Counted from the first letter of the stretch, positions 1 through 64,000 are shown. The stretch: DNA of 64,000 bases from a virus (IMGVR_UViG_3300006810_000046:831-64830); one strand, 5' to 3'. Numbers and translations are program-made. The notes: generated by a model not told the origin, from the letters alone.

Positions 1-1
1 T

Positions 2-160
2 TCAGAATCAGTAAACAAGAAAAGCACTGGTTCTTTGAATGAATCAAAAATTAGAAAGCTTGCAGGCTCTTCATCAAGACCTACAAGATCAGGTGGTTCT
101 TTATTAAACGAATCTACTGATCAGGTTGACAGATGGGCACGTCTTGCAGGTCTTAAGTAA
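2..160 (+). CDS. C-terminal end of prohead core/scaffold protein (partial, runs off window start)
   Basis: Frame 2 reads SESVNKKSTGSLNESKIRKLAG...LLNESTDQVDRWARLAGLK*. It has LNE-S motifs resembling prohead-protease sites and lies directly upstream of the major capsid gene, like T4 gp22. Confidence 0.6.
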   Translation, partial: SESVNKKSTGSLNESKIRKLAGSSSRPTRSGGSLLNESTDQVDRWARLAGLK

Positions 161-189
161 GCTGACATAATAATATATCGGAGGATAAC

Positions 190-2073
190 ATGTCAAATTT
201 TAGTTTAAATCAATTAACCGAAGGAATCCGTGAAAGACACATCGGTTCCGAAGGTCGACGTTTAGTCGAAAAATGGTCTCGTACCGGTCTCTTGAGAGGC
301 TTGGACGGAACAAAACGTGAAAATATGTCACGTCTCTTGGAAAACCAAGCAGCTCAGGTACTTCGCGAAGCTAACACTTTGGGTACTGGCGGTGCTGGTG
401 CATCTGCTTCTGGTGATCTTCGTGGTTTTACCAATATTGCTTTCCCAATTGTACGTCGTGTATTTGGTGGCTTGGTAGCAAATGATCTGGTTTCTGTACA
501 ACCTATGTCATTGCCTTCTGGTCTCCTTTTCTACTTGGATTACACTTACGGTTCTAACGTTGGTGGAGATCCCTCTAGCACTGAGGCCACTTACGCTGAG
601 GGTCAGTCAATCTATAACGCTCCTACTGGAAAAGGTATTCGAAGCGGTTCTTTGGCAGTTGGTGGTCAATACGATCTTGCAGGGTCTGGTTTCTCTAGGC
701 TTCACACAGATGTAACATTGACTGATGCTGCAGTTGTTGCAACGGGTTCTTTCAACATATCATCAACTGCAGGTGCACTTGTTGCTAGCAATGACTGCTC
801 TGCAACGGGTTCTGATGCAAGATTTTTACAGTTTGATCCACAAGTTTTACAACAAATCGAAGAAGGATCACAAACCTACCAGTTTGCTGTTATTGACCTT
901 TCTCAATCTCTCTTTGATAACGCAGACTTAACTATGGTTAAAGATTTTGCAATTCATGGTAGCTCTTCTCCTTTGGAATCAGTTCAAGAAACTGTTCAAG
1001 GCGGAAAAGGAATCCAAAACGTTAGGCGATTAAACCAGTTAGGACAGTGGAATGGAACAAGTTTCACTTTAAACCCGATGGTCGATAAAACAGTTTCAAA
1101 TAGAGCACTGTTGACAGTTGTTGCAACCTCCACAGCTAACGGATCCCCTGATGTAACTGCAGCTGACATGTCATTTGTTGTATCTGCAACTCTTGATAAC
1201 ACCAACGCTGACGGTACATCTCTGGTTATTCCTGCATTTGAATCAGATTTTGGGAGAGTCAATGATGTTGGTCAACCAACCCCTGTTATTCCAGAAATCG
1301 ATATCAAAGTCGAAGCTATTTCAGTTACAGCTGATACTCGTAAGTTGAGAGCTCGTTGGTCACCAGAATTGGCACAAGATCTTAATGCTTATCACTCAAT
1401 GGATGCTGAAGTTGAATTGACTCAAATCCTTTCTGAGCAGATTGCATTGGAAATCGATCGTGAAATCTTGAATGACTTGATTACTCAAGCTCGCGGTGCT
1501 AACTTCTTCTGGTCTCGTTCTCCAGGTAAATTCCTTAACAAGCGCACTGGTGCCACTATCGAAAGAGGTAACACTTTGCAAGCTGGTCCAGCATTTACTG
1601 GTACAGTTCGTGAATGGTATGAAACTTTGGTTGAAACCATTGTTGATGTTGCTAACGAAATCCACAGAAAGACACTTCGTGGTTCTGCTAACTTTGTTGT
1701 TACTTCACCTGAAGTTGCTACTATCTTCGAAGCTTCTGTAATGTACAAGCCTTCTTTGAAGATTGATGGTCAAGGTCAAGTTGGTGCTCCATTCCAATTG
1801 GGTGCTCAATCAGTTGGTTCTCTTTCAAACAGATTTACTGTTTACAAAGATCCTTACTTCCCACGCAACAAGCTGTTGGTAGGTTACAAAGGTGGTTCAT
1901 ACTTGGAAACAGGCTATGTTTACGCTCCTTATGTACCTTTAATCGTTACTCCTACTATTTTCCAACCAGAAGATTTCACTCCAAGAAAAGGTGTGATGAC
2001 TCGTTACGGTAAGAAAATGGTTCGTGGTGATTTCTACGGTACTGTAACTTGCTTGGATATGAACGTTATCTAA
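190..2073 (+). CDS. Major capsid protein, T4 gp23-like
   Basis: Motifs LLENQ, FPIVRRVF, VSVQPM..PSGLLFYLD, TRKLRARWSPELAQDL.AYH..DAE.EL, YAPYVPL and FTPRKGVMTRYG. RBS GAGG. Confidence 0.95.
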   Translation: MSNFSLNQLTEGIRERHIGSEGRRLVEKWSRTGLLRGLDGTKRENMSRLLENQAAQVLREANTLGTGGAGASASGDLRGFTNIAFPIVRRVFGGLVANDLVSVQPMSLPSGLLFYLDYTYGSNVGGDPSSTEATYAEGQSIYNAPTGKGIRSGSLAVGGQYDLAGSGFSRLHTDVTLTDAAVVATGSFNISSTAGALVASNDCSATGSDARFLQFDPQVLQQIEEGSQTYQFAVIDLSQSLFDNADLTMVKDFAIHGSSSPLESVQETVQGGKGIQNVRRLNQLGQWNGTSFTLNPMVDKTVSNRALLTVVATSTANGSPDVTAADMSFVVSATLDNTNADGTSLVIPAFESDFGRVNDVGQPTPVIPEIDIKVEAISVTADTRKLRARWSPELAQDLNAYHSMDAEVELTQILSEQIALEIDREILNDLITQARGANFFWSRSPGKFLNKRTGATIERGNTLQAGPAFTGTVREWYETLVETIVDVANEIHRKTLRGSANFVVTSPEVATIFEASVMYKPSLKIDGQGQVGAPFQLGAQSVGSLSNRFTVYKDPYFPRNKLLVGYKGGSYLETGYVYAPYVPLIVTPTIFQPEDFTPRKGVMTRYGKKMVRGDFYGTVTCLDMNVI

Positions 2074-2100
2074 CGAGATATCTTTTCTGGTTAATCCAAG

Positions 2101-2135
2101 AGGTCGCAACTTTGTTGCGGCCTTTTTTATTTTTT
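2101..2135 (+). terminator. Rho-independent terminator after the capsid gene
   Basis: AGGTCGCAAC-TTT-GTTGCGGCCT stem followed by a T-run. Confidence 0.85.
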
Positions 2136-2178
2136 ATTGTCTTATGTTATATTTATTATAAGACATTTTGGAGACTAA

Positions 2179-3756
2179 ATGAATAGAAAAGAAATTAGAA
2201 GTGTAATTAGAAAAATAATCCAAGAGGTACAACAATCTCAAACAGATCAAAAAGATTGGATGAAGTCAGGGGATATTGATTTTGCTTTTTCTCAAGATCC
2301 ATACGGAAAGTTATTAAAGTCAACAGGAATGAGTGTAGGATCTGTAACAAATACTAGCACAATTTGTATTATTGACAAGCGAGAAACAGAGCAAAAAATT
2401 CGTGACAATTATCTACAAAAAGTTATGGGACCTTCTACTCCTTTACACGGCGGATTTTCCCATGCTCTTGTTCACGGTACTGATTTAAATAAGACTGTAT
2501 ATGAAAGAGTTTTATTAGGAATTAGAGGGAAAATTACAAATATGTGCTCAAAAAAAGGGTCTTATGATGCGTATAGAGTTGCTTTTGACCCAGAGTCAGG
2601 AAGACCTACAGGTGTTAAAAAGGTTGTTTCTAAAAAGCTAAAAAGTATTCCTGTGATTGAAATTATTAATATGCTTGATAGAATTAATGACGATATGATT
2701 TTAAACAATTTGGACACAATTAGTGATGCTGAACAAGAGCTTTATGATGATTTTAACACTCAGTTTTATTTACCTGAATATCTTGAGCCTGCTAGGGAGT
2801 TGTCAGCACCTGAGAATAGAGTGCTTTGTGATGACGATTATTTAACAAGCACTGATGTCATTTCAAAGGTCTTGTCAATAAGTATGAACAACAGTAGGTC
2901 AGGAATGATTCCTAGATTGAGAATTTACGATATGTTCTCTTATGAAAATGCAGAGGGTGAGACGCACGTTGCATATCCTGTCCAAACAAAACAAAACAAA
3001 ATTAACTTTAAGACAACTGAAGATTCTCAATACACTAACCAGCCTGACCCAGCTGCTGCACTGGCTGCAAGCTGGACAAAAGACAGTGAACAGATAATAT
3101 CAGAGATTGTTTCAAACTGGTCTAAAAACATGGGATCATTTAAATATTATATGAATACCGCCTTGCAAGGAATTGCTGCTTCTGGTAATTCAATATATTC
3201 TTATTACTTTCATAAAAGCAAACCTAAAATGATTTACTATTATACAGTTGACCTTAAAACAGGAAACTTTTTAATTGAGCATGAGTCTGAAAGTCCGTAC
3301 GATCAGTCTGGTTTTTCAACATTCTACCTAAAAGCCTATAAGGTAAAAGACGGTTCTGGAAACTATGTTGACAACGCTTATCATAATCCTTCGTCAAATA
3401 CTTTTGATCAGCTTTTTGCAGGCCTTAGACTTTCACCAAATGTTAGAAAGGGTGATTCTCCTTTTACGATTATTGACACTTTTTATGAAATTGGAAGAAG
3501 AGGAACAAGAGTTCCAAGTGATTTCGAATCTATTATGAGATCGGGTTCAAATAATCCAAGCCCAAATAGTTTTACTATTGGAGGGGAGCTTCCTTTGTTT
3601 AGCACAGTTGAAAACCTCGGAAAACATCCTGATTTTGTGGCTTTTACAAGTGACAAGTCTCAAATATTAAGTGAGTCAAAATCAGTTCAAAGATTAGACG
3701 ATCGTATTTTAGAAACAGTCTTGCTTAAACTAAAAAGGCTTAAATCAGGCAGGTAA
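2179..3756 (+). CDS. Hypothetical protein with IRKIIQE-type leader (putative internal head protein)
   Basis: 525-aa ORF with RBS GGAG. N-terminus MNRKEIRSVIRKIIQE; C-terminus ILSESK...ILETVLLKLKRLK. Confidence 0.75.
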   Translation: MNRKEIRSVIRKIIQEVQQSQTDQKDWMKSGDIDFAFSQDPYGKLLKSTGMSVGSVTNTSTICIIDKRETEQKIRDNYLQKVMGPSTPLHGGFSHALVHGTDLNKTVYERVLLGIRGKITNMCSKKGSYDAYRVAFDPESGRPTGVKKVVSKKLKSIPVIEIINMLDRINDDMILNNLDTISDAEQELYDDFNTQFYLPEYLEPARELSAPENRVLCDDDYLTSTDVISKVLSISMNNSRSGMIPRLRIYDMFSYENAEGETHVAYPVQTKQNKINFKTTEDSQYTNQPDPAAALAASWTKDSEQIISEIVSNWSKNMGSFKYYMNTALQGIAASGNSIYSYYFHKSKPKMIYYYTVDLKTGNFLIEHESESPYDQSGFSTFYLKAYKVKDGSGNYVDNAYHNPSSNTFDQLFAGLRLSPNVRKGDSPFTIIDTFYEIGRRGTRVPSDFESIMRSGSNNPSPNSFTIGGELPLFSTVENLGKHPDFVAFTSDKSQILSESKSVQRLDDRILETVLLKLKRLKSGR

Positions 3757-3759
3757 TTT

Positions 3760-4374
3760 ATGAAGTATTTAACTCTTATATCTTCTTTGTTTTTACTCGT
3801 GGCACCTTGCCAGGCAGCTGCAGAAGACACTTCAAATATTGATGTATATATTATGAAGCCTCAAATTAACAATTACACAACAGACGTCGAGAGCATTATA
3901 GGAAAAAAATCAGTTTATGCTTTTAATTCTGTGTATTGGAAAGACGCAAAAACAAAAAATGCAAGAGGCACCTATGAACCCGTAACAATGAGCAAAGTTG
4001 TAAGGGTTTACGACAGAGACACTATTCAATATGCACACGATAATTGTAACTATGAGGTAGCTCCTAAAAAGTGTACTAATCAAAACGGAAACTATTTAGT
4101 TGAGACCATTATAACAATTGATGAGCACGAAACAGTTGTGCAAATGATACTTTATAATCCTGACATGACAGTTTTAAATGTATCAACAGTATCTGATCGT
4201 GGTCAAATTAACTACATCAGACAGCAAGAAATTCAAATGTCAATGACGTCTTCTAGAGTAGATGTAAAGATACTTCCAGAGCAAAAGCCGCTTAAGTGGG
4301 TAATACCTGCTCATTTACTAGAGAGTTATGTTAGACAAGCTGCAAAAGGTTTGTGGCTGGGAATTAAAATCTAA
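3760..4374 (+). CDS. Exported hypothetical protein
   Basis: 204 aa. Signal-peptide-like N-terminus MKYLTLISSLFLLVAPCQA-A. Confidence 0.7.
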   Translation: MKYLTLISSLFLLVAPCQAAAEDTSNIDVYIMKPQINNYTTDVESIIGKKSVYAFNSVYWKDAKTKNARGTYEPVTMSKVVRVYDRDTIQYAHDNCNYEVAPKKCTNQNGNYLVETIITIDEHETVVQMILYNPDMTVLNVSTVSDRGQINYIRQQEIQMSMTSSRVDVKILPEQKPLKWVIPAHLLESYVRQAAKGLWLGIKI

Positions 4375-4708
4375 AATCTTTCCAAGCAAACCTTTTTCTT
4401 TTGTCCAAGTATTCCATATTATAGTGATTATTATAGGCTTCTCTTTCAAAAGGAATTGACATATAGGCATCCTGGTTTGTCATTCCTTTAATCTTTCCTT
4501 TTAGCCAATAGTAAACATATAAAATATAGAAAAACACAACCAGCAGTTCTTTTTGCTGCTCTATGTGTATTTTTTCGTGGTTTATTGTAGTGGGATTGTC
4601 GTAATCAGATCTTACAATAATAAAAGGAAATAGAGTAATTGCACCAACACTAATAAAGAGCGAGAGTGCTTTTGTAATCTTGTCTGATCTTATAATAATA
4701 GGTATCAT
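4364..4708 (-). CDS. Small membrane-associated zincin-like protein
   Basis: HEKIH (HExxH) motif, hydrophobic helix and a PFEREAY third-ligand-like motif. Confidence 0.65.
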   Translation of the reverse strand: MIPIIIRSDKITKALSLFISVGAITLFPFIIVRSDYDNPTTINHEKIHIEQQKELLVVFFYILYVYYWLKGKIKGMTNQDAYMSIPFEREAYNNHYNMEYLDKRKRFAWKDFRF

Positions 4709-5334
4709 AAAACATCTGTTGGTGTATAACCTTTTGGCTTTGATACTCTACTTGGGATAAACTCAGTGTCTTCCAGTTCTTCATCTCTTTCTATTTCTGC
4801 TGTGTCTTCAAGTGAGTCTCTTTGGATTTCTGAAGTTCTCTCAAGCCCCGTGACTTCAAGCGAAAATGGATCAAACTCGTCTTCAGTTGATTCTTCATCA
4901 AAATCGCCTCTGTAATTAGGTTCGTCTTGAACGAGGATGTCTGAAAGTTCCCAAGGCTCAATGTCATGAACACCTCCATGAGACCCAACAACTGTTTCGT
5001 CGTCAAATCCTTTTGTTTGTGTTTTGTTTTCACTAGAGTCGTACATCCTATAGGGCTGTGTTTTTTCAAGGTGGTCAAGATCTTCGTCATCGCTGCTGCC
5101 TCTTAAGAAGTCTGCTGAGAAGCCGTTTACGATATCTTTAATTTCTTCTTTTGATTTTTCACCTGATTTGTAAGCGTTGTAGATTCTTTTTGCAAACTGG
5201 TATGTAATAATTCCTGCACTTGCAAGGTTCCATAGCGTTTGAAAGATTTCAGTCATTGCCATGAGATCTGCTTCTTGAAGCATCTTTTCTTTCTCAATTT
5301 GTTCAATAATAAGCTGTCTGATGACTTTTCTCAT
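4705..5334 (-). CDS. Acidic hypothetical protein with IRQLIIE-type leader
   Basis: 209 aa with RBS GGGAG on the - strand. N-terminus MRKVIRQLIIE; D/E-rich C-terminal half. Confidence 0.7.
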   Translation of the reverse strand: MRKVIRQLIIEQIEKEKMLQEADLMAMTEIFQTLWNLASAGIITYQFAKRIYNAYKSGEKSKEEIKDIVNGFSADFLRGSSDDEDLDHLEKTQPYRMYDSSENKTQTKGFDDETVVGSHGGVHDIEPWELSDILVQDEPNYRGDFDEESTEDEFDPFSLEVTGLERTSEIQRDSLEDTAEIERDEELEDTEFIPSRVSKPKGYTPTDVL

Positions 5335-5412
5335 ATAATTCTCCCAGGATTTTATTATTTAATCAATATATATATACTTACATGTCATTAAAAATAAACT
5401 TATGGAGGAAAA

Positions 5413-5646
5413 ATGGCTAAAAAAGAAGAAGCTGCAGCGGCAGTAACAGAACATAAACACGCTGATCTTGAAAAAGAACTCGCAGCTCTTAAAAAAGAGT
5501 TGGAATCAGTTAAAAAAGAACTTGAATCAGTTAAAAAATCAAAATCAAGTGGTGGCGGAGCTGACCCTCGAGTTGATAAGTTAATTGAAGCTTTAAGAGA
5601 CGAAAGTCCAAGATTTAAAAACTGCATTGAAAAAGCAAATCTTTAA
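5413..5646 (+). CDS. Small coiled-coil protein
   Basis: RBS GGAGG. Heptad duplication LKKELESVKKELESVKK. Confidence 0.7.
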   Translation: MAKKEEAAAAVTEHKHADLEKELAALKKELESVKKELESVKKSKSSGGGADPRVDKLIEALRDESPRFKNCIEKANL

Positions 5647-5660
5647 ACCTATATACAATT

Positions 5661-5720
5661 AGGCCCAGCACATAGCATAAAGGTGACCCCACCACCGTGT
5701 TGGAATCTTGTGGACAAGAA
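5661..5720 (+). ncRNA. Candidate structured 5' UTR RNA element
   Basis: GC-rich island in an AT-rich spacer. Helix CCAGCAC(5665-71)/GTGTTGG(5697-5703) encloses a GGTG/CACC hairpin and is followed by a TCTTG-TGGA-CAAGA hairpin. Confidence 0.35.
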
Positions 5721-5749
5721 ATCTCAAATATATTAAAATGGAGGAAATT

Positions 5750-6121
5750 ATGCCAAAAATTTCATTATTGCCAGGCTCAAAAGGCCTTGTACAAGAAACA
5801 GGAAGCGTTGTAGCAGGAGAAGCTGCAGCTGAAAGTGCGGTTCAAACTATTGGTGCATCCGGAACTATTCTTACTGCCGGCCGATTAATTGCACGAGTTG
5901 ACGCAGGCGGTTCGGGCCGTACTGGTGTTATTATGCAAGACGGTACACAAGATGGTCAGATCTGTATCGTAGTTAATGTCGGTGGAGAAACTTTGACAAT
6001 GGATTCTGTCGGTACATCTAACGTTGCTGCCGGAACCGGTGCAGTTATACCTGCTCTTTCTTCTGCACTGTTTGTTTATGATTCAACTATAGGTGCATGG
6101 CACTCGTTGCTTAATACCTAA
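5750..6121 (+). CDS. Putative small virion structural/decoration protein
   Basis: Likely start ATG 5750 after GGAGG. G/A/S/T/V-rich, beta-strand-like sequence located between the capsid and neck genes. Confidence 0.6.
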   Translation: MPKISLLPGSKGLVQETGSVVAGEAAAESAVQTIGASGTILTAGRLIARVDAGGSGRTGVIMQDGTQDGQICIVVNVGGETLTMDSVGTSNVAAGTGAVIPALSSALFVYDSTIGAWHSLLNT

Positions 6122-6138
6122 TAGGTAATTCAATCCCT

Positions 6139-6167
6139 GTGTAAACAGTTTAAAACAGTAATATAAT
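6139..6167 (+). promoter_or_regulatory. Class A promoter (GTGTAA-N17-TATAAT)
   Basis: GTGTAA 6139-44, 17-nt spacer, TATAAT 6162-67. One of nine similar sites. Confidence 0.7.
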
Positions 6168-6189
6168 AAAATAAAAAAGGAGTTTTATT

Positions 6190-6669
6190 ATGTTACTGTT
6201 TTTTATTGCAAGCGCGTTTGGAGGAGAATGTAACTCTAAGCGTGCCTATCATTTAAATAGTGAATATAACATTTATGTATGTAATACCAATTTAAAATCT
6301 AGTACGTTAAAAGCAGTTGAATACTGGAGAAATATAGTTCCAGAAAGAATTAACATTCACACTAGCATTAATTGCTCCTATGAAAAGAATTTAGGAAGCA
6401 TATACGTTTTAAATGGTGAAGAAGAAGTAAAGAAAAAAGAAACAGACGATTTCTTACCTTATGCAGTTACAGTTTCAACAAGAGACTTTTTTACAAAAGG
6501 TTTTCTTTCATCTGAGGTTCATGTAGGTGCAACAGCATATGACAAAGATTTGGACCTCATTGTCGCTCATGAGATAGGTCATGGGTTGGGGTTTGACCAT
6601 GTAAGTAAAAGCTGTTATGGCCATATTATGAACACAACACTTGGAGAGTCTGGTTACGACTTTTATTAA
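6190..6669 (+). CDS. Secreted metzincin (matrixin-like) zinc metalloprotease
   Basis: HEIGHGLGFDH (HExxHxxGxxH) plus Met-turn HIMN and a short hydrophobic N-terminus. Confidence 0.8.
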   Translation: MLLFFIASAFGGECNSKRAYHLNSEYNIYVCNTNLKSSTLKAVEYWRNIVPERINIHTSINCSYEKNLGSIYVLNGEEEVKKKETDDFLPYAVTVSTRDFFTKGFLSSEVHVGATAYDKDLDLIVAHEIGHGLGFDHVSKSCYGHIMNTTLGESGYDFY

Positions 6670-6726
6670 GGTGTTTTGAAAAAGGCACGCCGCAAGTATA
6701 TTTATCAAATATGCAAGGAGTGTTTT

Positions 6727-7914
6727 ATGGGGAGATTTACTGACATGAGAGATGCTGGGCAGAACCCAACACCTTATGCGATTTTTGATAACGACGATGA
6801 CTTTCCTGGAGAAGCTGATAATTTTGTAACATTTGCCAAAAGAAAACTAGGTGATGATGTCCTGTCAGTTGAGCTAACTAGAAAAATGTATTATGGAAAC
6901 CTTGAAGAAGCAACACTTGAGTATAGCTCAATTATAAATCAATATCAGGCAAAGTCTCAGCTTCTCCAGTTCATGGGAATGCCGACTGGAAGCTATAATG
7001 CAGAGCAAAAACTTCCTAGAGAAAATCTTCAGTATCTTGCTCGATTTGCTGAGCCTTATTCGATGGAAGCTGGAATTGGAGGCTCCTATGACATGATGTC
7101 AGGATCAATTGACCTAGTTCAAGGTCAACAAGACTATGATATCAATACAGATCTTAAAGATTCTGACGGTAATGTTATATTTAATATTGGTCAAAATGCA
7201 GAAGAAGGTTTTAAAACCAAGCTAAAGATTAGTGAGGTTTTTCATTTTAGCCCACAGGCTGCCTATAGGTTTTTTGATACAACCTCAGCTATTAATTACT
7301 TAAATAATGAGTTTTCATTTGAGTCATTTACACCTGAGACTATTTTTTATGTTCTTCCTGTTTTTGAAGACATTTTACGCGCAGGACAGCTAGATCTTTC
7401 AAATCGTGTAAGGAGGTCTAATTATTCCTATAAGATTATTGGTACAAAAATAAGAGTTTTTCCTACACCAACTCAAGACAATCCTAGAAAGCTATTTTTA
7501 CGTGTAATGTACAATCCAGACCCACTTAATCCTAGCTATCAAGATGATACCATACACGGAGTCTCAAATTTATCTAATATTCCATTTGGAAATATTTTAT
7601 ATAATAGAATTAATTCTATTGGAAGGCAGTGGATTCGACAATTTGCACTCGCTCTTTGTAAAGAACAGCTAGGTGAAATTAGGTCAAAGTTTTCCTCAGT
7701 TCCTGTTCCTGGTAGTGATGTTTCACTAAACGGATCCGACCTTTTAAGTCGAGGAAGAGAAGATAAAAAAGAGCTTGTAACACAATTAAAAGAGATGCTC
7801 GAAACAATGACTTATGACAAGCTAATTGAAGTAAGCTCTACCCGTGCTGAGATGATTCAAAAGCAGCTTAAATTTATTCCCATTCCAAATGGTGCATCAA
7901 TAACAATAGGATAG
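6727..7914 (+). CDS. Neck/head-completion protein, T4 gp13-like
   Basis: Likely start ATG 6727 after AAGGAG. Motifs RKLG...VEL and WIRQFALALCKEQLGEIRSKF..VPVPG..VSLNG. Confidence 0.75.
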   Translation: MGRFTDMRDAGQNPTPYAIFDNDDDFPGEADNFVTFAKRKLGDDVLSVELTRKMYYGNLEEATLEYSSIINQYQAKSQLLQFMGMPTGSYNAEQKLPRENLQYLARFAEPYSMEAGIGGSYDMMSGSIDLVQGQQDYDINTDLKDSDGNVIFNIGQNAEEGFKTKLKISEVFHFSPQAAYRFFDTTSAINYLNNEFSFESFTPETIFYVLPVFEDILRAGQLDLSNRVRRSNYSYKIIGTKIRVFPTPTQDNPRKLFLRVMYNPDPLNPSYQDDTIHGVSNLSNIPFGNILYNRINSIGRQWIRQFALALCKEQLGEIRSKFSSVPVPGSDVSLNGSDLLSRGREDKKELVTQLKEMLETMTYDKLIEVSSTRAEMIQKQLKFIPIPNGASITIG

Positions 7915-7918
7915 TATT

Positions 7919-8584
7919 ATGGCCAGACTTTTTATAACACAAAGAGAGATGTCTTTTATCAACGACATCGCAAAAGAGATAGTTAAAGACGTTGTAGGTC
8001 AAAAGATATATTATTATTCTATTTCAGAAATTAAGACTCAAATACACGATATTTACGAAGAATCTCCTGACAAGATATTTGATGACCCAATTGAAATAGA
8101 CTGTATGGTTAAGTATCAAGAACAGGAAATAAGAACAAATCAGTTTGGATCTGAAGAGTTTTATAACATTGAGTGCTACATTCAGAAGAAAGATCTTTTA
8201 GATAAGGGAATCGAAGTAAATGAAGGTGACTTCTTTTCATACGGATCTGTTTTCTTTGAAGTTATAAAATCACCTACATCATCTACAATTTACGGTCAAA
8301 TAGAATACGGAAACTTTATAACAGTAACAGGAAAGCAGGCAAGAAAAAGACAGTTTGTTTCAAAAGTGTTTGGTCCTACATCACAAAAATATACAGACGA
8401 AGACGCCGTTCAAGATACATTTGTTCAGCAGCGCGGATTTGAAAAGAACAGGCTAGGAGAAACAGGTGATGTTAGAGATCTAGTTAAAAAAGGTGTTCTT
8501 GAAAAGCCCATAACAGGACCCAAAGAAGTTTCTCCTCGCGGTGACAAAACAGGGGCGGGATCTTCTTTTTATGATGAGGATTAA
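7919..8584 (+). CDS. Neck/head-closure protein, gp14-like
   Basis: Position after the gp13-like gene. Motifs DIYEES..KIF and EGDFFSYG..FFEV. Confidence 0.6.
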   Translation: MARLFITQREMSFINDIAKEIVKDVVGQKIYYYSISEIKTQIHDIYEESPDKIFDDPIEIDCMVKYQEQEIRTNQFGSEEFYNIECYIQKKDLLDKGIEVNEGDFFSYGSVFFEVIKSPTSSTIYGQIEYGNFITVTGKQARKRQFVSKVFGPTSQKYTDEDAVQDTFVQQRGFEKNRLGETGDVRDLVKKGVLEKPITGPKEVSPRGDKTGAGSSFYDED

Positions 8585-8586
8585 TT

Positions 8587-9771
8587 ATGAAAGGCGTAAG
8601 CAGTGGATTTGAAGGTTTAAACACAGAAGAAGAATACTCTATTCCTAACAATGGGATAGAGGATGTCGACAGAGCTGTGTTTGAGCTGTTTGATAAGAGA
8701 TTAAGCTTTGAAGTTTCAAACAAAGATAGAACTATTAAAGTCCCAGTTGTTTTTGCCTCTGGTGAAAGGTTTGCACTAACAAGAAGAAAAGAAGCATTAC
8801 GTGATGATAACAACGCACTTATTTTACCAATTATATCAATTGTTAGAAAAAGCATAGACTTGTCACCAACACAAAGCCCTTATGGAACAGCAATTTCCAA
8901 TAGAGATCAAGACCTTTATATAATTAAAAGAAGACTCGCAGAGGAGGATAGAGATTATCAAAATCTTATTAATAAATTAGGATTAAAAAATCAAGAAAAC
9001 GTCTCTAAGCGCAAATATGTAAAAGGAGATGTATACCCTGGAAACATTCAAAATAAAAATAGTCAGGCATCAAGAAGAAACGAAGGAAACTTGTCACTTT
9101 ATAGAAACGAAATAGATCTTTCTTCAAGAATTGGTAGAAACATATACGAGATTATAACAATTCCTTATCCTGAGTTTTTTACTGTTGAATACGACGTAAC
9201 GTTTTGGACTCAGTACGTAACTGAATCTAATCAAATGATTGAGCATCTTGTTTCAAAATTTGACGGGCAAGACAGGGGCTATAGAATATTTACAAATAAA
9301 GGATATGAGCACTTTGCTTATGTTTCAACCTCTGTTACAGCAAATGATAATTTTACAGAATATTCCTCAGAAGAAAGAATTATTAAGCATAATTTTACGG
9401 TTACAGTTCCTTCTTATCTTCTTGCTCCCGAGGTTGATGGCGTTAATACTCCTTTTAGAAGGTTTCTTTCATCTCCTGAAATTAACTTTGAAATAAGTGA
9501 GTCAAAAACATCATCAATAAAACTTAAAGATGTAAACAACAATCAAGACAAGACAAATAAGTTTATATTAAGTGATGTTGATCTTTTGGATAGTGGTGGA
9601 AATCCTGATGAGGGTGTTGAGGATTCTGGAATTGAATTAATGTTTGAAGATATCGATCCTAAGACTGGTCAAGTAGTAAAAGAATATAGAAAAGTTTTAT
9701 CTCGCAACAGAAGAAAAGGAGAAACAGTCTTGTCAGCAGACTTTTTAAGAAAAATAGAAGATATAAACTAA
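8587..9771 (+). CDS. Tail terminator/sheath stabiliser, gp15-like
   Basis: Position before the sheaths. Motifs KVPVVFASGERF, LPIISIVR and VEYDVTFWT...NQMIE. Confidence 0.6.
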   Translation: MKGVSSGFEGLNTEEEYSIPNNGIEDVDRAVFELFDKRLSFEVSNKDRTIKVPVVFASGERFALTRRKEALRDDNNALILPIISIVRKSIDLSPTQSPYGTAISNRDQDLYIIKRRLAEEDRDYQNLINKLGLKNQENVSKRKYVKGDVYPGNIQNKNSQASRRNEGNLSLYRNEIDLSSRIGRNIYEIITIPYPEFFTVEYDVTFWTQYVTESNQMIEHLVSKFDGQDRGYRIFTNKGYEHFAYVSTSVTANDNFTEYSSEERIIKHNFTVTVPSYLLAPEVDGVNTPFRRFLSSPEINFEISESKTSSIKLKDVNNNQDKTNKFILSDVDLLDSGGNPDEGVEDSGIELMFEDIDPKTGQVVKEYRKVLSRNRRKGETVLSADFLRKIEDIN

Positions 9772-9795
9772 TATAGAAATTTGATGTTTTGACTG

Positions 9796-9803
9796 ATACT
9801 TAT
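9796..9803 (+). promoter_or_regulatory. Class B (putative late) promoter motif ATAHTTAT
   Basis: ATACTTAT here. The same motif occurs at 2149, 6698, 16469, 20371, 37174, 45237 and 51151, with an ATACTTAC variant at 5374, each shortly upstream of a gene start. Confidence 0.45.
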
Positions 9804-9837
9804 ATTAGAAAATATATATAATGATAGGAGACTATGT

Positions 9838-12800
9838 ATGGCTGAACAGACTTTTAAGTCCCCAGGTTTTTTTAATACTGAAACCGTAAAGGAAAGAGAT
9901 CAAAACCTTGAACAAGCTATCACAACTGTACCTGCCGGGATTGTTGGATTTTCTGAGAAAGGTCCCGCATTTGTACCTACAACAGTGCACAGTTATGAAA
10001 GTTTTGTTGAGATTTTTGGTGAAGCAAGACCAGAGTATCCGTCGACTTTGGCGGTAAAAAAATATTTAGAAAATAGAGACGCGTTAACTTTTGTTAGAGT
10101 TCTTGGTGCAGGAGCCAATACAATATCTTCACACTTTTTAGATACAGAAACATTTGGAACAGTTCAAAACGGAGGTTTCATATTAACCTCATCAGGAGAC
10201 CAGGACGATTCAGGAAAAAATGCTTTTGGAGAAGTACAGTTTATATGTGCTGAACATGATATTGCAACAGAAGAAGCCAATGGCTATCCTGTTTTTGCAT
10301 CTAATAACACAACGTTATCCAGCGATGCTTTTCTTGTAAGAGGAATGCTAATGACAACGTCAGGTTCAAAATTCACGCTAGTTGACTATAATGGAAGCTT
10401 TGATCCAGCCTCAAACAATGATTTTTCTGGATGTACATTTGGAAGGGACACAACAGACGAAATGTACGGAAAGTTTAAGCTTATTCTTACTTCAAGTGAT
10501 AATTCACTAGGAACAGTTGATGGTTTCAAAGGTGCAAAAGTATTCTCTGCCTCTTTAAATCCGTCTGATGATGCTTATATTGCAAAAGTCTTAAATACAG
10601 ATCCTTCAAGATTTCAAGATGATAAACATTTGCTTTACGCTCATTTTCCTGTTGAAAATGAAATTGCTTCTATTCCAACAAATTCTAGCAATATAACAGA
10701 CGGTAATGATATCGGTATTGGTCTACTAAGTGGTTCTGCTGGTATGTCAGCTGTTTCAGGAAAAGCGTTTTCTGAAATGTTTGGAAACTTTAAATCAAGA
10801 TATCAAGCACCAAGAACTACATCTTTTATATCACAGCCTTTTGGAAATGTTGAATATGATTTGTTTCATTTTGAATGCATTGATGACGGATCTCACGCTA
10901 ATAACTTGTTTAAGGTTTCAATTACAAACATTAGAAAACCCAAGGATTTTGAAGATCCTTATCCTACTTTTAATGTTGAATTACGTGTAAAAAGAGATTT
11001 AGACACTTCACCGCAAGTAATTGAAAGTTATGTAGGTTGCAATCTAAATCCAAATAGCGAAAACTTTATTGCTAGTAAAATAGGTGATATGAAGCTAGTT
11101 TACAATTTTGACACAACAGACCCAGCAGAAAGAAGACTTCTTGTAAAAGGAACATATCCTAATGTTTCATCTAGAATAAGAGTGGTTCTATCTAACAGTA
11201 TTATTAACGAGGACGCGCCTAAAGAAGCAGCTCCTTTTGGATTTAGAGGTTTGCCACTCATTAAGACTTTTGGTGAAGAGCCAAATAGAGAAAATCTAGA
11301 CTTGGGACTACTAAATGGAGACTCTAGGTTTGTAAAGATAAACACCTCAGCTGGGCAAAAAGATGTTTTGTCAGGATCTATTCTTCCTCCTGTTCCTTTT
11401 AGGTTTAAGCTTACAATGGGCGAGGCGCTTTCATCACCTGGCTACACGGGTCACGGATCGATTAAAGAGTCAGCAATTAAAGATTTAAGATGGGGAATTC
11501 AATTTGAAAGGATTCCAAGAGAAGGAGAAATATCCAACCCAGTAAAAAGACCGAATGAGTCAATCATCTATAACGATCTTCTTGATAATTATTCAAAGTT
11601 TCTTGGGATATCAGGATTAGATACACTTTTAACAGGTTCGGGTGCAGATGACTTTCACAGTAACAAGTTTACACTGTCAAGAGTCGCACTAGGAAAACAC
11701 ATATTAACACCTGATCCCCAAACTGTTAGTGGATACACAGCACTACTAACAGGTTCAGCAAGGGATCTTATGAGAGATTCTGCGTATATAAGAAATGCAT
11801 CTCTTAATGCGGGTGACTATACTTTTAGAGATACATCATATAGCGGAACTAAAACAAGATTAACTCTTGCATCACTTTATGCTCTAACATCTTCTGTTTA
11901 CTTTAACAGACTCTCAGAATACGCTGGGTTTACTAATATGTTTTACGGCGGATTTGATGGTCTTAATATTTTAGACTCTGATATGGCAGTTATGAACGAT
12001 AGAGCGTCATCAGCAGATGATGGAGGAAAAGGAAAGAATTCTCCAGATATTGGTCTAACTATGAACTTTGGGTCAGGAGAATCTAACTCAATTGTAAACT
12101 CATATAAAGAGGCAGTTAACCTCTTAACAGATCCAGCTCAATCAAGGATAAATGTGCTTTGTATTCCAGGCATCAGATCTGACGAGCTTCTTTCCCATGC
12201 CATTGAAAGGGTAGAAGAGTATTCAAAAGCAATATTGCTTATGGATGTTGCTCATGTTGATAAAAATAGTATTCGAATTTATGAAGATTCAAAAAATCTA
12301 ACGCATGTTAGAAATACTGTTGAAGACTTTGTAAGCAAAAACTATGACTCTTCCTATGCAGCTGCTTATTTTCCTGATATTGTAATGGAAGATAATGGAA
12401 AAAGATTCCAAGCACCAGCTTCAATTGCAGCGCTTGCAGCAATCGGATACAATGATAATACATCGTTTCCGTGGTTTGCTCCTGCTGGATTTAATCGAGG
12501 GGCGTTAGGGTTTGTAAATAGCACACGAGCAAGACTAAATAAAGAAGAAAGAGACATTGTATACGAAGGAAGAATTAATCCAATTGCTTCTTTTCCAAAG
12601 AGCGGTCATGTCATTTTTGGGCAAAAAACACTACAAAGAGCAAGAACTTCTTTGGATAGAGTAAATGTTAGAAGAATGCTACTTGAAGTTAAAAGAGTTG
12701 TCTCTGACGTTTCTATTGGTTTTATATTTGAAGCCAATACTCCTGAGGTTCGATCATCCTTTAAAAAGAGAATTGATGATCAATTGCTATCAGTTCAAGA

Positions 12801-12969
12801 AAATCAAGGAATTGATCAGTTTAAGGTGATTATGGACTCTACAAATAATACACAGGCGGATATTGATAACAACGTTTTAAATGGAAGAATTGTTTTGGTG
12901 CCTACTAGAACCATCGAGTTTATTTCAATTGATTTTGTTATTTCTAATTCAGGTGTCGATTTTATCTAA
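9838..12969 (+). CDS. Tail sheath protein 1
   Basis: N-terminal FKSPG...GPAFVPT. C-terminal WFAPAGFNRG, INPI, GQKTLQ...LDRVNVRRML and PTRTIEFI.IDF. Confidence 0.93.
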   Translation: MAEQTFKSPGFFNTETVKERDQNLEQAITTVPAGIVGFSEKGPAFVPTTVHSYESFVEIFGEARPEYPSTLAVKKYLENRDALTFVRVLGAGANTISSHFLDTETFGTVQNGGFILTSSGDQDDSGKNAFGEVQFICAEHDIATEEANGYPVFASNNTTLSSDAFLVRGMLMTTSGSKFTLVDYNGSFDPASNNDFSGCTFGRDTTDEMYGKFKLILTSSDNSLGTVDGFKGAKVFSASLNPSDDAYIAKVLNTDPSRFQDDKHLLYAHFPVENEIASIPTNSSNITDGNDIGIGLLSGSAGMSAVSGKAFSEMFGNFKSRYQAPRTTSFISQPFGNVEYDLFHFECIDDGSHANNLFKVSITNIRKPKDFEDPYPTFNVELRVKRDLDTSPQVIESYVGCNLNPNSENFIASKIGDMKLVYNFDTTDPAERRLLVKGTYPNVSSRIRVVLSNSIINEDAPKEAAPFGFRGLPLIKTFGEEPNRENLDLGLLNGDSRFVKINTSAGQKDVLSGSILPPVPFRFKLTMGEALSSPGYTGHGSIKESAIKDLRWGIQFERIPREGEISNPVKRPNESIIYNDLLDNYSKFLGISGLDTLLTGSGADDFHSNKFTLSRVALGKHILTPDPQTVSGYTALLTGSARDLMRDSAYIRNASLNAGDYTFRDTSYSGTKTRLTLASLYALTSSVYFNRLSEYAGFTNMFYGGFDGLNILDSDMAVMNDRASSADDGGKGKNSPDIGLTMNFGSGESNSIVNSYKEAVNLLTDPAQSRINVLCIPGIRSDELLSHAIERVEEYSKAILLMDVAHVDKNSIRIYEDSKNLTHVRNTVEDFVSKNYDSSYAAAYFPDIVMEDNGKRFQAPASIAALAAIGYNDNTSFPWFAPAGFNRGALGFVNSTRARLNKEERDIVYEGRINPIASFPKSGHVIFGQKTLQRARTSLDRVNVRRMLLEVKRVVSDVSIGFIFEANTPEVRSSFKKRIDDQLLSVQENQGIDQFKVIMDSTNNTQADIDNNVLNGRIVLVPTRTIEFISIDFVISNSGVDFI

Positions 12970-12995
12970 TATATATTCAAAACGAGGAAGTTTAA

Positions 12996-15900
12996 ATGAG
13001 TGAGAAAATTACAAGACTTAGTGCAGGTGTAAAAGCCAATGAAATTGACCTTTCAGCAGTTACAGCACCTCCCCCAGTTACCCCTGAAGGTGTTCCTGCC
13101 GGAGTTATTGGAACAGCTAAAAGTGGACCTGCTTTTGTTCCTGTGACTGTTCCAAATAGTTCTGAACTGATTAGTATATTTGGAGATTCAAAAGGCGATG
13201 AATTTGGGCCTATAGCTCTAAGAGAGTGGCTTAAAAATTCGTCAGCAGGTACATATATTAGAGTTTTAGGCGCAGGAGACGGAAAAGAAAAAGCAGGAGA
13301 CGGAATTGTTACTAATGCTGGATTTGTCGTAGGGGATAAACAAGTACAGGCAGATGGTGATATCGGAAACAACCCATATGCAAATGGTTCAACGCCTATT
13401 CAAACAACTTCCAGAACATATTTTGTTGGAACACTCATGTCTGAATCTCTTGGCTCTACGTATTTATCAGATGCAGGAATACAAAACAAAAGTTCAAATG
13501 GCTATGCTTCTTTAACTAATGCAATTCAGCTAAGTGGTCTACCTACAACAGTTGAAGTTATTGATATAACAATACCGACTGGTTACGGAGATGACGCAGG
13601 AAAAACTTTTAATCTTAGAATTGTAGGTGCCGGGACAATTGGTACTCCTGGCGCAAATGAAATCTTAATTCAGGCAGATACAAATGCTGCAACAACAGTT
13701 GATAATATTGTTTTAGCATTTAATGGAACATCTGATACGGCAAAAGTTAAATATGGATCCAATGTTGCAGATGGAGAAACTAACGGAATTGATTCAATAA
13801 CAGCAACAGACGCTGGTGATAATGTGACGCTGACAGCTGACATTGCTGGTGAACTAGGAAACAGTATTGCTCTTGTAGAAAACGGTAGTTCATTTGTTGT
13901 AGTTTCTTTATTAGCAGGATCTTTATCTGGTGGATTTGACGGTGGTCCTGCTGTCCCAATTCTTAGAGGCATTGTTTTTGCCCCTCAAGGAATAAATCTG
14001 AAAATAAAATCAGATGCTAGTTTTAGTACAGCTGGACTTGCAACAAATCCTACTGCTACTGCTGATGCTACAATTGCAGGTCCAGTTGGTTGCTCAACCG
14101 GTTCCGTTGAAAACGGGCATCAATCAACACTTTTCTTAAACGGATTAAAAAGCGATGATGCAAACGAAAGAGCGATTCAGTTTTCATTTGATCCTGACTC
14201 TCCTCAATATCTTTCAAATGTTTTAAACACAGATCCTTTAAAAATAGAAGAAAAAGGACACTACCTTTATGCAGATTTTCCTGTCTATAGATCACAGGCA
14301 GTGGCAACAGGAAGTGGATGCCTAGTTCCAGGAGGTTACTCTTTAACAGGCGAGCCTATTGCATTTTTGCTAACCGGCTCAAATAGCAGAGCTGCAGGAT
14401 CAGAAACGCAACCTGATTTTGAAACATTTTCAAATAGATACCAAACAGCTTTTTCTCCTATGTTTATATCTCAAAAGAGCATGGGAACAAGACAAAATCT
14501 TTTTAGAGTTACAGCGCTTTCTGATGGGTTGGGTCCTTCAACTCAGTTTAAAGTTTGCATACAAAACATTAAGCCTTCAACAGATCCACAATATGAATAT
14601 CCTTCATTTGATTTAGTTGTAAGAGACTTTAATGATACAGACATCAACCCAGTTGTTCTTGAGTCATTTTCTAATCTAAAGCTTGATCCTAACTCTGATC
14701 GCTATATATGTAGAGTAATAGGAGACCAAAAGATTAGATTTAACTTTGACGAAGCAAATGAATCTCAGTCAATTGTAGTTGAAGGAGAATACTCCAATAG
14801 AAGTAAATACATTAGAATCGAACCTAGTGATAAACTTAAGGCTGGAGAAATAACTGCTAATGCCGCACCGTTTGGTTTTAGAGGTCATTATCACTTGCAA
14901 ACATCAGGATCTGCACTTTCATTACCTGATGAAAGAAACAATGCAGGTGTTATTGCTTCTGGCTCTATTGGAGACTATATTGTTCAACCACCTATTCCAA
15001 TGATTCAAAAGCTAACAGTTGGAGCTGGCTCTGCAGCTAAACTAAACACAAGTATTTATTGGGGACCTCAATTTACAAAAGTACAGTCTGTTTCTGATCC
15101 CAATAAGTCTTTTGTTAATGTTAATTCAATTTACAACTTTACAAAATACTTTGGAGACTTTAGAGAAGGGTTAGCAAATATGTGGGTAGGTGATAACGAA
15201 GGAGCAGCAAACAATGACAATCTTGGTTTAGTTGACGCTGATCTTTTTAATCACAACATGTTTGCACTCGACAAGATTAAAATTGTAACAGGATCAGATC
15301 AAATTGCAGATCCAAGAAAATGGAGTGAAGCTGTTTATGTTAGAAACGGATCTATTACTAATGATCCTAATTCTGCAGAAAAGACAAGAGAGATTCAACT
15401 TAAAGACTTTGGAAAAACTGCTAATAGAAAATACGGTAAGTTTACATGCTTCTTGCAGGGTGGTTTTGACGGAGTTAATATCTTTGATGAAGAGAAATCA
15501 AAACTTTCAGATGTAGCAGCTCATAGAGAGTTTTCTAATGAGTCAACCCAGGGTGGTGTAAACGGTCCTACCGTTGCATCCTACAGAAAGGCTATTGATA
15601 TTATGGCAACTGATACTGATGTTGATATTCAACTATTGGCAATACCTGGGCAAAGAAACCAAGGTGTAACTGACTATGCAATATCAGCAGTTGAATCAAG
15701 ATTTGATTCAATGTACATTATGGACCTTGAGCAAAAAGACGAGTCAGACGCAGTTGTTACAGGTTCTTTACAAAAAGTAAATATTGCAAATACAATATCG
15801 GGCCTTAAAAATAGAGGGGCTAATACTTCTTTTGCTGCAACTTATTTCCCTGACGTTATAATCAGACACCCAGACAGAGCTACCAATTTAACGGTTCCAC

Positions 15901-16448
15901 CTAGCGTCGTAGCATTAGGTGCATTTTCAAAAAATGATACACTAGGTCAGCCCTGGTTTGCTCCTGCAGGTTTCAATAGAACAACTCTATCAAATGTTAT
16001 AGAAAGTACAATGGTTTTAAAACAGGAGAATCTTGATTCTTTATATGACACAAAGATAAATCCAATAACAGCTTTCTCAGGCACAAGTCTTGTTATATGG
16101 GGTCAAAAGACATTACAGCAGGCAGCTAATGCTCTGGATCGCATTAATGTGAGAAGGCTTTTAATAGAAATCAGAAGACTTATTAGAGATGCATCAAACC
16201 AGATTATCTTTGAGCCAAACAGGGAAGAAACACTTGTTAAGTTTAGAAACTTAGTCAACCCAATTTTGCAAAATGTTCAAGAAAACCAAGGTTTAACAAG
16301 GTACAAGGTTGTTATTGATACAACTACTACAACTCAGGCAGATGTTGAAAACAATACAATTAGAGGGAAGATCATACTTCAACCTACGAAAACAATTGAA
16401 TTTGTTGCACTTGATTTTGTTGTTACAAATAACGGAACTGAAATTTAA
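12996..16448 (+). CDS. Tail sheath protein 2
   Basis: SAGV...GPAFVP, WFAPAGFNR, WGQKTLQ...LDRINVRRLL and PTKTIEFVALDF. Carries an extra insertion at about 13490-13950. Confidence 0.93.
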   Translation: MSEKITRLSAGVKANEIDLSAVTAPPPVTPEGVPAGVIGTAKSGPAFVPVTVPNSSELISIFGDSKGDEFGPIALREWLKNSSAGTYIRVLGAGDGKEKAGDGIVTNAGFVVGDKQVQADGDIGNNPYANGSTPIQTTSRTYFVGTLMSESLGSTYLSDAGIQNKSSNGYASLTNAIQLSGLPTTVEVIDITIPTGYGDDAGKTFNLRIVGAGTIGTPGANEILIQADTNAATTVDNIVLAFNGTSDTAKVKYGSNVADGETNGIDSITATDAGDNVTLTADIAGELGNSIALVENGSSFVVVSLLAGSLSGGFDGGPAVPILRGIVFAPQGINLKIKSDASFSTAGLATNPTATADATIAGPVGCSTGSVENGHQSTLFLNGLKSDDANERAIQFSFDPDSPQYLSNVLNTDPLKIEEKGHYLYADFPVYRSQAVATGSGCLVPGGYSLTGEPIAFLLTGSNSRAAGSETQPDFETFSNRYQTAFSPMFISQKSMGTRQNLFRVTALSDGLGPSTQFKVCIQNIKPSTDPQYEYPSFDLVVRDFNDTDINPVVLESFSNLKLDPNSDRYICRVIGDQKIRFNFDEANESQSIVVEGEYSNRSKYIRIEPSDKLKAGEITANAAPFGFRGHYHLQTSGSALSLPDERNNAGVIASGSIGDYIVQPPIPMIQKLTVGAGSAAKLNTSIYWGPQFTKVQSVSDPNKSFVNVNSIYNFTKYFGDFREGLANMWVGDNEGAANNDNLGLVDADLFNHNMFALDKIKIVTGSDQIADPRKWSEAVYVRNGSITNDPNSAEKTREIQLKDFGKTANRKYGKFTCFLQGGFDGVNIFDEEKSKLSDVAAHREFSNESTQGGVNGPTVASYRKAIDIMATDTDVDIQLLAIPGQRNQGVTDYAISAVESRFDSMYIMDLEQKDESDAVVTGSLQKVNIANTISGLKNRGANTSFAATYFPDVIIRHPDRATNLTVPPSVVALGAFSKNDTLGQPWFAPAGFNRTTLSNVIESTMVLKQENLDSLYDTKINPITAFSGTSLVIWGQKTLQQAANALDRINVRRLLIEIRRLIRDASNQIIFEPNREETLVKFRNLVNPILQNVQENQGLTRYKVVIDTTTTTQADVENNTIRGKIILQPTKTIEFVALDFVVTNNGTEI

Positions 16449-16503
16449 AAGAAAATCTTTAGAAGCTTATACTTATTAATGTAAACAATTATCGGAGGAT
16501 AAA

Positions 16504-16995
16504 ATGGCTGAGACGCTTTCAGTGGTAGATATGCTACCAAACAAATTTGAACCAAAAAGACAATATAGATGGGTTTTCTCTATTGAAGGTATTGATGCCT
16601 TTTTAATGAAATCTGCAAGTAGGCCTTCATATACCATTGGTGAAACAACAATTAACTTTATTAATTCAAAAAGATACCTTGCAGGAAAGTTGACATTTGG
16701 TAATATTTCTGTTAACCTTCATGACCCCATTGCACCTTCTGGTGCGCAACAGGTAATGGAGTGGATTAGAACTCATGCTGAGTCTGTTTCAGGTAGAACA
16801 GGATACGCTGATTTTTATAAAAGAGATTGTCAAATTAAAATGCTAGACCCAGTTGGTACTGTTGTTGAGTTGTGGGACATCAAGGGTGCATTTATCACTT
16901 CAGCAAACTTTGGATCGCTTTCTTATGACGATGATGCATCACCTATGGGAATTGACTTAACACTTCGTTTTGATAACTGCGTACTTCAATATTAA
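16504..16995 (+). CDS. Tail tube protein, gp19-like
   Basis: 163 aa after the sheaths. Motifs FEPKRQYRW, YKRD..IKMLDP.G..VE.W.IKGAF and LTLRFD. Confidence 0.88.
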   Translation: MAETLSVVDMLPNKFEPKRQYRWVFSIEGIDAFLMKSASRPSYTIGETTINFINSKRYLAGKLTFGNISVNLHDPIAPSGAQQVMEWIRTHAESVSGRTGYADFYKRDCQIKMLDPVGTVVELWDIKGAFITSANFGSLSYDDDASPMGIDLTLRFDNCVLQY

Positions 16996-17048
16996 TTTTA
17001 CACTATGCTTTAATTTGTTATTGTTAATAATAAACCCACTGGAGACGT

Positions 17049-17903
17049 ATGAGAGAGTCTAATAAAATATTTTCACAAGGCATTAATAGTAACGAAGTTC
17101 AATCTCAAAATGTAAGAGATGTTTCTAAAGAAGATTTTGGATGGGAAGTACCTGTTGAATTAGTACCAGTACCGTCTGAAGGTCTTGTTTACAGTAGAGA
17201 ATCAGGTCTTTTTGGTGTAAAAGGGCTTGAGATTAAATCAATGACTGCTAGAGAAGAAGACATTTTAACAAGTAGAGCTCTTATCAAGAAAGGAACTGTT
17301 ATCTCTGAGCTTGTTAGGGCATGTCTTATTAATAAAAATGTAGATGTAAGAAATATGCTGGTAGGTGACCGTGATGCTTTGATGGTATCAATTAGAATCA
17401 CAGGTTATGGATCTTCATATAATGCATCAGTTGATTGCCCGTCATGCGGTACTTCTCATAAAGATCATGAATTTGATCTTTCTGAGCTGGCAATTAAAAG
17501 ATTAGAATTAAATCCTGTTTCAGAGGGTGTCAACGAGTTTGAATTTGATTTACCTGTTTCTAAAAAGAAGGTGACATTTAAATTTCTAACAGTTAATGAC
17601 GATGATACAATGAATACAGAGAGAGAGCGTAAGCAACAACTGTTTGGAAGTGATTATATTGCTGGCACTGTAACAGAGGCACTTAATGCTCACATCGTTT
17701 CTGTTGACGGAATCAGAGACAGGTCCAAAATATCAATGTTTGTTAACAAAATGCCAGCATTGGACTCAGCAAAATTAAGAAAATACATTGCTGAAAACAA
17801 ACCTGGGTTGGATATGTCAGCACAGTTAAGGTGTCAAAATTGCAATTCTACAAATCGAATAGACTTACCACTCGGGATCTCTTTTTTTTGGCCTGCCCTA
17901 TAA
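17049..17903 (+). CDS. Tail/baseplate assembly chaperone (gp26-like) with two CxxC motifs
   Basis: VPVPSEG..Y, MTAREEDILT, GDRDALMV.IRITGYG, CPSC and CQNC; ends FFWPAL*. Confidence 0.75.
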   Translation: MRESNKIFSQGINSNEVQSQNVRDVSKEDFGWEVPVELVPVPSEGLVYSRESGLFGVKGLEIKSMTAREEDILTSRALIKKGTVISELVRACLINKNVDVRNMLVGDRDALMVSIRITGYGSSYNASVDCPSCGTSHKDHEFDLSELAIKRLELNPVSEGVNEFEFDLPVSKKKVTFKFLTVNDDDTMNTERERKQQLFGSDYIAGTVTEALNAHIVSVDGIRDRSKISMFVNKMPALDSAKLRKYIAENKPGLDMSAQLRCQNCNSTNRIDLPLGISFFWPAL

Positions 17904-18132
17904 TTACAAAGAGATAACACTAGAATATTTCTACTTTTTGCAAAAAAACCTTGGAATGTCCTATACGGAAATAAGAAATCTTCCTGTCAGATATCGTAGT
18001 TGGTATATAAATAGAATTATGGACGATTTCAAAAAACAAAAAGAAGCACTTGAAAAACAGTCAGGTTCTGTTGAGCTTAAGCGACCAGAGCCTGTTGTTG
18101 AAAAAATGTTTAAGAGCTTTTCCAAGGAGTAA
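17881..18132 (+). CDS. Frameshifted C-terminal extension of the tail chaperone (lambda gpGT-like)
   Basis: The +1 frame is open through the T8 run (17882-89) and reads FFGLPYNYKEITLEYFYFLQKNLGMSYTEIRNLPVRYRSWY... It has no convincing ATG/RBS of its own and immediately precedes the tape measure gene. Confidence 0.7.
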   Translation, partial: LFFGLPYNYKEITLEYFYFLQKNLGMSYTEIRNLPVRYRSWYINRIMDDFKKQKEALEKQSGSVELKRPEPVVEKMFKSFSKE

Positions 18133-18134
18133 AA

Positions 18135-20240
18135 ATGCCTACTGATAAAGATATAGCAGCGGCGCTAAAACAAGTAGCAGCAGCTACAGAAAAGTCGACG
18201 ACAGAGTCAGAGAAGACACGAAAGCTTCTCGCTAAAATGGATAAAAAGCTAGGCAGCGGTGGTTATGATTCAGACGGAAAGTCTTCTGGGTCTAGCAGTT
18301 ATAGAAGTTCAACTAAGTCTAGTTTTGCTGAAGCTTTTGATTCAATGGGAGACAGTGGTAAGGATATATTTGAAACAAACTTAACTTCTTATATTAAAAC
18401 AGCTACATTAACATATGGTGGCTTAATAAACTACGCTGCTAGTGAAATTGAAAACGTTGCATCTGTAACAGCTAAGGTTCAGGCAGAGAATTTAACAAAA
18501 ATTGCGCTTGATGCATCAAAGGTAATTGGCGATAAAAGCATACAGACGCTGTATGGGAACGCAAATAAAATAAGACATGCACTTGCAGAAATATACAGTG
18601 AAAACTCTTATTTTCTTAATAAATTAGGTCAAGATTACGCGGACTCTGCTGACGCAGGTGCATCTGTTATGGCTGACGTGCTTGCTGTGAAAAAAGTATT
18701 GAGAATTAATGCAGGAGACTTTTCGAAAATTGTAGAAAATCAAATGTCTTCTTATAAGAAGTTTACTGCTGACATCTTTGAAGATATCGCCTTTTATGCT
18801 GAAGCTTATGCGTCAAGAACATCAGCTAGTATTTATCAAATAACAAATAATTTAACAAGGGCAGTTGCAGATTTTGATACTTTTGGTGGAGCAGCTCCAG
18901 AAAGCCTTGGTAAGTTAGCTGGGTTTTTAGGTGAGCTTAGAATGGACACAGAAACTGTTTCTTCTTTAATTGGAAAGATGCAGTCCTTTGAAGGCTCTGT
19001 TGGTGTTGTAAGAGAGTTGGCAGGAGCATTTCAAGCTGTTTTAGATCCTGCTGAGCTTATGAATAACGCATTTAATGACCCAGCAGAGGCTCTTAATTCA
19101 ATTAGAGAAGCAATGTTAGATGCAGGTCACTCAACAGAGTCACTTGGTCATAAAATAACTTATTTTGCAAAAACTGTAGGGATATCAACTGACGCTGCTA
19201 GACGGTTTTTAAATGGTCAAATTGATGCACAACAGGTTTTAGAAAATACTGTTAAAGCTTCTGAGAAGTCTGCCGAATCTGCTGCAAATGTTATTAGCAA
19301 GTACAATGACTCGGTTGTTGATAATAGGTCAATAAAAGAAACAATTGGCGACTTATATGAAACAAAATTAGAGACTAGTTTTAACAGCACTTTTAAGCTA
19401 ATTCAAGACTTTAGAACTGCTGCAAATCAGTTTATAAGTGAGAGAGGTGCTCTTTTAGATACAATGAGCCAGAGCTCTGCTGAGCAATTTGGAAATCTTA
19501 TAAATCAATATAGTTTTGGGGATTCTGCTGAAAAAAGAGCAGAAGCAAAAAAAGAGCTTGAAAAAATACTAAATGCTGAAAACTTACAAGGAGCTGCACA
19601 AAAGCAGGCTAAAGAGCTTTTAAAATATCTTAATAGCTCTGACATGGATGCTCAGGTTGGAGAGATGCAAAAGTATCTTGACGAAAAAGGAAAACTTTCG
19701 TATACTGCGACAATTAACACGGACGAGTCAATAAGGGCTATCGATATGATAGAGAGTTCTCCTGAGATGAAAAAGTTTATTGAGACGATGAAAAAACCTT
19801 ATGAGTACACAGAGACACATAGCGACTCAGATTTTGTAGCAGACACGAAAATAAATGTTAGAGACTACACGAAAGAGATTAAAAAGCTAACAAATGAAGA
19901 TGGACCTCTTGAATCTCTAAGGAAAAAACAAGAAACAGTCATGGTGGCAACTGCAAACCTAAAGGACGGATTTATCGATTTGGAAAAAAGTGCTGAGGAC
20001 TCAAAACAGGCAATTATAACAGCATTTGACGACATTATGCTTGATGTTGAAGATCCTAATGCAGCTCTAATAAAAGAAATACAAGGGTTGCGATCTGATT
20101 TAAAAGAAGTAAAATATGTTGCAGAGATTACTGACAAAGGTACTTATAATGTAGTCTTAGGGAATGAGTTTAAAAATGAAGTAGTTAAGATTTCTAATGA
20201 AGTGACATCAGAAGCATTTAAAGCAGCAGGAGTAATATGA
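18135..20240 (+). CDS. Tape measure protein (probable)
   Basis: 701-aa A/K/E-rich helical protein following the tube and chaperone genes. Confidence 0.65.
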   Translation: MPTDKDIAAALKQVAAATEKSTTESEKTRKLLAKMDKKLGSGGYDSDGKSSGSSSYRSSTKSSFAEAFDSMGDSGKDIFETNLTSYIKTATLTYGGLINYAASEIENVASVTAKVQAENLTKIALDASKVIGDKSIQTLYGNANKIRHALAEIYSENSYFLNKLGQDYADSADAGASVMADVLAVKKVLRINAGDFSKIVENQMSSYKKFTADIFEDIAFYAEAYASRTSASIYQITNNLTRAVADFDTFGGAAPESLGKLAGFLGELRMDTETVSSLIGKMQSFEGSVGVVRELAGAFQAVLDPAELMNNAFNDPAEALNSIREAMLDAGHSTESLGHKITYFAKTVGISTDAARRFLNGQIDAQQVLENTVKASEKSAESAANVISKYNDSVVDNRSIKETIGDLYETKLETSFNSTFKLIQDFRTAANQFISERGALLDTMSQSSAEQFGNLINQYSFGDSAEKRAEAKKELEKILNAENLQGAAQKQAKELLKYLNSSDMDAQVGEMQKYLDEKGKLSYTATINTDESIRAIDMIESSPEMKKFIETMKKPYEYTETHSDSDFVADTKINVRDYTKEIKKLTNEDGPLESLRKKQETVMVATANLKDGFIDLEKSAEDSKQAIITAFDDIMLDVEDPNAALIKEIQGLRSDLKEVKYVAEITDKGTYNVVLGNEFKNEVVKISNEVTSEAFKAAGVI

Positions 20241-20374
20241 AATACGAAAATATAATATCAGGAAAGCTTTTTAAGCTTTTAGAAAAGTTGGGCGTTGACA
20301 AAAAAGTAATTGATAAAGAAGAAAAGTTTTTTAATCGCTTTAAAAACGCGACAAAAAACTTAAAAAAACAATAA
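20237..20374 (+). CDS. Small basic hypothetical protein (45 aa, not in ORF track)
   Basis: ATGA overlap with the tape measure stop and RBS AGGAG. Reads MKYENIISGKLFKLLEKLGVDKKVIDKEEKFFNRFKNATKNLKKQ*. Confidence 0.5.
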   Translation: MKYENIISGKLFKLLEKLGVDKKVIDKEEKFFNRFKNATKNLKKQ

Positions 20375-20400
20375 TTATATTATAACAACAAGAGATAAGC

Positions 20401-23400
20401 ATGTCAACAAGAAAAACTTTAAAAGACTTTTTTCAGTCAAAAGGTTCATCCCAGACCTCAATTTCTATTAATCCAGTTGATACAAATGGAAATAGCACAA
20501 TTGAACAAGGAGATGATATTGGAAAAGACCCTGTTTCAGGAGAAGAGCTTTTAGATCTTGACGACAATACGACAGGTATGCTAGGAGACTATGTTAGCTT
20601 CTTAATGTCTTCTTATGATCATACAAATGGAACCTTTAACGGAACAGTTGCAAACTTTTACAGACCTGGACCTAAAAATTCAAAAGCGCCAAATAGCAAC
20701 AGAGGAAACAGGGCACATAGTCCCTTAGGTTCAGATGGCGCTAATAAAGTATATGCAAGCGAAAATACAACCTTGGGTCAAACTCTAGGAAGGTACTCTA
20801 AATCTGGATATATATCAAATCTTGACAATATTGTTAAAAAAGAAGGCAATCCTAAAAACGGAGAAATATTAAATTTTACAACAGAAAAAGTTAATAGCAC
20901 GGGCGAGACTTTTAGTAATAGAGAGATTGACGAGGATGTTGTTAGAGAAACTGTTGAAACATTTCAAGGATATAATAGGTATTATCCTTCAAAAAATCCT
21001 GGTGACGGTCTGGCGTATTCTGAGAAGGGTGTTACTTATGGTAGCGATCTTGATGAAAGATATGTTAGTACTTATAACAATCTAGGCAGTAGTGAAGAGA
21101 TTAGTGATAAACTTAGAGTTAAAAATCTTCTTAGAATGGTTCCTAATATTTTAGAGTCATATACAGGTATAAAAGAGTCTGACATTGTTGGAAAAACAAT
21201 AGAAGAAATAGAAGCTGCCCTGGTTTTAAAAGATTCAAAAAATGTAGTATCATCTAAAAGCTTAAAGACAAACTTACAAAAAGACGTGCCTGATGGGATA
21301 AAAGAATCTGGCTATCAAATATCAAAAAACCAAATTTTAAATGATGAAAGAAGTGGAGAAGTTTTCGTAGGAGACTATTCTGATGTTTCACATGAAAATC
21401 CTGAATACATTATTTATCTTGGCGCAATAAGGCTTAAATCTATTATTGAGATAATAGTTGATATCTTTGAGTCAAATAGTTACAAAAAAGGTTATATCTC
21501 AAGGGTTAGAGGTGCTTCTTTAACACCAGGTCTCATAGATACGACATATAAGTTCGGTGAATGTATTGACGAAGGCTTAAGCATTTTGTTTGGGAATGGT
21601 GAAAATGATGATATGAGCTTTTCAAGTCTTGTCTACGGAAGTAAAATAAAAGATTCAAAATATTTTTGGGTCGCCTTTTTTAAATCCGTTATAAAAGAGT
21701 CAGATAGGCTTTTAAACACTCTAGAGCAAAGTAGCTCAAAAGACTTTCTGGCATCTTTTGAAAATTCAAGACTAGTTCAATTTGCAAATATGATTGCAAG
21801 AGTAGGCGATTTATCTTTGTTTAAAACTCATGGTGAAGGTCTTAAGATAAACACCGAAGTAAAAAGATCAAATCCATTAAATGTAGATGATCTTAGAGAT
21901 TCATTGCCTAATGTTATATCAAAAAATAAAAATAACCAAGGTGAGATTTCTTGGAGTCAAGGTTCAACGCCTTCTCTTTTTATAATGCCAATTGCAGTTA
22001 GTAATGCTGCAACAAGTCTTGGGACTGGAATAACAGGGGCAAATCCACTAAAATCAATTTTATCAGGAAAGCTGCAAGAACAAACCTATGTTACAGAAGC
22101 TGAAGGTGACTTTTCAAGAATTCCGTCTCGTATAGTTGAAAAGCTAGAAAATCAGCTTGAAGCCTCTTATGTTCCGTTTTATTTTCACGACTTAAGAACA
22201 AATGAAATAATATCTTTTCATGCATTTCTAAACAGTTTATCAGATAGCTTTAATGCAAGCTACAACCCTACATCCGGTTACGGAAGAATGGATCCGGTTC
22301 AAATATATAGAAACACATCAAGATCAATAAGCCTGGGCTTTACAGTTGCTGCGACTTCAAAAAAAGATTTTAATGAAATGTGGTGGAAGATAAACAAACT
22401 CATTACACTTCTTTACCCGAAATGGTCAAAAGGAACAAAGGTTACAGATATAGAAACCGGGTCTAGCTTTATACAACCTTTTAGCCAAATTATTGGAGCA
22501 TCTCCCATGATAAGGCTCCGTGTAGGAGATGTAATAAAGTCAAACTATTCAGAGCTAGCTTTGGCAAGAAAATTTGGAATAGGAAATTCTGATACTAGCA
22601 TCTCAGGTCGACCGGGAGTAACTCCTGTTTGGGGACAAAAACTAAGAAGGGAAACTTCAGACACTATTAAAATAGGCCTTGCATTTTTAGCTTCAGTTGC
22701 ATTTGTCTCTCCTGTCGCTGCAGTTCAGTCAGGAGTTGACTTTTCGCAATTTCTACTTAAAACAATTGCTGACGTTGGTGGAGGTGCTAAGTTTGACAAG
22801 CTAGCTGCTGTTTTTGACACATATGCAGGAACAATTGCACAAAAGTATGCAATTAATTCACTGCCTTTGGTAAACCCTATATCTAGAAACATATTAAATA
22901 AATTTAAAAACCCAATAATTAATGATAAATACGGGCCGAAAGAAGGAGACAGGGTTGTGATAGGCGCCACTTTGCCTGATTTTCCATACTACTCGGAAAA
23001 GGACGGCAGGTATTATCATGTAAAAAGATCACTTGTCGCCAGAATTAAAGAAAGAGTAAAAGTTGAAAATGTTTTTCACTTTATCGCAGCCATTGAAGAT
23101 ATTGATGCTCCTGAAAACTTGCAAGGAAAAGAAATAATTTTAAGATTTGAAGATTTTATTATTAGCTAAGAGCATGTTTTTCTTGATTTTTTATTTAAAA
23201 ATATTGATAAAAGCATATTCTCTGAAGGCTCTATTTTACCTGACGAGCTCAAAGCAACTCTTAATAAGCAAGGTTTTAATGATGACGACTTTAACCCAAT
23301 GAAAGCTATTATGAATGAAGCTATTTTTATGAGCCCATATACAAGACAAGACGCTGGTTTGTTCTCTAAGAGTGATGAAGTACCTACAGGAAACCCTTTT

Positions 23401-23709
23401 GTAAAGGCATTTAACACTACAAAAGGTCGAGGCCTTCCAGGTTTTATTTCAAGCTTCTCTATGGATCTTTTATCTGAAGACACTTCATGGGAAATTGACC
23501 ATAACTCCAGGGCACCTAAATTAGTAAAAATTACAATTGCATTTTCTCCTGTTCACGATATAACTCCTGGAATTGATCATAACGGATTCAATACAGCTCC
23601 AATATACAATATAGGTGATATCATGAAAGAGACATCAGGAGATCCGTGGGATTCAAAAGGCTCATTAGGAAGCAGAAGCTTTAAGCGAGGATCAGATAGT
23701 GATAGGTAG
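20401..23709 (+). CDS. Baseplate/tube-initiator protein, interrupted by an in-frame TAA at 23167-23169
   Basis: ORFs 20401..23169 and 23299..23709 share one frame with only that TAA between them. Tube-like motifs (FHAFLNSLSDSF, GRMDPVQIY..TSRSISLGF, PMIRLRVGD) are completed by LPGFISS...WEID...APK..KITI.F in the downstream part. Confidence 0.7.
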
Positions 23710-23986
23710 ATACTTTTATACACAAAAAATTAGAGGTGAAAAGTTATCAAATTCAGACTGTGTTGAAATAATACAAAACGCAATGCTGACTGGTCAGCTA
23801 GACTTTGATTTGATGACATTAACAGGTAACCAAAGACTCGATATTATAGCAGGCCAAGTGTATGGCAATTCAGAATTTTGGTGGGTAATTGCTGCTGCCA
23901 GTGGAATCGGATGGGGAATGCAGCTTCAACCCGGAACTCTTTTAAAGATTCCTAAAAATATTGAAAAGGTATTTTCTTTGTTATGA
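23699..23986 (+). CDS. LysM-like baseplate wedge protein (gp53/tail X-like)
   Basis: RLDIIAGQVYGNSEFWWVIAAASGIG...PGTLLKIP. Confidence 0.75.
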   Translation: MIGRYFYTQKIRGEKLSNSDCVEIIQNAMLTGQLDFDLMTLTGNQRLDIIAGQVYGNSEFWWVIAAASGIGWGMQLQPGTLLKIPKNIEKVFSLL

Positions 23987-26900
23987 TAACTTTAGCAGAC
24001 ATAAAAAATCAATATAACAATATTGCAAAAACTAGAAGATTGATGCTTGAAGAAGCATCAAAAGAGATAGTAAGATATTATGCTGGAAAACAGGATTCAG
24101 AGAGACTAGGTAATATTTACTCGGAAATGTTAAGTCCTGAAAGTGGCACTCCTAGCGTTGAAAACATTTTAAATAGATCGTATCTAAGCATTAGCGAACC
24201 TTACACTATTAAAAAGATATTAAGCGAGCTATCACAGCAAGGGGTAAAAGAAGAGGGAATGTCAAGTAAAATTGATATAATATATAACAAAAACATACTT
24301 GACGAAGTGTTCAGCGGAATATCAGACTACAATGATACATCTGGGCATCTTGGTGACAATGAGACTGTTCGTGTCAACGATATAAAAGTGCTAATAGGCA
24401 ATAATTTTATAAGCAATAGTGCTTTTAATAATGCTGACGATTTACAAAGCATGAACCCAGATAGGTTTAGAGATCCTCAAGTTGCTGTTTTTAAAGTTAA
24501 AAATAATAATGCTTCTTTTCAAAAAACAAAGGAGTCAGCATTTGCTCCGATTCTAGCAACAATGATTCCTGCAACTGAGCTTTCAAAATGCACACCGCAC
24601 TTAAGCGTTACAATTATAGATGGAGATACTGATATTGATAACTCTATGTCCATAGGAAAATTTCTTGTAGGAAGAGGAGAATTTAGAAGTGATGGTTTTG
24701 CAAGATCAATAGCAAGAAGCACTCTTGAAGTTAAACAAGATGAAGCTTTTAACCAAATTAGAAAACTAAATTATGGAACAGGTAGAACACTTAAGGCGTC
24801 TGGCATGGAACTTTTTCAATCTCCTCAAGCAATGGTTAATGGAGATATTAATAAGTTTCAATCTGAATCAGAAAAAGTTACCAATCCTTTTAGACCGCTT
24901 ATGTCAATAGAGTCATTTAGTATTAATGATAATCTAGTCGGGTATGAGCTTTTATCTACCTCAAAGGCGACACTTTCTTTAAAGCTATACGATAGAACGA
25001 GGCTTCCTGAGATTTCAAAGCTTGTCGCTGTTCACTATCTGGCCACAGTTTTTTTAATAATTGAGTGGGGATGGAATCACCCAGATGGCTCTATTGTTAG
25101 TAAAAACTCATTTGGTAAATTTATGAATGCTTTAAAAAGAAGAGAATCTTTTAAGGTAAACGATTCAAAGGTAACAATAAATGATGATGGAACAGTATCT
25201 ATTAGTCTAGATTTAATCTCCTTAGGATCAGGATCAGAAAACTCAAGTGGTCAATCTCAAAAGTTTTTGCCTGTTGCAAAATTTAACGAATATGTAAAAG
25301 AACTAGAAAGAAAACTCAAGTCATATCAAGCAGACGGTGTTGATGTTAATAGGTTTGAGTTTCAAGGAATAGAAATAACTGTTTTAGAAAAAAATAAATT
25401 TAACTCAAATGATTTAATATTAAGGGAAGCTTTAGAAAACATAGAAGTTGACGGTAAAAAAGTTAGCTTTTTTAAAGAATTTGATGAGATAATTAGAATG
25501 CCTAAAAGCGAAAGCCTAATAAATATCCAATCTAGAATTAGATCTTTAATGCTCGCAGTTGATGAAGATGTGTTAAATTATAAACCTGTCCAAACTGAGA
25601 GCGAAGATACTTCAGGAATAGATGAAGATAAAAAAAGTGAATCTAGAAAAACAGAAGAAGAAATAAAACAAGAGGAAAAAAGACAAAAAGAAATAGAAGA
25701 GGAAAAAATACAATCCTCTACAAGAACTGTTATTTCCAGCTTGGTAAAGTTTATTCAGTATGGTGACGGATTTATAAACCAAGGAGAAGTTGTAAAAGGC
25801 TTTGGGTCTCTTCCACCACAAAATACAAACCCAGCTGGCACAGGATTAGAAAGTCTACAGTCAGGATTTGGTACTTCTTTTGTAGATTCATTTCAAGCTT
25901 CCCTACCAGGAGACGCTGGAAAGAAAAAACAGCTAGACAGCAACAGGTTTTTAAATGACGTTTCAACAGTTCTATCTAGACTGGTCCTTGTGCAAGACCC
26001 AGGGACAGATATTATGGAGTCTTATAAAAAAACATTCTCATATCAACTTAAAAGAACTATTGAAGAAAAGGGTGGTAAAGAAAGTGCTTTGGTTATCGAT
26101 GAGTTTACAGATTCTCCTGTTAAAAGTTACATAACACTTGGAAGATTATTGACGTATGTATACGCTTTACCTTCAGCTCTTGAGATGATGACACATGATG
26201 AAACTCAGATTTTTTTTCATCCTGCTAACAGTCAAGCAGGAGCATTTTACAATATTTCTCTTGGGGATGTGTTTATAAGCACAAAGAGATATCTCGATAG
26301 TGTTTCTAGGTTTTTACAAAAAAACGAAGTCTCTACACTAAAAGTCGAAACTCACTTAAATATAATATCTAATATTTTAAAGTCAAATGATTATGAAATA
26401 GGGTATGGGATTAGTACGCTTAATACTGATGTCGACAATGGTGGACAAAATCTAACTGAGGAGCAAAAGAAAATAAGAGTTGAAAATTACTTGTTAAATC
26501 AAAACGACAAGTTAAAAAGAATATACGGAAGCGAATCAGGAGAAACAGGATCAAATACTCTTAACTTTAGAAACATAAATTTAAAGGTAATTGAAAAAAC
26601 CCAAGAGTACTTAGATGGATCTGATGTTAAGAGAATTAGAAAAATTCATTTTTATGATCATAACAACGAACCTTTTAAAGATGAAAAAATATTACTGTCA
26701 GCTTTAAGCTCCACTAATTTAGAATCAGTTTTATTAGGAGACGTAAATCCAGTATCTTTATTAAATGGTAACGTTGATTTGCTAAAATTTACAAGAAATT
26801 TTAATAAAAAAAATAAAAAAAATGACTCTTGGATTAATAAAAACTTAAACGAAGTATCAATTTTAAATGTAACAAGCAAACGTGTTGTAAACAAAATTGA

Positions 26901-27348
26901 AGAAATTATAAAATCAAATGTTCCAACAATTGAATTTGGAACAGACAGCGGCTTTGTGCAAAGTATTAGTTTAAGCAATACTAATGGAAGCACAGCAGTA
27001 GATATAAATCTTAGAAATAACTTAGAGAGATATTATAAACCTCAGGATGAAGACAGATCTAGCCCGGCAAAAAAGCTCTTTGTAAACCCAGGTTCCTTAA
27101 GTATAAGCATGCTAGGGTGCCCTATTTTTTCAATAGGTCAAAAATTTTATGTCACAGCAAAAACAAACACTATGCTAGACAACATTTATATTGTGCAAGG
27201 AATATCACATTCAGTCTCTGAAGGTAATTTCTTAACTACTCTTTCGCTTCAAAATACTAACGACGCAAGGTACCTGCCAGAAAATATAACAAATAGAATT
27301 GTCAATATCGTAAAATCAATAGACGAAAACAGCATATCGCCTTTATAA
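23983..27348 (+). CDS. Baseplate hub protein (gp27/late control D-like)
   Basis: 1121 aa. IEWGW.HP motif and a C-terminal ISMLGCP....GQ.F......NIYIV..ISHSVS.G.F.T.L hub-type motif. Confidence 0.65.
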   Translation: MITLADIKNQYNNIAKTRRLMLEEASKEIVRYYAGKQDSERLGNIYSEMLSPESGTPSVENILNRSYLSISEPYTIKKILSELSQQGVKEEGMSSKIDIIYNKNILDEVFSGISDYNDTSGHLGDNETVRVNDIKVLIGNNFISNSAFNNADDLQSMNPDRFRDPQVAVFKVKNNNASFQKTKESAFAPILATMIPATELSKCTPHLSVTIIDGDTDIDNSMSIGKFLVGRGEFRSDGFARSIARSTLEVKQDEAFNQIRKLNYGTGRTLKASGMELFQSPQAMVNGDINKFQSESEKVTNPFRPLMSIESFSINDNLVGYELLSTSKATLSLKLYDRTRLPEISKLVAVHYLATVFLIIEWGWNHPDGSIVSKNSFGKFMNALKRRESFKVNDSKVTINDDGTVSISLDLISLGSGSENSSGQSQKFLPVAKFNEYVKELERKLKSYQADGVDVNRFEFQGIEITVLEKNKFNSNDLILREALENIEVDGKKVSFFKEFDEIIRMPKSESLINIQSRIRSLMLAVDEDVLNYKPVQTESEDTSGIDEDKKSESRKTEEEIKQEEKRQKEIEEEKIQSSTRTVISSLVKFIQYGDGFINQGEVVKGFGSLPPQNTNPAGTGLESLQSGFGTSFVDSFQASLPGDAGKKKQLDSNRFLNDVSTVLSRLVLVQDPGTDIMESYKKTFSYQLKRTIEEKGGKESALVIDEFTDSPVKSYITLGRLLTYVYALPSALEMMTHDETQIFFHPANSQAGAFYNISLGDVFISTKRYLDSVSRFLQKNEVSTLKVETHLNIISNILKSNDYEIGYGISTLNTDVDNGGQNLTEEQKKIRVENYLLNQNDKLKRIYGSESGETGSNTLNFRNINLKVIEKTQEYLDGSDVKRIRKIHFYDHNNEPFKDEKILLSALSSTNLESVLLGDVNPVSLLNGNVDLLKFTRNFNKKNKKNDSWINKNLNEVSILNVTSKRVVNKIEEIIKSNVPTIEFGTDSGFVQSISLSNTNGSTAVDINLRNNLERYYKPQDEDRSSPAKKLFVNPGSLSISMLGCPIFSIGQKFYVTAKTNTMLDNIYIVQGISHSVSEGNFLTTLSLQNTNDARYLPENITNRIVNIVKSIDENSISPL

Positions 27349-27355
27349 AATTAAA

Positions 27356-27384
27356 TTGTAAATATTAAACATTGTTTATAGATT
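27356..27384 (+). promoter_or_regulatory. Class A promoter
   Basis: TTGTAA-N17-TAGATT upstream of the PolA-like gene. Confidence 0.5.
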
Positions 27385-27411
27385 TAAATAAAAAATAAAA
27401 AAGGTGAATAA

Positions 27412-28620
27412 ATGTATTGTTTGTCAAAAGAAATAACTGGTCTCAATAAAGACTTAATTTTTAACAAAGAAAAAAAGCTTATAAATAGATGTAAAAATAA
27501 TTCTGATGTTTTTATTGGAGAAACAACAGACCCTAATTCAATATCCTATTTTTCAAAAAATGCAGGAGTAGACTTAGAGCTAGAAATTCCTATAAAGTAT
27601 AAAAATATGTGGTCTTTTATTAAAAAGAATCCTGACTGGTCTTCTGTTTTAGGATTTGAAAAATTTGCAACTATTGCAAAAAAACTAATTAATAAAACAG
27701 AGTGCTTTATTAACAACAAAGATAATGACTACTATTCTATAACAGTTAGACAGCATTATGAATTGCTTGATAAGATTGAACCTGCAAGGGTTAACAAAGA
27801 AAATCTTTTAAAGTTTATAAACACGTCTGATCAATATAAAGGAAAGCAAATTATTAAAACTATTGACAAAGAAACAATGTGTTTTAAACCTATAAAATAC
27901 TCACTCTTTAATACCTCAACAGGAAGAATGACAGTATCTAGTGGTTTAAACTTACTAACCTTGAGAAAAGAAAATAGAAATATTATTGGTTCTTCTTTTG
28001 AAAATGGAAAAATACTAGAGATTGACATTAAAAATCTAGAGCCTAGAATTCTAATGGGTCTCTTTAATAAAGAGGTTCCAGACGATATTTACACCTGGAT
28101 ACAAGAAACGGTTTTCAATACGGGATACAAATCAGAAAATGATGGTGGCCAAAGAGACTTTATTAAAGAGCTTACTTTTAAAATACTTTATGGAGCCAGT
28201 ATGAGTACAATAAAAAACGATCTCAAGGACGTAGATTGGCTTTATGACATCGAAGATATCGTAGGAAGAATCAAATCAAACATGGGTTACCATGAGCTTG
28301 CAATTAAAATAAAGTCAGAAATTCAAGAAGGTTACTTTAGAAATCACTATGGTAGAAAACTTAAAAACTCCTCTTCGAATATCAATCATTATCTTCAGTC
28401 AACAGGTGTTGACGTTTCTATGATGTGTTTTAGCAAAATAAACAGCGTTTTAAAAAGTGCAAATATGAATTTCAAAATAATTGGATTTATTCACGATGCA
28501 ATGATAATCGACGCTGATAAAAGCTCTGCAGACAAGATAACTAATAATCTTAACAAAAAAAATATTGGAATACCAGGTTTTAATAATAAGTTTCCTATAA
28601 TTATTACAGAGGTAAAATGA
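27412..28620 (+). CDS. Short family A DNA polymerase-like protein (polymerase domain only)
   Basis: TSTGRM, motif A DIKNLEPRIL, motif B K..TFKILYG, NHYGR, N..LQSTGVD and motif C IHDAMI. No exonuclease domains are recognisable. Confidence 0.75.
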   Translation: MYCLSKEITGLNKDLIFNKEKKLINRCKNNSDVFIGETTDPNSISYFSKNAGVDLELEIPIKYKNMWSFIKKNPDWSSVLGFEKFATIAKKLINKTECFINNKDNDYYSITVRQHYELLDKIEPARVNKENLLKFINTSDQYKGKQIIKTIDKETMCFKPIKYSLFNTSTGRMTVSSGLNLLTLRKENRNIIGSSFENGKILEIDIKNLEPRILMGLFNKEVPDDIYTWIQETVFNTGYKSENDGGQRDFIKELTFKILYGASMSTIKNDLKDVDWLYDIEDIVGRIKSNMGYHELAIKIKSEIQEGYFRNHYGRKLKNSSSNINHYLQSTGVDVSMMCFSKINSVLKSANMNFKIIGFIHDAMIIDADKSSADKITNNLNKKNIGIPGFNNKFPIIITEVK

Positions 28621-29471
28621 AAAAATCTAATAGACATGTTTCACATCTTGGCGGGATGGGATCTGGTGATGGCTTGTCTACAAGCTTAAATCAGGATATG
28701 AGCCCACCAAAAATTAGTGGTGGCGGGTTTGAAGGAACTGCTGACGCAAACTTTAGTAAAAAAATCGGCCAGCTTCGAGTTCACATCGATGATGATGACA
28801 GTCTTATGTTTCCAGAAAACGAAGAAATAGAAACTATTAGAAAAAAAGATACAATTAGAAGCAAGATACCTTTTGATGGGAGATATAAAATGAGAGAATC
28901 TAAAAACTCTAAAAAAACATTAATAGACCTTTTTGACGATAAGTACTTTGAAGAAGATGAAACTGCAACTCATTTTAAAGAATGGGACCCAGAAAGAAAC
29001 AATCAAGATGACTTAGGAAAGGATTATGATGAGTTTAAAGAGTGGAAAAAAGACAAAACTATAGAAAAAGACTACAACTATAACAAGTCTTTTTCTCCTG
29101 CTACACAAAAGGCACAACAGCTTTCAATTAAAAAGCTTAACGAAGCTGTTAAAAAACAAACTTTTCAAATGATAAAAAAAGATATTGAATCAAACGGCTT
29201 TAGACTGGTGTTAAAAGAAAACGCAATGTGCAAAGAATGCGGAATGATGTATGAAGGTTGTAAATGCAATGAATCAGCAAAAATAGTTGAAAAAGACGCT
29301 TTATGCGAAAAATGTGGAATTATGAATGAAGAATGCATTTGTGAATACATCGATGAAGCAAATTTCTTAGGAAGCGGAAATGTTGCAGGATATCAGACAA
29401 AACTTTCAACACCAAAAAACATGAAAAAGCATAAACAAAAAATGCTTCCAACAGGTTACAAATACAGATAA
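28617..29471 (+). CDS. Hypothetical protein with a duplicated Cys-rich motif
   Basis: CKECGMMYEGCKC and CEKCGIMNEECIC repeats, plus LNE/LKE motifs. Confidence 0.65.
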   Translation: MKKSNRHVSHLGGMGSGDGLSTSLNQDMSPPKISGGGFEGTADANFSKKIGQLRVHIDDDDSLMFPENEEIETIRKKDTIRSKIPFDGRYKMRESKNSKKTLIDLFDDKYFEEDETATHFKEWDPERNNQDDLGKDYDEFKEWKKDKTIEKDYNYNKSFSPATQKAQQLSIKKLNEAVKKQTFQMIKKDIESNGFRLVLKENAMCKECGMMYEGCKCNESAKIVEKDALCEKCGIMNEECICEYIDEANFLGSGNVAGYQTKLSTPKNMKKHKQKMLPTGYKYR

Positions 29472-29520
29472 TCATCTATAATTTCTTACACACACATTAT
29501 TTCAAAAAAATTTATTCAAT

Positions 29521-29549
29521 GTGTAAACCGTATTAAATAATGTTATTAT
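29521..29549 (+). promoter_or_regulatory. Class A promoter
   Basis: GTGTAA-N17-TATTAT with an extended TG, upstream of the SSB gene. Confidence 0.6.
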
Positions 29550-29631
29550 TAAAGATGTGGTTAACATATAAATAAATTTAAAACTCAAACAAAAACATTA
29601 ATCACAATAATTCAAAACAAGGAGAAACAAC

Positions 29632-30405
29632 ATGGCATTTGACATCAATGCAATTCGTAACAAACTAGCAAAACTTCAAGGAAAACAAACAGGCACATCT
29701 TATTGGCGGCCACAAGAAGGAGCAGATTCAACTGTTCGCTTATTATCATTTAAAACTGATGACGGGCTTCCATTTAAAGAGTTTCATTTCTACTATAATA
29801 TTGGTAAAAATCGAGGTATCTTGGCGCCTTACCAGTTTGGAAAACCAGATCCTATTCAAGAACTTATTACAAAACTTCGTGCTGACGGCAGTGATGAAAG
29901 TAAAGAACTTTGCAAAAAGCTTTATCCAAAAATGCGAGTTTATGCACCTGTAGTTGTTCGAGGCGAAGAAGAAAAAGGTGTCCAGATATGGGGCTTTGGT
30001 AAAACTGTATATTCAGAGCTTTATACAATGCTTGCTGATGAAGATGTAGGTGATATTACAGATCCATATACAGGTCGTGACATTACAGTCTCTTCAATTA
30101 AGACAGCAGGTCGCCAATGGGCTACAACATCAGTACGACCTAAAATGAAGCAAAGTCAATTATCTTCAGACGAAAAACAAATGAAAGAATGGATTGATTC
30201 TGTTCCAGAAACTGATACTCTTTTTTAACTGCAGTCTTATGATGAAATTACAAAAATTGTAAACGATTGGTTAAACGGAGATGATACTTCTTCTGACGGT
30301 ACTTCAAGAAACTTTAGTAGTTCTAGTGACTCAACAGAAACTAGTAGCTCTAGTGAAGGTTCAACCTATAAGTCTCTTGATGATGCATTTTCAAGTCTTA
30401 CATAA
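29632..30405 (+). CDS. Single-stranded DNA-binding protein, gp32-like, interrupted by an in-frame TAA at 30226-30228
   Basis: YWRP, VRL, PVVVRGEEEKGVQIWGFGKTVY and DITDP..GRD motifs. After the TAA the frame continues LQSYDEITKIVNDWLNG...SLDDAFSSLT*, an acidic SSB-type tail that ends just before a terminator. Confidence 0.8.
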
Positions 30406-30438
30406 AATAATCTAAGTTTACTTATAAAGTATTCACCT

Positions 30439-30468
30439 AGCCAGGGTGTCAAAGCCCTGGCTTTTTTT
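30439..30468 (+). terminator. Rho-independent terminator after SSB
   Basis: AGCCAGGGT-GTCAAA-GCCCTGGCT followed by a T-run. Confidence 0.85.
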
Positions 30469-30495
30469 GTAAATAAAATTAGATTTTATTATAAT
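30467..30495 (+). promoter_or_regulatory. Class A promoter
   Basis: TTGTAA-N17-TATAAT upstream of recA. Confidence 0.7.
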
Positions 30496-30513
30496 CAAAT
30501 AAAAGGAGAAATT

Positions 30514-31695
30514 ATGCCTAAAAAATCTAAAAATGAAGATTCACCGCCCCCTACACAAGGCGATAATTTTACAAAAGATCTTATCAAAGCGCTTAACAAA
30601 GAACATGGATCACAAGTAGCATTTAACTTATCAAATGGAGACTCACCAACTCATGTCAAGCGCTGGATATCAACAGGTTCTTTAATGCTAGACTACATCT
30701 GTTCAAACAGAAAAAATGGAGGTCTACCAGAAGGAAGAATTGTTGAGATATTTGGACCACCAAGTATTGGAAAATCTCATATTGCAACTCAGCTTGCAAG
30801 AAGCACACAATCGTCAGGTGGAATTGTAGTTTATATTGACACTGAAAACGGAACAAGCGTTGAGAATTTGCGAAACTTAGGTGTGGACGTTTCTCAACGA
30901 TTTGTCTATGTTGATACTCATTGTACAGAAGAAGTGCTCTCTATCGCTGAATCTACTATCTTAAAGGCTAAATCTATTGACAAGGATATACCTGTAACAA
31001 TTATATGGGATTCTGTTGCTGCATCTTCTCCAAAAGCTGAGCTTGTAGGTGACTATGATCAAAATAGCATTGGTTTGCAAGCAAGAGCTATTTCAAAGGG
31101 AATGAGAAAAATCACAGGAATCATTGGAGATCAAAGAGTTTTATTTGTCTGTCTAAATCAGATTAGAACTAATATCGGTGTAATGTATGGAGACCCAACA
31201 ACAACACCAGGCGGAAAAGCAATACCTTTTCATAGTTCCATCAGAATTAAACTAGGTGCAGGACAACAAATCAAAGACGGCGAAGATGTCATTGGTATCA
31301 ATGTATCAGCAAAAACTATTAAAAACAAAGTTGCATTTCCTTTTAGATCTTGTGCTTTTGAAATTCATTTTGGAAGAGGTATCTATGAGCACGAGCAAAT
31401 GTTTGATCTACTAAGAAAAACAAGCCCTTATCAAGTAGGTGATTTAGAAATTGCAATCGATGGAACAGGCTCATGGAAAACTTTTTCTGTAACTGATACT
31501 AAAAAAGGAAAGCTTATCGAAGAGAAGAAGTTTAGAAAAACTGAGTTCAAAGAGCTAATTGATAGTCCTCAATATGGAGACTACATTATGGATGCTCTCG
31601 ACGCATGTATGGTTAAAAAGTTTAACGATGATCCAGACATCGACCCAGAGTCATATGTTGAAATAGAGGCTATCAAAAATGAACTCGAAGAATAA
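30514..31695 (+). CDS. recA: RecA/UvsX recombinase
   Basis: ISTGSLMLD, GGLPEGRIVEIFGPPSIGKS (Walker A), YIDTE, WDSVAA, GLQARAIS, NQIR..IGVMYGDP.TTPGGKA and KNKVA.PF. Confidence 0.93.
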   Translation: MPKKSKNEDSPPPTQGDNFTKDLIKALNKEHGSQVAFNLSNGDSPTHVKRWISTGSLMLDYICSNRKNGGLPEGRIVEIFGPPSIGKSHIATQLARSTQSSGGIVVYIDTENGTSVENLRNLGVDVSQRFVYVDTHCTEEVLSIAESTILKAKSIDKDIPVTIIWDSVAASSPKAELVGDYDQNSIGLQARAISKGMRKITGIIGDQRVLFVCLNQIRTNIGVMYGDPTTTPGGKAIPFHSSIRIKLGAGQQIKDGEDVIGINVSAKTIKNKVAFPFRSCAFEIHFGRGIYEHEQMFDLLRKTSPYQVGDLEIAIDGTGSWKTFSVTDTKKGKLIEEKKFRKTEFKELIDSPQYGDYIMDALDACMVKKFNDDPDIDPESYVEIEAIKNELEE

Positions 31696-32641
31696 GGTTC
31701 TAATAATAGATGCAATGAACCTATTTACAAGACACTATGTTGCACATCCTGCTATGAATGCCAATGGCGATCAGACAGGAGGTGTTATAGGCTTTCTCTA
31801 TGAGCTTTGCAGGCACATAGAGGAGGTCTCTCCTAGTAAAACCATTGTAGTGTGGGAGTCTGGTGGATCACAAAAAAGAAGAAATATCCTCAAAGAGTAC
31901 AAGCAAGGCAGAAGACCTGCAAAGCTAAATAGATACTACGACGAAATACCTGATACGATAGTAAATAGAAATTTTCAAATATCACTTTTAATAGAGACTA
32001 TTGAAAAAACCGGATGTGACCAGATTTATGTACCTGACTGCGAAGCAGACGATATCATAGCTTATCTTTCAAATTACTATTTCAAAGATACAAAAAAAGT
32101 GATAGTATCAGCTGATAAAGATTTTTATCAGTTACTGTCAAACAATACAGTTATATACTCTCCGACCTGGAAAAGGTATGTTAATAAAAATACTGTTCTT
32201 GACAAGTTTGGAATTCACCCAAACAACTTTTGTTTGGCAAAGGCAATTGTAGGAGACAAAAGTGATAACATTGAAGGTGTAAAAGGGGTGGGTTTTAAGT
32301 TTTTATCAAAATATTTTCCTGAGTTTAAAGAAGAAAAAGATCTTTATCTATCAGATGTAATCAAAGAATGCAATGAAAAAATCAATAATGACACAAAAAT
32401 TAAAAAATATGGCAAAATCATATTAAAAAAAGATATAATTAAACGAAATATAAAATTGATGATTTTAGACACTGGTTGCTTAACAAATGAGCAGATCAAA
32501 AAAGTAAAGTTTTCAATTGAACACAAAGAAAAAACAAAAGACAAACTAGGAACAATAAGACTGTTGTTAAAAAATGGAATTAATAATTTTAATGTCGACA
32601 GATTGTTTCTTGCAACAAGAATCATGGGAGATAACAAATGA
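31679..32641 (+). CDS. 5'-3' exonuclease/flap endonuclease (T4 RNase H or PolI N-domain type)
   Basis: LIIDAMNL, EYKQGR, EADDIIA, SADKDFYQL and GDKSDNIEGVKGVG (helix-hairpin-helix). Confidence 0.9.
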   Translation: MNSKNKVLIIDAMNLFTRHYVAHPAMNANGDQTGGVIGFLYELCRHIEEVSPSKTIVVWESGGSQKRRNILKEYKQGRRPAKLNRYYDEIPDTIVNRNFQISLLIETIEKTGCDQIYVPDCEADDIIAYLSNYYFKDTKKVIVSADKDFYQLLSNNTVIYSPTWKRYVNKNTVLDKFGIHPNNFCLAKAIVGDKSDNIEGVKGVGFKFLSKYFPEFKEEKDLYLSDVIKECNEKINNDTKIKKYGKIILKKDIIKRNIKLMILDTGCLTNEQIKKVKFSIEHKEKTKDKLGTIRLLLKNGINNFNVDRLFLATRIMGDNK

Positions 32642-34026
32642 ATCAAAGTGCTCACTTTAAAAAATACGGAAAATCATATCAAGAAAAAATCTTTCAAGCT
32701 TTTATAACTGATAAAAACTGGGCAGCACAAATGTGCGAAGTAATGACACCAGAATATTTCGAGTTAAAATATCTAAAGTTTTTAACAGAAAACTATTTTA
32801 ACTTTTATATCCAATACAAAAGCTTTCCTTCAATGCCAGCTTTGCTAAATATTGTAAAAGAAGAACTTAGAAACGACAAGGATTTAGTATTAAGAGATCA
32901 AATTGTAGACTTTCTTCATAGAATTAGAGCAAATCCGGACATCGGAGATTTAAAATATGTAAAAGAAAACTCTCTTGATTTTTGCAGAAAGCAAGCAATG
33001 AAAGAAGCCTTAGAAAAAGCAGTTGAACTTATAGCAACTGACAAAGTTGAAGCTGTTATTGGTGTCATGAAGCAAGCCTTAAGCGCAGGACTTCCTTCTA
33101 CCATTGGTCACGACTTCTTTGAAGACATGGAAAATAGATTTGTTCACATCAATAGAAACCCAGTTCCCACAGGTCTTCACTTTCTTGATAAAGACGGAAT
33201 TTTAAATGGAGGACTTGGAAGAGGTGAAATTGGTGTTATAACTGCACCAACGGGTGTAGGAAAAAGTCACTTTCTTGTTTCTTTAGGTGCAGAGGCAATT
33301 AAGAGAGGTAGAAATGTAGTTCATTATACATTTGAATTAACTGAAAATGTTGTAGGAATTAGATACGACAGTCACCTATGTAATATACCCAGCGACGAAA
33401 TTATTAAACGAAAGGACGAAGTTATAAAAGCATACAAGGACAATGATGAAGAATACGGAAGACTTATCATTAAAGAGTTCCCGACTGGAAGTGCTTCAGT
33501 TATTACGCTTAGAAATCACATTGAAAAACTTATGCTAAAATCTTTTGCACCTAATCTAATTATTATTGACTACGCTGATATCATGAGAAGCACCAGAAAG
33601 TTTGACTCATTACGTCATGAATTAAAGCTCATTTATGAAGAGCTTAGAAACATGTCAATGGAAATGAACATTCCAATCTGGACAGCCTCGCAGTCAAACA
33701 AAGAGGGTTCAACATCAAACGTTGTGGGCTTGGAAAACATGTCAGAGGCATACGGAAAAGCCATGGTTGCCGATGTTGTTGTTACGCTTTCTAGAAAACC
33801 AGAAGAAAAGGCAAAAGGTGTTGCTAGACTTTTTGTTGCAAAAAACCGTGCAGGTAAAGACGGTATTTTGTTCCCACTTCATATTGATACGTCTCAATCT
33901 AGGTTTTCCATTATGCCAGACTCGGAAATAACAACACTTGATGAGGCAATGGCAATGGGTAATGTTAGCTTAAAAGAAAAATTAAAAGAGAAATGGAAAG
34001 AAGTAAACGGAGATAATAATGACTAA
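32638..34026 (+). CDS. dnaB: Replicative DnaB/gp41-like helicase
   Basis: APTGVGKS Walker A, IIIDYAD, IWTASQSNK and AKNRAGKDG. Confidence 0.9.
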   Translation: MNQSAHFKKYGKSYQEKIFQAFITDKNWAAQMCEVMTPEYFELKYLKFLTENYFNFYIQYKSFPSMPALLNIVKEELRNDKDLVLRDQIVDFLHRIRANPDIGDLKYVKENSLDFCRKQAMKEALEKAVELIATDKVEAVIGVMKQALSAGLPSTIGHDFFEDMENRFVHINRNPVPTGLHFLDKDGILNGGLGRGEIGVITAPTGVGKSHFLVSLGAEAIKRGRNVVHYTFELTENVVGIRYDSHLCNIPSDEIIKRKDEVIKAYKDNDEEYGRLIIKEFPTGSASVITLRNHIEKLMLKSFAPNLIIIDYADIMRSTRKFDSLRHELKLIYEELRNMSMEMNIPIWTASQSNKEGSTSNVVGLENMSEAYGKAMVADVVVTLSRKPEEKAKGVARLFVAKNRAGKDGILFPLHIDTSQSRFSIMPDSEITTLDEAMAMGNVSLKEKLKEKWKEVNGDNND

Positions 34027-36511
34027 ATACACAAACAGCGAAGTATATAACGCATCGCTAAAATACTTTGGTGGCGATGAGCTAGCAGCAAGCGTATTTA
34101 CAAACAAATATGCCTTGCAAGACGAAGAAGGTGGTTATCTTGAATCAACACCAGACGATATGCATAGACGATTAGCGGGTCAGTTCGCAAGAATTGAAAG
34201 AAAATATCCTAATAACATGGTCTTGGAAGAGATCTATCAGTTATTTAAAGATTTTAAATACGTAGTCCCGCAAGGGTCACCAATGAGCGGAATAGGAAAT
34301 GAAGCAAAAATTCAATCTTTATCGAACTGCTTTGTCATTGAATCCCCTGCCGATTCTTACGGGGGCATTCTTAAGACAGATCAAGAGCAAGTGCAAATCA
34401 TGAAAAGACGCGGCGGTGTTGGTTTTGACGTATCAACAATTAGACCAAAAGGTATGTACACATCCAATGCTGCAAAAACAACTGACGGCATTGAAGTTTT
34501 CTTAGATCGATTTTCTAATTCATGTCGTGAAGTTGCTCAAGGTGGACGAAGAGGGGCACTAATGCTTTCAATCTCAGTTCACCATCCCCAAGTAATGGAG
34601 TTTATTAAAATTAAACGTGACTTGACGAGGGTAACAGGAGCAAACATCTCTGTTCGTGTAACGGATGAATTTATGAAGGCAGTTAAATCAGGAAGTGAAT
34701 ATATTCAACGCTGGCCTGTAGACTCAGAGTCGCCTGAAGTACATGATCATGTTGATGCTAGAGAAGTTTGGGATGCATTAATTGAAGGAGCACACGCTTC
34801 TGCTGAGCCGGGTGTTTTATTTTGGGACACAGCAACGCGTATGACTCCGTCTGACGCTTATACAGATTGCGGCTTTGGATCTGTTTCAACTAATCCGTGC
34901 GGTGAGATAATCTTGTCACCTTATGACTCATGTCGATTAATGCTGGTAAACCTTGCTTCTTTTGTAAAGAACCCATGGAAAAAAGACGCCGAGTTTGATT
35001 ATGGTCATTTTAGAGAAGTTACAAAGAAAGCTCAACGACTAATGGATGATATGATTGACCTCGAAATTGAGCAAATTGATAAAATTCTTGCCAAGATTGA
35101 GTCTGATCCTGAAAACGAATTTGTAAAAGAACCAGAAAGAAACTTGTGGCAAACAATTAAAAAAGTTGCTATTGAAGGAAGAAGAACTGGATTGGGTGTA
35201 ACTGGTCTCGGTGATGCGCTTGCAATGCTAGGAGAAACTTATGGTTCTAGCGAAAGCATTAAAACAACAGAAGAAATTTACAAGTGGCTATCACTAGCTT
35301 CCTATGAAGAGTCTATTCAGCTAGCAAAAGAAAGAGGAAGCTTTCCTATCTGGAATTTAGAAAAAGAATCGGGCCATCCTTTTCTTGATAGAGTAATATC
35401 AGAGCTTACACCTGAAGTTCAAGCTGACTATAAAAAATATGGTCGACGAAATATCGCCAATACAACAACTGCTCCTGCTGGATCAGTTTCTTGTTTGACT
35501 CAGACAACGAGTGGTATTGAACCTGCATTCATGCTATACTACAAACGACGCAAAAAAGTTCAAGCTGATGAAGAAGTGATGTTTGTGGACGATTTAGGCG
35601 ACGAATGGACAGAGTTCAATGTGTATCATCATGGGTTTAAGCAATGGTTAGATAGCGATCATGGAACAACCGCGTCTGAAGATAACTTAAATCACGCAGT
35701 TGCGTTTAGCCCGTATCATGGTGCTACTGCTAATGAGATCGACTGGCGTGCGAAAGTGAAACTGCAAGCTGCTGCACAAAAATGGATATGTCACGCAATA
35801 TCTAATACCACAAATCTTCCTGCTGACATCGATGTAGAAACTGTAAAAGATATCTATATGATGGGCTGGGAGCTTGGTTGCAAAGGTGTGACAGTGTATC
35901 GTGATGGTTCTCGTTCTGGAGTTCTTGTTTCAACAGATGAAAAGAATCCTGAAGAATCAGGAATTATAGAAAGAGATGCACCAAAAAGACCAGAAGAGTT
36001 AGATTGTGATATTTATCACACGTCAGTTAAAGGTCAAAAATGGGTTGTTCTTGTAGGTCTTCTCAATGGCAAACCATACGAGGTCATTGGAGGTTCTGCA
36101 GATCAGATAGAGATACCTTCTAAATTCCGCAATGGTAAACTATATAAACGAGTCTTTAAAACAAAGAACAGCAAATATGACCTTTCTATTGGTGAGGGTG
36201 ACAATAAGCTTGTTGTAAAAGACGTGGTATCTGTTTTTGACAATCCTAATCATGCAGGTTACACAAGAGTTATTTCTACTTCACTGCGACATGGTGTGCC
36301 CGTTCAGTATCTTGTAGAACAAATGCAAAAAGATAAAGAGATGGACATGTTCAGTTTCAGCAAGGTTATTTCAAGATGTTTAAAGTCTTATATCGAAGAT
36401 GGAACAACATCAACAGTAAAAATATGTCCTGATTGTAATGCAGAGGACTCAGTTGTATACCAAGAGGGCTGTGCAACATGTAAAAATTGTGGATCAAGTA
36501 AGTGTGGATAA
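34019..36511 (+). CDS. nrdJ: Ribonucleotide reductase, class II (adenosylcobalamin-dependent)
   Basis: SLSNCFV, RRGA.M, TNPCGEI, RRTGLG, TTAPAGS, SGIEP, KGVTVYRDGSR and a C-terminal Cys cluster. No small-subunit gene is adjacent. Confidence 0.85.
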   Translation: MTKYTNSEVYNASLKYFGGDELAASVFTNKYALQDEEGGYLESTPDDMHRRLAGQFARIERKYPNNMVLEEIYQLFKDFKYVVPQGSPMSGIGNEAKIQSLSNCFVIESPADSYGGILKTDQEQVQIMKRRGGVGFDVSTIRPKGMYTSNAAKTTDGIEVFLDRFSNSCREVAQGGRRGALMLSISVHHPQVMEFIKIKRDLTRVTGANISVRVTDEFMKAVKSGSEYIQRWPVDSESPEVHDHVDAREVWDALIEGAHASAEPGVLFWDTATRMTPSDAYTDCGFGSVSTNPCGEIILSPYDSCRLMLVNLASFVKNPWKKDAEFDYGHFREVTKKAQRLMDDMIDLEIEQIDKILAKIESDPENEFVKEPERNLWQTIKKVAIEGRRTGLGVTGLGDALAMLGETYGSSESIKTTEEIYKWLSLASYEESIQLAKERGSFPIWNLEKESGHPFLDRVISELTPEVQADYKKYGRRNIANTTTAPAGSVSCLTQTTSGIEPAFMLYYKRRKKVQADEEVMFVDDLGDEWTEFNVYHHGFKQWLDSDHGTTASEDNLNHAVAFSPYHGATANEIDWRAKVKLQAAAQKWICHAISNTTNLPADIDVETVKDIYMMGWELGCKGVTVYRDGSRSGVLVSTDEKNPEESGIIERDAPKRPEELDCDIYHTSVKGQKWVVLVGLLNGKPYEVIGGSADQIEIPSKFRNGKLYKRVFKTKNSKYDLSIGEGDNKLVVKDVVSVFDNPNHAGYTRVISTSLRHGVPVQYLVEQMQKDKEMDMFSFSKVISRCLKSYIEDGTTSTVKICPDCNAEDSVVYQEGCATCKNCGSSKCG

Positions 36512-36520
36512 GGAGAAAAA

Positions 36521-37123
36521 ATGATTTGGAAAACTAATATTGATAATAAAATTGAAAAAGTGGATTTGCGTAAAAATCCTGTAATTATAACTGTAAATAA
36601 ATTTGATGAAGAGTCAGCAAAAAAGTTTAGAGGAGACATGAATGCTGCAATAAACTCAGGTCAAGATGTAATTCCCATTATAATTGATAGCTACGGAGGT
36701 CAAGTCTATTCTTTAATGTCAATGGTCTCTATGATCAAGGCATGTCCTGTACCGGTTGCAACAATTATTCAAGGAAAAGCAATGAGTTGCGGAATTGCTC
36801 TTGCGACCTTTGGAGACGAAGGTATGAGATACATGGATCCAGACGCCACTGCGATGATTCATGAAGTATCGTCAGGATCGTGGGGTAAAAACGAAGAAAT
36901 TCAGGCAGACGCAAAAGAGACAGAAAGATTAAATGAAAAGCTTCTTACAATGATGTCTAGAAATTGTGGTCATGCTGATGATTACTTCTCTAAAATTATT
37001 CATGAAAAAGGTCATGCAGACTGGTTTTTAGATGCCAAAGAAACATTAAAACATCAGATTGTAAACCACTTGAAGATCCCAGTTTTAAATATCGATGTTA
37101 AGGTGTCTATTGGCCTAGAATAA
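36521..37123 (+). CDS. clpP: ClpP-family serine protease
   Basis: IDSYGGQV, GKAMSCG (catalytic Ser), MIHE (His) and D.FLDA.E. Confidence 0.85.
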   Translation: MIWKTNIDNKIEKVDLRKNPVIITVNKFDEESAKKFRGDMNAAINSGQDVIPIIIDSYGGQVYSLMSMVSMIKACPVPVATIIQGKAMSCGIALATFGDEGMRYMDPDATAMIHEVSSGSWGKNEEIQADAKETERLNEKLLTMMSRNCGHADDYFSKIIHEKGHADWFLDAKETLKHQIVNHLKIPVLNIDVKVSIGLE

Positions 37124-37145
37124 TATTCTACTTAACATTATTCAT

Positions 37146-37173
37146 AAAAGCTCGCAAATTGCGGGCTTTTTTT
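37146..37173 (+). terminator. Rho-independent terminator
   Basis: AAAAGCTCGC-AAATT-GCGGGCTTTT followed by a T-run. Confidence 0.8.
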
Positions 37174-37207
37174 ATATTTATAATTAACTAAAAAAAAGGA
37201 GACACAT

Positions 37208-37654
37208 ATGAGTGAAATGCACAAATTTGTAGGAAGTGTTAAAGCCATTGAAACCTGGTTCCATGCTGCTCATCACTTAACAAAAGGAATGTCTTTTATG
37301 GCAGATCATGATATTCTATATGATAAAATATACAACTTTTTTAACGAATACTTTGATCAAATAGTTGAAAAAATTATGGCAATAACAGGAGATGAAACAA
37401 TAGCATGCCCTGTAACAATATCACAAAGTGTTGGGCAAGTTTTATCCCAGATACCGACACCCGCCAACAAGGATTCACAAGAGATTGCAGAGATATCTTT
37501 TAATATTATTGTTAATCATTTAAAAGAAATTGAATATGCTTATGAAGAGTTTGAAAAATATGAAATAATGACAAAAGGGATGGATGATCTGCTAGCTTCA
37601 AACTACAATGAACTAGAAACATTTGTTTATTTCTTACAAAGAAAGCTAAAATAG
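37208..37654 (+). CDS. Dps/ferritin-like four-helix-bundle protein
   Basis: H..HH..KG..F..DH..LY..IY.......D.IVEK pattern resembling Dps ferroxidase ligands. Confidence 0.6.
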   Translation: MSEMHKFVGSVKAIETWFHAAHHLTKGMSFMADHDILYDKIYNFFNEYFDQIVEKIMAITGDETIACPVTISQSVGQVLSQIPTPANKDSQEIAEISFNIIVNHLKEIEYAYEEFEKYEIMTKGMDDLLASNYNELETFVYFLQRKLK

Positions 37655-37663
37655 GAGAAAACA

Positions 37664-38545
37664 ATGTCAAAAGCTATAGAGTACAATAAAAAAACTGCAG
37701 CTGAACTAGGGTGGGAACCAGAATGGTTTGGTGTATCAGGTTTTAATAGTGATCTAATAAATGCTATTAAAAAATTTCAAAAAGAAAATGGTCTAAATGA
37801 CGATGGTATGCTGGGCCCAGGTACATTTAGAAGAGTTGTAACCGATAGAGAATCAAAAATATCAGATTATCAACCTCCACACGGAAAAAACTCTGATCAC
37901 ATTGTTTGCAACGGAGAGTTCGTTAGTATTGAATGGCCAAAGGTAATTCTTTGGGACGAGGGTCTTAAGTGTGAAAAAGGTTGGAGACCGCATAGCGGAA
38001 AGCGTGATGTAAAGACATTTGTTAATCATTGGGATGTTTGTCTAAATTCAAAAACGTGTGCAAGAGTTTTAAATCAAAGAGGTCTCGCAGTTCATTTTAT
38101 GATCGACAATGACGGAACTATTTATCAAGGTTGTGATGCAAATCATATTGCCTATCATGCTGGAAGCAAAACGTGGAATGCATCGTCAATTGGTGTTGAA
38201 ATATCAAATGCTCATAGCTTAAAATACCAAGACTGGTATAAGAAAAACGGATTTGGAGAAAGACCTGTTATTGAAAATGCAACCGTGCATGGATCTAAGC
38301 AAAAACCTTTTACTGGTTTTTACGACGTTCAAATCCAAGCTTTAAAGGCACTTTGGAAAGCATGTGGTAATTACTATGGTATTCCATTTGAAACGCCTCT
38401 AGACACATCTGGAGCAATGCTAGAAACAGTTTCAAAGGAGTGTGAGCAGGATAAGTTTAGAGGGTTTATTAATCACTTTCATCTAACAAGAAGAAAGATT
38501 GACTGTGCTGGATTAGATATTAAAGAGTTATTAGAGGATATTTAA
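37664..38545 (+). CDS. Endolysin: peptidoglycan-binding domain plus N-acetylmuramoyl-L-alanine amidase
   Basis: AIKKFQKENGLNDDGMLGPGT (PG-binding). Amidase_2 motifs VHFMIDNDGTIYQ, AYHAG, N..SIGVEI and H......K.DC. Confidence 0.85.
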   Translation: MSKAIEYNKKTAAELGWEPEWFGVSGFNSDLINAIKKFQKENGLNDDGMLGPGTFRRVVTDRESKISDYQPPHGKNSDHIVCNGEFVSIEWPKVILWDEGLKCEKGWRPHSGKRDVKTFVNHWDVCLNSKTCARVLNQRGLAVHFMIDNDGTIYQGCDANHIAYHAGSKTWNASSIGVEISNAHSLKYQDWYKKNGFGERPVIENATVHGSKQKPFTGFYDVQIQALKALWKACGNYYGIPFETPLDTSGAMLETVSKECEQDKFRGFINHFHLTRRKIDCAGLDIKELLEDI

Positions 38546-38546
38546 A

Positions 38547-40961
38547 ATGCCAGAAATACTTAGTGAAAGTATTAAAAAGGCAATTAAAAAAGAGTATGTA
38601 AAAAGTAAAGTAAAATCTTTAATTGCTGAAAGTGTAATGCTTTTAATTGAAACAAAATTAAAAATAATCAGACAAAAGTTTCAAGAACTTCTTAACAACA
38701 ATAAAATAACAGAAGATGAATATCGAAGTGTTTTTAAGTTTGACAAAAGCGGTGTGTTTAGAGGCCTGAAAGGTCCTTTTAAGCACCCTGTCTTTACTGA
38801 AATGGTTTATAAGACATTCATTAACGAAGAAAATCATACTTTTTCTGAAATTATTGACTCATTTCCAATGTTTCAACAAAAAATTATTGATGTGCATAGT
38901 AAAAAGATGCTAAAAAATCCAAGAATTCCAGGCACATCAGACGGCTTTTTCCCTATTGTCGATCTAATTGAAAGTGAAGATTTAACATTTTCAAAATATC
39001 TTGAATATCTTGATTTAATAAATAGAACTGACGCAAGATCTGTTGTTTTACAAGAGGTTCTTGACAAAGGGTTTAGAGGGGACGTTAAGAACTTTGAAGT
39101 TATTTATGATAAAGATGATTGGATTGTAGTTTATCCAAAAACATACCTTGGCTCAATAGCCACAGCTAGAATGGGACCAGATAAAAACTACTATACACCA
39201 CCTGATACAATTGGAGAGATGAGTTGGTGCACATCTATAGATAGTCCTGGAAACATGTTTTTAAACTACCATAGAAAACTTAACATGCACATGTACTACT
39301 TTACCAAAAAAAGCGGGTTTAACAATCAAGATGCTAATAGAAAAGTCTGCATTAGTGTTAAAAAGGTTAACAATAATACAAGCTTGGCACTTGGCTCTGC
39401 ATCCGTCAATGGTAAAAACAAGCCATTTAAAACTGATGAGGATTGTCTTGCTGCCGTAGGAAAAGAAATGATTAATTTGGTGATCAATGATGCACGTAAA
39501 CCAAATAGGTTGGAAATATCCATAAGGGACTATTATGAATCAGTTTCAGCAAGGCAATATTCAGATCTAAGAAAAGCAGCGGGATCAGATGAAGTATATA
39601 TTGAGCATTTTTCACAAGAAATACCTAGCTTTTTAAAATATAATAAAAACCCAGAAATAAAGAAGTTAATACTTGAAGACAATAATAAACATATTGTCAT
39701 GTCTACATCTCTTACTATTCAAAACGGCTTTTTTAAACCTACGAGACAAGAGGCAAACGGTTTAATTGTAAAAACTCTTTTAAATGAAAGTCTAGAAGAT
39801 TTAAGAGTCAAGTCTGTAGTCATTCTAAGAATTTTGCAAAAATGCGGAGATCTAATTGAAAACAAGGTTATAAGTGCCATACTTGAAAGCAGTGTTAATA
39901 GACTGCACGTGTCATCATCAATATTTAAATATTGTAAAGAAATAGATAGCGAAATAATATCAAAACATCTTCTAGAAGCTTCCGCTAAAGATAGAGATCA
40001 CCTGATTAACAAGCTCTTAGATAATAACTTTGCTTCTAATGAACATATTTTGCAAGTTTTAAAAATAGTAACAGGATATTCTAGAGCAAGCCTTCTTAAA
40101 AGAAGAGGTGATCTTTCAAATGAAGTTTTAAAAATAATATGCTCTGAGCCTAGAAAACTTCCCTTTGGAGGATACTATGACCTTATTAATCACAAAGGTA
40201 TGACAAAAGAGCTCTTATACATTTTCTGGAAGTCTTGGTACTATCGTCTTGATGCATTTGCTGGGAGAGGTCAAAAAATACCTGTAAGTGAGCTAGATAG
40301 TGTTTCATCAAACAAATTTATTGGTGCTATTTTGACATCAAAAAATGTAACAAGCAATATTATCGATGAGGTTCTTAAAGATAAAATAATATCATCTGAC
40401 AGTGTTTACGAGTTTATTTCGCAAAACAAGTTTGTTGATCCCAAATATTTTAAAGAAGCACTTAGGTCAGTTTCTCACGTTGATAAAGCACAAAGAGTAA
40501 AAATGAACATTGCAGAAAATCCTTCTGCAAGTCAGGATCTATTACGCGATTTGTTAAATGAAATAAGCCTTTCATTTGAAAACTTTGATATTTTTCTTCG
40601 ACTTGCAAGAAACAGAAACTCACCAAAAGATGTTTTAAAAACGCTTTTAAAACTTGACAATCCAAGCATAAAATTTACCATTGCTTCTAACCCTAGCGCG
40701 CCGCAAGAGTTTTTGATCGAAATAATTAAAGGAGAAGGAACAATAGGATCTTCACGTCAAAATGTTCTCTACGCTCTTTCAAATCCGTCTTCACCTATTG
40801 AGTATTTACTTCATTACATAGGGAACGACGGTATTTACTATGAAAAAGCTGTTCAAAATATTTTAAAAAGAACAGGATTAACAGTTAAAGATAGACATGA
40901 TTCTTTTCACGAGTTATGTGACAAACTTGGTTACGACTATGAAAAAATACTGAATCTTTAA
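38547..40961 (+). CDS. Large protein with WCTS domain and C-terminal leucine-rich-variant/HEAT-like repeats (paralog A)
   Basis: WIVVYP..Y.GS, SWCTS and MFLNYHRKLNMHMYY. Repeats IAENPSA, LARNRNSP, IASNPSAP and ALSNPSSP. Confidence 0.75.
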   Translation: MPEILSESIKKAIKKEYVKSKVKSLIAESVMLLIETKLKIIRQKFQELLNNNKITEDEYRSVFKFDKSGVFRGLKGPFKHPVFTEMVYKTFINEENHTFSEIIDSFPMFQQKIIDVHSKKMLKNPRIPGTSDGFFPIVDLIESEDLTFSKYLEYLDLINRTDARSVVLQEVLDKGFRGDVKNFEVIYDKDDWIVVYPKTYLGSIATARMGPDKNYYTPPDTIGEMSWCTSIDSPGNMFLNYHRKLNMHMYYFTKKSGFNNQDANRKVCISVKKVNNNTSLALGSASVNGKNKPFKTDEDCLAAVGKEMINLVINDARKPNRLEISIRDYYESVSARQYSDLRKAAGSDEVYIEHFSQEIPSFLKYNKNPEIKKLILEDNNKHIVMSTSLTIQNGFFKPTRQEANGLIVKTLLNESLEDLRVKSVVILRILQKCGDLIENKVISAILESSVNRLHVSSSIFKYCKEIDSEIISKHLLEASAKDRDHLINKLLDNNFASNEHILQVLKIVTGYSRASLLKRRGDLSNEVLKIICSEPRKLPFGGYYDLINHKGMTKELLYIFWKSWYYRLDAFAGRGQKIPVSELDSVSSNKFIGAILTSKNVTSNIIDEVLKDKIISSDSVYEFISQNKFVDPKYFKEALRSVSHVDKAQRVKMNIAENPSASQDLLRDLLNEISLSFENFDIFLRLARNRNSPKDVLKTLLKLDNPSIKFTIASNPSAPQEFLIEIIKGEGTIGSSRQNVLYALSNPSSPIEYLLHYIGNDGIYYEKAVQNILKRTGLTVKDRHDSFHELCDKLGYDYEKILNL

Positions 40962-40985
40962 TATAATCATAAAAAGGGAGTTAAA

Positions 40986-41660
40986 ATGAAAATTAATTTA
41001 TATGATGACGGAATAGGATTTATAGAATACGACCAACACATGGGAGACGATGTAACGATTGTTAATGCAGCCAGAGTTTCTTTTGGTAAGAAAAAAGATA
41101 CCTTAGATGAAAGAGATCAAAAGCTGATTAAATATCTTATTAAACATAAACATACATCAACCCTTGAACACAACGTTGTTACATTTAGAATTAAAGTCCC
41201 ACTTTTTGTCGCAAGACAACACCATAGACATAGAACGTGGTCGTATAACGAAATAAGTCGAAGATACACAGATATTGACATTCAGTTCTTTTCTCCCAAA
41301 GAATTTAGAACCCAGCACAAGTCCAACAGACAAGCTTCAAATTCAGATGATTTAATAGATCCTCAGATGTCTCATTTTGGAGGAACTGCATCAAGAATAG
41401 TTGAAAACCATCATGCTGCGTCGCTGCAATTGTATCGAAACCTTGTAAGTGCTGGAGTTTGTCGAGAGCAAGCAAGAGGTGTTCTTCCTCAAAACATGTA
41501 TACTGAATACATGGCAACAGTTAACTTAAACAATTTAATTAAGTTTATTAATCTAAGAACTCATGAAGGAGCTCAAAAAGAAATAGTAGATCTTGCTCAT
41601 GGGATGATAGATATTTGTAAGAAATTTTGGCCAAACATATTTGAAATACTTGAAAGGTGA
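40986..41660 (+). CDS. thyX: FAD-dependent thymidylate synthase (canonical)
   Basis: AARVSF, H.S.LEH, RQHHRHRTWSYNEISRRY (RHRx7SxR), EQARGVLP and AQKEI. Confidence 0.93.
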   Translation: MKINLYDDGIGFIEYDQHMGDDVTIVNAARVSFGKKKDTLDERDQKLIKYLIKHKHTSTLEHNVVTFRIKVPLFVARQHHRHRTWSYNEISRRYTDIDIQFFSPKEFRTQHKSNRQASNSDDLIDPQMSHFGGTASRIVENHHAASLQLYRNLVSAGVCREQARGVLPQNMYTEYMATVNLNNLIKFINLRTHEGAQKEIVDLAHGMIDICKKFWPNIFEILER

Positions 41661-41662
41661 AT

Positions 41663-44209
41663 ATGAAAAAAATAAGATATGAAATAAGAAAAATAATTAA
41701 AAAGACCCTTCTTAAAGAGGCACGATTGTTGCTAGAATCTAAAAAGAAGCTTTTTAAAAAGCTTGTAGATCAAGGAAAGCTAAGCCTAGAAGACTTTGAC
41801 TCCATGATTAATCCAAGAAACGGTGGTTTTTCACATCCATTTAACGACGATATTTTTAGATCTATGCTTTTTAATACACTTGAAAAAAGTGAAAATCATT
41901 CGTTTCAAGATATTGTAGCTTTTTATCCAATGATAAAGCAAAAAATAGCTGACCCATTTAGATCCGGAGCAGAATTAAATGTATCTGTTCCCGGGACAGC
42001 AAATGAATCAATAAATCTTGGAGAGCTAATTAAAAATAAGCTAGCTACATACGAAGACTTTAAATCCTACGTAGATATTATCTCCTCTACATCTAATAGA
42101 ACTGAAGTGCTACAAAAAGTCTTAGATGAAGGATTTGCTGGAGACACTCTTCATTTTGAAGTAATTCACGAAGATGACAACTGGATTGTTTGTTACCCAG
42201 ATTCATATCAAGGTTCTATAGCACTTGCTAAAATGGGTCCTGACAAAGTTTTTTATGCTAGTAACGAGGCAAAAATTGGTAAAATGAGCTGGTGTACAAG
42301 TGTAGACGGAAATGGAAACATGTTTTTAAACTATCATAGAAGACTTAATATGCACATGTACTATTGTACAAGAAAAAATGGGTTTAATCCTAGGCATGGT
42401 TCGAGAAAGCTGTGCCTAAGCTTTGTAAAGTCAGGCAACCATATAGCTCTGTCTGATGATAATTATGCAACTGTTGATGGAGACAATAAGTCTCTAAAAG
42501 AGCCAGACTGTATCAAGCTTCTAGGCACAGCTCTATTTGAAAAGATTGAAAAAGATGTTGGCAATCCAGACAGACCTGAAATAGACATTGTTTCGTATTT
42601 TAGCTCTATAAACTTACATCAGTATAGAAACATGAGGGCAGCAGCAAATAACTCAGAAAACGATTTGGAAATGTTTGCAAGTGACATTGAATCCTATCTT
42701 GAATACAATAAAAGCGAAGAAGTTAGAAGAGAGATAGCATCTGATCCGAGTGAAATAGTTCAAAAAGCGTTTGTTATGTCTACATATGCAAGTGCAGATG
42801 AAGTTGAAAGTGTTTTAATGTCAACTAATTCTGAAGAGGTTAAAATTAGCGCAATATATAGAGAGTCAAATTTAAAACATAGAATCGGAACAAATTCCGC
42901 TGAAGGTATTTCCCTCAAAACCAAAATCAGGCTTGCAAAAGAAAACAATCCAAAAGTACTAAGAAGTCTTGCTATCCTGAAAGGAGAACCTGAAGAGCTA
43001 TATTATGAGATCTATGAAGTATCAAAGCCTGACAATTTACATATTATGGAAATCCTGTGCACAAATAAATCATGTCCAATCTCAATACTGCGTGAACTTT
43101 CTTATGCTAAAAAAGCTACAATACTAAGTAACATTGCAAGCAACCCGAAATCAACAAAAGAAATAATTTTAAATGTAATAAAAACTCTCACTGATAATTT
43201 TACTACTTTGCCTGACAGTGAATTTGTTCTTCGGAGTCTTTTTTCTAATCTTCACACTCCTGAAGAGTTTATAAACTATCACATTAAAAATGGATCTCCT
43301 GATCTCAAATACACTATTAGCTATAGTGCTCGTAAATTGCCAAGAGAGACAATTATAACCTTGCTCAGAGACACAGATGAAAATGTTAGATACGGAGCTG
43401 TAAATAGAAAGGATTTAGACACTGATGTTGTTGAAATGTTTTTAAATGATCCAGACAGCTTTATAAGATCAGGTCTAGCAGGACAGCCTAGCCTAAGTCA
43501 GTCAGCAATTCTAAAGCTTTCTCGAGATAGAATAAAGACTGTAAGATGTGCCATTGCTCAGAATCCAATAATAGGACCTGATATACAGATGGTTTTGGCA
43601 AAAGACAAAACAAATTCAGTAAAGGCATGTCTTGCAAACAACACCTCAATAACTCTTGAGGCGGCAAAAGAAATAGCAAAGTCCCAAGATAAAAATATAT
43701 TATCCAAAATTGCCATGAATGATAAACTGCCTGAAGAAGTAGCTGACGATCTTCTTTTATCACATCCTGGAATGGCAGAAATATTTAAAATGAACTTAAT
43801 TATTAATCATACACCTAGTTCAAAAGCAATTGATTTATTTTATGAAAGTATCAAAAACAACTCAGCTTTGTTAAATAAATTTGTTGGCTTGATTTCTAGC
43901 TGTAGAAAAACACCTGAAAATGTTTTGCTCGACATTCTTGGTTCCGAAAACCTAAGTGAAGAAGTCAGGTCTCGTGTTGCTTTAAATGTGGATGCGTTGA
44001 CTCCTGCTATATATGAGATTTTATTTTCCGACCCAGTAGAACAAGTTAGACTGTTTATTGCAAAGTGGACAGACGGTCGACCTAGAAGCGTAATTGAGTA
44101 TTTGAGAGATAATGACCCTAGTGCTATTGTAAGAGAAGAGGCAAGAAGATCTCTTGGAGAAAAATCTCTTGAAGATTCAGACAGAGACCTCGAGGATCCA
44201 CCAGTATGA
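41663..44209 (+). CDS. Large protein with WCTS domain and LRV/HEAT-like repeats (paralog B)
   Basis: Shares VLQ.VLD.GF.GD, MGPDK, SWCTS and MFLNYHR.LNMHMYY with 38547..40961. Repeats IASNP, VRCAIAQNP and VR..VA.N. Leader MKKIRYEIRKIIKK. Confidence 0.75.
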   Translation: MKKIRYEIRKIIKKTLLKEARLLLESKKKLFKKLVDQGKLSLEDFDSMINPRNGGFSHPFNDDIFRSMLFNTLEKSENHSFQDIVAFYPMIKQKIADPFRSGAELNVSVPGTANESINLGELIKNKLATYEDFKSYVDIISSTSNRTEVLQKVLDEGFAGDTLHFEVIHEDDNWIVCYPDSYQGSIALAKMGPDKVFYASNEAKIGKMSWCTSVDGNGNMFLNYHRRLNMHMYYCTRKNGFNPRHGSRKLCLSFVKSGNHIALSDDNYATVDGDNKSLKEPDCIKLLGTALFEKIEKDVGNPDRPEIDIVSYFSSINLHQYRNMRAAANNSENDLEMFASDIESYLEYNKSEEVRREIASDPSEIVQKAFVMSTYASADEVESVLMSTNSEEVKISAIYRESNLKHRIGTNSAEGISLKTKIRLAKENNPKVLRSLAILKGEPEELYYEIYEVSKPDNLHIMEILCTNKSCPISILRELSYAKKATILSNIASNPKSTKEIILNVIKTLTDNFTTLPDSEFVLRSLFSNLHTPEEFINYHIKNGSPDLKYTISYSARKLPRETIITLLRDTDENVRYGAVNRKDLDTDVVEMFLNDPDSFIRSGLAGQPSLSQSAILKLSRDRIKTVRCAIAQNPIIGPDIQMVLAKDKTNSVKACLANNTSITLEAAKEIAKSQDKNILSKIAMNDKLPEEVADDLLLSHPGMAEIFKMNLIINHTPSSKAIDLFYESIKNNSALLNKFVGLISSCRKTPENVLLDILGSENLSEEVRSRVALNVDALTPAIYEILFSDPVEQVRLFIAKWTDGRPRSVIEYLRDNDPSAIVREEARRSLGEKSLEDSDRDLEDPPV

Positions 44210-44430
44210 AAAAAATAAGACATGAAATAAGAAAGACTATTAAAGAAATTTTAAATCCTTATGAAAAGCATAAAGATCAAAAGTACGAAAAGTCAAATAA
44301 GAAAAATACACATTTGGATAAGCCCACGTCCCACAGTTATATGAGCGGAGAAAACAAAGATTGGCTTGGAAAAGGACCTGTTAATAAAGTCATATATGAC
44401 TATTTAAAATCAATGGGAATGATAGAATGA
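44206..44430 (+). CDS. Small hypothetical protein with IRKTIKE leader
   Basis: 74 aa, ATGA overlap with the upstream gene. Its first 39 nt nearly duplicate the start of the 41663 gene. Confidence 0.65.
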   Translation: MKKIRHEIRKTIKEILNPYEKHKDQKYEKSNKKNTHLDKPTSHSYMSGENKDWLGKGPVNKVIYDYLKSMGMIE

Positions 44431-45197
44431 AAAGAAAGACTATTTCAAAATCGCAACAAATAAGAGACATACTTATAAGTGTCCCAGAGAGACTTGAAGG
44501 TCCTTTTAAGCGTGAAATTCTAAAAATCCCTAAGAGCATTTTAATAAGTGAAGTAGGCTCACTTCCAATTAGAGGTGTCATAAATCTTGAAGAAAGAGTA
44601 CCAAGTCTTCTTAGAATAGGCGAGCTTCATTCAACAGGCGGGGTTGAAATAGGAAAAGGGGAGCTTTTGGCAGCTTTGGCTTTTGCAGGCGGGTTTCTAA
44701 ATGTAGAACCTAATGGTCCGTATGATGTCCAGATTCAAGGTGTTCCATGGCATGTAAAGTCTTATAACCCAAATCATGGTCTACGATTTAGTAATAAAGA
44801 TGAACATTCAGTTCGAAACACAGGTATATTTCAACAACTTCCTGAAAGACTTCAATATATAGCTCTCGAAATAAACAATACAGATCTTGTATTAAACATG
44901 CAAAAGTGGTACAAGCAATTTGAGCTTTATGACGAAGACGAAAATTTAATTAAAAGCGACTACCACCTTTTTGATGTCTGGTCTCGACAGTGTGTAAGAG
45001 CTGCTCTGGGTGAGGCAGTTGGCGTTATATGGTATTATAATAATCATTTTGTAGTTTCACATGCAAGAGATTTAATATTTTTTGGCACAACACAGGATGG
45101 CCGTATAGTTCTTAAGTGCAACAAGCTTTTTACAAAAGATATGAGGCTAGCAGAACCCTATACATTTGACGACATGAAAGAAAGAGTGCTAGGTTGA
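44427..45197 (+). CDS. Hypothetical protein, possibly PD-(D/E)XK nuclease-like
   Basis: G..IGKGE...YDV......HVKS resembles a GE..D..ExK core with His in place of Glu. Confidence 0.45.
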   Translation: MKRKTISKSQQIRDILISVPERLEGPFKREILKIPKSILISEVGSLPIRGVINLEERVPSLLRIGELHSTGGVEIGKGELLAALAFAGGFLNVEPNGPYDVQIQGVPWHVKSYNPNHGLRFSNKDEHSVRNTGIFQQLPERLQYIALEINNTDLVLNMQKWYKQFELYDEDENLIKSDYHLFDVWSRQCVRAALGEAVGVIWYYNNHFVVSHARDLIFFGTTQDGRIVLKCNKLFTKDMRLAEPYTFDDMKERVLG

Positions 45198-45263
45198 ACT
45201 AAATATTATTTTTGATAACAACTCAATATTTCAAGAATACTTATATGTAAAAGGTGACTTAAG

Positions 45264-45491
45264 ATGATTGATAAAATTTTTACAACTAATGACATAGGTC
45301 TTGCTGCCTATCTCTTAATGAGAGGCGCACAGGTAAAAAGTGTTCAAAACTCTAGACCTTTTGTTTTTGTCTTCTTTGACGAAGATGAAGTTTGCAATAA
45401 ATACTCAATTGAATATTTAAATAGCGAATCTTCAAGATTCGATGATTCGATGAAAAAAATAAAATTAATTTTGAAAAATTCAAAACACTAG
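45264..45491 (+). CDS. Small putative DNA-binding protein (DUF5659-like)
   Basis: FTTNDIGLAAYLL.RG......F.F.F pattern in a 75-aa ORF. Confidence 0.55.
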   Translation: MIDKIFTTNDIGLAAYLLMRGAQVKSVQNSRPFVFVFFDEDEVCNKYSIEYLNSESSRFDDSMKKIKLILKNSKH

Positions 45492-45518
45492 AATATCTAT
45501 TCTTGTTACAGTTCTCCA

Positions 45519-45580
45519 GTTAAGTTATGTTAAGTTAAGTTATGTTAAGTTAAGTTAAGTTAAGTTAAGTTCGTAGTTAA
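45519..45580. repeat. Tandem pentanucleotide array (GTTAW)x10 plus degenerate copies
   Basis: Ten consecutive GTTAA/GTTAT units at 45519-45568, then GTTCG-TA-GTTAA. Confidence 0.9.
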
Positions 45581-45626
45581 AGTTTAAATAAAAAATATAT
45601 AGCGTATTTAACAAACGGAGGATAAT

Positions 45627-47126
45627 ATGGCTATTAGAACACAAATTAGATTGCCTCAAATCACAGGGTCTATAGGAACTGGAAAGGATATTGATGATGC
45701 AATTAACAGTGGGGCTGCAATAGCAGCAGGTGATATCTCAGCGGGAAATCTTTCTGATACTTTGTCTTATATGGCAGCTGCAATCAAAAGAATTCATGGT
45801 GCAGGATCTTTTACAAACTCAGCAGCAGGTGCCTTTGCGCATACAATAGACGTAACAGGAGCTGTAACAGCTTCTCTTGGCGCAAAGATCGATGGCGACC
45901 TAGCTGTAGGCTCGAATGCATCTTTTTCTGGTAATATTGTAATTCCAAACAACGGAAACATCGGGTCTACTGGAGCTACTACTGCTATTTCAATTGATGG
46001 AGATGGTGTTGTTACTTTTGGTGACGATATTGTAATTCCAAACGATGGATATATTGGATCTACTGGAGCTACTACTGCTATTCAGATTTCTAGTTCCGGA
46101 AAAGTTACAATTGCAGGAGATCTTGATATTAATGGTACAACTACAACTATTGATACACAAAATCTAACAATTGAAGATTCAATCATCGGTCTAGGTGTTT
46201 CAGGATCCGACGGTACCTGGACTGATTTAGGCGACAGAGGTATTGTTTTTGCAAAAGGAGCCACTGGCGCTAAATTACCAGCGTTTTATTATGACGGAAC
46301 TGGTGATATCTTTCAATTAGGAAAATCAGCAACTTCTGCGGCATCTGCATCTTTTGCAGCTCCTGCATTTGGAGTATCAGAAAACGACTATCTTAATCTA
46401 AGATTAGCTGGAGTACAGTTTGGATCTGCCAATGACAGAATCGCCTTTACTGGAGCGGGTAGTTTAGATTTGTCAGGTTCTGGTGATACAAATGTGGTCA
46501 CTGCTGGAGATCTAACTGTTAGAACAGAAGGTGGTTTTGATATCGTTTTTCAAAATGATTCAAATACTCTATTTACCTTAGACAATGCTTTTGCTCATGA
46601 GATTGTAGGCTCTTTGACTATTGACGGAGACGGCTCAAATCCAGGCTCTTTGGTTCTTAAAGATAATGATGGCAATGCTACAACTACAATAAAATCGGCT
46701 GGAGATGTAACAACTTATTCGATGCTCTTACCCGCCGGAGTAGGAACATCAGGACAGGTTCTTAGTATTTCAAGTGTTGACGGAAGTGAATTAACATTAG
46801 GCTTCGCAGAACAAGGTGGGGCAGCTAATTCATCAAAGCTTATAAATGAAGTTACAGCCTCTTTAACATCGGGTGATAGACTTTCAGATTCAGTTTCTGC
46901 TTCTAGCTTTGACCTTAGCGCTGTTTCCGAAGCAAATGCATTTAATGCTATCGACGTTTTTGTTAACGGACAATTGTTGCAATCAAGCTCTGTTGCTTTC
47001 GGCGCACTTGCAGGATCTTCAGCAGGTGATTATGCAATCAACACAGATGATTTAGCTTCGTCAGATCTTAAATTTACATTTGATCTTGAGGCAGATGATA
47101 CAGTAACAATTATTGTTAGAGCATAA
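45627..47126 (+). CDS. Virion fibre/structural protein
   Basis: G/A/S/T-rich with the fibre-type motif GDLDINGTTTTIDTQNLTIED and a 31-aa internal duplication. C-terminal DVFVNGQLL...GDY...F.FDLEADD.V. Confidence 0.7.
   Translation: MAIRTQIRLPQITGSIGTGKDIDDAINSGAAIAAGDISAGNLSDTLSYMAAAIKRIHGAGSFTNSAAGAFAHTIDVTGAVTASLGAKIDGDLAVGSNASFSGNIVIPNNGNIGSTGATTAISIDGDGVVTFGDDIVIPNDGYIGSTGATTAIQISSSGKVTIAGDLDINGTTTTIDTQNLTIEDSIIGLGVSGSDGTWTDLGDRGIVFAKGATGAKLPAFYYDGTGDIFQLGKSATSAASASFAAPAFGVSENDYLNLRLAGVQFGSANDRIAFTGAGSLDLSGSGDTNVVTAGDLTVRTEGGFDIVFQNDSNTLFTLDNAFAHEIVGSLTIDGDGSNPGSLVLKDNDGNATTTIKSAGDVTTYSMLLPAGVGTSGQVLSISSVDGSELTLGFAEQGGAANSSKLINEVTASLTSGDRLSDSVSASSFDLSAVSEANAFNAIDVFVNGQLLQSSSVAFGALAGSSAGDYAINTDDLASSDLKFTFDLEADDTVTIIVRA
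45935..46083 (+). repeat. Intragenic duplication with a 93-nt period
   Basis: TATTGTAATTCCAAAC...TCTACTGGAGCTACTACTGCTATT at about 45935 and 46028, encoding IVIPN.G.IGSTGATTAI twice. Confidence 0.8.
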
Positions 47127-47159
47127 TATTATAATACTTTCTATTTTGCTCGTAAGCTT

Positions 47160-47188
47160 AAACCAGACTCTTTTGAGTCTGGTTTTTT
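47160..47188 (+). terminator. Rho-independent terminator
   Basis: AAACCAGACTC-TTTT-GAGTCTGGTTT followed by a T-run. Confidence 0.85.
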
Positions 47189-47238
47189 ATTAACAATGTC
47201 CTATTTATATTTAAAATAGAAAATAAAAGGAGTAAAAT

Positions 47239-47538
47239 ATGAGCAATAATCAAAACAGCGAATATGAATCAATTAAAGAAATAGTTGAAAAATCGTTTGA
47301 AGAAAGTATGGCAAAATCACTTCTTCAAACTTCTGCTTTCATAGATCAGGTTTTAATTGAAATATCTTCTGACGAATATAAAAAAGAAAATATTGTTAAA
47401 AGTCTTGTAAATCTTAAATCTTTTATAGACGCATCTACTTTTGAATATAAAGTTAAATCATTAATTTTTCAAAAAGAAAAAATTAAAAAAAAAGAGAAAG
47501 AAGCATCAAAAGAATTAGAGAGTCAAAAAGAAAAATAG
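47239..47538 (+). CDS. Hypothetical protein
   Basis: 99 aa with RBS AAGGAG. Confidence 0.6.
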   Translation: MSNNQNSEYESIKEIVEKSFEESMAKSLLQTSAFIDQVLIEISSDEYKKENIVKSLVNLKSFIDASTFEYKVKSLIFQKEKIKKKEKEASKELESQKEK

Positions 47539-47572
47539 GAGAAAGACCTGTGCCGTTAAAGGAGAAAAGAAA

Positions 47573-47806
47573 ATGATTAATTTAACATTGATGTTTTTAT
47601 CTTTTTATATTTTTTTATGCTTTCAATACTACACTGTGTTTCATTTTCAAAATACACTTTTAGAGGTTATGTATCAAAATGCAAGTAGCAAAAATAGAAA
47701 TGAAATTAAAAATATAAAAACAAAAGTTGAAAAAAAAATTAAACTACACATAGTTTTATTTTGGCCTGTTTTTGAGATTTACTTCTTTATTAAAAGAAAA
47801 AAATGA
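47573..47806 (+). CDS. Small membrane protein
   Basis: Two hydrophobic segments and RBS AAGGAG. Confidence 0.5.
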   Translation: MINLTLMFLSFYIFLCFQYYTVFHFQNTLLEVMYQNASSKNRNEIKNIKTKVEKKIKLHIVLFWPVFEIYFFIKRKK

Positions 47807-48462
47807 GAGAAGAAATATTACATTTAGGATATTTAAACCTTAGACTTTCAAGAGAACAATCAAGAAAAGAAGAAGGCGATCAAGATATAAAAATAAGAAT
47901 TCATTCTTTGCATATTAATGGTGAAATATCCCTAGAAGAAGAAAAGCCAACAACACAAACTTATAACAATCATGGCATTTTAAACACACCTCCAGCACCA
48001 AAGGTAGACGAAGTTCCTAAATGGGCAAAGAAAATTGAAAGAGAAATATTAAAAAGAACTCATCCTGATAAGCTTTTTGGAATGACAGATGATGAGAAGA
48101 AAGAAAGAAAAGAACTTCTTTTAGACGCTCAGAAAAAGATGAATAGCAAGAAGTTTGCTGATATTCTTCCTATAGCACTTACTTTAGGAATAAACATATC
48201 TAAGTTTGAAGAAAATTTTCTAAGTGACATACAAAAAAGAATCTCTGGAATTGAAAAAAAAATAAGATTAATTCAAAGTTCAATAGGCTGGAAATGGATT
48301 GACCTAAGCGAAAATCAAAAAATTATGGCAATTGATGCAATATTAAAACAATCAGGAATAGAAAAAACGAAAGATGAGATTAAAAATGTAGTCAACAAAA
48401 GAATAAAAAGAAAAACTGGAACAAGACCTCTAACGCGTAAAGAAATAAAAAAACAAAAATAG
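47803..48462 (+). CDS. J-domain-like protein
   Basis: REILKRTHPDKL contains an HPD motif in a helical context. Confidence 0.5.
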   Translation: MREEILHLGYLNLRLSREQSRKEEGDQDIKIRIHSLHINGEISLEEEKPTTQTYNNHGILNTPPAPKVDEVPKWAKKIEREILKRTHPDKLFGMTDDEKKERKELLLDAQKKMNSKKFADILPIALTLGINISKFEENFLSDIQKRISGIEKKIRLIQSSIGWKWIDLSENQKIMAIDAILKQSGIEKTKDEIKNVVNKRIKRKTGTRPLTRKEIKKQK

Positions 48463-48490
48463 TGTAAATGTTATATCCTTTTATTAAAAT
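48462..48490 (+). promoter_or_regulatory. Class A promoter
   Basis: GTGTAA-N17-TAAAAT upstream of the glycosylase operon. Confidence 0.65.
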
Positions 48491-48523
48491 AAAATAAAAA
48501 CAAATTATAAAAGGAGTTACACC

Positions 48524-49348
48524 ATGCCAGAAGGCCCAGAAGTTAAAATAACAACAGATTTTCTTAAAAAATTTATTGGAAAAGAATTTAGCAACTTAGA
48601 AATACTATCAGGAAGATATGCTAAAAAAGGTGAGGTCCCTGGATTGTCTGATGTTTTTCTTCCTGCAAAGATAGTTGACGTTAATTGCAAAGGAAAGTTT
48701 ATTTATTTTACAATGCAATATAAAGTGAATGAAACATGTGCGAAAGTATTTCATATGTTTAGTACGCTAGGGATGACAGGAATGTGGTCACAAGAAAAAA
48801 CAAAACATTCTCGTTTTTCAATTTTATTTGATGACGAAACATATCTTTATTATAATGACGTCCGAAACTTTGGAACGCTAAAATTTGTTCATCAAACATC
48901 AGAGCTTAACAAGAAACTATCTTCGCTAGGTCCCGATATGCTTTCTGAGACTTTAACAAAAGACGAGTTTAAATCAAGACTTTTAAAAAGAAAAAAGAAA
49001 ACAATTGTCGAAGCACTAATGGATCAATCCGTTGTCTCTGGGGTTGGCAATTATTTAAAATCGGAAACTTTATATGCTGCTGGTATTAAACCATCAAGAA
49101 CTGTAGAAAGTTTAACAGAAGCTGAATTTGACAATCTAAATAAATCTATACATAATATTATAAGAGTTTCATACAACCAGGGTGGCGCTACAATTAAAAA
49201 CTATAGACAACCCAATGGAAAAAGTGGTGTCTTTAGTAGAAGATTTGCAGTATACAATTGTAAAACTGATCCTTATAATAATATAATTGTAAAGGAAAAA
49301 ACAAAGGATGGGCGCTCAACTTTTTGGGTACCTGAATTACAAAAATAA
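48524..49348 (+). CDS. mutM: Fpg/Nei DNA glycosylase with a zinc-less finger
   Basis: MPEGPEV catalytic N-terminus, KGKF, LGMTG, D.RNFG, LGPD, H2TH LMDQ..VSGVGNY and C-terminal GRSTFW.P..Q lacking the four-Cys zinc finger. Confidence 0.88.
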   Translation: MPEGPEVKITTDFLKKFIGKEFSNLEILSGRYAKKGEVPGLSDVFLPAKIVDVNCKGKFIYFTMQYKVNETCAKVFHMFSTLGMTGMWSQEKTKHSRFSILFDDETYLYYNDVRNFGTLKFVHQTSELNKKLSSLGPDMLSETLTKDEFKSRLLKRKKKTIVEALMDQSVVSGVGNYLKSETLYAAGIKPSRTVESLTEAEFDNLNKSIHNIIRVSYNQGGATIKNYRQPNGKSGVFSRRFAVYNCKTDPYNNIIVKEKTKDGRSTFWVPELQK

Positions 49349-49361
49349 AAAAGGAGAAAAT

Positions 49362-49580
49362 ATGACAAAATTAAAACTAACAGATGAAGTCGTCGCACAC
49401 ATTGTTCAATTATTACAAATTGGGCTTCTTGAAGGAACAGATATCTCAGATCATTTTCGAAGAATTGAATTGTCGAGTGACGAAGACGGAATGTTGTACT
49501 TAACTGAAGAATACGAGAAGACATTTCAAGAGTCATTAGAAAAAATGAAAGAGTTTATTGAAGAACAAAAAGGTGAGTAG
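49362..49580 (+). CDS. Hypothetical protein
   Basis: Likely start ATG 49362 after AAGGAG; begins MTKLKLTDEVVAHIVQLLQ. Confidence 0.65.
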   Translation: MTKLKLTDEVVAHIVQLLQIGLLEGTDISDHFRRIELSSDEDGMLYLTEEYEKTFQESLEKMKEFIEEQKGE

Positions 49581-49582
49581 GC

Positions 49583-49957
49583 ATGGATTGTAAACTTGAA
49601 GCAATGTTTAAAATGAGAAAAGATTTCATTGACAGACTTGAAAAAGAGATACCTGGAAGTTATCCTAATGTTCCTGTTGATATTTCCACAAAGTCTGGTC
49701 AAAAGCTTTGTAGGGAGCTAGCTCTGAAAGGAGTTGAAGAAATGTTTGAAGCGCTACAACATTTAAAAAACTGGAAGGACCATAAGCTAACTGACGTTCC
49801 AGATGTCGATGCTGAAGAGTACCTTGAAGAAATTGTTGATGCTTTTAACTACTTCTTTTCTTTAATTATTGCTTCAGGTTTTAGCCATGATGATCTTTTT
49901 TCTGCATACGTTAAAAAAGACAAAAAAATACACGAAAGACTAACAAATAAATACTAG
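49583..49957 (+). CDS. All-alpha NTP pyrophosphatase (dimeric dUTPase/dCTPase-like)
   Basis: EEMFEA...NWK.HK and EEIVDAFNYF acidic motifs; C-terminal Y.KK.....ER...Y. Confidence 0.7.
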   Translation: MDCKLEAMFKMRKDFIDRLEKEIPGSYPNVPVDISTKSGQKLCRELALKGVEEMFEALQHLKNWKDHKLTDVPDVDAEEYLEEIVDAFNYFFSLIIASGFSHDDLFSAYVKKDKKIHERLTNKY

Positions 49958-49964
49958 GTGACAA

Positions 49965-50918
49965 ATGACATTCAAAGAAATGATGAACAAGCAATTAGAA
50001 TACAATAAAAAAATAGTCGGAAGATCCGATCAATTATCGCAGGAACTAAAGGAAAAGATAACACAAGAAAACGTATTATGCGCACATGCTGAACTCAGTG
50101 CATTAGTTAATGCAACAAACTATAAAAATCATCACCAACACTCAGAGCCTGTTGCCAATAGAAAAACTGTTCTTTACGAGACTGTTGACGTTATTAGATA
50201 TATGATGGCAACATTAAACACATGGGGAATTACCCCAAAAGAGTTTGAAAGCGCCTTTGATAAAAAAGATATTTATCTTAATAAGCTTCATGAGTTTCAA
50301 CAAAAAAAATGGAACAAAGATCAACCTGTAGTTATTGTCGATATTGACGATGTTCTTGCAGAATTTAGATCTGGTTTTGCTGAGTGGCTTGGTAAAAACT
50401 TTAATATTGATGTTGATTTAAATACAAAAGAATATTACTTTATAAGTGCACTCTCCAAAATAGACATGAACTCAGAAGCTGTGTTTAAAATGTTTTTAAA
50501 TGAAGGCGGCTTTGCAAATCTTAGTGTAAATACTTCTACACTGGAGCTTTTGCATCAGCTAAAACATCGTGGATATTGGATTCATTTACTTACAGCGCGA
50601 CCCGAGGAAGAACTACAATGTTTATATGATACTTATTACTGGATTTGGCAGCAAAACATTCCATGTGATGCAATCTCATTTTCACCTGAAAAATTTAGAT
50701 GGTGTGCTAAGTCGCAGTACTATGATGAAGGCGCTATCAGACTTGCTATTGATGATGCTCCTAAGCACGCAGAAGATTATGCCAAGCACGGTATAAAGTG
50801 TTTTGTTCCTCAAAAACCGTATAATGAATACCTTGATGATAAAAACATTTTTCTTTTTAAGGACTATTATCACATAACCAATCTACTAATGACACAGGGG
50901 TTAATAAAAGAACGATGA
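49965..50918 (+). CDS. Fusion of an all-alpha NTP-pyrophosphatase-like domain and a HAD 5'(3')-deoxyribonucleotidase-like domain
   Basis: N-terminal HAELS.L...NYK.H and YETVDVIRY. C-terminal HAD motifs VDIDDVL, LTARP and IDDAP. Confidence 0.7.
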   Translation: MTFKEMMNKQLEYNKKIVGRSDQLSQELKEKITQENVLCAHAELSALVNATNYKNHHQHSEPVANRKTVLYETVDVIRYMMATLNTWGITPKEFESAFDKKDIYLNKLHEFQQKKWNKDQPVVIVDIDDVLAEFRSGFAEWLGKNFNIDVDLNTKEYYFISALSKIDMNSEAVFKMFLNEGGFANLSVNTSTLELLHQLKHRGYWIHLLTARPEEELQCLYDTYYWIWQQNIPCDAISFSPEKFRWCAKSQYYDEGAIRLAIDDAPKHAEDYAKHGIKCFVPQKPYNEYLDDKNIFLFKDYYHITNLLMTQGLIKER

Positions 50919-51145
50919 TAATATTTTTAATAACAACGCTAGCCTTTGGACAAGAAGGTGATAGAAAAATAAACTACCAAAAAGAGACAGAAATTGACTT
51001 CGATGGTCTAGAGATAACAGGAGAAATGATAAAACCTCAAGGAGCTTTGATCATTGAAAGAAGCGGTATAAGATTTAACCCACTTATTAGTCTTAGAACT
51101 GACTGGAACCAAGAAATGTCGTCTTCAGTTAAAGAGATAAAATAG
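50915..51145 (+). CDS. cglF: Homologue of myxobacterial gliding-motility protein CglF/GltF
   Basis: Signal peptide followed by Y.K.T.IDFD..EI.GE..KP.G......R....F.PLI.LR.D...E...S, which matches the CglF family pattern as I recall it. Not verified by search. Confidence 0.6.
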   Translation: MIIFLITTLAFGQEGDRKINYQKETEIDFDGLEITGEMIKPQGALIIERSGIRFNPLISLRTDWNQEMSSSVKEIK

Positions 51146-51200
51146 TTCTGATAATTATAATTGTACACTATATTTATTGTTAAGTCTCAAGGAGGAGAAT

Positions 51201-52040
51201 ATGAAAATAAGTAAAAACAGGCTTAGTAGTCTTGTAAGCCAGGTAATCAAAGAAGAGAGTGATGCCTTTGCTGTCCAGGGAGAAGCTCCTAATCTTCCGG
51301 AAGGGTTTAAAGACTTTAAATTTGATAGTGAAGCTCATTCTTATGTTAACTTTGTTCCTGGTCCTTTTAAAAAATATGACAAATATTTTTATGATCCTTA
51401 TAAAAAAGGAAACGAATACATGTTTCAAGTTAAAGTCAATGGAACAGTAAAAAATATTTTACCTGGAAAACCTGGCCATGATGTTTTAATGGGGAGAATT
51501 AAAAAAGGAAACGAATATCAAATTTCTCAAACCAAATCTGGACTTTCCAAGGCAGCTAAAGATGTCGCTAATGCTATTGTTAGTTTTCTTGATTTAACCA
51601 ACTATGGTGACGGAGAAGGAGAAATAAACGATGAATTAAAGGACTATCTTTTTCAAATAAACACAGAAAAAGGTATAGAAGCTATTAAAAACTCAAGTGA
51701 TCCTTACTATAAGCACGCTGTCTTCATGCATCTAAGACAAGCGTGCCAAAAAAATAAAAATGTAAAACTAGCTGATTGTATTGATGCCGCAGCCAAGTAC
51801 CTGGACCTCAAAGAGCCTAGCGAAGATGAGCTTTCAAAATCACAAAGTTATCAAAATGCTAAAAAGGCTGCTGGTGATTCTCCTTTGTTTAAAAATTCCA
51901 TAGAACCTGTGCGCAGTACTTTTGGTGATCCCAAAGAGTCTGACTCTAAAGAGCCTAAAAATGAATCAAGCCAAATAAACGAAAAAAGAATAAGAGCAAT
52001 AATTAGACACGAATTAATTAGAGCACAAAGAAAAAGATAA
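51201..52040 (+). CDS. Hypothetical protein with N- and C-terminal leader-type motifs
   Basis: Likely start ATG 51201 after GGAGG. N-terminus MKISKNRLSSLVSQVIKEE; C-terminus INEKRIRAIIRHEL. Confidence 0.7.
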   Translation: MKISKNRLSSLVSQVIKEESDAFAVQGEAPNLPEGFKDFKFDSEAHSYVNFVPGPFKKYDKYFYDPYKKGNEYMFQVKVNGTVKNILPGKPGHDVLMGRIKKGNEYQISQTKSGLSKAAKDVANAIVSFLDLTNYGDGEGEINDELKDYLFQINTEKGIEAIKNSSDPYYKHAVFMHLRQACQKNKNVKLADCIDAAAKYLDLKEPSEDELSKSQSYQNAKKAAGDSPLFKNSIEPVRSTFGDPKESDSKEPKNESSQINEKRIRAIIRHELIRAQRKR

Positions 52041-52058
52041 TTTAGTCTAGACCAAAAC

Positions 52059-52086
52059 AAAAGGCCAGCAATTGCTGGCCTTTTTT
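52059..52086 (+). terminator. Rho-independent terminator
   Basis: AAAAGGCCAGC-AATT-GCTGGCCTTTT followed by further Ts. Confidence 0.85.
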
Positions 52087-52087
52087 A

Positions 52088-52116
52088 TTGTAAAATAAAA
52101 AACAAATTATTATAAT
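52088..52116 (+). promoter_or_regulatory. Class A promoter
   Basis: TTGTAA-N17-TATAAT upstream of the ThyX-like gene. Confidence 0.7.
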
Positions 52117-52143
52117 AAAATAAAAACAAAAAGGAGAAAATAT

Positions 52144-53130
52144 ATGCCTCAAAATTTAGACTTAAAACCCATTACACTTCCAATGCAATTAAAGTTTGGA
52201 CAAAAACCAAATACAATTTTTTATAATAACCTTGAAGCTTTAAAAGTCGAGCTAGTTGATGCACCTACAAGATCGCAAGCACTTAATGTTGCCTGGCAGT
52301 ACGTAAAGGCAACATGGGCAGATCACCACGACGATACAAACCCGAGCACAACTTCTTTAAAAGAGTTATCAGCAAATCTAGAAGATGTTCTTAACTTTCG
52401 TGCCTTACCCACTCCTATGGAGTGTCTAGGTTTTACATTTAAGCTCAGTGGACTTTCTTTTCAAGAAGTAACGCATATTATACGACATCGAGCTGGATCC
52501 TTTGCTGCACAATGTACGGGCGATCGAGACCTTCGTGATGATAGTGCAGTAATTCCAGAAGCAGTCCAGAACTCACCTGAATTTCTTGAAAGGTGGATTA
52601 ATCTAGTAAATGAATCAAAACAGCTCTACGCTGACATGTGTGACTCTAGGGCAGTCTCTATGATGGATGCTCGTATGATTCTTCCTAAGGCAATGACATC
52701 TTTTTACCTAATGCGATTAAATCTTAAAGATCTGCTAGGTTTTATTAATCAAAGACAAGACATGCAGATTCAACCTGCTGCTGATAATTTAATTGCTGCA
52801 TATATGGCACGTGAGCTTGTGAAGGTTCTACCAGAAGCTTCTACCAAGATTAATTTTGAGAAACCAGATATGCATTATGTTAATACATTTAGAGTCCCAG
52901 ATGGAAAAGGCGGTTGGACAAGTCGAGGTACAAACCTTTACTGGCCAGAACCTAAAAACGATAAATTTGAATATCACCCACAGGACTCAATTTATCAGGC
53001 TAGACGTGAAGATATTAATGGTACAGAGAACCCGGGAACTAAAACAGTTTTTACAAAGCTATGGGAAGATGCTGTAAATACTGTAAATGTTGTTAAGCGA
53101 TCTCATGATGACTTCATGGGAAGAAATTAA
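52144..53130 (+). CDS. Divergent ThyX-family flavoprotein
   Basis: TPME...FTF.L.G.S...THIIRHRAGSFAAQCTGDR, DARMILP and NLKDL..FI.QR. The RHRx7S motif has Cys in place of Ser, and there is a C-terminal extension. Confidence 0.75.
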   Translation: MPQNLDLKPITLPMQLKFGQKPNTIFYNNLEALKVELVDAPTRSQALNVAWQYVKATWADHHDDTNPSTTSLKELSANLEDVLNFRALPTPMECLGFTFKLSGLSFQEVTHIIRHRAGSFAAQCTGDRDLRDDSAVIPEAVQNSPEFLERWINLVNESKQLYADMCDSRAVSMMDARMILPKAMTSFYLMRLNLKDLLGFINQRQDMQIQPAADNLIAAYMARELVKVLPEASTKINFEKPDMHYVNTFRVPDGKGGWTSRGTNLYWPEPKNDKFEYHPQDSIYQARREDINGTENPGTKTVFTKLWEDAVNTVNVVKRSHDDFMGRN

Positions 53131-53154
53131 CATTTAAGAAATAGATACTTAGTT

Positions 53155-53189
53155 AAAGCAAAGATTTTCTTTCGGAATCTTTGCTTTTT
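53155..53189 (+). terminator. Rho-independent terminator
   Basis: AAAGCAAAGATT...AATCTTTGCTTT followed by Ts. Confidence 0.75.
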
Positions 53190-53272
53190 GATTTTATTCT
53201 ATTTGTTGTATTTATTTTGAATAAAAGAATTTTTATGTATGTCTGGCATATATATTGTTAAAGCTTTAATGG

Positions 53273-53941
53273 ATGCAAAAGATGAAAAAAGAAACGCGGA
53301 AGATTGTTAAACTGATGTTAATTGAGAGAATAAAAAGAATATCAGCAACTAAAAATCCTAAAGACTCAAAGTATCCACTAACAATAACAGCAGATGTTTA
53401 TCCTGTTTCAACAGATCAGCTTGCTGGATTTACTCCTGGATATAGAGATAGAAAGTTAAAAATGTTACAAGGTCATGCTAGTGATTTATCTCGTACTCTG
53501 ACTTTTCAAGGAGACTATGCTAAGTCTGGAAACTCAGGTTTAAAAACGCTTAGGCTAAAAATAAGCGAAAAAGACTGGCCTGATATTTGGTATTTTCCAA
53601 ATACTGAAATTGAAAGAAGACTATTTCTTCAAAACTTTAGAATTCAAAATCTAGACATAATATCTCCTTATGATGAAGGAGGGGCAGAGTATGAGAAACT
53701 TTTCTCTGATCCTGATATAAACATATCCTTTGAGTTTGAAGAAAGTGAAGAAAGTGAAGAAAGTGAAGAAAGTGAAGAAAGTGAAGAAAGTGAAAAAAGC
53801 AAAAGAGCAGAAACTATTTCTAGTATCTTAAGCGGCTTTGACTTTATTATCGAGGATGCTAGAGAAAATAATGAAATAGAATATTCAAACATGGTTCATG
53901 AAGCAATGTTGCTATTTATAAAAGAAGTTACAAAGAGGTAA
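53273..53941 (+). CDS. Hypothetical protein with leader motif and (EES)6 tract
   Basis: 222 aa; N-terminus MQKMKKETRKIVKLMLIE. Confidence 0.65.
   Translation: MQKMKKETRKIVKLMLIERIKRISATKNPKDSKYPLTITADVYPVSTDQLAGFTPGYRDRKLKMLQGHASDLSRTLTFQGDYAKSGNSGLKTLRLKISEKDWPDIWYFPNTEIERRLFLQNFRIQNLDIISPYDEGGAEYEKLFSDPDINISFEFEESEESEESEESEESEESEKSKRAETISSILSGFDFIIEDARENNEIEYSNMVHEAMLLFIKEVTKR
53738..53791 (+). repeat. Perfect 9-bp tandem repeat (GAAGAAAGT)x6
   Basis: Read directly from the sequence; encodes EES six times. Confidence 0.95.
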
Positions 53942-53943
53942 AT

Positions 53944-54653
53944 ATGAAAGTTAATAAAAGTATTCTTAAAAAAATGATAAAAGAGGGTCTTTATAATTCA
54001 AAGGAATATAAAAGGTTAAATGAAAAGTTTTATCCTAAAAACATTAGAAAGCTTAATAAAGGTGAAGATCCTACAAAGAAGACATCTCACGAAGCTGAAG
54101 GCTTTATCGAACCTACTATCTTTCCTGATGAGTTTGATTCTGACGTTTATCCATTTGCAGATCCGTCCCATCCGGATCATGATACAATGAAAAGAGGTTT
54201 AAAGACGACCCGAGCGCAATGTCTGATTATAGGCAGCCTGCAAAACTAAGAACAATGTTCTATAAAGATTCAAAATCCGGACTAAAGACACATAGGCCCA
54301 AGCTAAGTGCCTCTGACCTTGAAGGCATCGAAGGCCTAAGATATCCAGAGTCTGATTCTATGTCTGCTCAAAAAATAAACACGGAACTAGGCTCTCAATC
54401 TAGAGGAGAGTTTGCACCTTTTGATGAAGGCGGTGATTCTTTTTCAGATGAGATGACAACTGCTAGAGGGCCTAGTAAAAGAGAGAGAATGGCACAAGCT
54501 TCAAATAAACTTGATGAAGTTGCAATTAGCATACAGGAAAAAATAGCTATGCTCGAAGAAGAGGGCGGAAACGAAGAAAGAGTCGAATATCTTAAAGATC
54601 TTTATGATAACATTTTGATGGTTCTTGAAGGAATTGATTCAATTAATATTTAA
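53944..54653 (+). CDS. Hypothetical leader-bearing protein, probably one gene joined by a -1 frameshift (ORFs 53944..54249 and 54219..54653)
   Basis: Starts MKVNKSILKKMIKE. The -1 frame is open from 54183, a T-TTA-AAG heptamer lies at 54198-54204, and the second ORF lacks a clear RBS. Confidence 0.55.
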
Positions 54654-54658
54654 AATTT

Positions 54659-54687
54659 GTGTAAATTAATTTCTTCTTTATTATAAT
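54659..54687 (+). promoter_or_regulatory. Class A promoter
   Basis: GTGTAA-N17-TATAAT. Confidence 0.7.
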
Positions 54688-54715
54688 AAAATAAAATAAA
54701 AACAAAGGAGAAATT

Positions 54716-55174
54716 ATGAATGGTTCTAGTTTAGGAAAAGTATATTTGGCAAGCGGATGGTTTTCACCTGAATGGCTTGAAGAAGTTGAAAATATTAAGT
54801 CTGTCTTCGATGAGTTTGGTATTAGCTATTTTTCACCAAAAGATGAAAATCTTTGTGACAATGATGCAAACGAATCGATGCAAGATCAGATCTTTAGTGG
54901 AAATATTAAACATCTTCACGAATGTGATTGGATGCTTTGCAATACAAGAAATAAAGATATGGGAAGTATTTTTGAAGCTGGCTACATGAATTGTCTTAAT
55001 AAACCAATTGTTTATTTTTGCGACGGCCTGCCACCAGGCGCTCAGTTTAATCTAATGCTAGCAGCTAGCGGACTAACAGTTTGTACTTCTTTAAAGCAAC
55101 TTCGAAATTATCTTAAAGATTGCATAGGATCTGGAGAGCTTGTTGAGGCACGATATCAAGGAGAAATTGAATAA
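54716..55174 (+). CDS. Nucleoside 2-deoxyribosyltransferase / nucleotide N-hydrolase family protein
   Basis: KVYLASGWFS, FSPKD, IF..NI..L..CD and DMGSIFEAGY (catalytic Glu), followed by KPIV and NLML. Confidence 0.8.
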   Translation: MNGSSLGKVYLASGWFSPEWLEEVENIKSVFDEFGISYFSPKDENLCDNDANESMQDQIFSGNIKHLHECDWMLCNTRNKDMGSIFEAGYMNCLNKPIVYFCDGLPPGAQFNLMLAASGLTVCTSLKQLRNYLKDCIGSGELVEARYQGEIE

Positions 55175-55195
55175 AGATGAACAATCTTTAGTCGT

Positions 55196-55223
55196 GAAAG
55201 GTTCCTAAGGGGAACCTTTCTTT
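55196..55223 (+). terminator. Hairpin/terminator
   Basis: GAAAGGTTCC-TAAG-GGGAACCTTTC followed by TTT. Confidence 0.65.
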
Positions 55224-55252
55224 GTGTAAACGATTTAAAAATTTAATATAAT
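55224..55252 (+). promoter_or_regulatory. Class A promoter
   Basis: GTGTAA-N17-TATAAT upstream of dnaE. Confidence 0.7.
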
Positions 55253-55273
55253 AAAATAAAAAAAGGAGAAACA

Positions 55274-58200
55274 ATGGTAAATAACAACCTAATCATCCCA
55301 CCACCATCGAGGTTTGTTGGACTTCATGCACATTCAGGTGCAGGATCTCCCTACGATGGAATCGGATATCCTGACAAACATATTGATTTTGTACTATCAA
55401 ATGGAATGGATGCATGGTGCTTGACAGACCATGGAAATGGAAATGGTCTTGCTCATGCGCATACGCATGCCAAGAAGTTAAAAAAGCAAGGCATTAATTA
55501 TCGTCAGCTTTACGGAGTTGAGTTTTATTTTGTGCCCTCACTTGATGGATGGCGATCAGAATACGATGCGCATAGAACTTCGGTTCAAAATGCAAAAACA
55601 GAAAAAGAAGCTAAATCAACAGCAGACATCGAGTCAGAAGATGAAATTTCAGGTGGTCTTGTTATTGAAGATGAAGAAGAAACAAAATCAGAATTTGATA
55701 TGAATAACTGGAAACGAAGATATCATCTTGTAGTCTTTGCAAAAAATCAAAAAGGATTACAAAATCTTTTTACACTCGTTAAACGTTCATATTCAGAGGG
55801 GTTCTATAGATTTCCTCGAATTGACTATAAAATGTTAAAAGAACATGGTGAAGGTCTTATTGTTTCAACTGCATGTATTGGTGGGTTTCCTGCTGGAATC
55901 ATTGCAAGAGGTGAAGCGTTTAAAAAATCTCATGATGAAATCATATCTGAACTTGAAAATATGTCAGATCGATTTATTGATGCTGTTGGTGTAGGAAACT
56001 TTAATCTTGAAGTTCAATTTAACTCACTTAAAATGCAACATACAACAAATAAATATCTTATTGATCTTCATCGAAGAACCAATATCCCGCTTGTTGCAAC
56101 AGCAGACTCTCACTATTATTCTCCTGATATGTGGGAAGCACGTGAACTTTATAAAAAGCTAGGTCGAATGGGTGCTAGAGGCGGAGAACAACAAAAACTG
56201 CCGGCATTTGAAGATTTAAAGTGTGAGTTATATCCAAAAAATGCACAACAAATGTGGGAAGAATATCTTAAACATCACGACTCATACGATTTTTATCAAG
56301 GGTCTGAGCAAATAATATCTGACGCCATTGAAAGGACTCATGATATTGCCTGGCAAGAGTGCAGCGAGGTTTGGTTTGATGAAGATGCAAAGCTTCCAAA
56401 CTTTTCAACTCCTGAAAAATCTGCTATGGCACAGCTATCTGATCGTGTAAAGCAAGCACTTATTGATGAAGGTCTTGACAAGAAACCTGAATATGTCGAG
56501 CGTGCTATTATGGAGCTAGATGATATTAAGCATCTTGGATTTGAAAACTACTTCTTGACAATGACAAAAGTCTTTGATATCGCAGCTGAGTCAACTATTT
56601 TAGGTCCGGGTCGAGGATCTGGTGCAGGTTCACTTGTTAATTACCTTCTTGGTATTACATCAACAGATCCTATTAAATACGGTTTGCTATGGGAACGTTT
56701 TTTACATCGCCAAAAAGCAGGCTGGCCTGATATTGATACTGATGCTGGCGATCGAGATGTTTTGATTGATGCAGCAAAATCACTTGTAGGTGAAGAATCT
56801 GTTGTTCCTGTTAGCAACTTTAATACGTTAAAGCTGAAATCACTTGTAAAAGACGTTGCCAAGTTTTATGGAATCGACTTTGGTGAAGTTAATGCAATGA
56901 CAGCAAATCTGCAAGATGAAGTAATGCATAAAGCAATGGGAGATCATGAAGAAAAGTCAACGTATGTTTTAACACACGAAGACTCGATGAAATATTCAGA
57001 AAAGTATCGAGAATTCATGGAGATGTACCCCAAGGTTTGTGAGCAGGTCCAGTCTTTATTTATGGAAAATAGATCTATTGGCCGACATGCGGGTGGTGTT
57101 TTAATTTGTCCTGACTTAGAAAAGCACATGCCTGTTATCAAGGTTCGAGGTGAACTTCAAACACCTTGGTCAGAAGGAATGAACTTTCGGCACCTTGAGC
57201 CAAACGGATTTCTTAAATTTGACTTCTTAGGACTAGCAACCTTAAAAATGGTAGAAGACTGCATTAGACTTATTCTCAGAAAGCAGAACCCAGGAAAGAA
57301 GATTACATTCTTTAACATTAAGAAATTCTTTGATGAAAATCTAAACTGTCGCTATAATGACTTAAACGATCCTGATGTTTGGAAATATGTTTATGAAGAA
57401 GGTAACTTCGTGCAAGTGTTTCAGTTTACTCAACAGGGCGCACGTAATTTCTGTAAAGAGGCTAAACCTACATCAATCGAGAGCTAGCAGCAATTACTGC
57501 AATTTATCGTCCCGGTCCGCTGGCAGCCAATGTACATAGAAAATATGTTAAGGCCAAAAACAATCCTCAAGACATTGTATACGATCATGATATTATTAGA
57601 GATATCCTTGAGGAGTCTTTTGGTTTCACAGTGTTTCAAGAGCAATTCATGTTATTGGCACAAAAACTATCAGGCTTTGATAAAGGTGCTTCTGACAAAA
57701 TGCGCAAGACACTTGTTAAAAAATCTCTTGATGCAAACGATGCAAAGGCAAAAGAACGTGTTGAACTTAGAAAGAAATTTGTAGGAGGCGCAATCAAGCT
57801 CTCGGGTCTAGCAGAAGATAAAGCAGTTAAACTTTATGAAACAATTGAGGCATTCTCTGCTTATGGTTTTAACAAATCTCACGCTGTTAGCTATGCAATT
57901 GACTCCTATTATTCAGCTTGGCTTCACACACATTATGAAAAAGAATGGCTAGCAACTTGTTTGCAAACACTGAATGGATCCAATAAGTTTTCAAAGATTA
58001 TATCTGAAATCAAGTCAATGGGATACAAGGTTCTTCCAGTAGATATTAATGAATCTTCTGATACTTGGGTATATTCTGAAAAGAGAAAAGGTTTTGTTCC
58101 TCCTTTGACAGCTATTAAGGGTATTGGTTCTGCTGCAGTTGATGAAATCATTGAAAAGAGACCTTTTAACTCTGTGTATGATTTGCTTTATGCAGGCGAT

Positions 58201-58833
58201 AAATGGAAACCAAAGAAAATTAACAAAACCTGTCTAGACGCAATCTGCAAGGTCGAAGGATTAAACTCCTTGGTAGAATTTGAAAACGGTACCTTTAAGA
58301 ATCACCGCCAGCTTCATGAAATTATCATTTCAAACTATGCTACATTAAGAAAGAATATTTACGGCATGACAAAAACACAGCTTAAAAAACTTGAAGCTGA
58401 TGGCATTGAACCCGAGAGATTTCTAGATTCGCAATTGGAAACTGTTTCAGGGCTCGAAGACTGGACACGTGTTGAAAAAATTCATAACTTTGTAAATCTT
58501 ATGGAGAGCGTTGATAAATCAATTGTATTTCCCGAGGAGATTATGGAAAGAATTAATAATGCTCGCATTGACTCTTTTGTCGAGGTGGAAAAAACCGGAA
58601 AAGGCATTGGTTGGTTTTGTATTCAAGAACTAATCAAAAAGACAACAAAGAACGGAAAGGTCTTTTATCGAGCCAAAGTTTGTGATTACGATATGAATAC
58701 AGCCTGGGTAAGGATCTGGACAGAGTTTAAAGAAGAACCCTCTACTTATACAATGTGGCTAGCTGAACTAGGATACAGTGATTCGTGGGGCTATTCGACC
58801 TCTTCATACAAGATGCGTCAAATCAATGTGTAA
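55274..58833 (+). CDS. dnaE: DNA polymerase III alpha subunit, broken by a 1-nt frameshift near 57480
   Basis: PHP motifs LHAHS, TDHG and DSHY; GRGSGAGSLVNYLLGIT; PDIDTD; GRHAGG; KFDFLGL. The -1 frame continues ELAAITAIYRPGPL...FQEQFM...YGFNKSHAVSY. Confidence 0.9.
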
Positions 58834-58856
58834 ATGATCTAATATATTAATATAAT
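58828..58856 (+). promoter_or_regulatory. Class A promoter overlapping the dnaE stop codon
   Basis: GTGTAA-N17-TATAAT. Confidence 0.65.
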
Positions 58857-58861
58857 AAAAT

Positions 58862-58907
58862 CATAGAAGCTCAACATGATACTTTTATGTGCTTCTATGG
58901 TTTTTCT
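58862..58907 (+). terminator. Hairpin with T-run (terminator or attenuator)
   Basis: CATAGAAGC...GCTTCTATG stem followed by GTTTTTCT. Confidence 0.55.
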
Positions 58908-58931
58908 TATATGGAAAACAAAGGAGAATTA

Positions 58932-59834
58932 ATGCTATTAAAAAATGTATTTATAGAAGGTCCTGACTGCTCTGGAAAAACAACAGTTATAAACTCTATC
59001 CATAAAAACACAAACTACAGATATCATATGTTTGATAGATCAAGAATGTCACAATATTTGTTCTCAGTCATGTATGAAAGAACTGACTTAAAATGGTCAA
59101 AGGACCTTTATCACCAAGAGCTTTGTGATCTTTCTAATCTTTATGTGGTTTTGCTGCCTGATCTTGACGTGGTGTTAGATAGATTTCAAAAAAGAGGCGA
59201 TGAAATTCATGATAAGTCAGGTATTGAAAGTGTTTATTTTAATTTTAAAAAGTTTGCAATTGAAGAATCAAGATTTCCAAATGTCATAGTGATAAGAGAT
59301 TCAGAAAATCAGTGGAAAGACGTTTTAAATGCAATTGAAAAGTATGAATCAAAAAAAGAATACGAAGTTGCTAAAGAGTTTGTATATGCAAAATCTTCAA
59401 AAGAGTCAGTTGGACTAAAAATATCAGAAATCGGAAGTTTAAATGACTTAAAAAAAGATTATAATTGCATGAAGTTTAAAAAAGAAAAGGAATATTATGA
59501 AACCATTGAAAAACAATTTATTCAAAAGTTTATTAATGAAACAACAGGAGATAATGAATACTCTAGAAAAGAACTTTATGACTCTAGAAGATTTATCTTT
59601 GTTAGTGATACTTGTATATCATCTATTCATGCAATATGTCGTGATGGTAAAATAACATTCCAGGCCTACATGCGATCTTCTAATGTAGATCAGGTTAGGC
59701 ATGATTACAACTTTATAAGAAATCTAGTTATTGTATTTAAAAACTTATTACTAGGGTCTTCTAGCATTCCGTTTGACTTAGAAGCATATCAACTTGATTT
59801 GCTTTTTGGGTCAGCACATGTTGTTCAAACCTAA
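58932..59834 (+). CDS. Fusion of a dNMP (thymidylate-like) kinase and a compact thymidylate synthase/dCMP hydroxymethylase-like domain
   Basis: Likely start ATG 58932 after AAGGAG. N-terminal IEGPDCSGKTT, FDRS..S and RF.KRGDE. C-terminal SRRFI, DTCIS.IH, YMRSSN, RHDY and GSAH. Confidence 0.7.
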   Translation: MLLKNVFIEGPDCSGKTTVINSIHKNTNYRYHMFDRSRMSQYLFSVMYERTDLKWSKDLYHQELCDLSNLYVVLLPDLDVVLDRFQKRGDEIHDKSGIESVYFNFKKFAIEESRFPNVIVIRDSENQWKDVLNAIEKYESKKEYEVAKEFVYAKSSKESVGLKISEIGSLNDLKKDYNCMKFKKEKEYYETIEKQFIQKFINETTGDNEYSRKELYDSRRFIFVSDTCISSIHAICRDGKITFQAYMRSSNVDQVRHDYNFIRNLVIVFKNLLLGSSSIPFDLEAYQLDLLFGSAHVVQT

Positions 59835-59843
59835 GGAGGAAAA

Positions 59844-60431
59844 ATGAAAAAAGAACTACAGAACAAGCTATATGAAAAGTTTCCTAAGATATTTAGGCAA
59901 AAAGACCTTTCAATGAAAGAGACAGCAATGTGTTGGGGAATCAGTTGCGGAGATGGGTGGTACAATATTATCGAAGTACTTTGTCATAATATCCAACATC
60001 TTGTTGATAATCCACATAAAAACATTAAAATGTATAGTGAGTGGATAGAAAAAGAGAAGGAAAAAGATGAGCCTTCAAATGATACAATTGAAAGATATGT
60101 AGAATATATTGAAAAAGAAAAAAAGAAAATCATTCCGCAACTAGAGGCGGTTCAAGTAAAGGAAAAATATGGAACACTTAGGTTTTATTTGTATGGATAT
60201 CCCGAACAAGAATTAATTAGAAACACAGTGGACGCATATATCAGCTTTGCTGAAGATATGTCAGGTGTGACATGTGAAGAATGCGGTTCTCCTGGAAACA
60301 CGAGTGGCACTCATTGGATCAAAACAATATGTCAGTCTTGTGAAGAGGAAAATGCTGCTGAAAGATCTCGAATGATTTGGGAGTCTAAACAATTAAAAAT
60401 TGACTTCTCAGGAGGCAAAGATGAATCTTGA
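59844..60431 (+). CDS. Phage hypothetical protein with a C-terminal zinc ribbon
   Basis: CGDGW, QVKEKYGTLRFY and CEECG.PG...WIKTICQSC. Confidence 0.75.
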   Translation: MKKELQNKLYEKFPKIFRQKDLSMKETAMCWGISCGDGWYNIIEVLCHNIQHLVDNPHKNIKMYSEWIEKEKEKDEPSNDTIERYVEYIEKEKKKIIPQLEAVQVKEKYGTLRFYLYGYPEQELIRNTVDAYISFAEDMSGVTCEECGSPGNTSGTHWIKTICQSCEEENAAERSRMIWESKQLKIDFSGGKDES

Positions 60432-60502
60432 GTGGTTTTATATTAATATTTGGAAAAAAGCTAGAAAAGAAGCAGAAGAAAGAGCTAAGGAGCGAAAGAA
60501 AA

Positions 60503-60676
60503 ATGAAACCCGGGAGCAAAGTATTTCACCAGAAACTGGGGACAGGAGTGATACTAACAATGGAAAAGAGAAATAGAGCAATGGTTTTATTTTTTAAAAA
60601 AAGCGAATTCTTAGCTAGAATTGGAAGTGTAAAAGACTTAATAGTAATAGAGGAAAATAATGAAAATAAAAATTAA
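60503..60676 (+). CDS. Small hypothetical protein (SH3-like)
   Basis: MKPGSKVFHQKLGTGVIL...VLF after AAGGAG. Confidence 0.5.
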   Translation: MKPGSKVFHQKLGTGVILTMEKRNRAMVLFFKKSEFLARIGSVKDLIVIEENNENKN

Positions 60677-61076
60677 AAAACTTCACAATGATGCCGTAAT
60701 TCCACAGTATGCAAAGCCAGGAGATGCTGGCATGGATTTAACTGCGGTCGATGTATCCGCTGATCTTGGATATTTAACTTATAAAACCGGAATAGCAATT
60801 CAGATACCTGAAGGTCATGTAGGATTGCTATTCCCTAGATCTTCTATCTACAAGACTGGTCAAACACTTTCAAATTGTGTTGGAGTTATCGATTCAGGAT
60901 ACAGAGGAGAGATTATGATGAAGTTTACTCCTTCACCTTACAGTAATGACTATCAGATTGGTGATAGAATAGGTCAGATAATGATTTTACCTTATCCGCA
61001 AATTAAGTTTGAAGAAGTAGAGTCGCTTGATGAATCTGATCGCGGAGAAGGCGGATATGGAAGCACCGGTAAATGA
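60660..61076 (+). CDS. dut: Trimeric dUTPase
   Basis: DAGMDL, PRSS, GVIDSGYRGEI, GDRIGQ and RGEGGYGSTG. Confidence 0.95.
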   Translation: MKIKIKKLHNDAVIPQYAKPGDAGMDLTAVDVSADLGYLTYKTGIAIQIPEGHVGLLFPRSSIYKTGQTLSNCVGVIDSGYRGEIMMKFTPSPYSNDYQIGDRIGQIMILPYPQIKFEEVESLDESDRGEGGYGSTGK

Positions 61077-61314
61077 AAAAGACATAAAGCCTGGTGACTT
61101 TATTTTAATAAAAATAATGAGCAGGTGGAAAAAATACGAAGTGTCAAGTGTTAAGGACGATTGGATTTACTTTAAAAATCCCGATGGGAAAGAATTTTTC
61201 CTGAATACTAAAATACACATTAATCACATGAAATATCCTAAGGTTAAAAAACCTAAAAAAGATGAGAAACCAAAAGCTCAAAAGAAAAAAACAAGGAAAA
61301 AGAAAAATGAGTGA
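61057..61314 (+). CDS. Small basic hypothetical protein
   Basis: IKPGDFILIK...YEV..V....IYF and a Lys-rich tail. Start is uncertain. Confidence 0.5.
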   Translation: MEAPVNEKDIKPGDFILIKIMSRWKKYEVSSVKDDWIYFKNPDGKEFFLNTKIHINHMKYPKVKKPKKDEKPKAQKKKTRKKKNE

Positions 61315-61867
61315 ATACGATTTTATGCTAAAAAGAATACAAAAGCTGATTATTGATGTTCCAGACTTTCCAAAGTCTGGAATTCTATTTAAAGACATCT
61401 CGCCTATCTTCAGTGATCAAAGCGAGCTAAGAAACTTAATCACAGCGCAAGCACGTTTCATAAAAAACAACGGGCGAGACTTTGATAAAATCGTGGCGAT
61501 AGAATCACGAGGTTTTCTTTTAGGGGCACTTTTAGCTTACGAAACAGGTTTACCCCTAGTGCTTGCCAGAAAAGCAGGAAAGCTGCCTAGAGAAACTGTG
61601 TCAGCTGCTTACGGGCTAGAGTACGGAAGCGACAAAATTGAGATTCACACTAGTGACATTAAACAAGACGATCACATCTTGATTGTTGACGATGTTTTGG
61701 CAACTGGTGGAACAGCGTCAGCAGTTGCTGATATTGTTGACTCGCTAGGCGGAAAAGTTGCAGGTTTTTGGTTTCTCATGGAAGTAAAAGGATTGGAAGG
61801 TCAAGATTCTTTGATTAATAACTGTCCATTTATTGATGCGAGTGATATAGAGGTAGTTTTAAGCTAA
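61307..61867 (+). CDS. apt: Adenine phosphoribosyltransferase
   Basis: VPDFPKSGILFKDISP, IESRGF, RKAGKLP, YGLEYG and LIVDDVLATGGT. Confidence 0.93.
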   Translation: MSEYDFMLKRIQKLIIDVPDFPKSGILFKDISPIFSDQSELRNLITAQARFIKNNGRDFDKIVAIESRGFLLGALLAYETGLPLVLARKAGKLPRETVSAAYGLEYGSDKIEIHTSDIKQDDHILIVDDVLATGGTASAVADIVDSLGGKVAGFWFLMEVKGLEGQDSLINNCPFIDASDIEVVLS

Positions 61868-61896
61868 GACTGATATATGTTTAAAGCGGAGATTTA

Positions 61897-61938
61897 ATGA
61901 GAAATCATATTAGAAAACTAATATTAGAAGTCATTTAA
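61897..61938 (+). CDS. 13-codon micro-ORF consisting only of the leader motif
   Basis: RBS GCGGAG, then MRNHIRKLILEVI followed by TAA-AAA-TAA. Confidence 0.45.
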   Translation: MRNHIRKLILEVI

Positions 61939-62017
61939 AAATAATTGATGCAACTACATTTTAATTTATTTTTTGTCTTTGTTGATTAAAATATACAATA
62001 TTAACAAGGAGATAAAA

Positions 62018-63019
62018 ATGAAAAGAGCATTAGTAACAGGTGGTTGTGGCTTTATTGGAAGCAACCTGACAAAAAAACTAGTAAAACTAGGCTGGCAAGT
62101 AGATGTAGTAGACAATATGTCTAACGGTCACCTTGAGTTATTGGAAGGTTTAAAACTAAGAGTCTTGCCAAATGGCTCGTTTTTTACAGCTTATAAAATG
62201 CAGCCTGATTTAAAAAGAGAAAAAGACGAAGTCTTGGTAATTCAAGATGACTTTTCAGATGACAATGTACTGAATGCAGTTTATCAGGGCTTGTATGATA
62301 CAATATTTCACCAAGCAGCTATGCCGAGAGTTTCTTATTCTGTTGAATTTCCAGCAGAAACGACATACGAAAACATCTCTAAAACTATTAAGCTATTTGA
62401 AGCTGCATCAGAATCTGTCAATAGAATCGTTTGGGCATCCTCATCCTCAGTTTACGGAGGAGCTAAAAACCTGCCTACAAAAGAAACAGAAAAGAAAGAT
62501 CCAAAAAGCCCATATGCGTGGCAGAAATCAGCTATAGAGGATTTTTCTAAATTAGCCTATGATTTATATGGCCTTGACATTGTTTGTTTGCGATACTTTA
62601 ACGTCTTTGGTCCAGGACAGTACGGCGACAGTCCTTATTCCACGGCAGTTTCTGCATGGTGTCATGCAATTAAAAGTGGTGAAGAATGTAGATCAGACGG
62701 TGATGGCGAGCAAACACGCGACATGTGTTATATTGATAACGTTGTTAGCGCAAATATTTTGGCAGCTATGAGAAAAGAACCTTTTAAAGGTGCCTGCTAT
62801 AATATCGCTTGTGGTAGAAAAGTTTCAAACAATGAAATACTTGAAGCTTTAAAAGATCGACTAGGCGATAAAGTAAAAGTTAGACATGCTCCCGAAAGAG
62901 CTGGAGATGTAAAGCACACATTAGCCAGTTATCAAAAAGCCCATACAGACTTTGGATACGAGCCACTTGTTCATTTTTGGGAAGGTTTAGAGAAAACACT
63001 TGTCTGGTGGAATATATAA
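62018..63019 (+). CDS. NAD-dependent nucleotide-sugar epimerase/dehydratase (extended SDR)
   Basis: Likely start ATG 62018. VTGGCGFIGS, ASSSSVYG, YAWQK (YxxxK), LRYFNVFGP and GDGEQTRD. Confidence 0.92.
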   Translation: MKRALVTGGCGFIGSNLTKKLVKLGWQVDVVDNMSNGHLELLEGLKLRVLPNGSFFTAYKMQPDLKREKDEVLVIQDDFSDDNVLNAVYQGLYDTIFHQAAMPRVSYSVEFPAETTYENISKTIKLFEAASESVNRIVWASSSSVYGGAKNLPTKETEKKDPKSPYAWQKSAIEDFSKLAYDLYGLDIVCLRYFNVFGPGQYGDSPYSTAVSAWCHAIKSGEECRSDGDGEQTRDMCYIDNVVSANILAAMRKEPFKGACYNIACGRKVSNNEILEALKDRLGDKVKVRHAPERAGDVKHTLASYQKAHTDFGYEPLVHFWEGLEKTLVWWNI

Positions 63020-63046
63020 TATAGTACAATAATGTTGTGAGGAAAA

Positions 63047-63610
63047 ATGAACAAAATAATTCAGCAGCTTATTAGAGAGCTTTTAAAAGAATCTGATGAT
63101 GAAAAGAAAAAGAAGACCCAGACCCCTAAGGGATATCTTTCCATAAGAAACGTTTCAAGTCCTGTCAGCAACACAGTGTTTGGTCCAATGGCTCATGTCG
63201 CCCGCCAGCTAAAAAAAGGTGCATCATCGGGAACTGCTGCAAAGAAATCAGACAATCCAGAAGTTGAAATGGCTGTAACGTATGACGAAGATAGATTTGC
63301 TTCTATTTTTGAGCAAATTAAAAGCGAGCCTCGCTATTTTTCAATAGGCAATTCAATAACTGTTAATAGAAACGAAATTGTACTTAGTCAAAATCAAGGT
63401 GATGTTTCTTTAGAGGTTAAAAAGAATGAAACAAGATACCCAGGAACAGTTAATTTGGCAGTCTACGGATCCTTTAGCAAGGGAATAGCAGTTAAACACG
63501 CTAACGATTTAATTAGTCCAGAATATGTGTCTGCAATGGACCCGCCAGGCGGCCCGAGTATTGGTGCAACAATAGCACAAGAACCTGCGACTCAAATAAA
63601 TGTCTTCTAA
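63047..63610 (+). CDS. Hypothetical protein with IRELLKE leader
   Basis: RBS GAGG; N-terminus MNKIIQQLIRELLKES. Confidence 0.65.
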   Translation: MNKIIQQLIRELLKESDDEKKKKTQTPKGYLSIRNVSSPVSNTVFGPMAHVARQLKKGASSGTAAKKSDNPEVEMAVTYDEDRFASIFEQIKSEPRYFSIGNSITVNRNEIVLSQNQGDVSLEVKKNETRYPGTVNLAVYGSFSKGIAVKHANDLISPEYVSAMDPPGGPSIGATIAQEPATQINVF

Positions 63611-63998
63611 AATTTCTAAAATTTTCTTGAGTTTTCATGGCAGCTCTATTGAATATTTCGTTGACGGAATCTTTTTCTTGCTTTGTCATGGTTTGATATA
63701 CTGCAGACGGTATATCAGTTTTAGTCTTGCTGTTTCCTTGAACCAGCTCTCCATGATCTAGCTTTGAAGCTAGGCTGTTTAATTTCTTAACATGTTCTTG
63801 CGTAGGGTTGCTATGCCATCTGTTCTTGCCATGAAGAAATGTCGTCGAATTGCACGCATCAGCCCAAAGTAAAACCAACTCTTTAAGGCTATTTGGCATG
63901 GCTCTTACACCCTCTGGAACCATTTGGTTATAATTGTTTTTCCCCACTTGGTTTAAAGCATTTATCCATGCCTCTATGTTTGAAATAACGGCAGGATC
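63513..63998 (-). CDS. Hypothetical protein (partial, starts beyond the window end)
   Basis: The frame of ORF 63513..63947 stays open to the window edge. It overlaps the + strand gene convergently. Confidence 0.5.
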   Translation of the reverse strand, partial: DPAVISNIEAWINALNQVGKNNYNQMVPEGVRAMPNSLKELVLLWADACNSTTFLHGKNRWHSNPTQEHVKKLNSLASKLDHGELVQGNSKTKTDIPSAVYQTMTKQEKDSVNEIFNRAAMKTQENFRNFRRHLFESQVLVLLLHQYSGRLAGPLQTHILD

Positions 63999-64000
63999 AA

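Follow-up and report, generated by a model that had tools for sequence, protein, structure and literature searches.

Beside the gene for its own DnaE-type replicative polymerase, the viral DNA analysed here (the window, 64,000 nucleotides) carries extra enzymes which, as promoter and comparative evidence support, are one conserved, co-regulated module that recurs in unrelated phage lineages. To what end? To judge from the sequences, the module could rewire the dNTP pool such that the phage's DnaE builds a non-canonical pyrimidine into new DNA, in all likelihood a cytosine modified at C5, and we hold this with about as much confidence as doubt; on the best reading, synthesis of the modified pyrimidine would be pre-replicative. 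The argument draws on matters of observation: what the genes are, how their products fold, which residues line the active sites, how well the set is conserved and the promoter that its genes have in common. A sequence-only reading of this DNA had proposed a pyrimidine-modification module, and its set of extra enzymes with a common promoter type, divergent ThyX and kinase-fused domain of thymidylate synthase (TS) fold have stood, while its assignment of the nucleoside 2-deoxyribosyltransferase-type protein (NDT) to the MilB/DNPH1 type finds no support.

A shared promoter and a shared neighbourhood

All the genes listed in that reading for 48524-63019 are present by Pfam or profile matches and are on the plus strand, as are the promoter-like sites and hairpins given below; an adenine phosphoribosyltransferase (61262-61867) was missing from its list. 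Sites of the TGTAAA-N16-TATAAT type number seven in the window against 0.36 expected, a count reached by none of 100 shuffles, and five of the seven are within the span. They lie ahead of the s79 and pyrophosphatase genes (49259-49287, a promoter-like site with an N17 spacer), the ThyX paralogue (52089-52116, directly after a terminator hairpin at 52059-52084), NDT (54660-54687), DnaE (55225-55252, following a terminator hairpin at 55196-55220) and the kinase fusion (58829-58856). The promoter claimed for the set is thus real for the pyrophosphatases, ThyX paralogue, NDT, DnaE and kinase, and does not extend to the canonical ThyX, dUTPase and epimerase, ahead of which the window scan found no site of this type. 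DnaE itself (55274-58833; Pfam PHP, DNA_pol3_alpha, HHH_6) reads as two ORFs because the record is short of one base behind 57479: an extra C is present there in the contigs of all four runs, and the DnaE of relatives is one ORF of 1120-1211 amino acids.

Is the set more than a local accident? Co-occurrence across related phages had been suggested as a check, and its outcome is positive. The neighbours within 8-10 kb were compared for 82 distinct ThyX-paralogue loci, which represent four phage lineages or more, and for 58 control loci, each centred on an unrelated ThyX gene of canonical type. Near the paralogue there is an NDT in 76 of the 82, a 5'-deoxynucleotidase in 72, an all-alpha pyrophosphatase in 68 and DnaE in 56; NDT, pyrophosphatase and the small ThyA-fold domain (mini-TS) were each found in 0/58 controls. 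The nucleotidase is either a HAD fusion or an HD protein, never both together, and since the exchange of HD for HAD is a single evolutionary event it does not count as repeated evidence. Paralogue and NDT adjoin in 25 loci, with the nucleotidase contiguous with both. The small conserved protein s79 (49362-49580, with the ribosome-binding site AAGGAG at its start, 49362), for which Pfam and profile searches found no family, has its cluster in 39/82 loci, always directly 5' of the pyrophosphatase, and a small conserved ORF of 76 aa (50915-51145; cluster 19) separates the fusion from the paralogue in 19 loci.

Other neighbours are looser. The Fpg/Nei-family DNA glycosylase (48524-49348; Pfam H2TH 2.6e-20, Fapy_DNA_glyco 5.8e-15), whose cluster is in 32/82 loci, is frequent and outside the core. 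The NDP-sugar 4-epimerase/dehydratase-family SDR (62018-63019, alternative start 61973; Pfam Epimerase 1.6e-42) matches TviC and GalE of NCBIfam, both under cut-off; it is 61% identical to a gene directly 3' of the kinase fusion in another locus (L016), and the SDR cluster is in 38/82 loci. This epimerase is peripheral and, with the trimeric dUTPase (60660-61076; 2.3e-21) and the canonical ThyX (40986-41660, plus strand; 7.6e-51), is context and not core. Among the GT1 and GT2 glycosyltransferase families searched, matches in the large relatives, where present, are far from the module, which speaks against a modified base.

A ThyX relative with an altered loop

The divergent ThyX-fold flavoprotein (52144-53130; 328 aa; Thy1 1.6e-18) is a single-gene unit closed by a terminator-like hairpin (53155-53187). 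Its fold is that of ThyX: the AF2 model has a pLDDT of 96.3 and its best Foldseek matches are ThyX and PolB, with 3gwc_B at 1.4e-10 and many other ThyX entries. Its TIGR02170 score is 44.7 bits (36.6-58.8 for six further members of its clade), under the equivalog cut-off of 87.9, which the canonical ThyX of the window passes at 188.4, and in a tree the clade, almost exclusively viral, is set apart from canonical ThyX at a local support of 100%. The canonical motif RHR-x(7)-S-x-R-Y survives just as RHR, the loop in the window being Q-C-T-G-D-R; in profile alignment with M. tuberculosis ThyX, C falls over S, G over R and D over Y. None of 56 paralogue representatives has S-x-R-Y, and 41 have Cys at that place. 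All 82 viral-locus copies have the loop Cys and Asp and, in place of the His that canonical ThyX carries ahead of T-x-x-E, a Leu; RHR and two further ThyX Arg columns are likewise always retained. These features set the paralogue apart from an ordinary ThyX.

Might it nevertheless be an ordinary, though divergent, thymidylate synthase? The serious rival to a modified base, which we rate as possible but on the doubtful side, is that the module serves the dNTP supply and dNTP balance of an AT-rich phage (29-42% G+C in the window) whose DNA would hold canonical bases only; the pyrophosphatases, nucleotidase, NDT and kinases would salvage deoxyribose and swap bases, so that surplus deoxynucleotides of host DNA become those that the phage lacks. 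It fits with this that the complete small phages G001, G002 and GR1 have no Thy1 match other than the paralogue and that searches found no ThyA in them, and the Arg columns kept throughout are in its favour too. A dCMP deaminase is near the module in 11/82 loci and present in all four large relatives; such a deaminase, like thymidylate-kinase-fold kinases, is also part of the normal dTTP route, which counts against a modified base. However, in five of nine genomes the paralogue coexists with a canonical thymidylate synthase (ThyX in four jumbo relatives, ThyA in G004), and the window is one more case. As genomes of the jumbo lineage already have canonical ThyX, dUTPase, RNR and dCMP deaminase, they would have no need of another plain synthase. 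The sub-cut-off scores and the missing S-x-R-Y loop also tell against plain dTMP supply, as does the want of such neighbours around ordinary phage ThyX genes in the control loci.

The retained arginines, whose counterparts in T. maritima ThyX touch the phosphate and the ring of uracil, suggest that the substrate of the paralogue is uracil rather than cytosine, and this counts against cytosine as the target. Might thymine then be what is replaced? The paralogue would turn dUMP into a 5-substituted dUMP, for instance of hydroxymethyl type, with the pyrophosphatase, nucleotidase and NDT degrading dTTP to thymine and saving its deoxyribose. That G001, G002 and GR1 are without another thymidylate synthase suits it. 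We consider it unlikely: the jumbo phages, including that of the window, keep ThyX, and G004 keeps ThyA, and these would be producing the very dTMP meant for removal.

A kinase joined to a small ThyA-fold domain

The fusion 3' of DnaE (58932-59834, with AAAGGAG at 58932; alternative start 58887) consists of a thymidylate-kinase-fold kinase and the mini-TS. The kinase domain has thymidylate kinases as its best structural matches (S. aureus TMK by VIA-align: Z 13.1, rmsd 2.9, 136 aligned) and its profile matches YorR at 1.7e-11, a resemblance on which the housekeeping case can also draw. The mini-TS, at about residues 158-315 of the fusion, has some 150 amino acids (149-151 in stand-alone forms) and is short of a full-length ThyA fold with its N-terminal cofactor-binding half; Foldseek aligns it over just 114-126 columns to TS and dCMP hydroxymethylase (dCH) chains of 241-319 residues. 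Leading those matches are 9iqu (8.7e-7) and 9iqc, entries of the HY126 dCMP hydroxylase, with T4 dCH, TS and MilA next. Its profile matches T4 dCH at 4.5e-4; the alignment spans residues 144-198 of the T4 enzyme and places the catalytic Cys on Cys148 and the Asp of the N177 position on Asp179.

All 21 mini-TS sequences have that Cys (E. coli C146 position) and that Asp. The window copy carries the Cys, R-S, the Asp and, at the D169 position, Asn (RSSNV); this last position, being Asn in 11 of the 21 and Asp in 10, varies even among close orthologues, which weighs against the cytosine reading. In Lee et al. 2026 (PMC13326640), N177D is given as the dCMP marker of ThyA-fold enzymes and D169N as that of 5-hydroxy-dCMP synthases, and a cognate dNMP kinase as required to bring the modified base into DNA. 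The residues thus support a cytosine-type active site, as far as such markers predict it, in the kinase-fused domain. This tells against replacement of thymine, since the Asp is a dCMP marker in every family member, and against housekeeping, as plain dTMP supply has no use for a conserved ThyA domain of dCMP type whose catalytic Cys never varies.

In 14 loci of other lineages, that of the cultured phage GR1 included, the mini-TS has a gene to itself, directly 3' of the ThyX paralogue. Genome searches of the complete G001 and G002 did not find it, hence it is not obligatory, another point against the preferred reading; there is a weak match (E 0.004) in L056, a locus that is part of G002.

Pyrophosphatases, nucleotidase and NDT

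The free all-alpha dNTP pyrophosphatase (49583-49957), of dUTPase_2/MazG type, scores 25.8 bits against the Pfam dUTPase_2 cut-off of 22.9, and its profile matches dimeric dUTPases from phages of S. aureus (6.9e-7) and, at about 0.01, DCTPP1. Residues E53, E56, E83 and D86, presumably the metal-binding columns of all-alpha pyrophosphatases, are invariant in 29 sequences. A second such domain (phrog_173) is fused to a probable HAD 5'(3')-deoxyribonucleotidase domain (49965-50918) with an NT5C match at 2.6e-5 that, at 24.6 bits, is just below its cut-off of 24.8; the profile of the fusion matches the 5'(3')-deoxyribonucleotidase 3bwv (3.5e-5) and C. jejuni dUTPase (5e-4), and all 25 sequences compared keep both aspartates of its DxD motif, D126 and D128. 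The fusion would take a dNTP through dNMP to the deoxynucleoside. For thymine replacement this has appeal: dTMP, unlike dCMP, can be removed solely via the nucleoside, which would explain why nucleotidase and NDT are core. In a cytosine route like that of T4, to our knowledge, nucleotidase and NDT are both dispensable, and their presence counts against cytosine.

NDT (54716-55174; 152 aa) belongs to PF05014 (5.6e-16; 59.2 bits, cut-off 28.8), with its catalytic Glu87, invariant in 18 sequences, aligned to the Glu of 6evs. The earlier proposal that it is a nucleotide N-glycosidase like MilB or DNPH1 finds no support in its profile, in which nucleoside deoxyribosyltransferases are the closer (6evs 2e-21, 1s2d 4.3e-11) with DNPH1 (4fyh) at 0.18 and MilB not among the matches at E up to 10. 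A nucleoside transferase is what salvage, and with it the housekeeping reading, would employ.

Could the product be a modified pyrimidine that stays outside DNA, as free base or as nucleoside, its base cut from the sugar as, by analogy, in the MilA/MilB and bacimethrin genes? In mildiomycin biosynthesis a TS-type enzyme is paired with an NDT-fold enzyme (PMC4081090, PMC5175136), and the adjoining paralogue and NDT genes, with the nucleotidase contiguous, would suit such a scheme. We give it very little credence: besides the profile results just given, NDT is fused to a kinase in 12 loci, which points to re-phosphorylation, and the module is linked to DnaE by position and promoter.

A possible route to a modified cytosine

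How might the parts work if, as we prefer, a C5-modified cytosine is made before replication? The free pyrophosphatase would convert a canonical dNTP, presumably dCTP, to its dNMP; the mini-TS would bind dCMP via its Cys/Asp site and alter C5; and the rewired ThyX-fold flavoprotein may add flavin-based chemistry, either jointly with the mini-TS or in parallel to it. The fused thymidylate-kinase-fold domain would then phosphorylate the modified product. Meanwhile the pyrophosphatase-HAD fusion (the HD nucleotidase in other lineages) and NDT would drain the unwanted canonical nucleotide to nucleoside, whose deoxyribose could be moved to another base for re-phosphorylation. Every substrate and product in this scheme, and the co-operation of paralogue and mini-TS, we infer.

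Comparison with known systems

T4 replaces its cytosine pre-replicatively by means of the dCTPase gp56, the dCMP hydroxymethylase gp42 and the dNMP kinase gp1. A 5-hydroxy-dCMP route in RB69, DLP3 and HY126, with RB69 gp48 and HY126 AfhB (PDB 9iqu, 9iqc) as synthases, is described in PMC13326640. Common to these routes and the module are an all-alpha pyrophosphatase, a partner of dNMP-kinase type, a ThyA fold with catalytic Cys and N177D (in the window with D169N as well), and the coexistence of canonical thymidylate synthase and dCMP deaminase in the same genomes. The ThyA fold of the module is, however, about 150 residues long, kinase-fused or alone, in contrast to 217-246 in the solved enzymes. 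Unlike T4, the module has in its core a ThyX-fold paralogue, a nucleotidase and NDT, all without T4 counterpart, its polymerase is DnaE and not of family B, and its modified base is a prediction.

With ThyX (PF02511, TIGR02170) the paralogue shares the fold, RHR, the two further Arg columns and the T-x-x-E motif. It differs in scoring half of the cut-off, in having Q-C-[TS]-G-D-[RK] for S-x-R-Y and Leu for the conserved His, in a C-terminal extension of about 90 residues, and in belonging to a clade that is almost exclusively viral. There is a precedent for such departure: PolB, which methylates UMP/dUMP in polyoxin biosynthesis, is a neofunctionalised ThyX paralogue, according to a review of 2018 (PMC5954106). 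Its structure matches closely (4p5b_C, 1.9e-9, rmsd 2.9 over 228 columns), and both PolB and the phage protein are ThyX paralogues maintained alongside another thymidylate synthase, with other C5 chemistry, on the phage side as a proposal. However, PolB is of bacterial secondary metabolism, whereas the phage clade has a loop signature and neighbour genes of its own.

The Z-genome module of phages consists of PurZ, the HD-domain dATPase DatZ and the all-alpha pyrophosphatase MazZ. Its logic is the same, in that an all-alpha pyrophosphatase feeds a modifying enzyme and an HD phosphohydrolase removes the canonical competitor. The module beside DnaE differs in being without PurZ and, as its central enzymes have ThyX and ThyA folds, its target would be a pyrimidine rather than adenine.

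The genes around dnaE and their conservation

The sequence-only reading took the genes around dnaE for a candidate pyrimidine, probably cytosine, modification pathway, and every gene on its list was found in the window. Its starts at 58932, for a kinase fusion, and at 62018 are backed by ribosome-binding sites, as is the start of s79, a small conserved protein (49362–49580). Downstream of s79 comes an all-alpha pyrophosphatase (49583–49957) which is above the dUTPase_2 cut-off and whose profile has dimeric dUTPases from S. aureus phages as its nearest matches (6.9e-7) and reaches DCTPP1 at about 0.01. Then there is a second all-alpha pyrophosphatase domain fused to a HAD domain (49965–50918), whose HAD profile matches 5'(3')-deoxyribonucleotidase at 3.5e-5 and whose DxD aspartates are invariant. 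The ThyX paralogue (52144–53130, + strand), an NDT-family protein with its catalytic Glu (54716–55174), DnaE (55274–58833), the kinase fusion (58932–59834), a trimeric dUTPase (60660–61076) and an NDP-sugar epimerase-type SDR (62018–63019) complete the span, together with an adenine phosphoribosyltransferase that had been overlooked (61262–61867; NF002636, 198 bits against a cut-off of 125). The latter sits between the dUTPase and the epimerase, is not one of the 40 gene clusters spread most widely among related loci, and could recover adenine set free by the NDT. The stretch between the paralogue and the NDT (53273–54653) contains ORFs of 222, 101 and 144 aa, of which one has an acidic (EES)n run; none of the three is matched by a family, in any of the 21 loci of close relatives or in the cultured Geobacillus phage GR1.

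Does this set of genes keep together elsewhere? In the 21 loci compared from close relatives, the order s79, pyrophosphatase, pyrophosphatase-HAD fusion, ThyX paralogue, NDT is kept. A broader scan of the viral collection gave 377 pattern-matched stretches, 317 of which code for a relative of the paralogue, and 80 loci were retained from it; after ORF clustering and the dropping of identical copies, there were 82 distinct loci, those of the window and GR1 included. Within 8–10 kb of the paralogue, NDT is present in 76/82, the all-alpha pyrophosphatase in 68/82 and DnaE in 56/82, so that the co-occurrence anticipated across related phages is borne out. A 5'-nucleotidase is within the same distance in 72/82 (HAD fusion in 39, an HD protein of YfbR type in 33, both in none, neither in 10), s79 in 39, an SDR in 38, Fpg/Nei in 32, an HhH-GPD glycosylase in 21 and dCMP deaminase in 11 of the 82. 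Three of the six loci lacking NDT have less than 1.6 kb of sequence beyond the paralogue. The mutual exclusion of HD and HAD types was dropped as repeated evidence: the HAD type forms one clade of 47 rows on the tree, and the HD-to-HAD exchange is thus a single event. As control served 80 loci around canonical ThyX genes, 58 of them from unrelated phages and 22 from the window's own lineage. Among the 58, NDT, pyrophosphatase and mini-TS (the short ThyA-fold domain of the kinase fusion, or its stand-alone counterpart) were each found in none; module-type neighbours occur in 3 of the 22, because there the canonical ThyX is close to the module.

Four architectures are discernible. Besides the jumbo type of the window itself, there are phages with terminal repeats, about 45 kb in size, whose order is primase, pyrophosphatase, kinase-NDT fusion (Pfam), HD, paralogue, DnaE, RecA. 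A third has RNR, NDT, HD, paralogue, SDR, DnaE, kinase/mini-TS, pyrophosphatase and dCMP deaminase, and the fourth, the GR1 type, has NDT, HD, kinase, RNase H, nitroreductase, paralogue, mini-TS, DnaE and pyrophosphatase. Between NDT and DnaE, complete genes for Hsp70 (DnaK) and DnaJ are present in some of the jumbo relatives (L060:10534-12396, L077:10230-11279).

A promoter shared with dnaE

The proposal that several of these genes have the same type of promoter as dnaE is upheld by the motif TGTAAA-N16-TATAAT, which occurs at 7 sites in the window, all on the + strand, against 0.36 expected, a number reached in 0 of 100 shuffles. The sites are ahead of 6190, of recA (30514), of the s79/pyrophosphatase genes (49259), of the ThyX paralogue (52089), of the NDT (54660), of DnaE (55225) and of the kinase fusion (58829). 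For the extended -10 element TATAATAAAATAAAA there are 18 matches where 2.3 are expected. Both the ThyX paralogue and the NDT are single-gene units, each bracketed by terminator-like hairpins. The canonical ThyX, dUTPase, adenine phosphoribosyltransferase and epimerase genes of the window are without the motif.

The phage and its record

The window is almost the entire viral metagenome record of 64,830 bases, the completeness of which is about 21% (CheckV). It codes for a T4-type major capsid protein, tail sheath and tube, RecA, a DnaB-type helicase and ClpP, and also for a class II-type ribonucleotide reductase, the canonical ThyX and the DnaE-type polymerase. Relatives run to 202–284 kb, one record of 284,429 bases being rated 100% complete, and the same DNA is present in contigs of public runs labelled as freshwater, estuary and seawater metagenomes. 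In the window dnaE is in two ORFs, one frame apart, and the DnaE of relatives is a single ORF of 1120–1211 residues running through the same peptide. An extra C behind 57479 (57479–57480), which restores one long DnaE frame, is present in contigs of 4/4 public runs, one of which may be the window's source sample; with the intact DnaE of relatives, this makes the split a flaw or rare variant of this record. A near-identity DNA search of the phage collection with 52000–60000 gave no match.

Some other features of the window merit mention. Besides DnaE, the genome has a 402-aa ORF (27412–28620) that covers no more than the C-terminal portion of a family A DNA polymerase (PF00476, 5e-12). The canonical ThyX is followed by a protein of 850 aa that matches HEAT and LRV repeats (41657–44209), and GTTAAG/GTTATGTTAAG units lie in tandem at 45520–45600, within a long intergenic stretch ahead of 45627. 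In the protein atlas the ORFs 45627–47126 and 49362–49580 fall in unnamed viral clusters only, with tail-fibre-like leads for 45627–47126.

A ThyX fold with an altered loop

Is the second ThyX a ThyX in more than fold? The paralogue matches Thy1 at 1.6e-18 and scores 44.7 bits on the ThyX equivalog model, under the cut-off of 87.9, and is divergent as had been claimed; the canonical ThyX (40986–41660) scores 188.4 bits on the same model. The best structural matches of an alignment-based model of the paralogue (pLDDT 96.3) are M. tuberculosis and C. glutamicum ThyX, PolB and T. maritima ThyX, and PolB is itself described as a neofunctionalised ThyX paralogue in the accessible text of a 2018 review (PMC5954106). 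In a profile alignment to M. tuberculosis ThyX, Q-C-T-G-D-R of the paralogue falls on the canonical Q-L-S-Q-R-Y; compared with that enzyme the loop has Cys at Ser, Gly at Arg and Asp at Tyr. S-x-R-Y occurs in 0 of 56 paralogue representatives (50%-identity clusters), 41 of which have the Cys. The MAFFT alignment of the 82 viral-locus copies mis-set the loop relative to canonical rows, and therefore only within-clade counts are used from it: the loop Cys and Asp are invariant, Leu stands for the conserved His ahead of the T-x-x-E motif in 82/82, and RHR and two later Arg columns are retained. On a tree, local support for the separation of the clade from seven canonical ThyX sequences of this group of phages is 100%. 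An exhaustive search with the paralogue yielded 125 clusters at E <= 1e-10 and a word-index search 1002 proteins (about 1000 protein clusters) at E <= 1e-5; identity among the matches listed (120 proteins) is 78–100%, and several are from ocean surveys.

The gene immediately 5' of the paralogue in phages of the GR1 type encodes a flavin reductase of the nitroreductase family, which might supply reduced flavin (L001 9286-9885; L027:7287-7883). In the species-genome collection the GR1-type paralogue is present only in an Exiguobacterium mexicanum contig of 37 kb, with a coverage of 215 in its title (L105), and in a contig of a Ruminococcus MAG (L106), both probably phage or prophage DNA.

Each of the four large relatives has canonical ThyX and the paralogue together, and a 98%-complete genome, G004, has ThyA and the paralogue. 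The paralogue alone is present in G009 (58% complete) and, with ThyA absent, in G001, G002, GR1 and the 22%-complete G003. That it is the only synthase in small phages speaks for ordinary dTMP synthesis combined with deoxyribose salvage, the strongest rival to base modification and a possibility to be taken seriously, if a doubtful one.

The kinase fusion and its mini-TS

The kinase fused to a TS-fold domain that the sequence-only reading discerned is real on both counts. Seventeen orthologues can be aligned from end to end. The fold of the N-domain is that of thymidylate kinases (S. aureus TMK: Z 13.1, rmsd 2.9, 136 aligned), and SPbeta YorR is matched at 1.7e-11. The C-terminal profile matches residues 144–198 of T4 dCMP hydroxymethylase at 4.5e-4, with the catalytic Cys, an R-S pair and Asp179 aligned; the whole fusion sequence gave chance-level rows only against solved structures, the matches coming with the profile. 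Top structural matches of the mini-TS model (pLDDT 88.3) are HY126 dCMP hydroxylase (9iqu, 8.7e-7; 9iqc, 5.1e-6), followed over 114–126 columns by T4 dCH, thymidylate synthases and MilA. All 21 sequences have the Cys and, at position N177, an Asp; at position D169 there is Asn in 11 of them, the window's included. In the accessible text of Lee et al. 2026 (PMC13326640), N177D is the mark of dCMP substrates and D169N that of 5-hydroxy-dCMP synthases, which bind a flavin, and the base is brought into DNA with a co-expressed cognate dNMP kinase; the mini-TS is much shorter than the enzymes described there.

A profile search found the mini-TS in 33/82 loci, fused in 21 and stand-alone in 12; in 14 loci, that of GR1 included, where its gene is annotated as hypothetical, it is immediately 3' of the ThyX paralogue. 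Most loci without it end inside DnaE, and it was found in three large relatives. A genome search did not find it in the complete 45–46 kb genomes G001 and G002, and there is a weak match (E 0.004) in L056, a part of G002. When the phage collection was searched by tblastn at 1e-3, no cultured phage matched the kinase fusion.

The deoxyribosyltransferase

Nucleotide hydrolysis by an NDT of MilB/DNPH1 type, as first envisaged, is not sustained, for the profile sides with nucleoside deoxyribosyltransferases: 6evs matches at 2e-21, 1s2d at 4.3e-11 and further ones as far as L. leichmannii NDT at 7e-5, DNPH1 appears only at 0.18 and MilB is absent from the matches. The 17 NDT sequences compared, the window's own too, have an Ile-Glu C-terminus. 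In 12 loci, mostly from phages near 45 kb in size, the NDT forms the rear part of a fusion with a P-loop thymidylate-kinase-like domain (L048, L050, e.g. L050:6485-7429, L039, L031 and others). The transferase-type profile, the nucleotidase and the kinase fusion in 12 loci point, as far as sequence can, to action on deoxynucleosides and then re-phosphorylation. Replacement of a thymine type would account better for both nucleotidase and NDT; it conflicts with the canonical ThyX or ThyA retained in five genomes and with the Asp of the mini-TS, and we consider it improbable. That the product is a free base seems very unlikely indeed.

What the module may make

The reading favoured, with confidence about evenly divided, is that a modified pyrimidine, probably cytosine, is made before replication. 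All four large relatives have a dCMP deaminase, and a C5 DNA methyltransferase is present in 0/5 records. Glycosyltransferases were rejected as part of the module, with GT2/GT1 in only 2/4 large relatives and more than 100 kb off it. Palindrome avoidance was not seen in the window (mean z -0.15 for 4-mers, +0.14 for 6-mers), a result too weak to count for protected DNA.

More tentatively, the ThyX-fold paralogue and the mini-TS might be a two-part enzyme producing a cytosine derivative, used genome-wide, by an undescribed route. dCMP would be held by the mini-TS Cys and activated there at C5, and the ThyX-fold partner, its canonical substrate loop lost, would deliver oxygen or a one-carbon group carried by its flavin. 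Its users would be aquatic phages of a large, abundant group and also the cultivable GR1. The question is directly testable because GR1, whose host is G. stearothermophilus ATCC 10149, has the same core. The paper on that phage concerns its endolysin (PMC10237291), and in its accessible text the terms 'thymidylate', 'restriction' and 'deoxyribosyltransferase' are absent. In the literature accessible to our search, no description was found of the ThyX clade or module, its NDT pairing or the kinase-mini-TS fusion.

If base modification is correct, widespread aquatic phages have a base-replacement pathway made from parts new to this role, and a new type of enzyme for pyrimidine C5 chemistry, with a bearing on how such phages are sequenced, cut, detected and restricted by their hosts. 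Were housekeeping the answer, the module would still be an undescribed phage way of recycling deoxyribose. With known base-replacement systems it has a common logic, namely the combination of a pyrophosphatase and a C5-modifying enzyme with a dedicated kinase and a polymerase of the phage itself, and it differs from them by its unusual parts, the ThyX-fold paralogue, the miniature ThyA-fold domain and the deoxyribosyltransferase.
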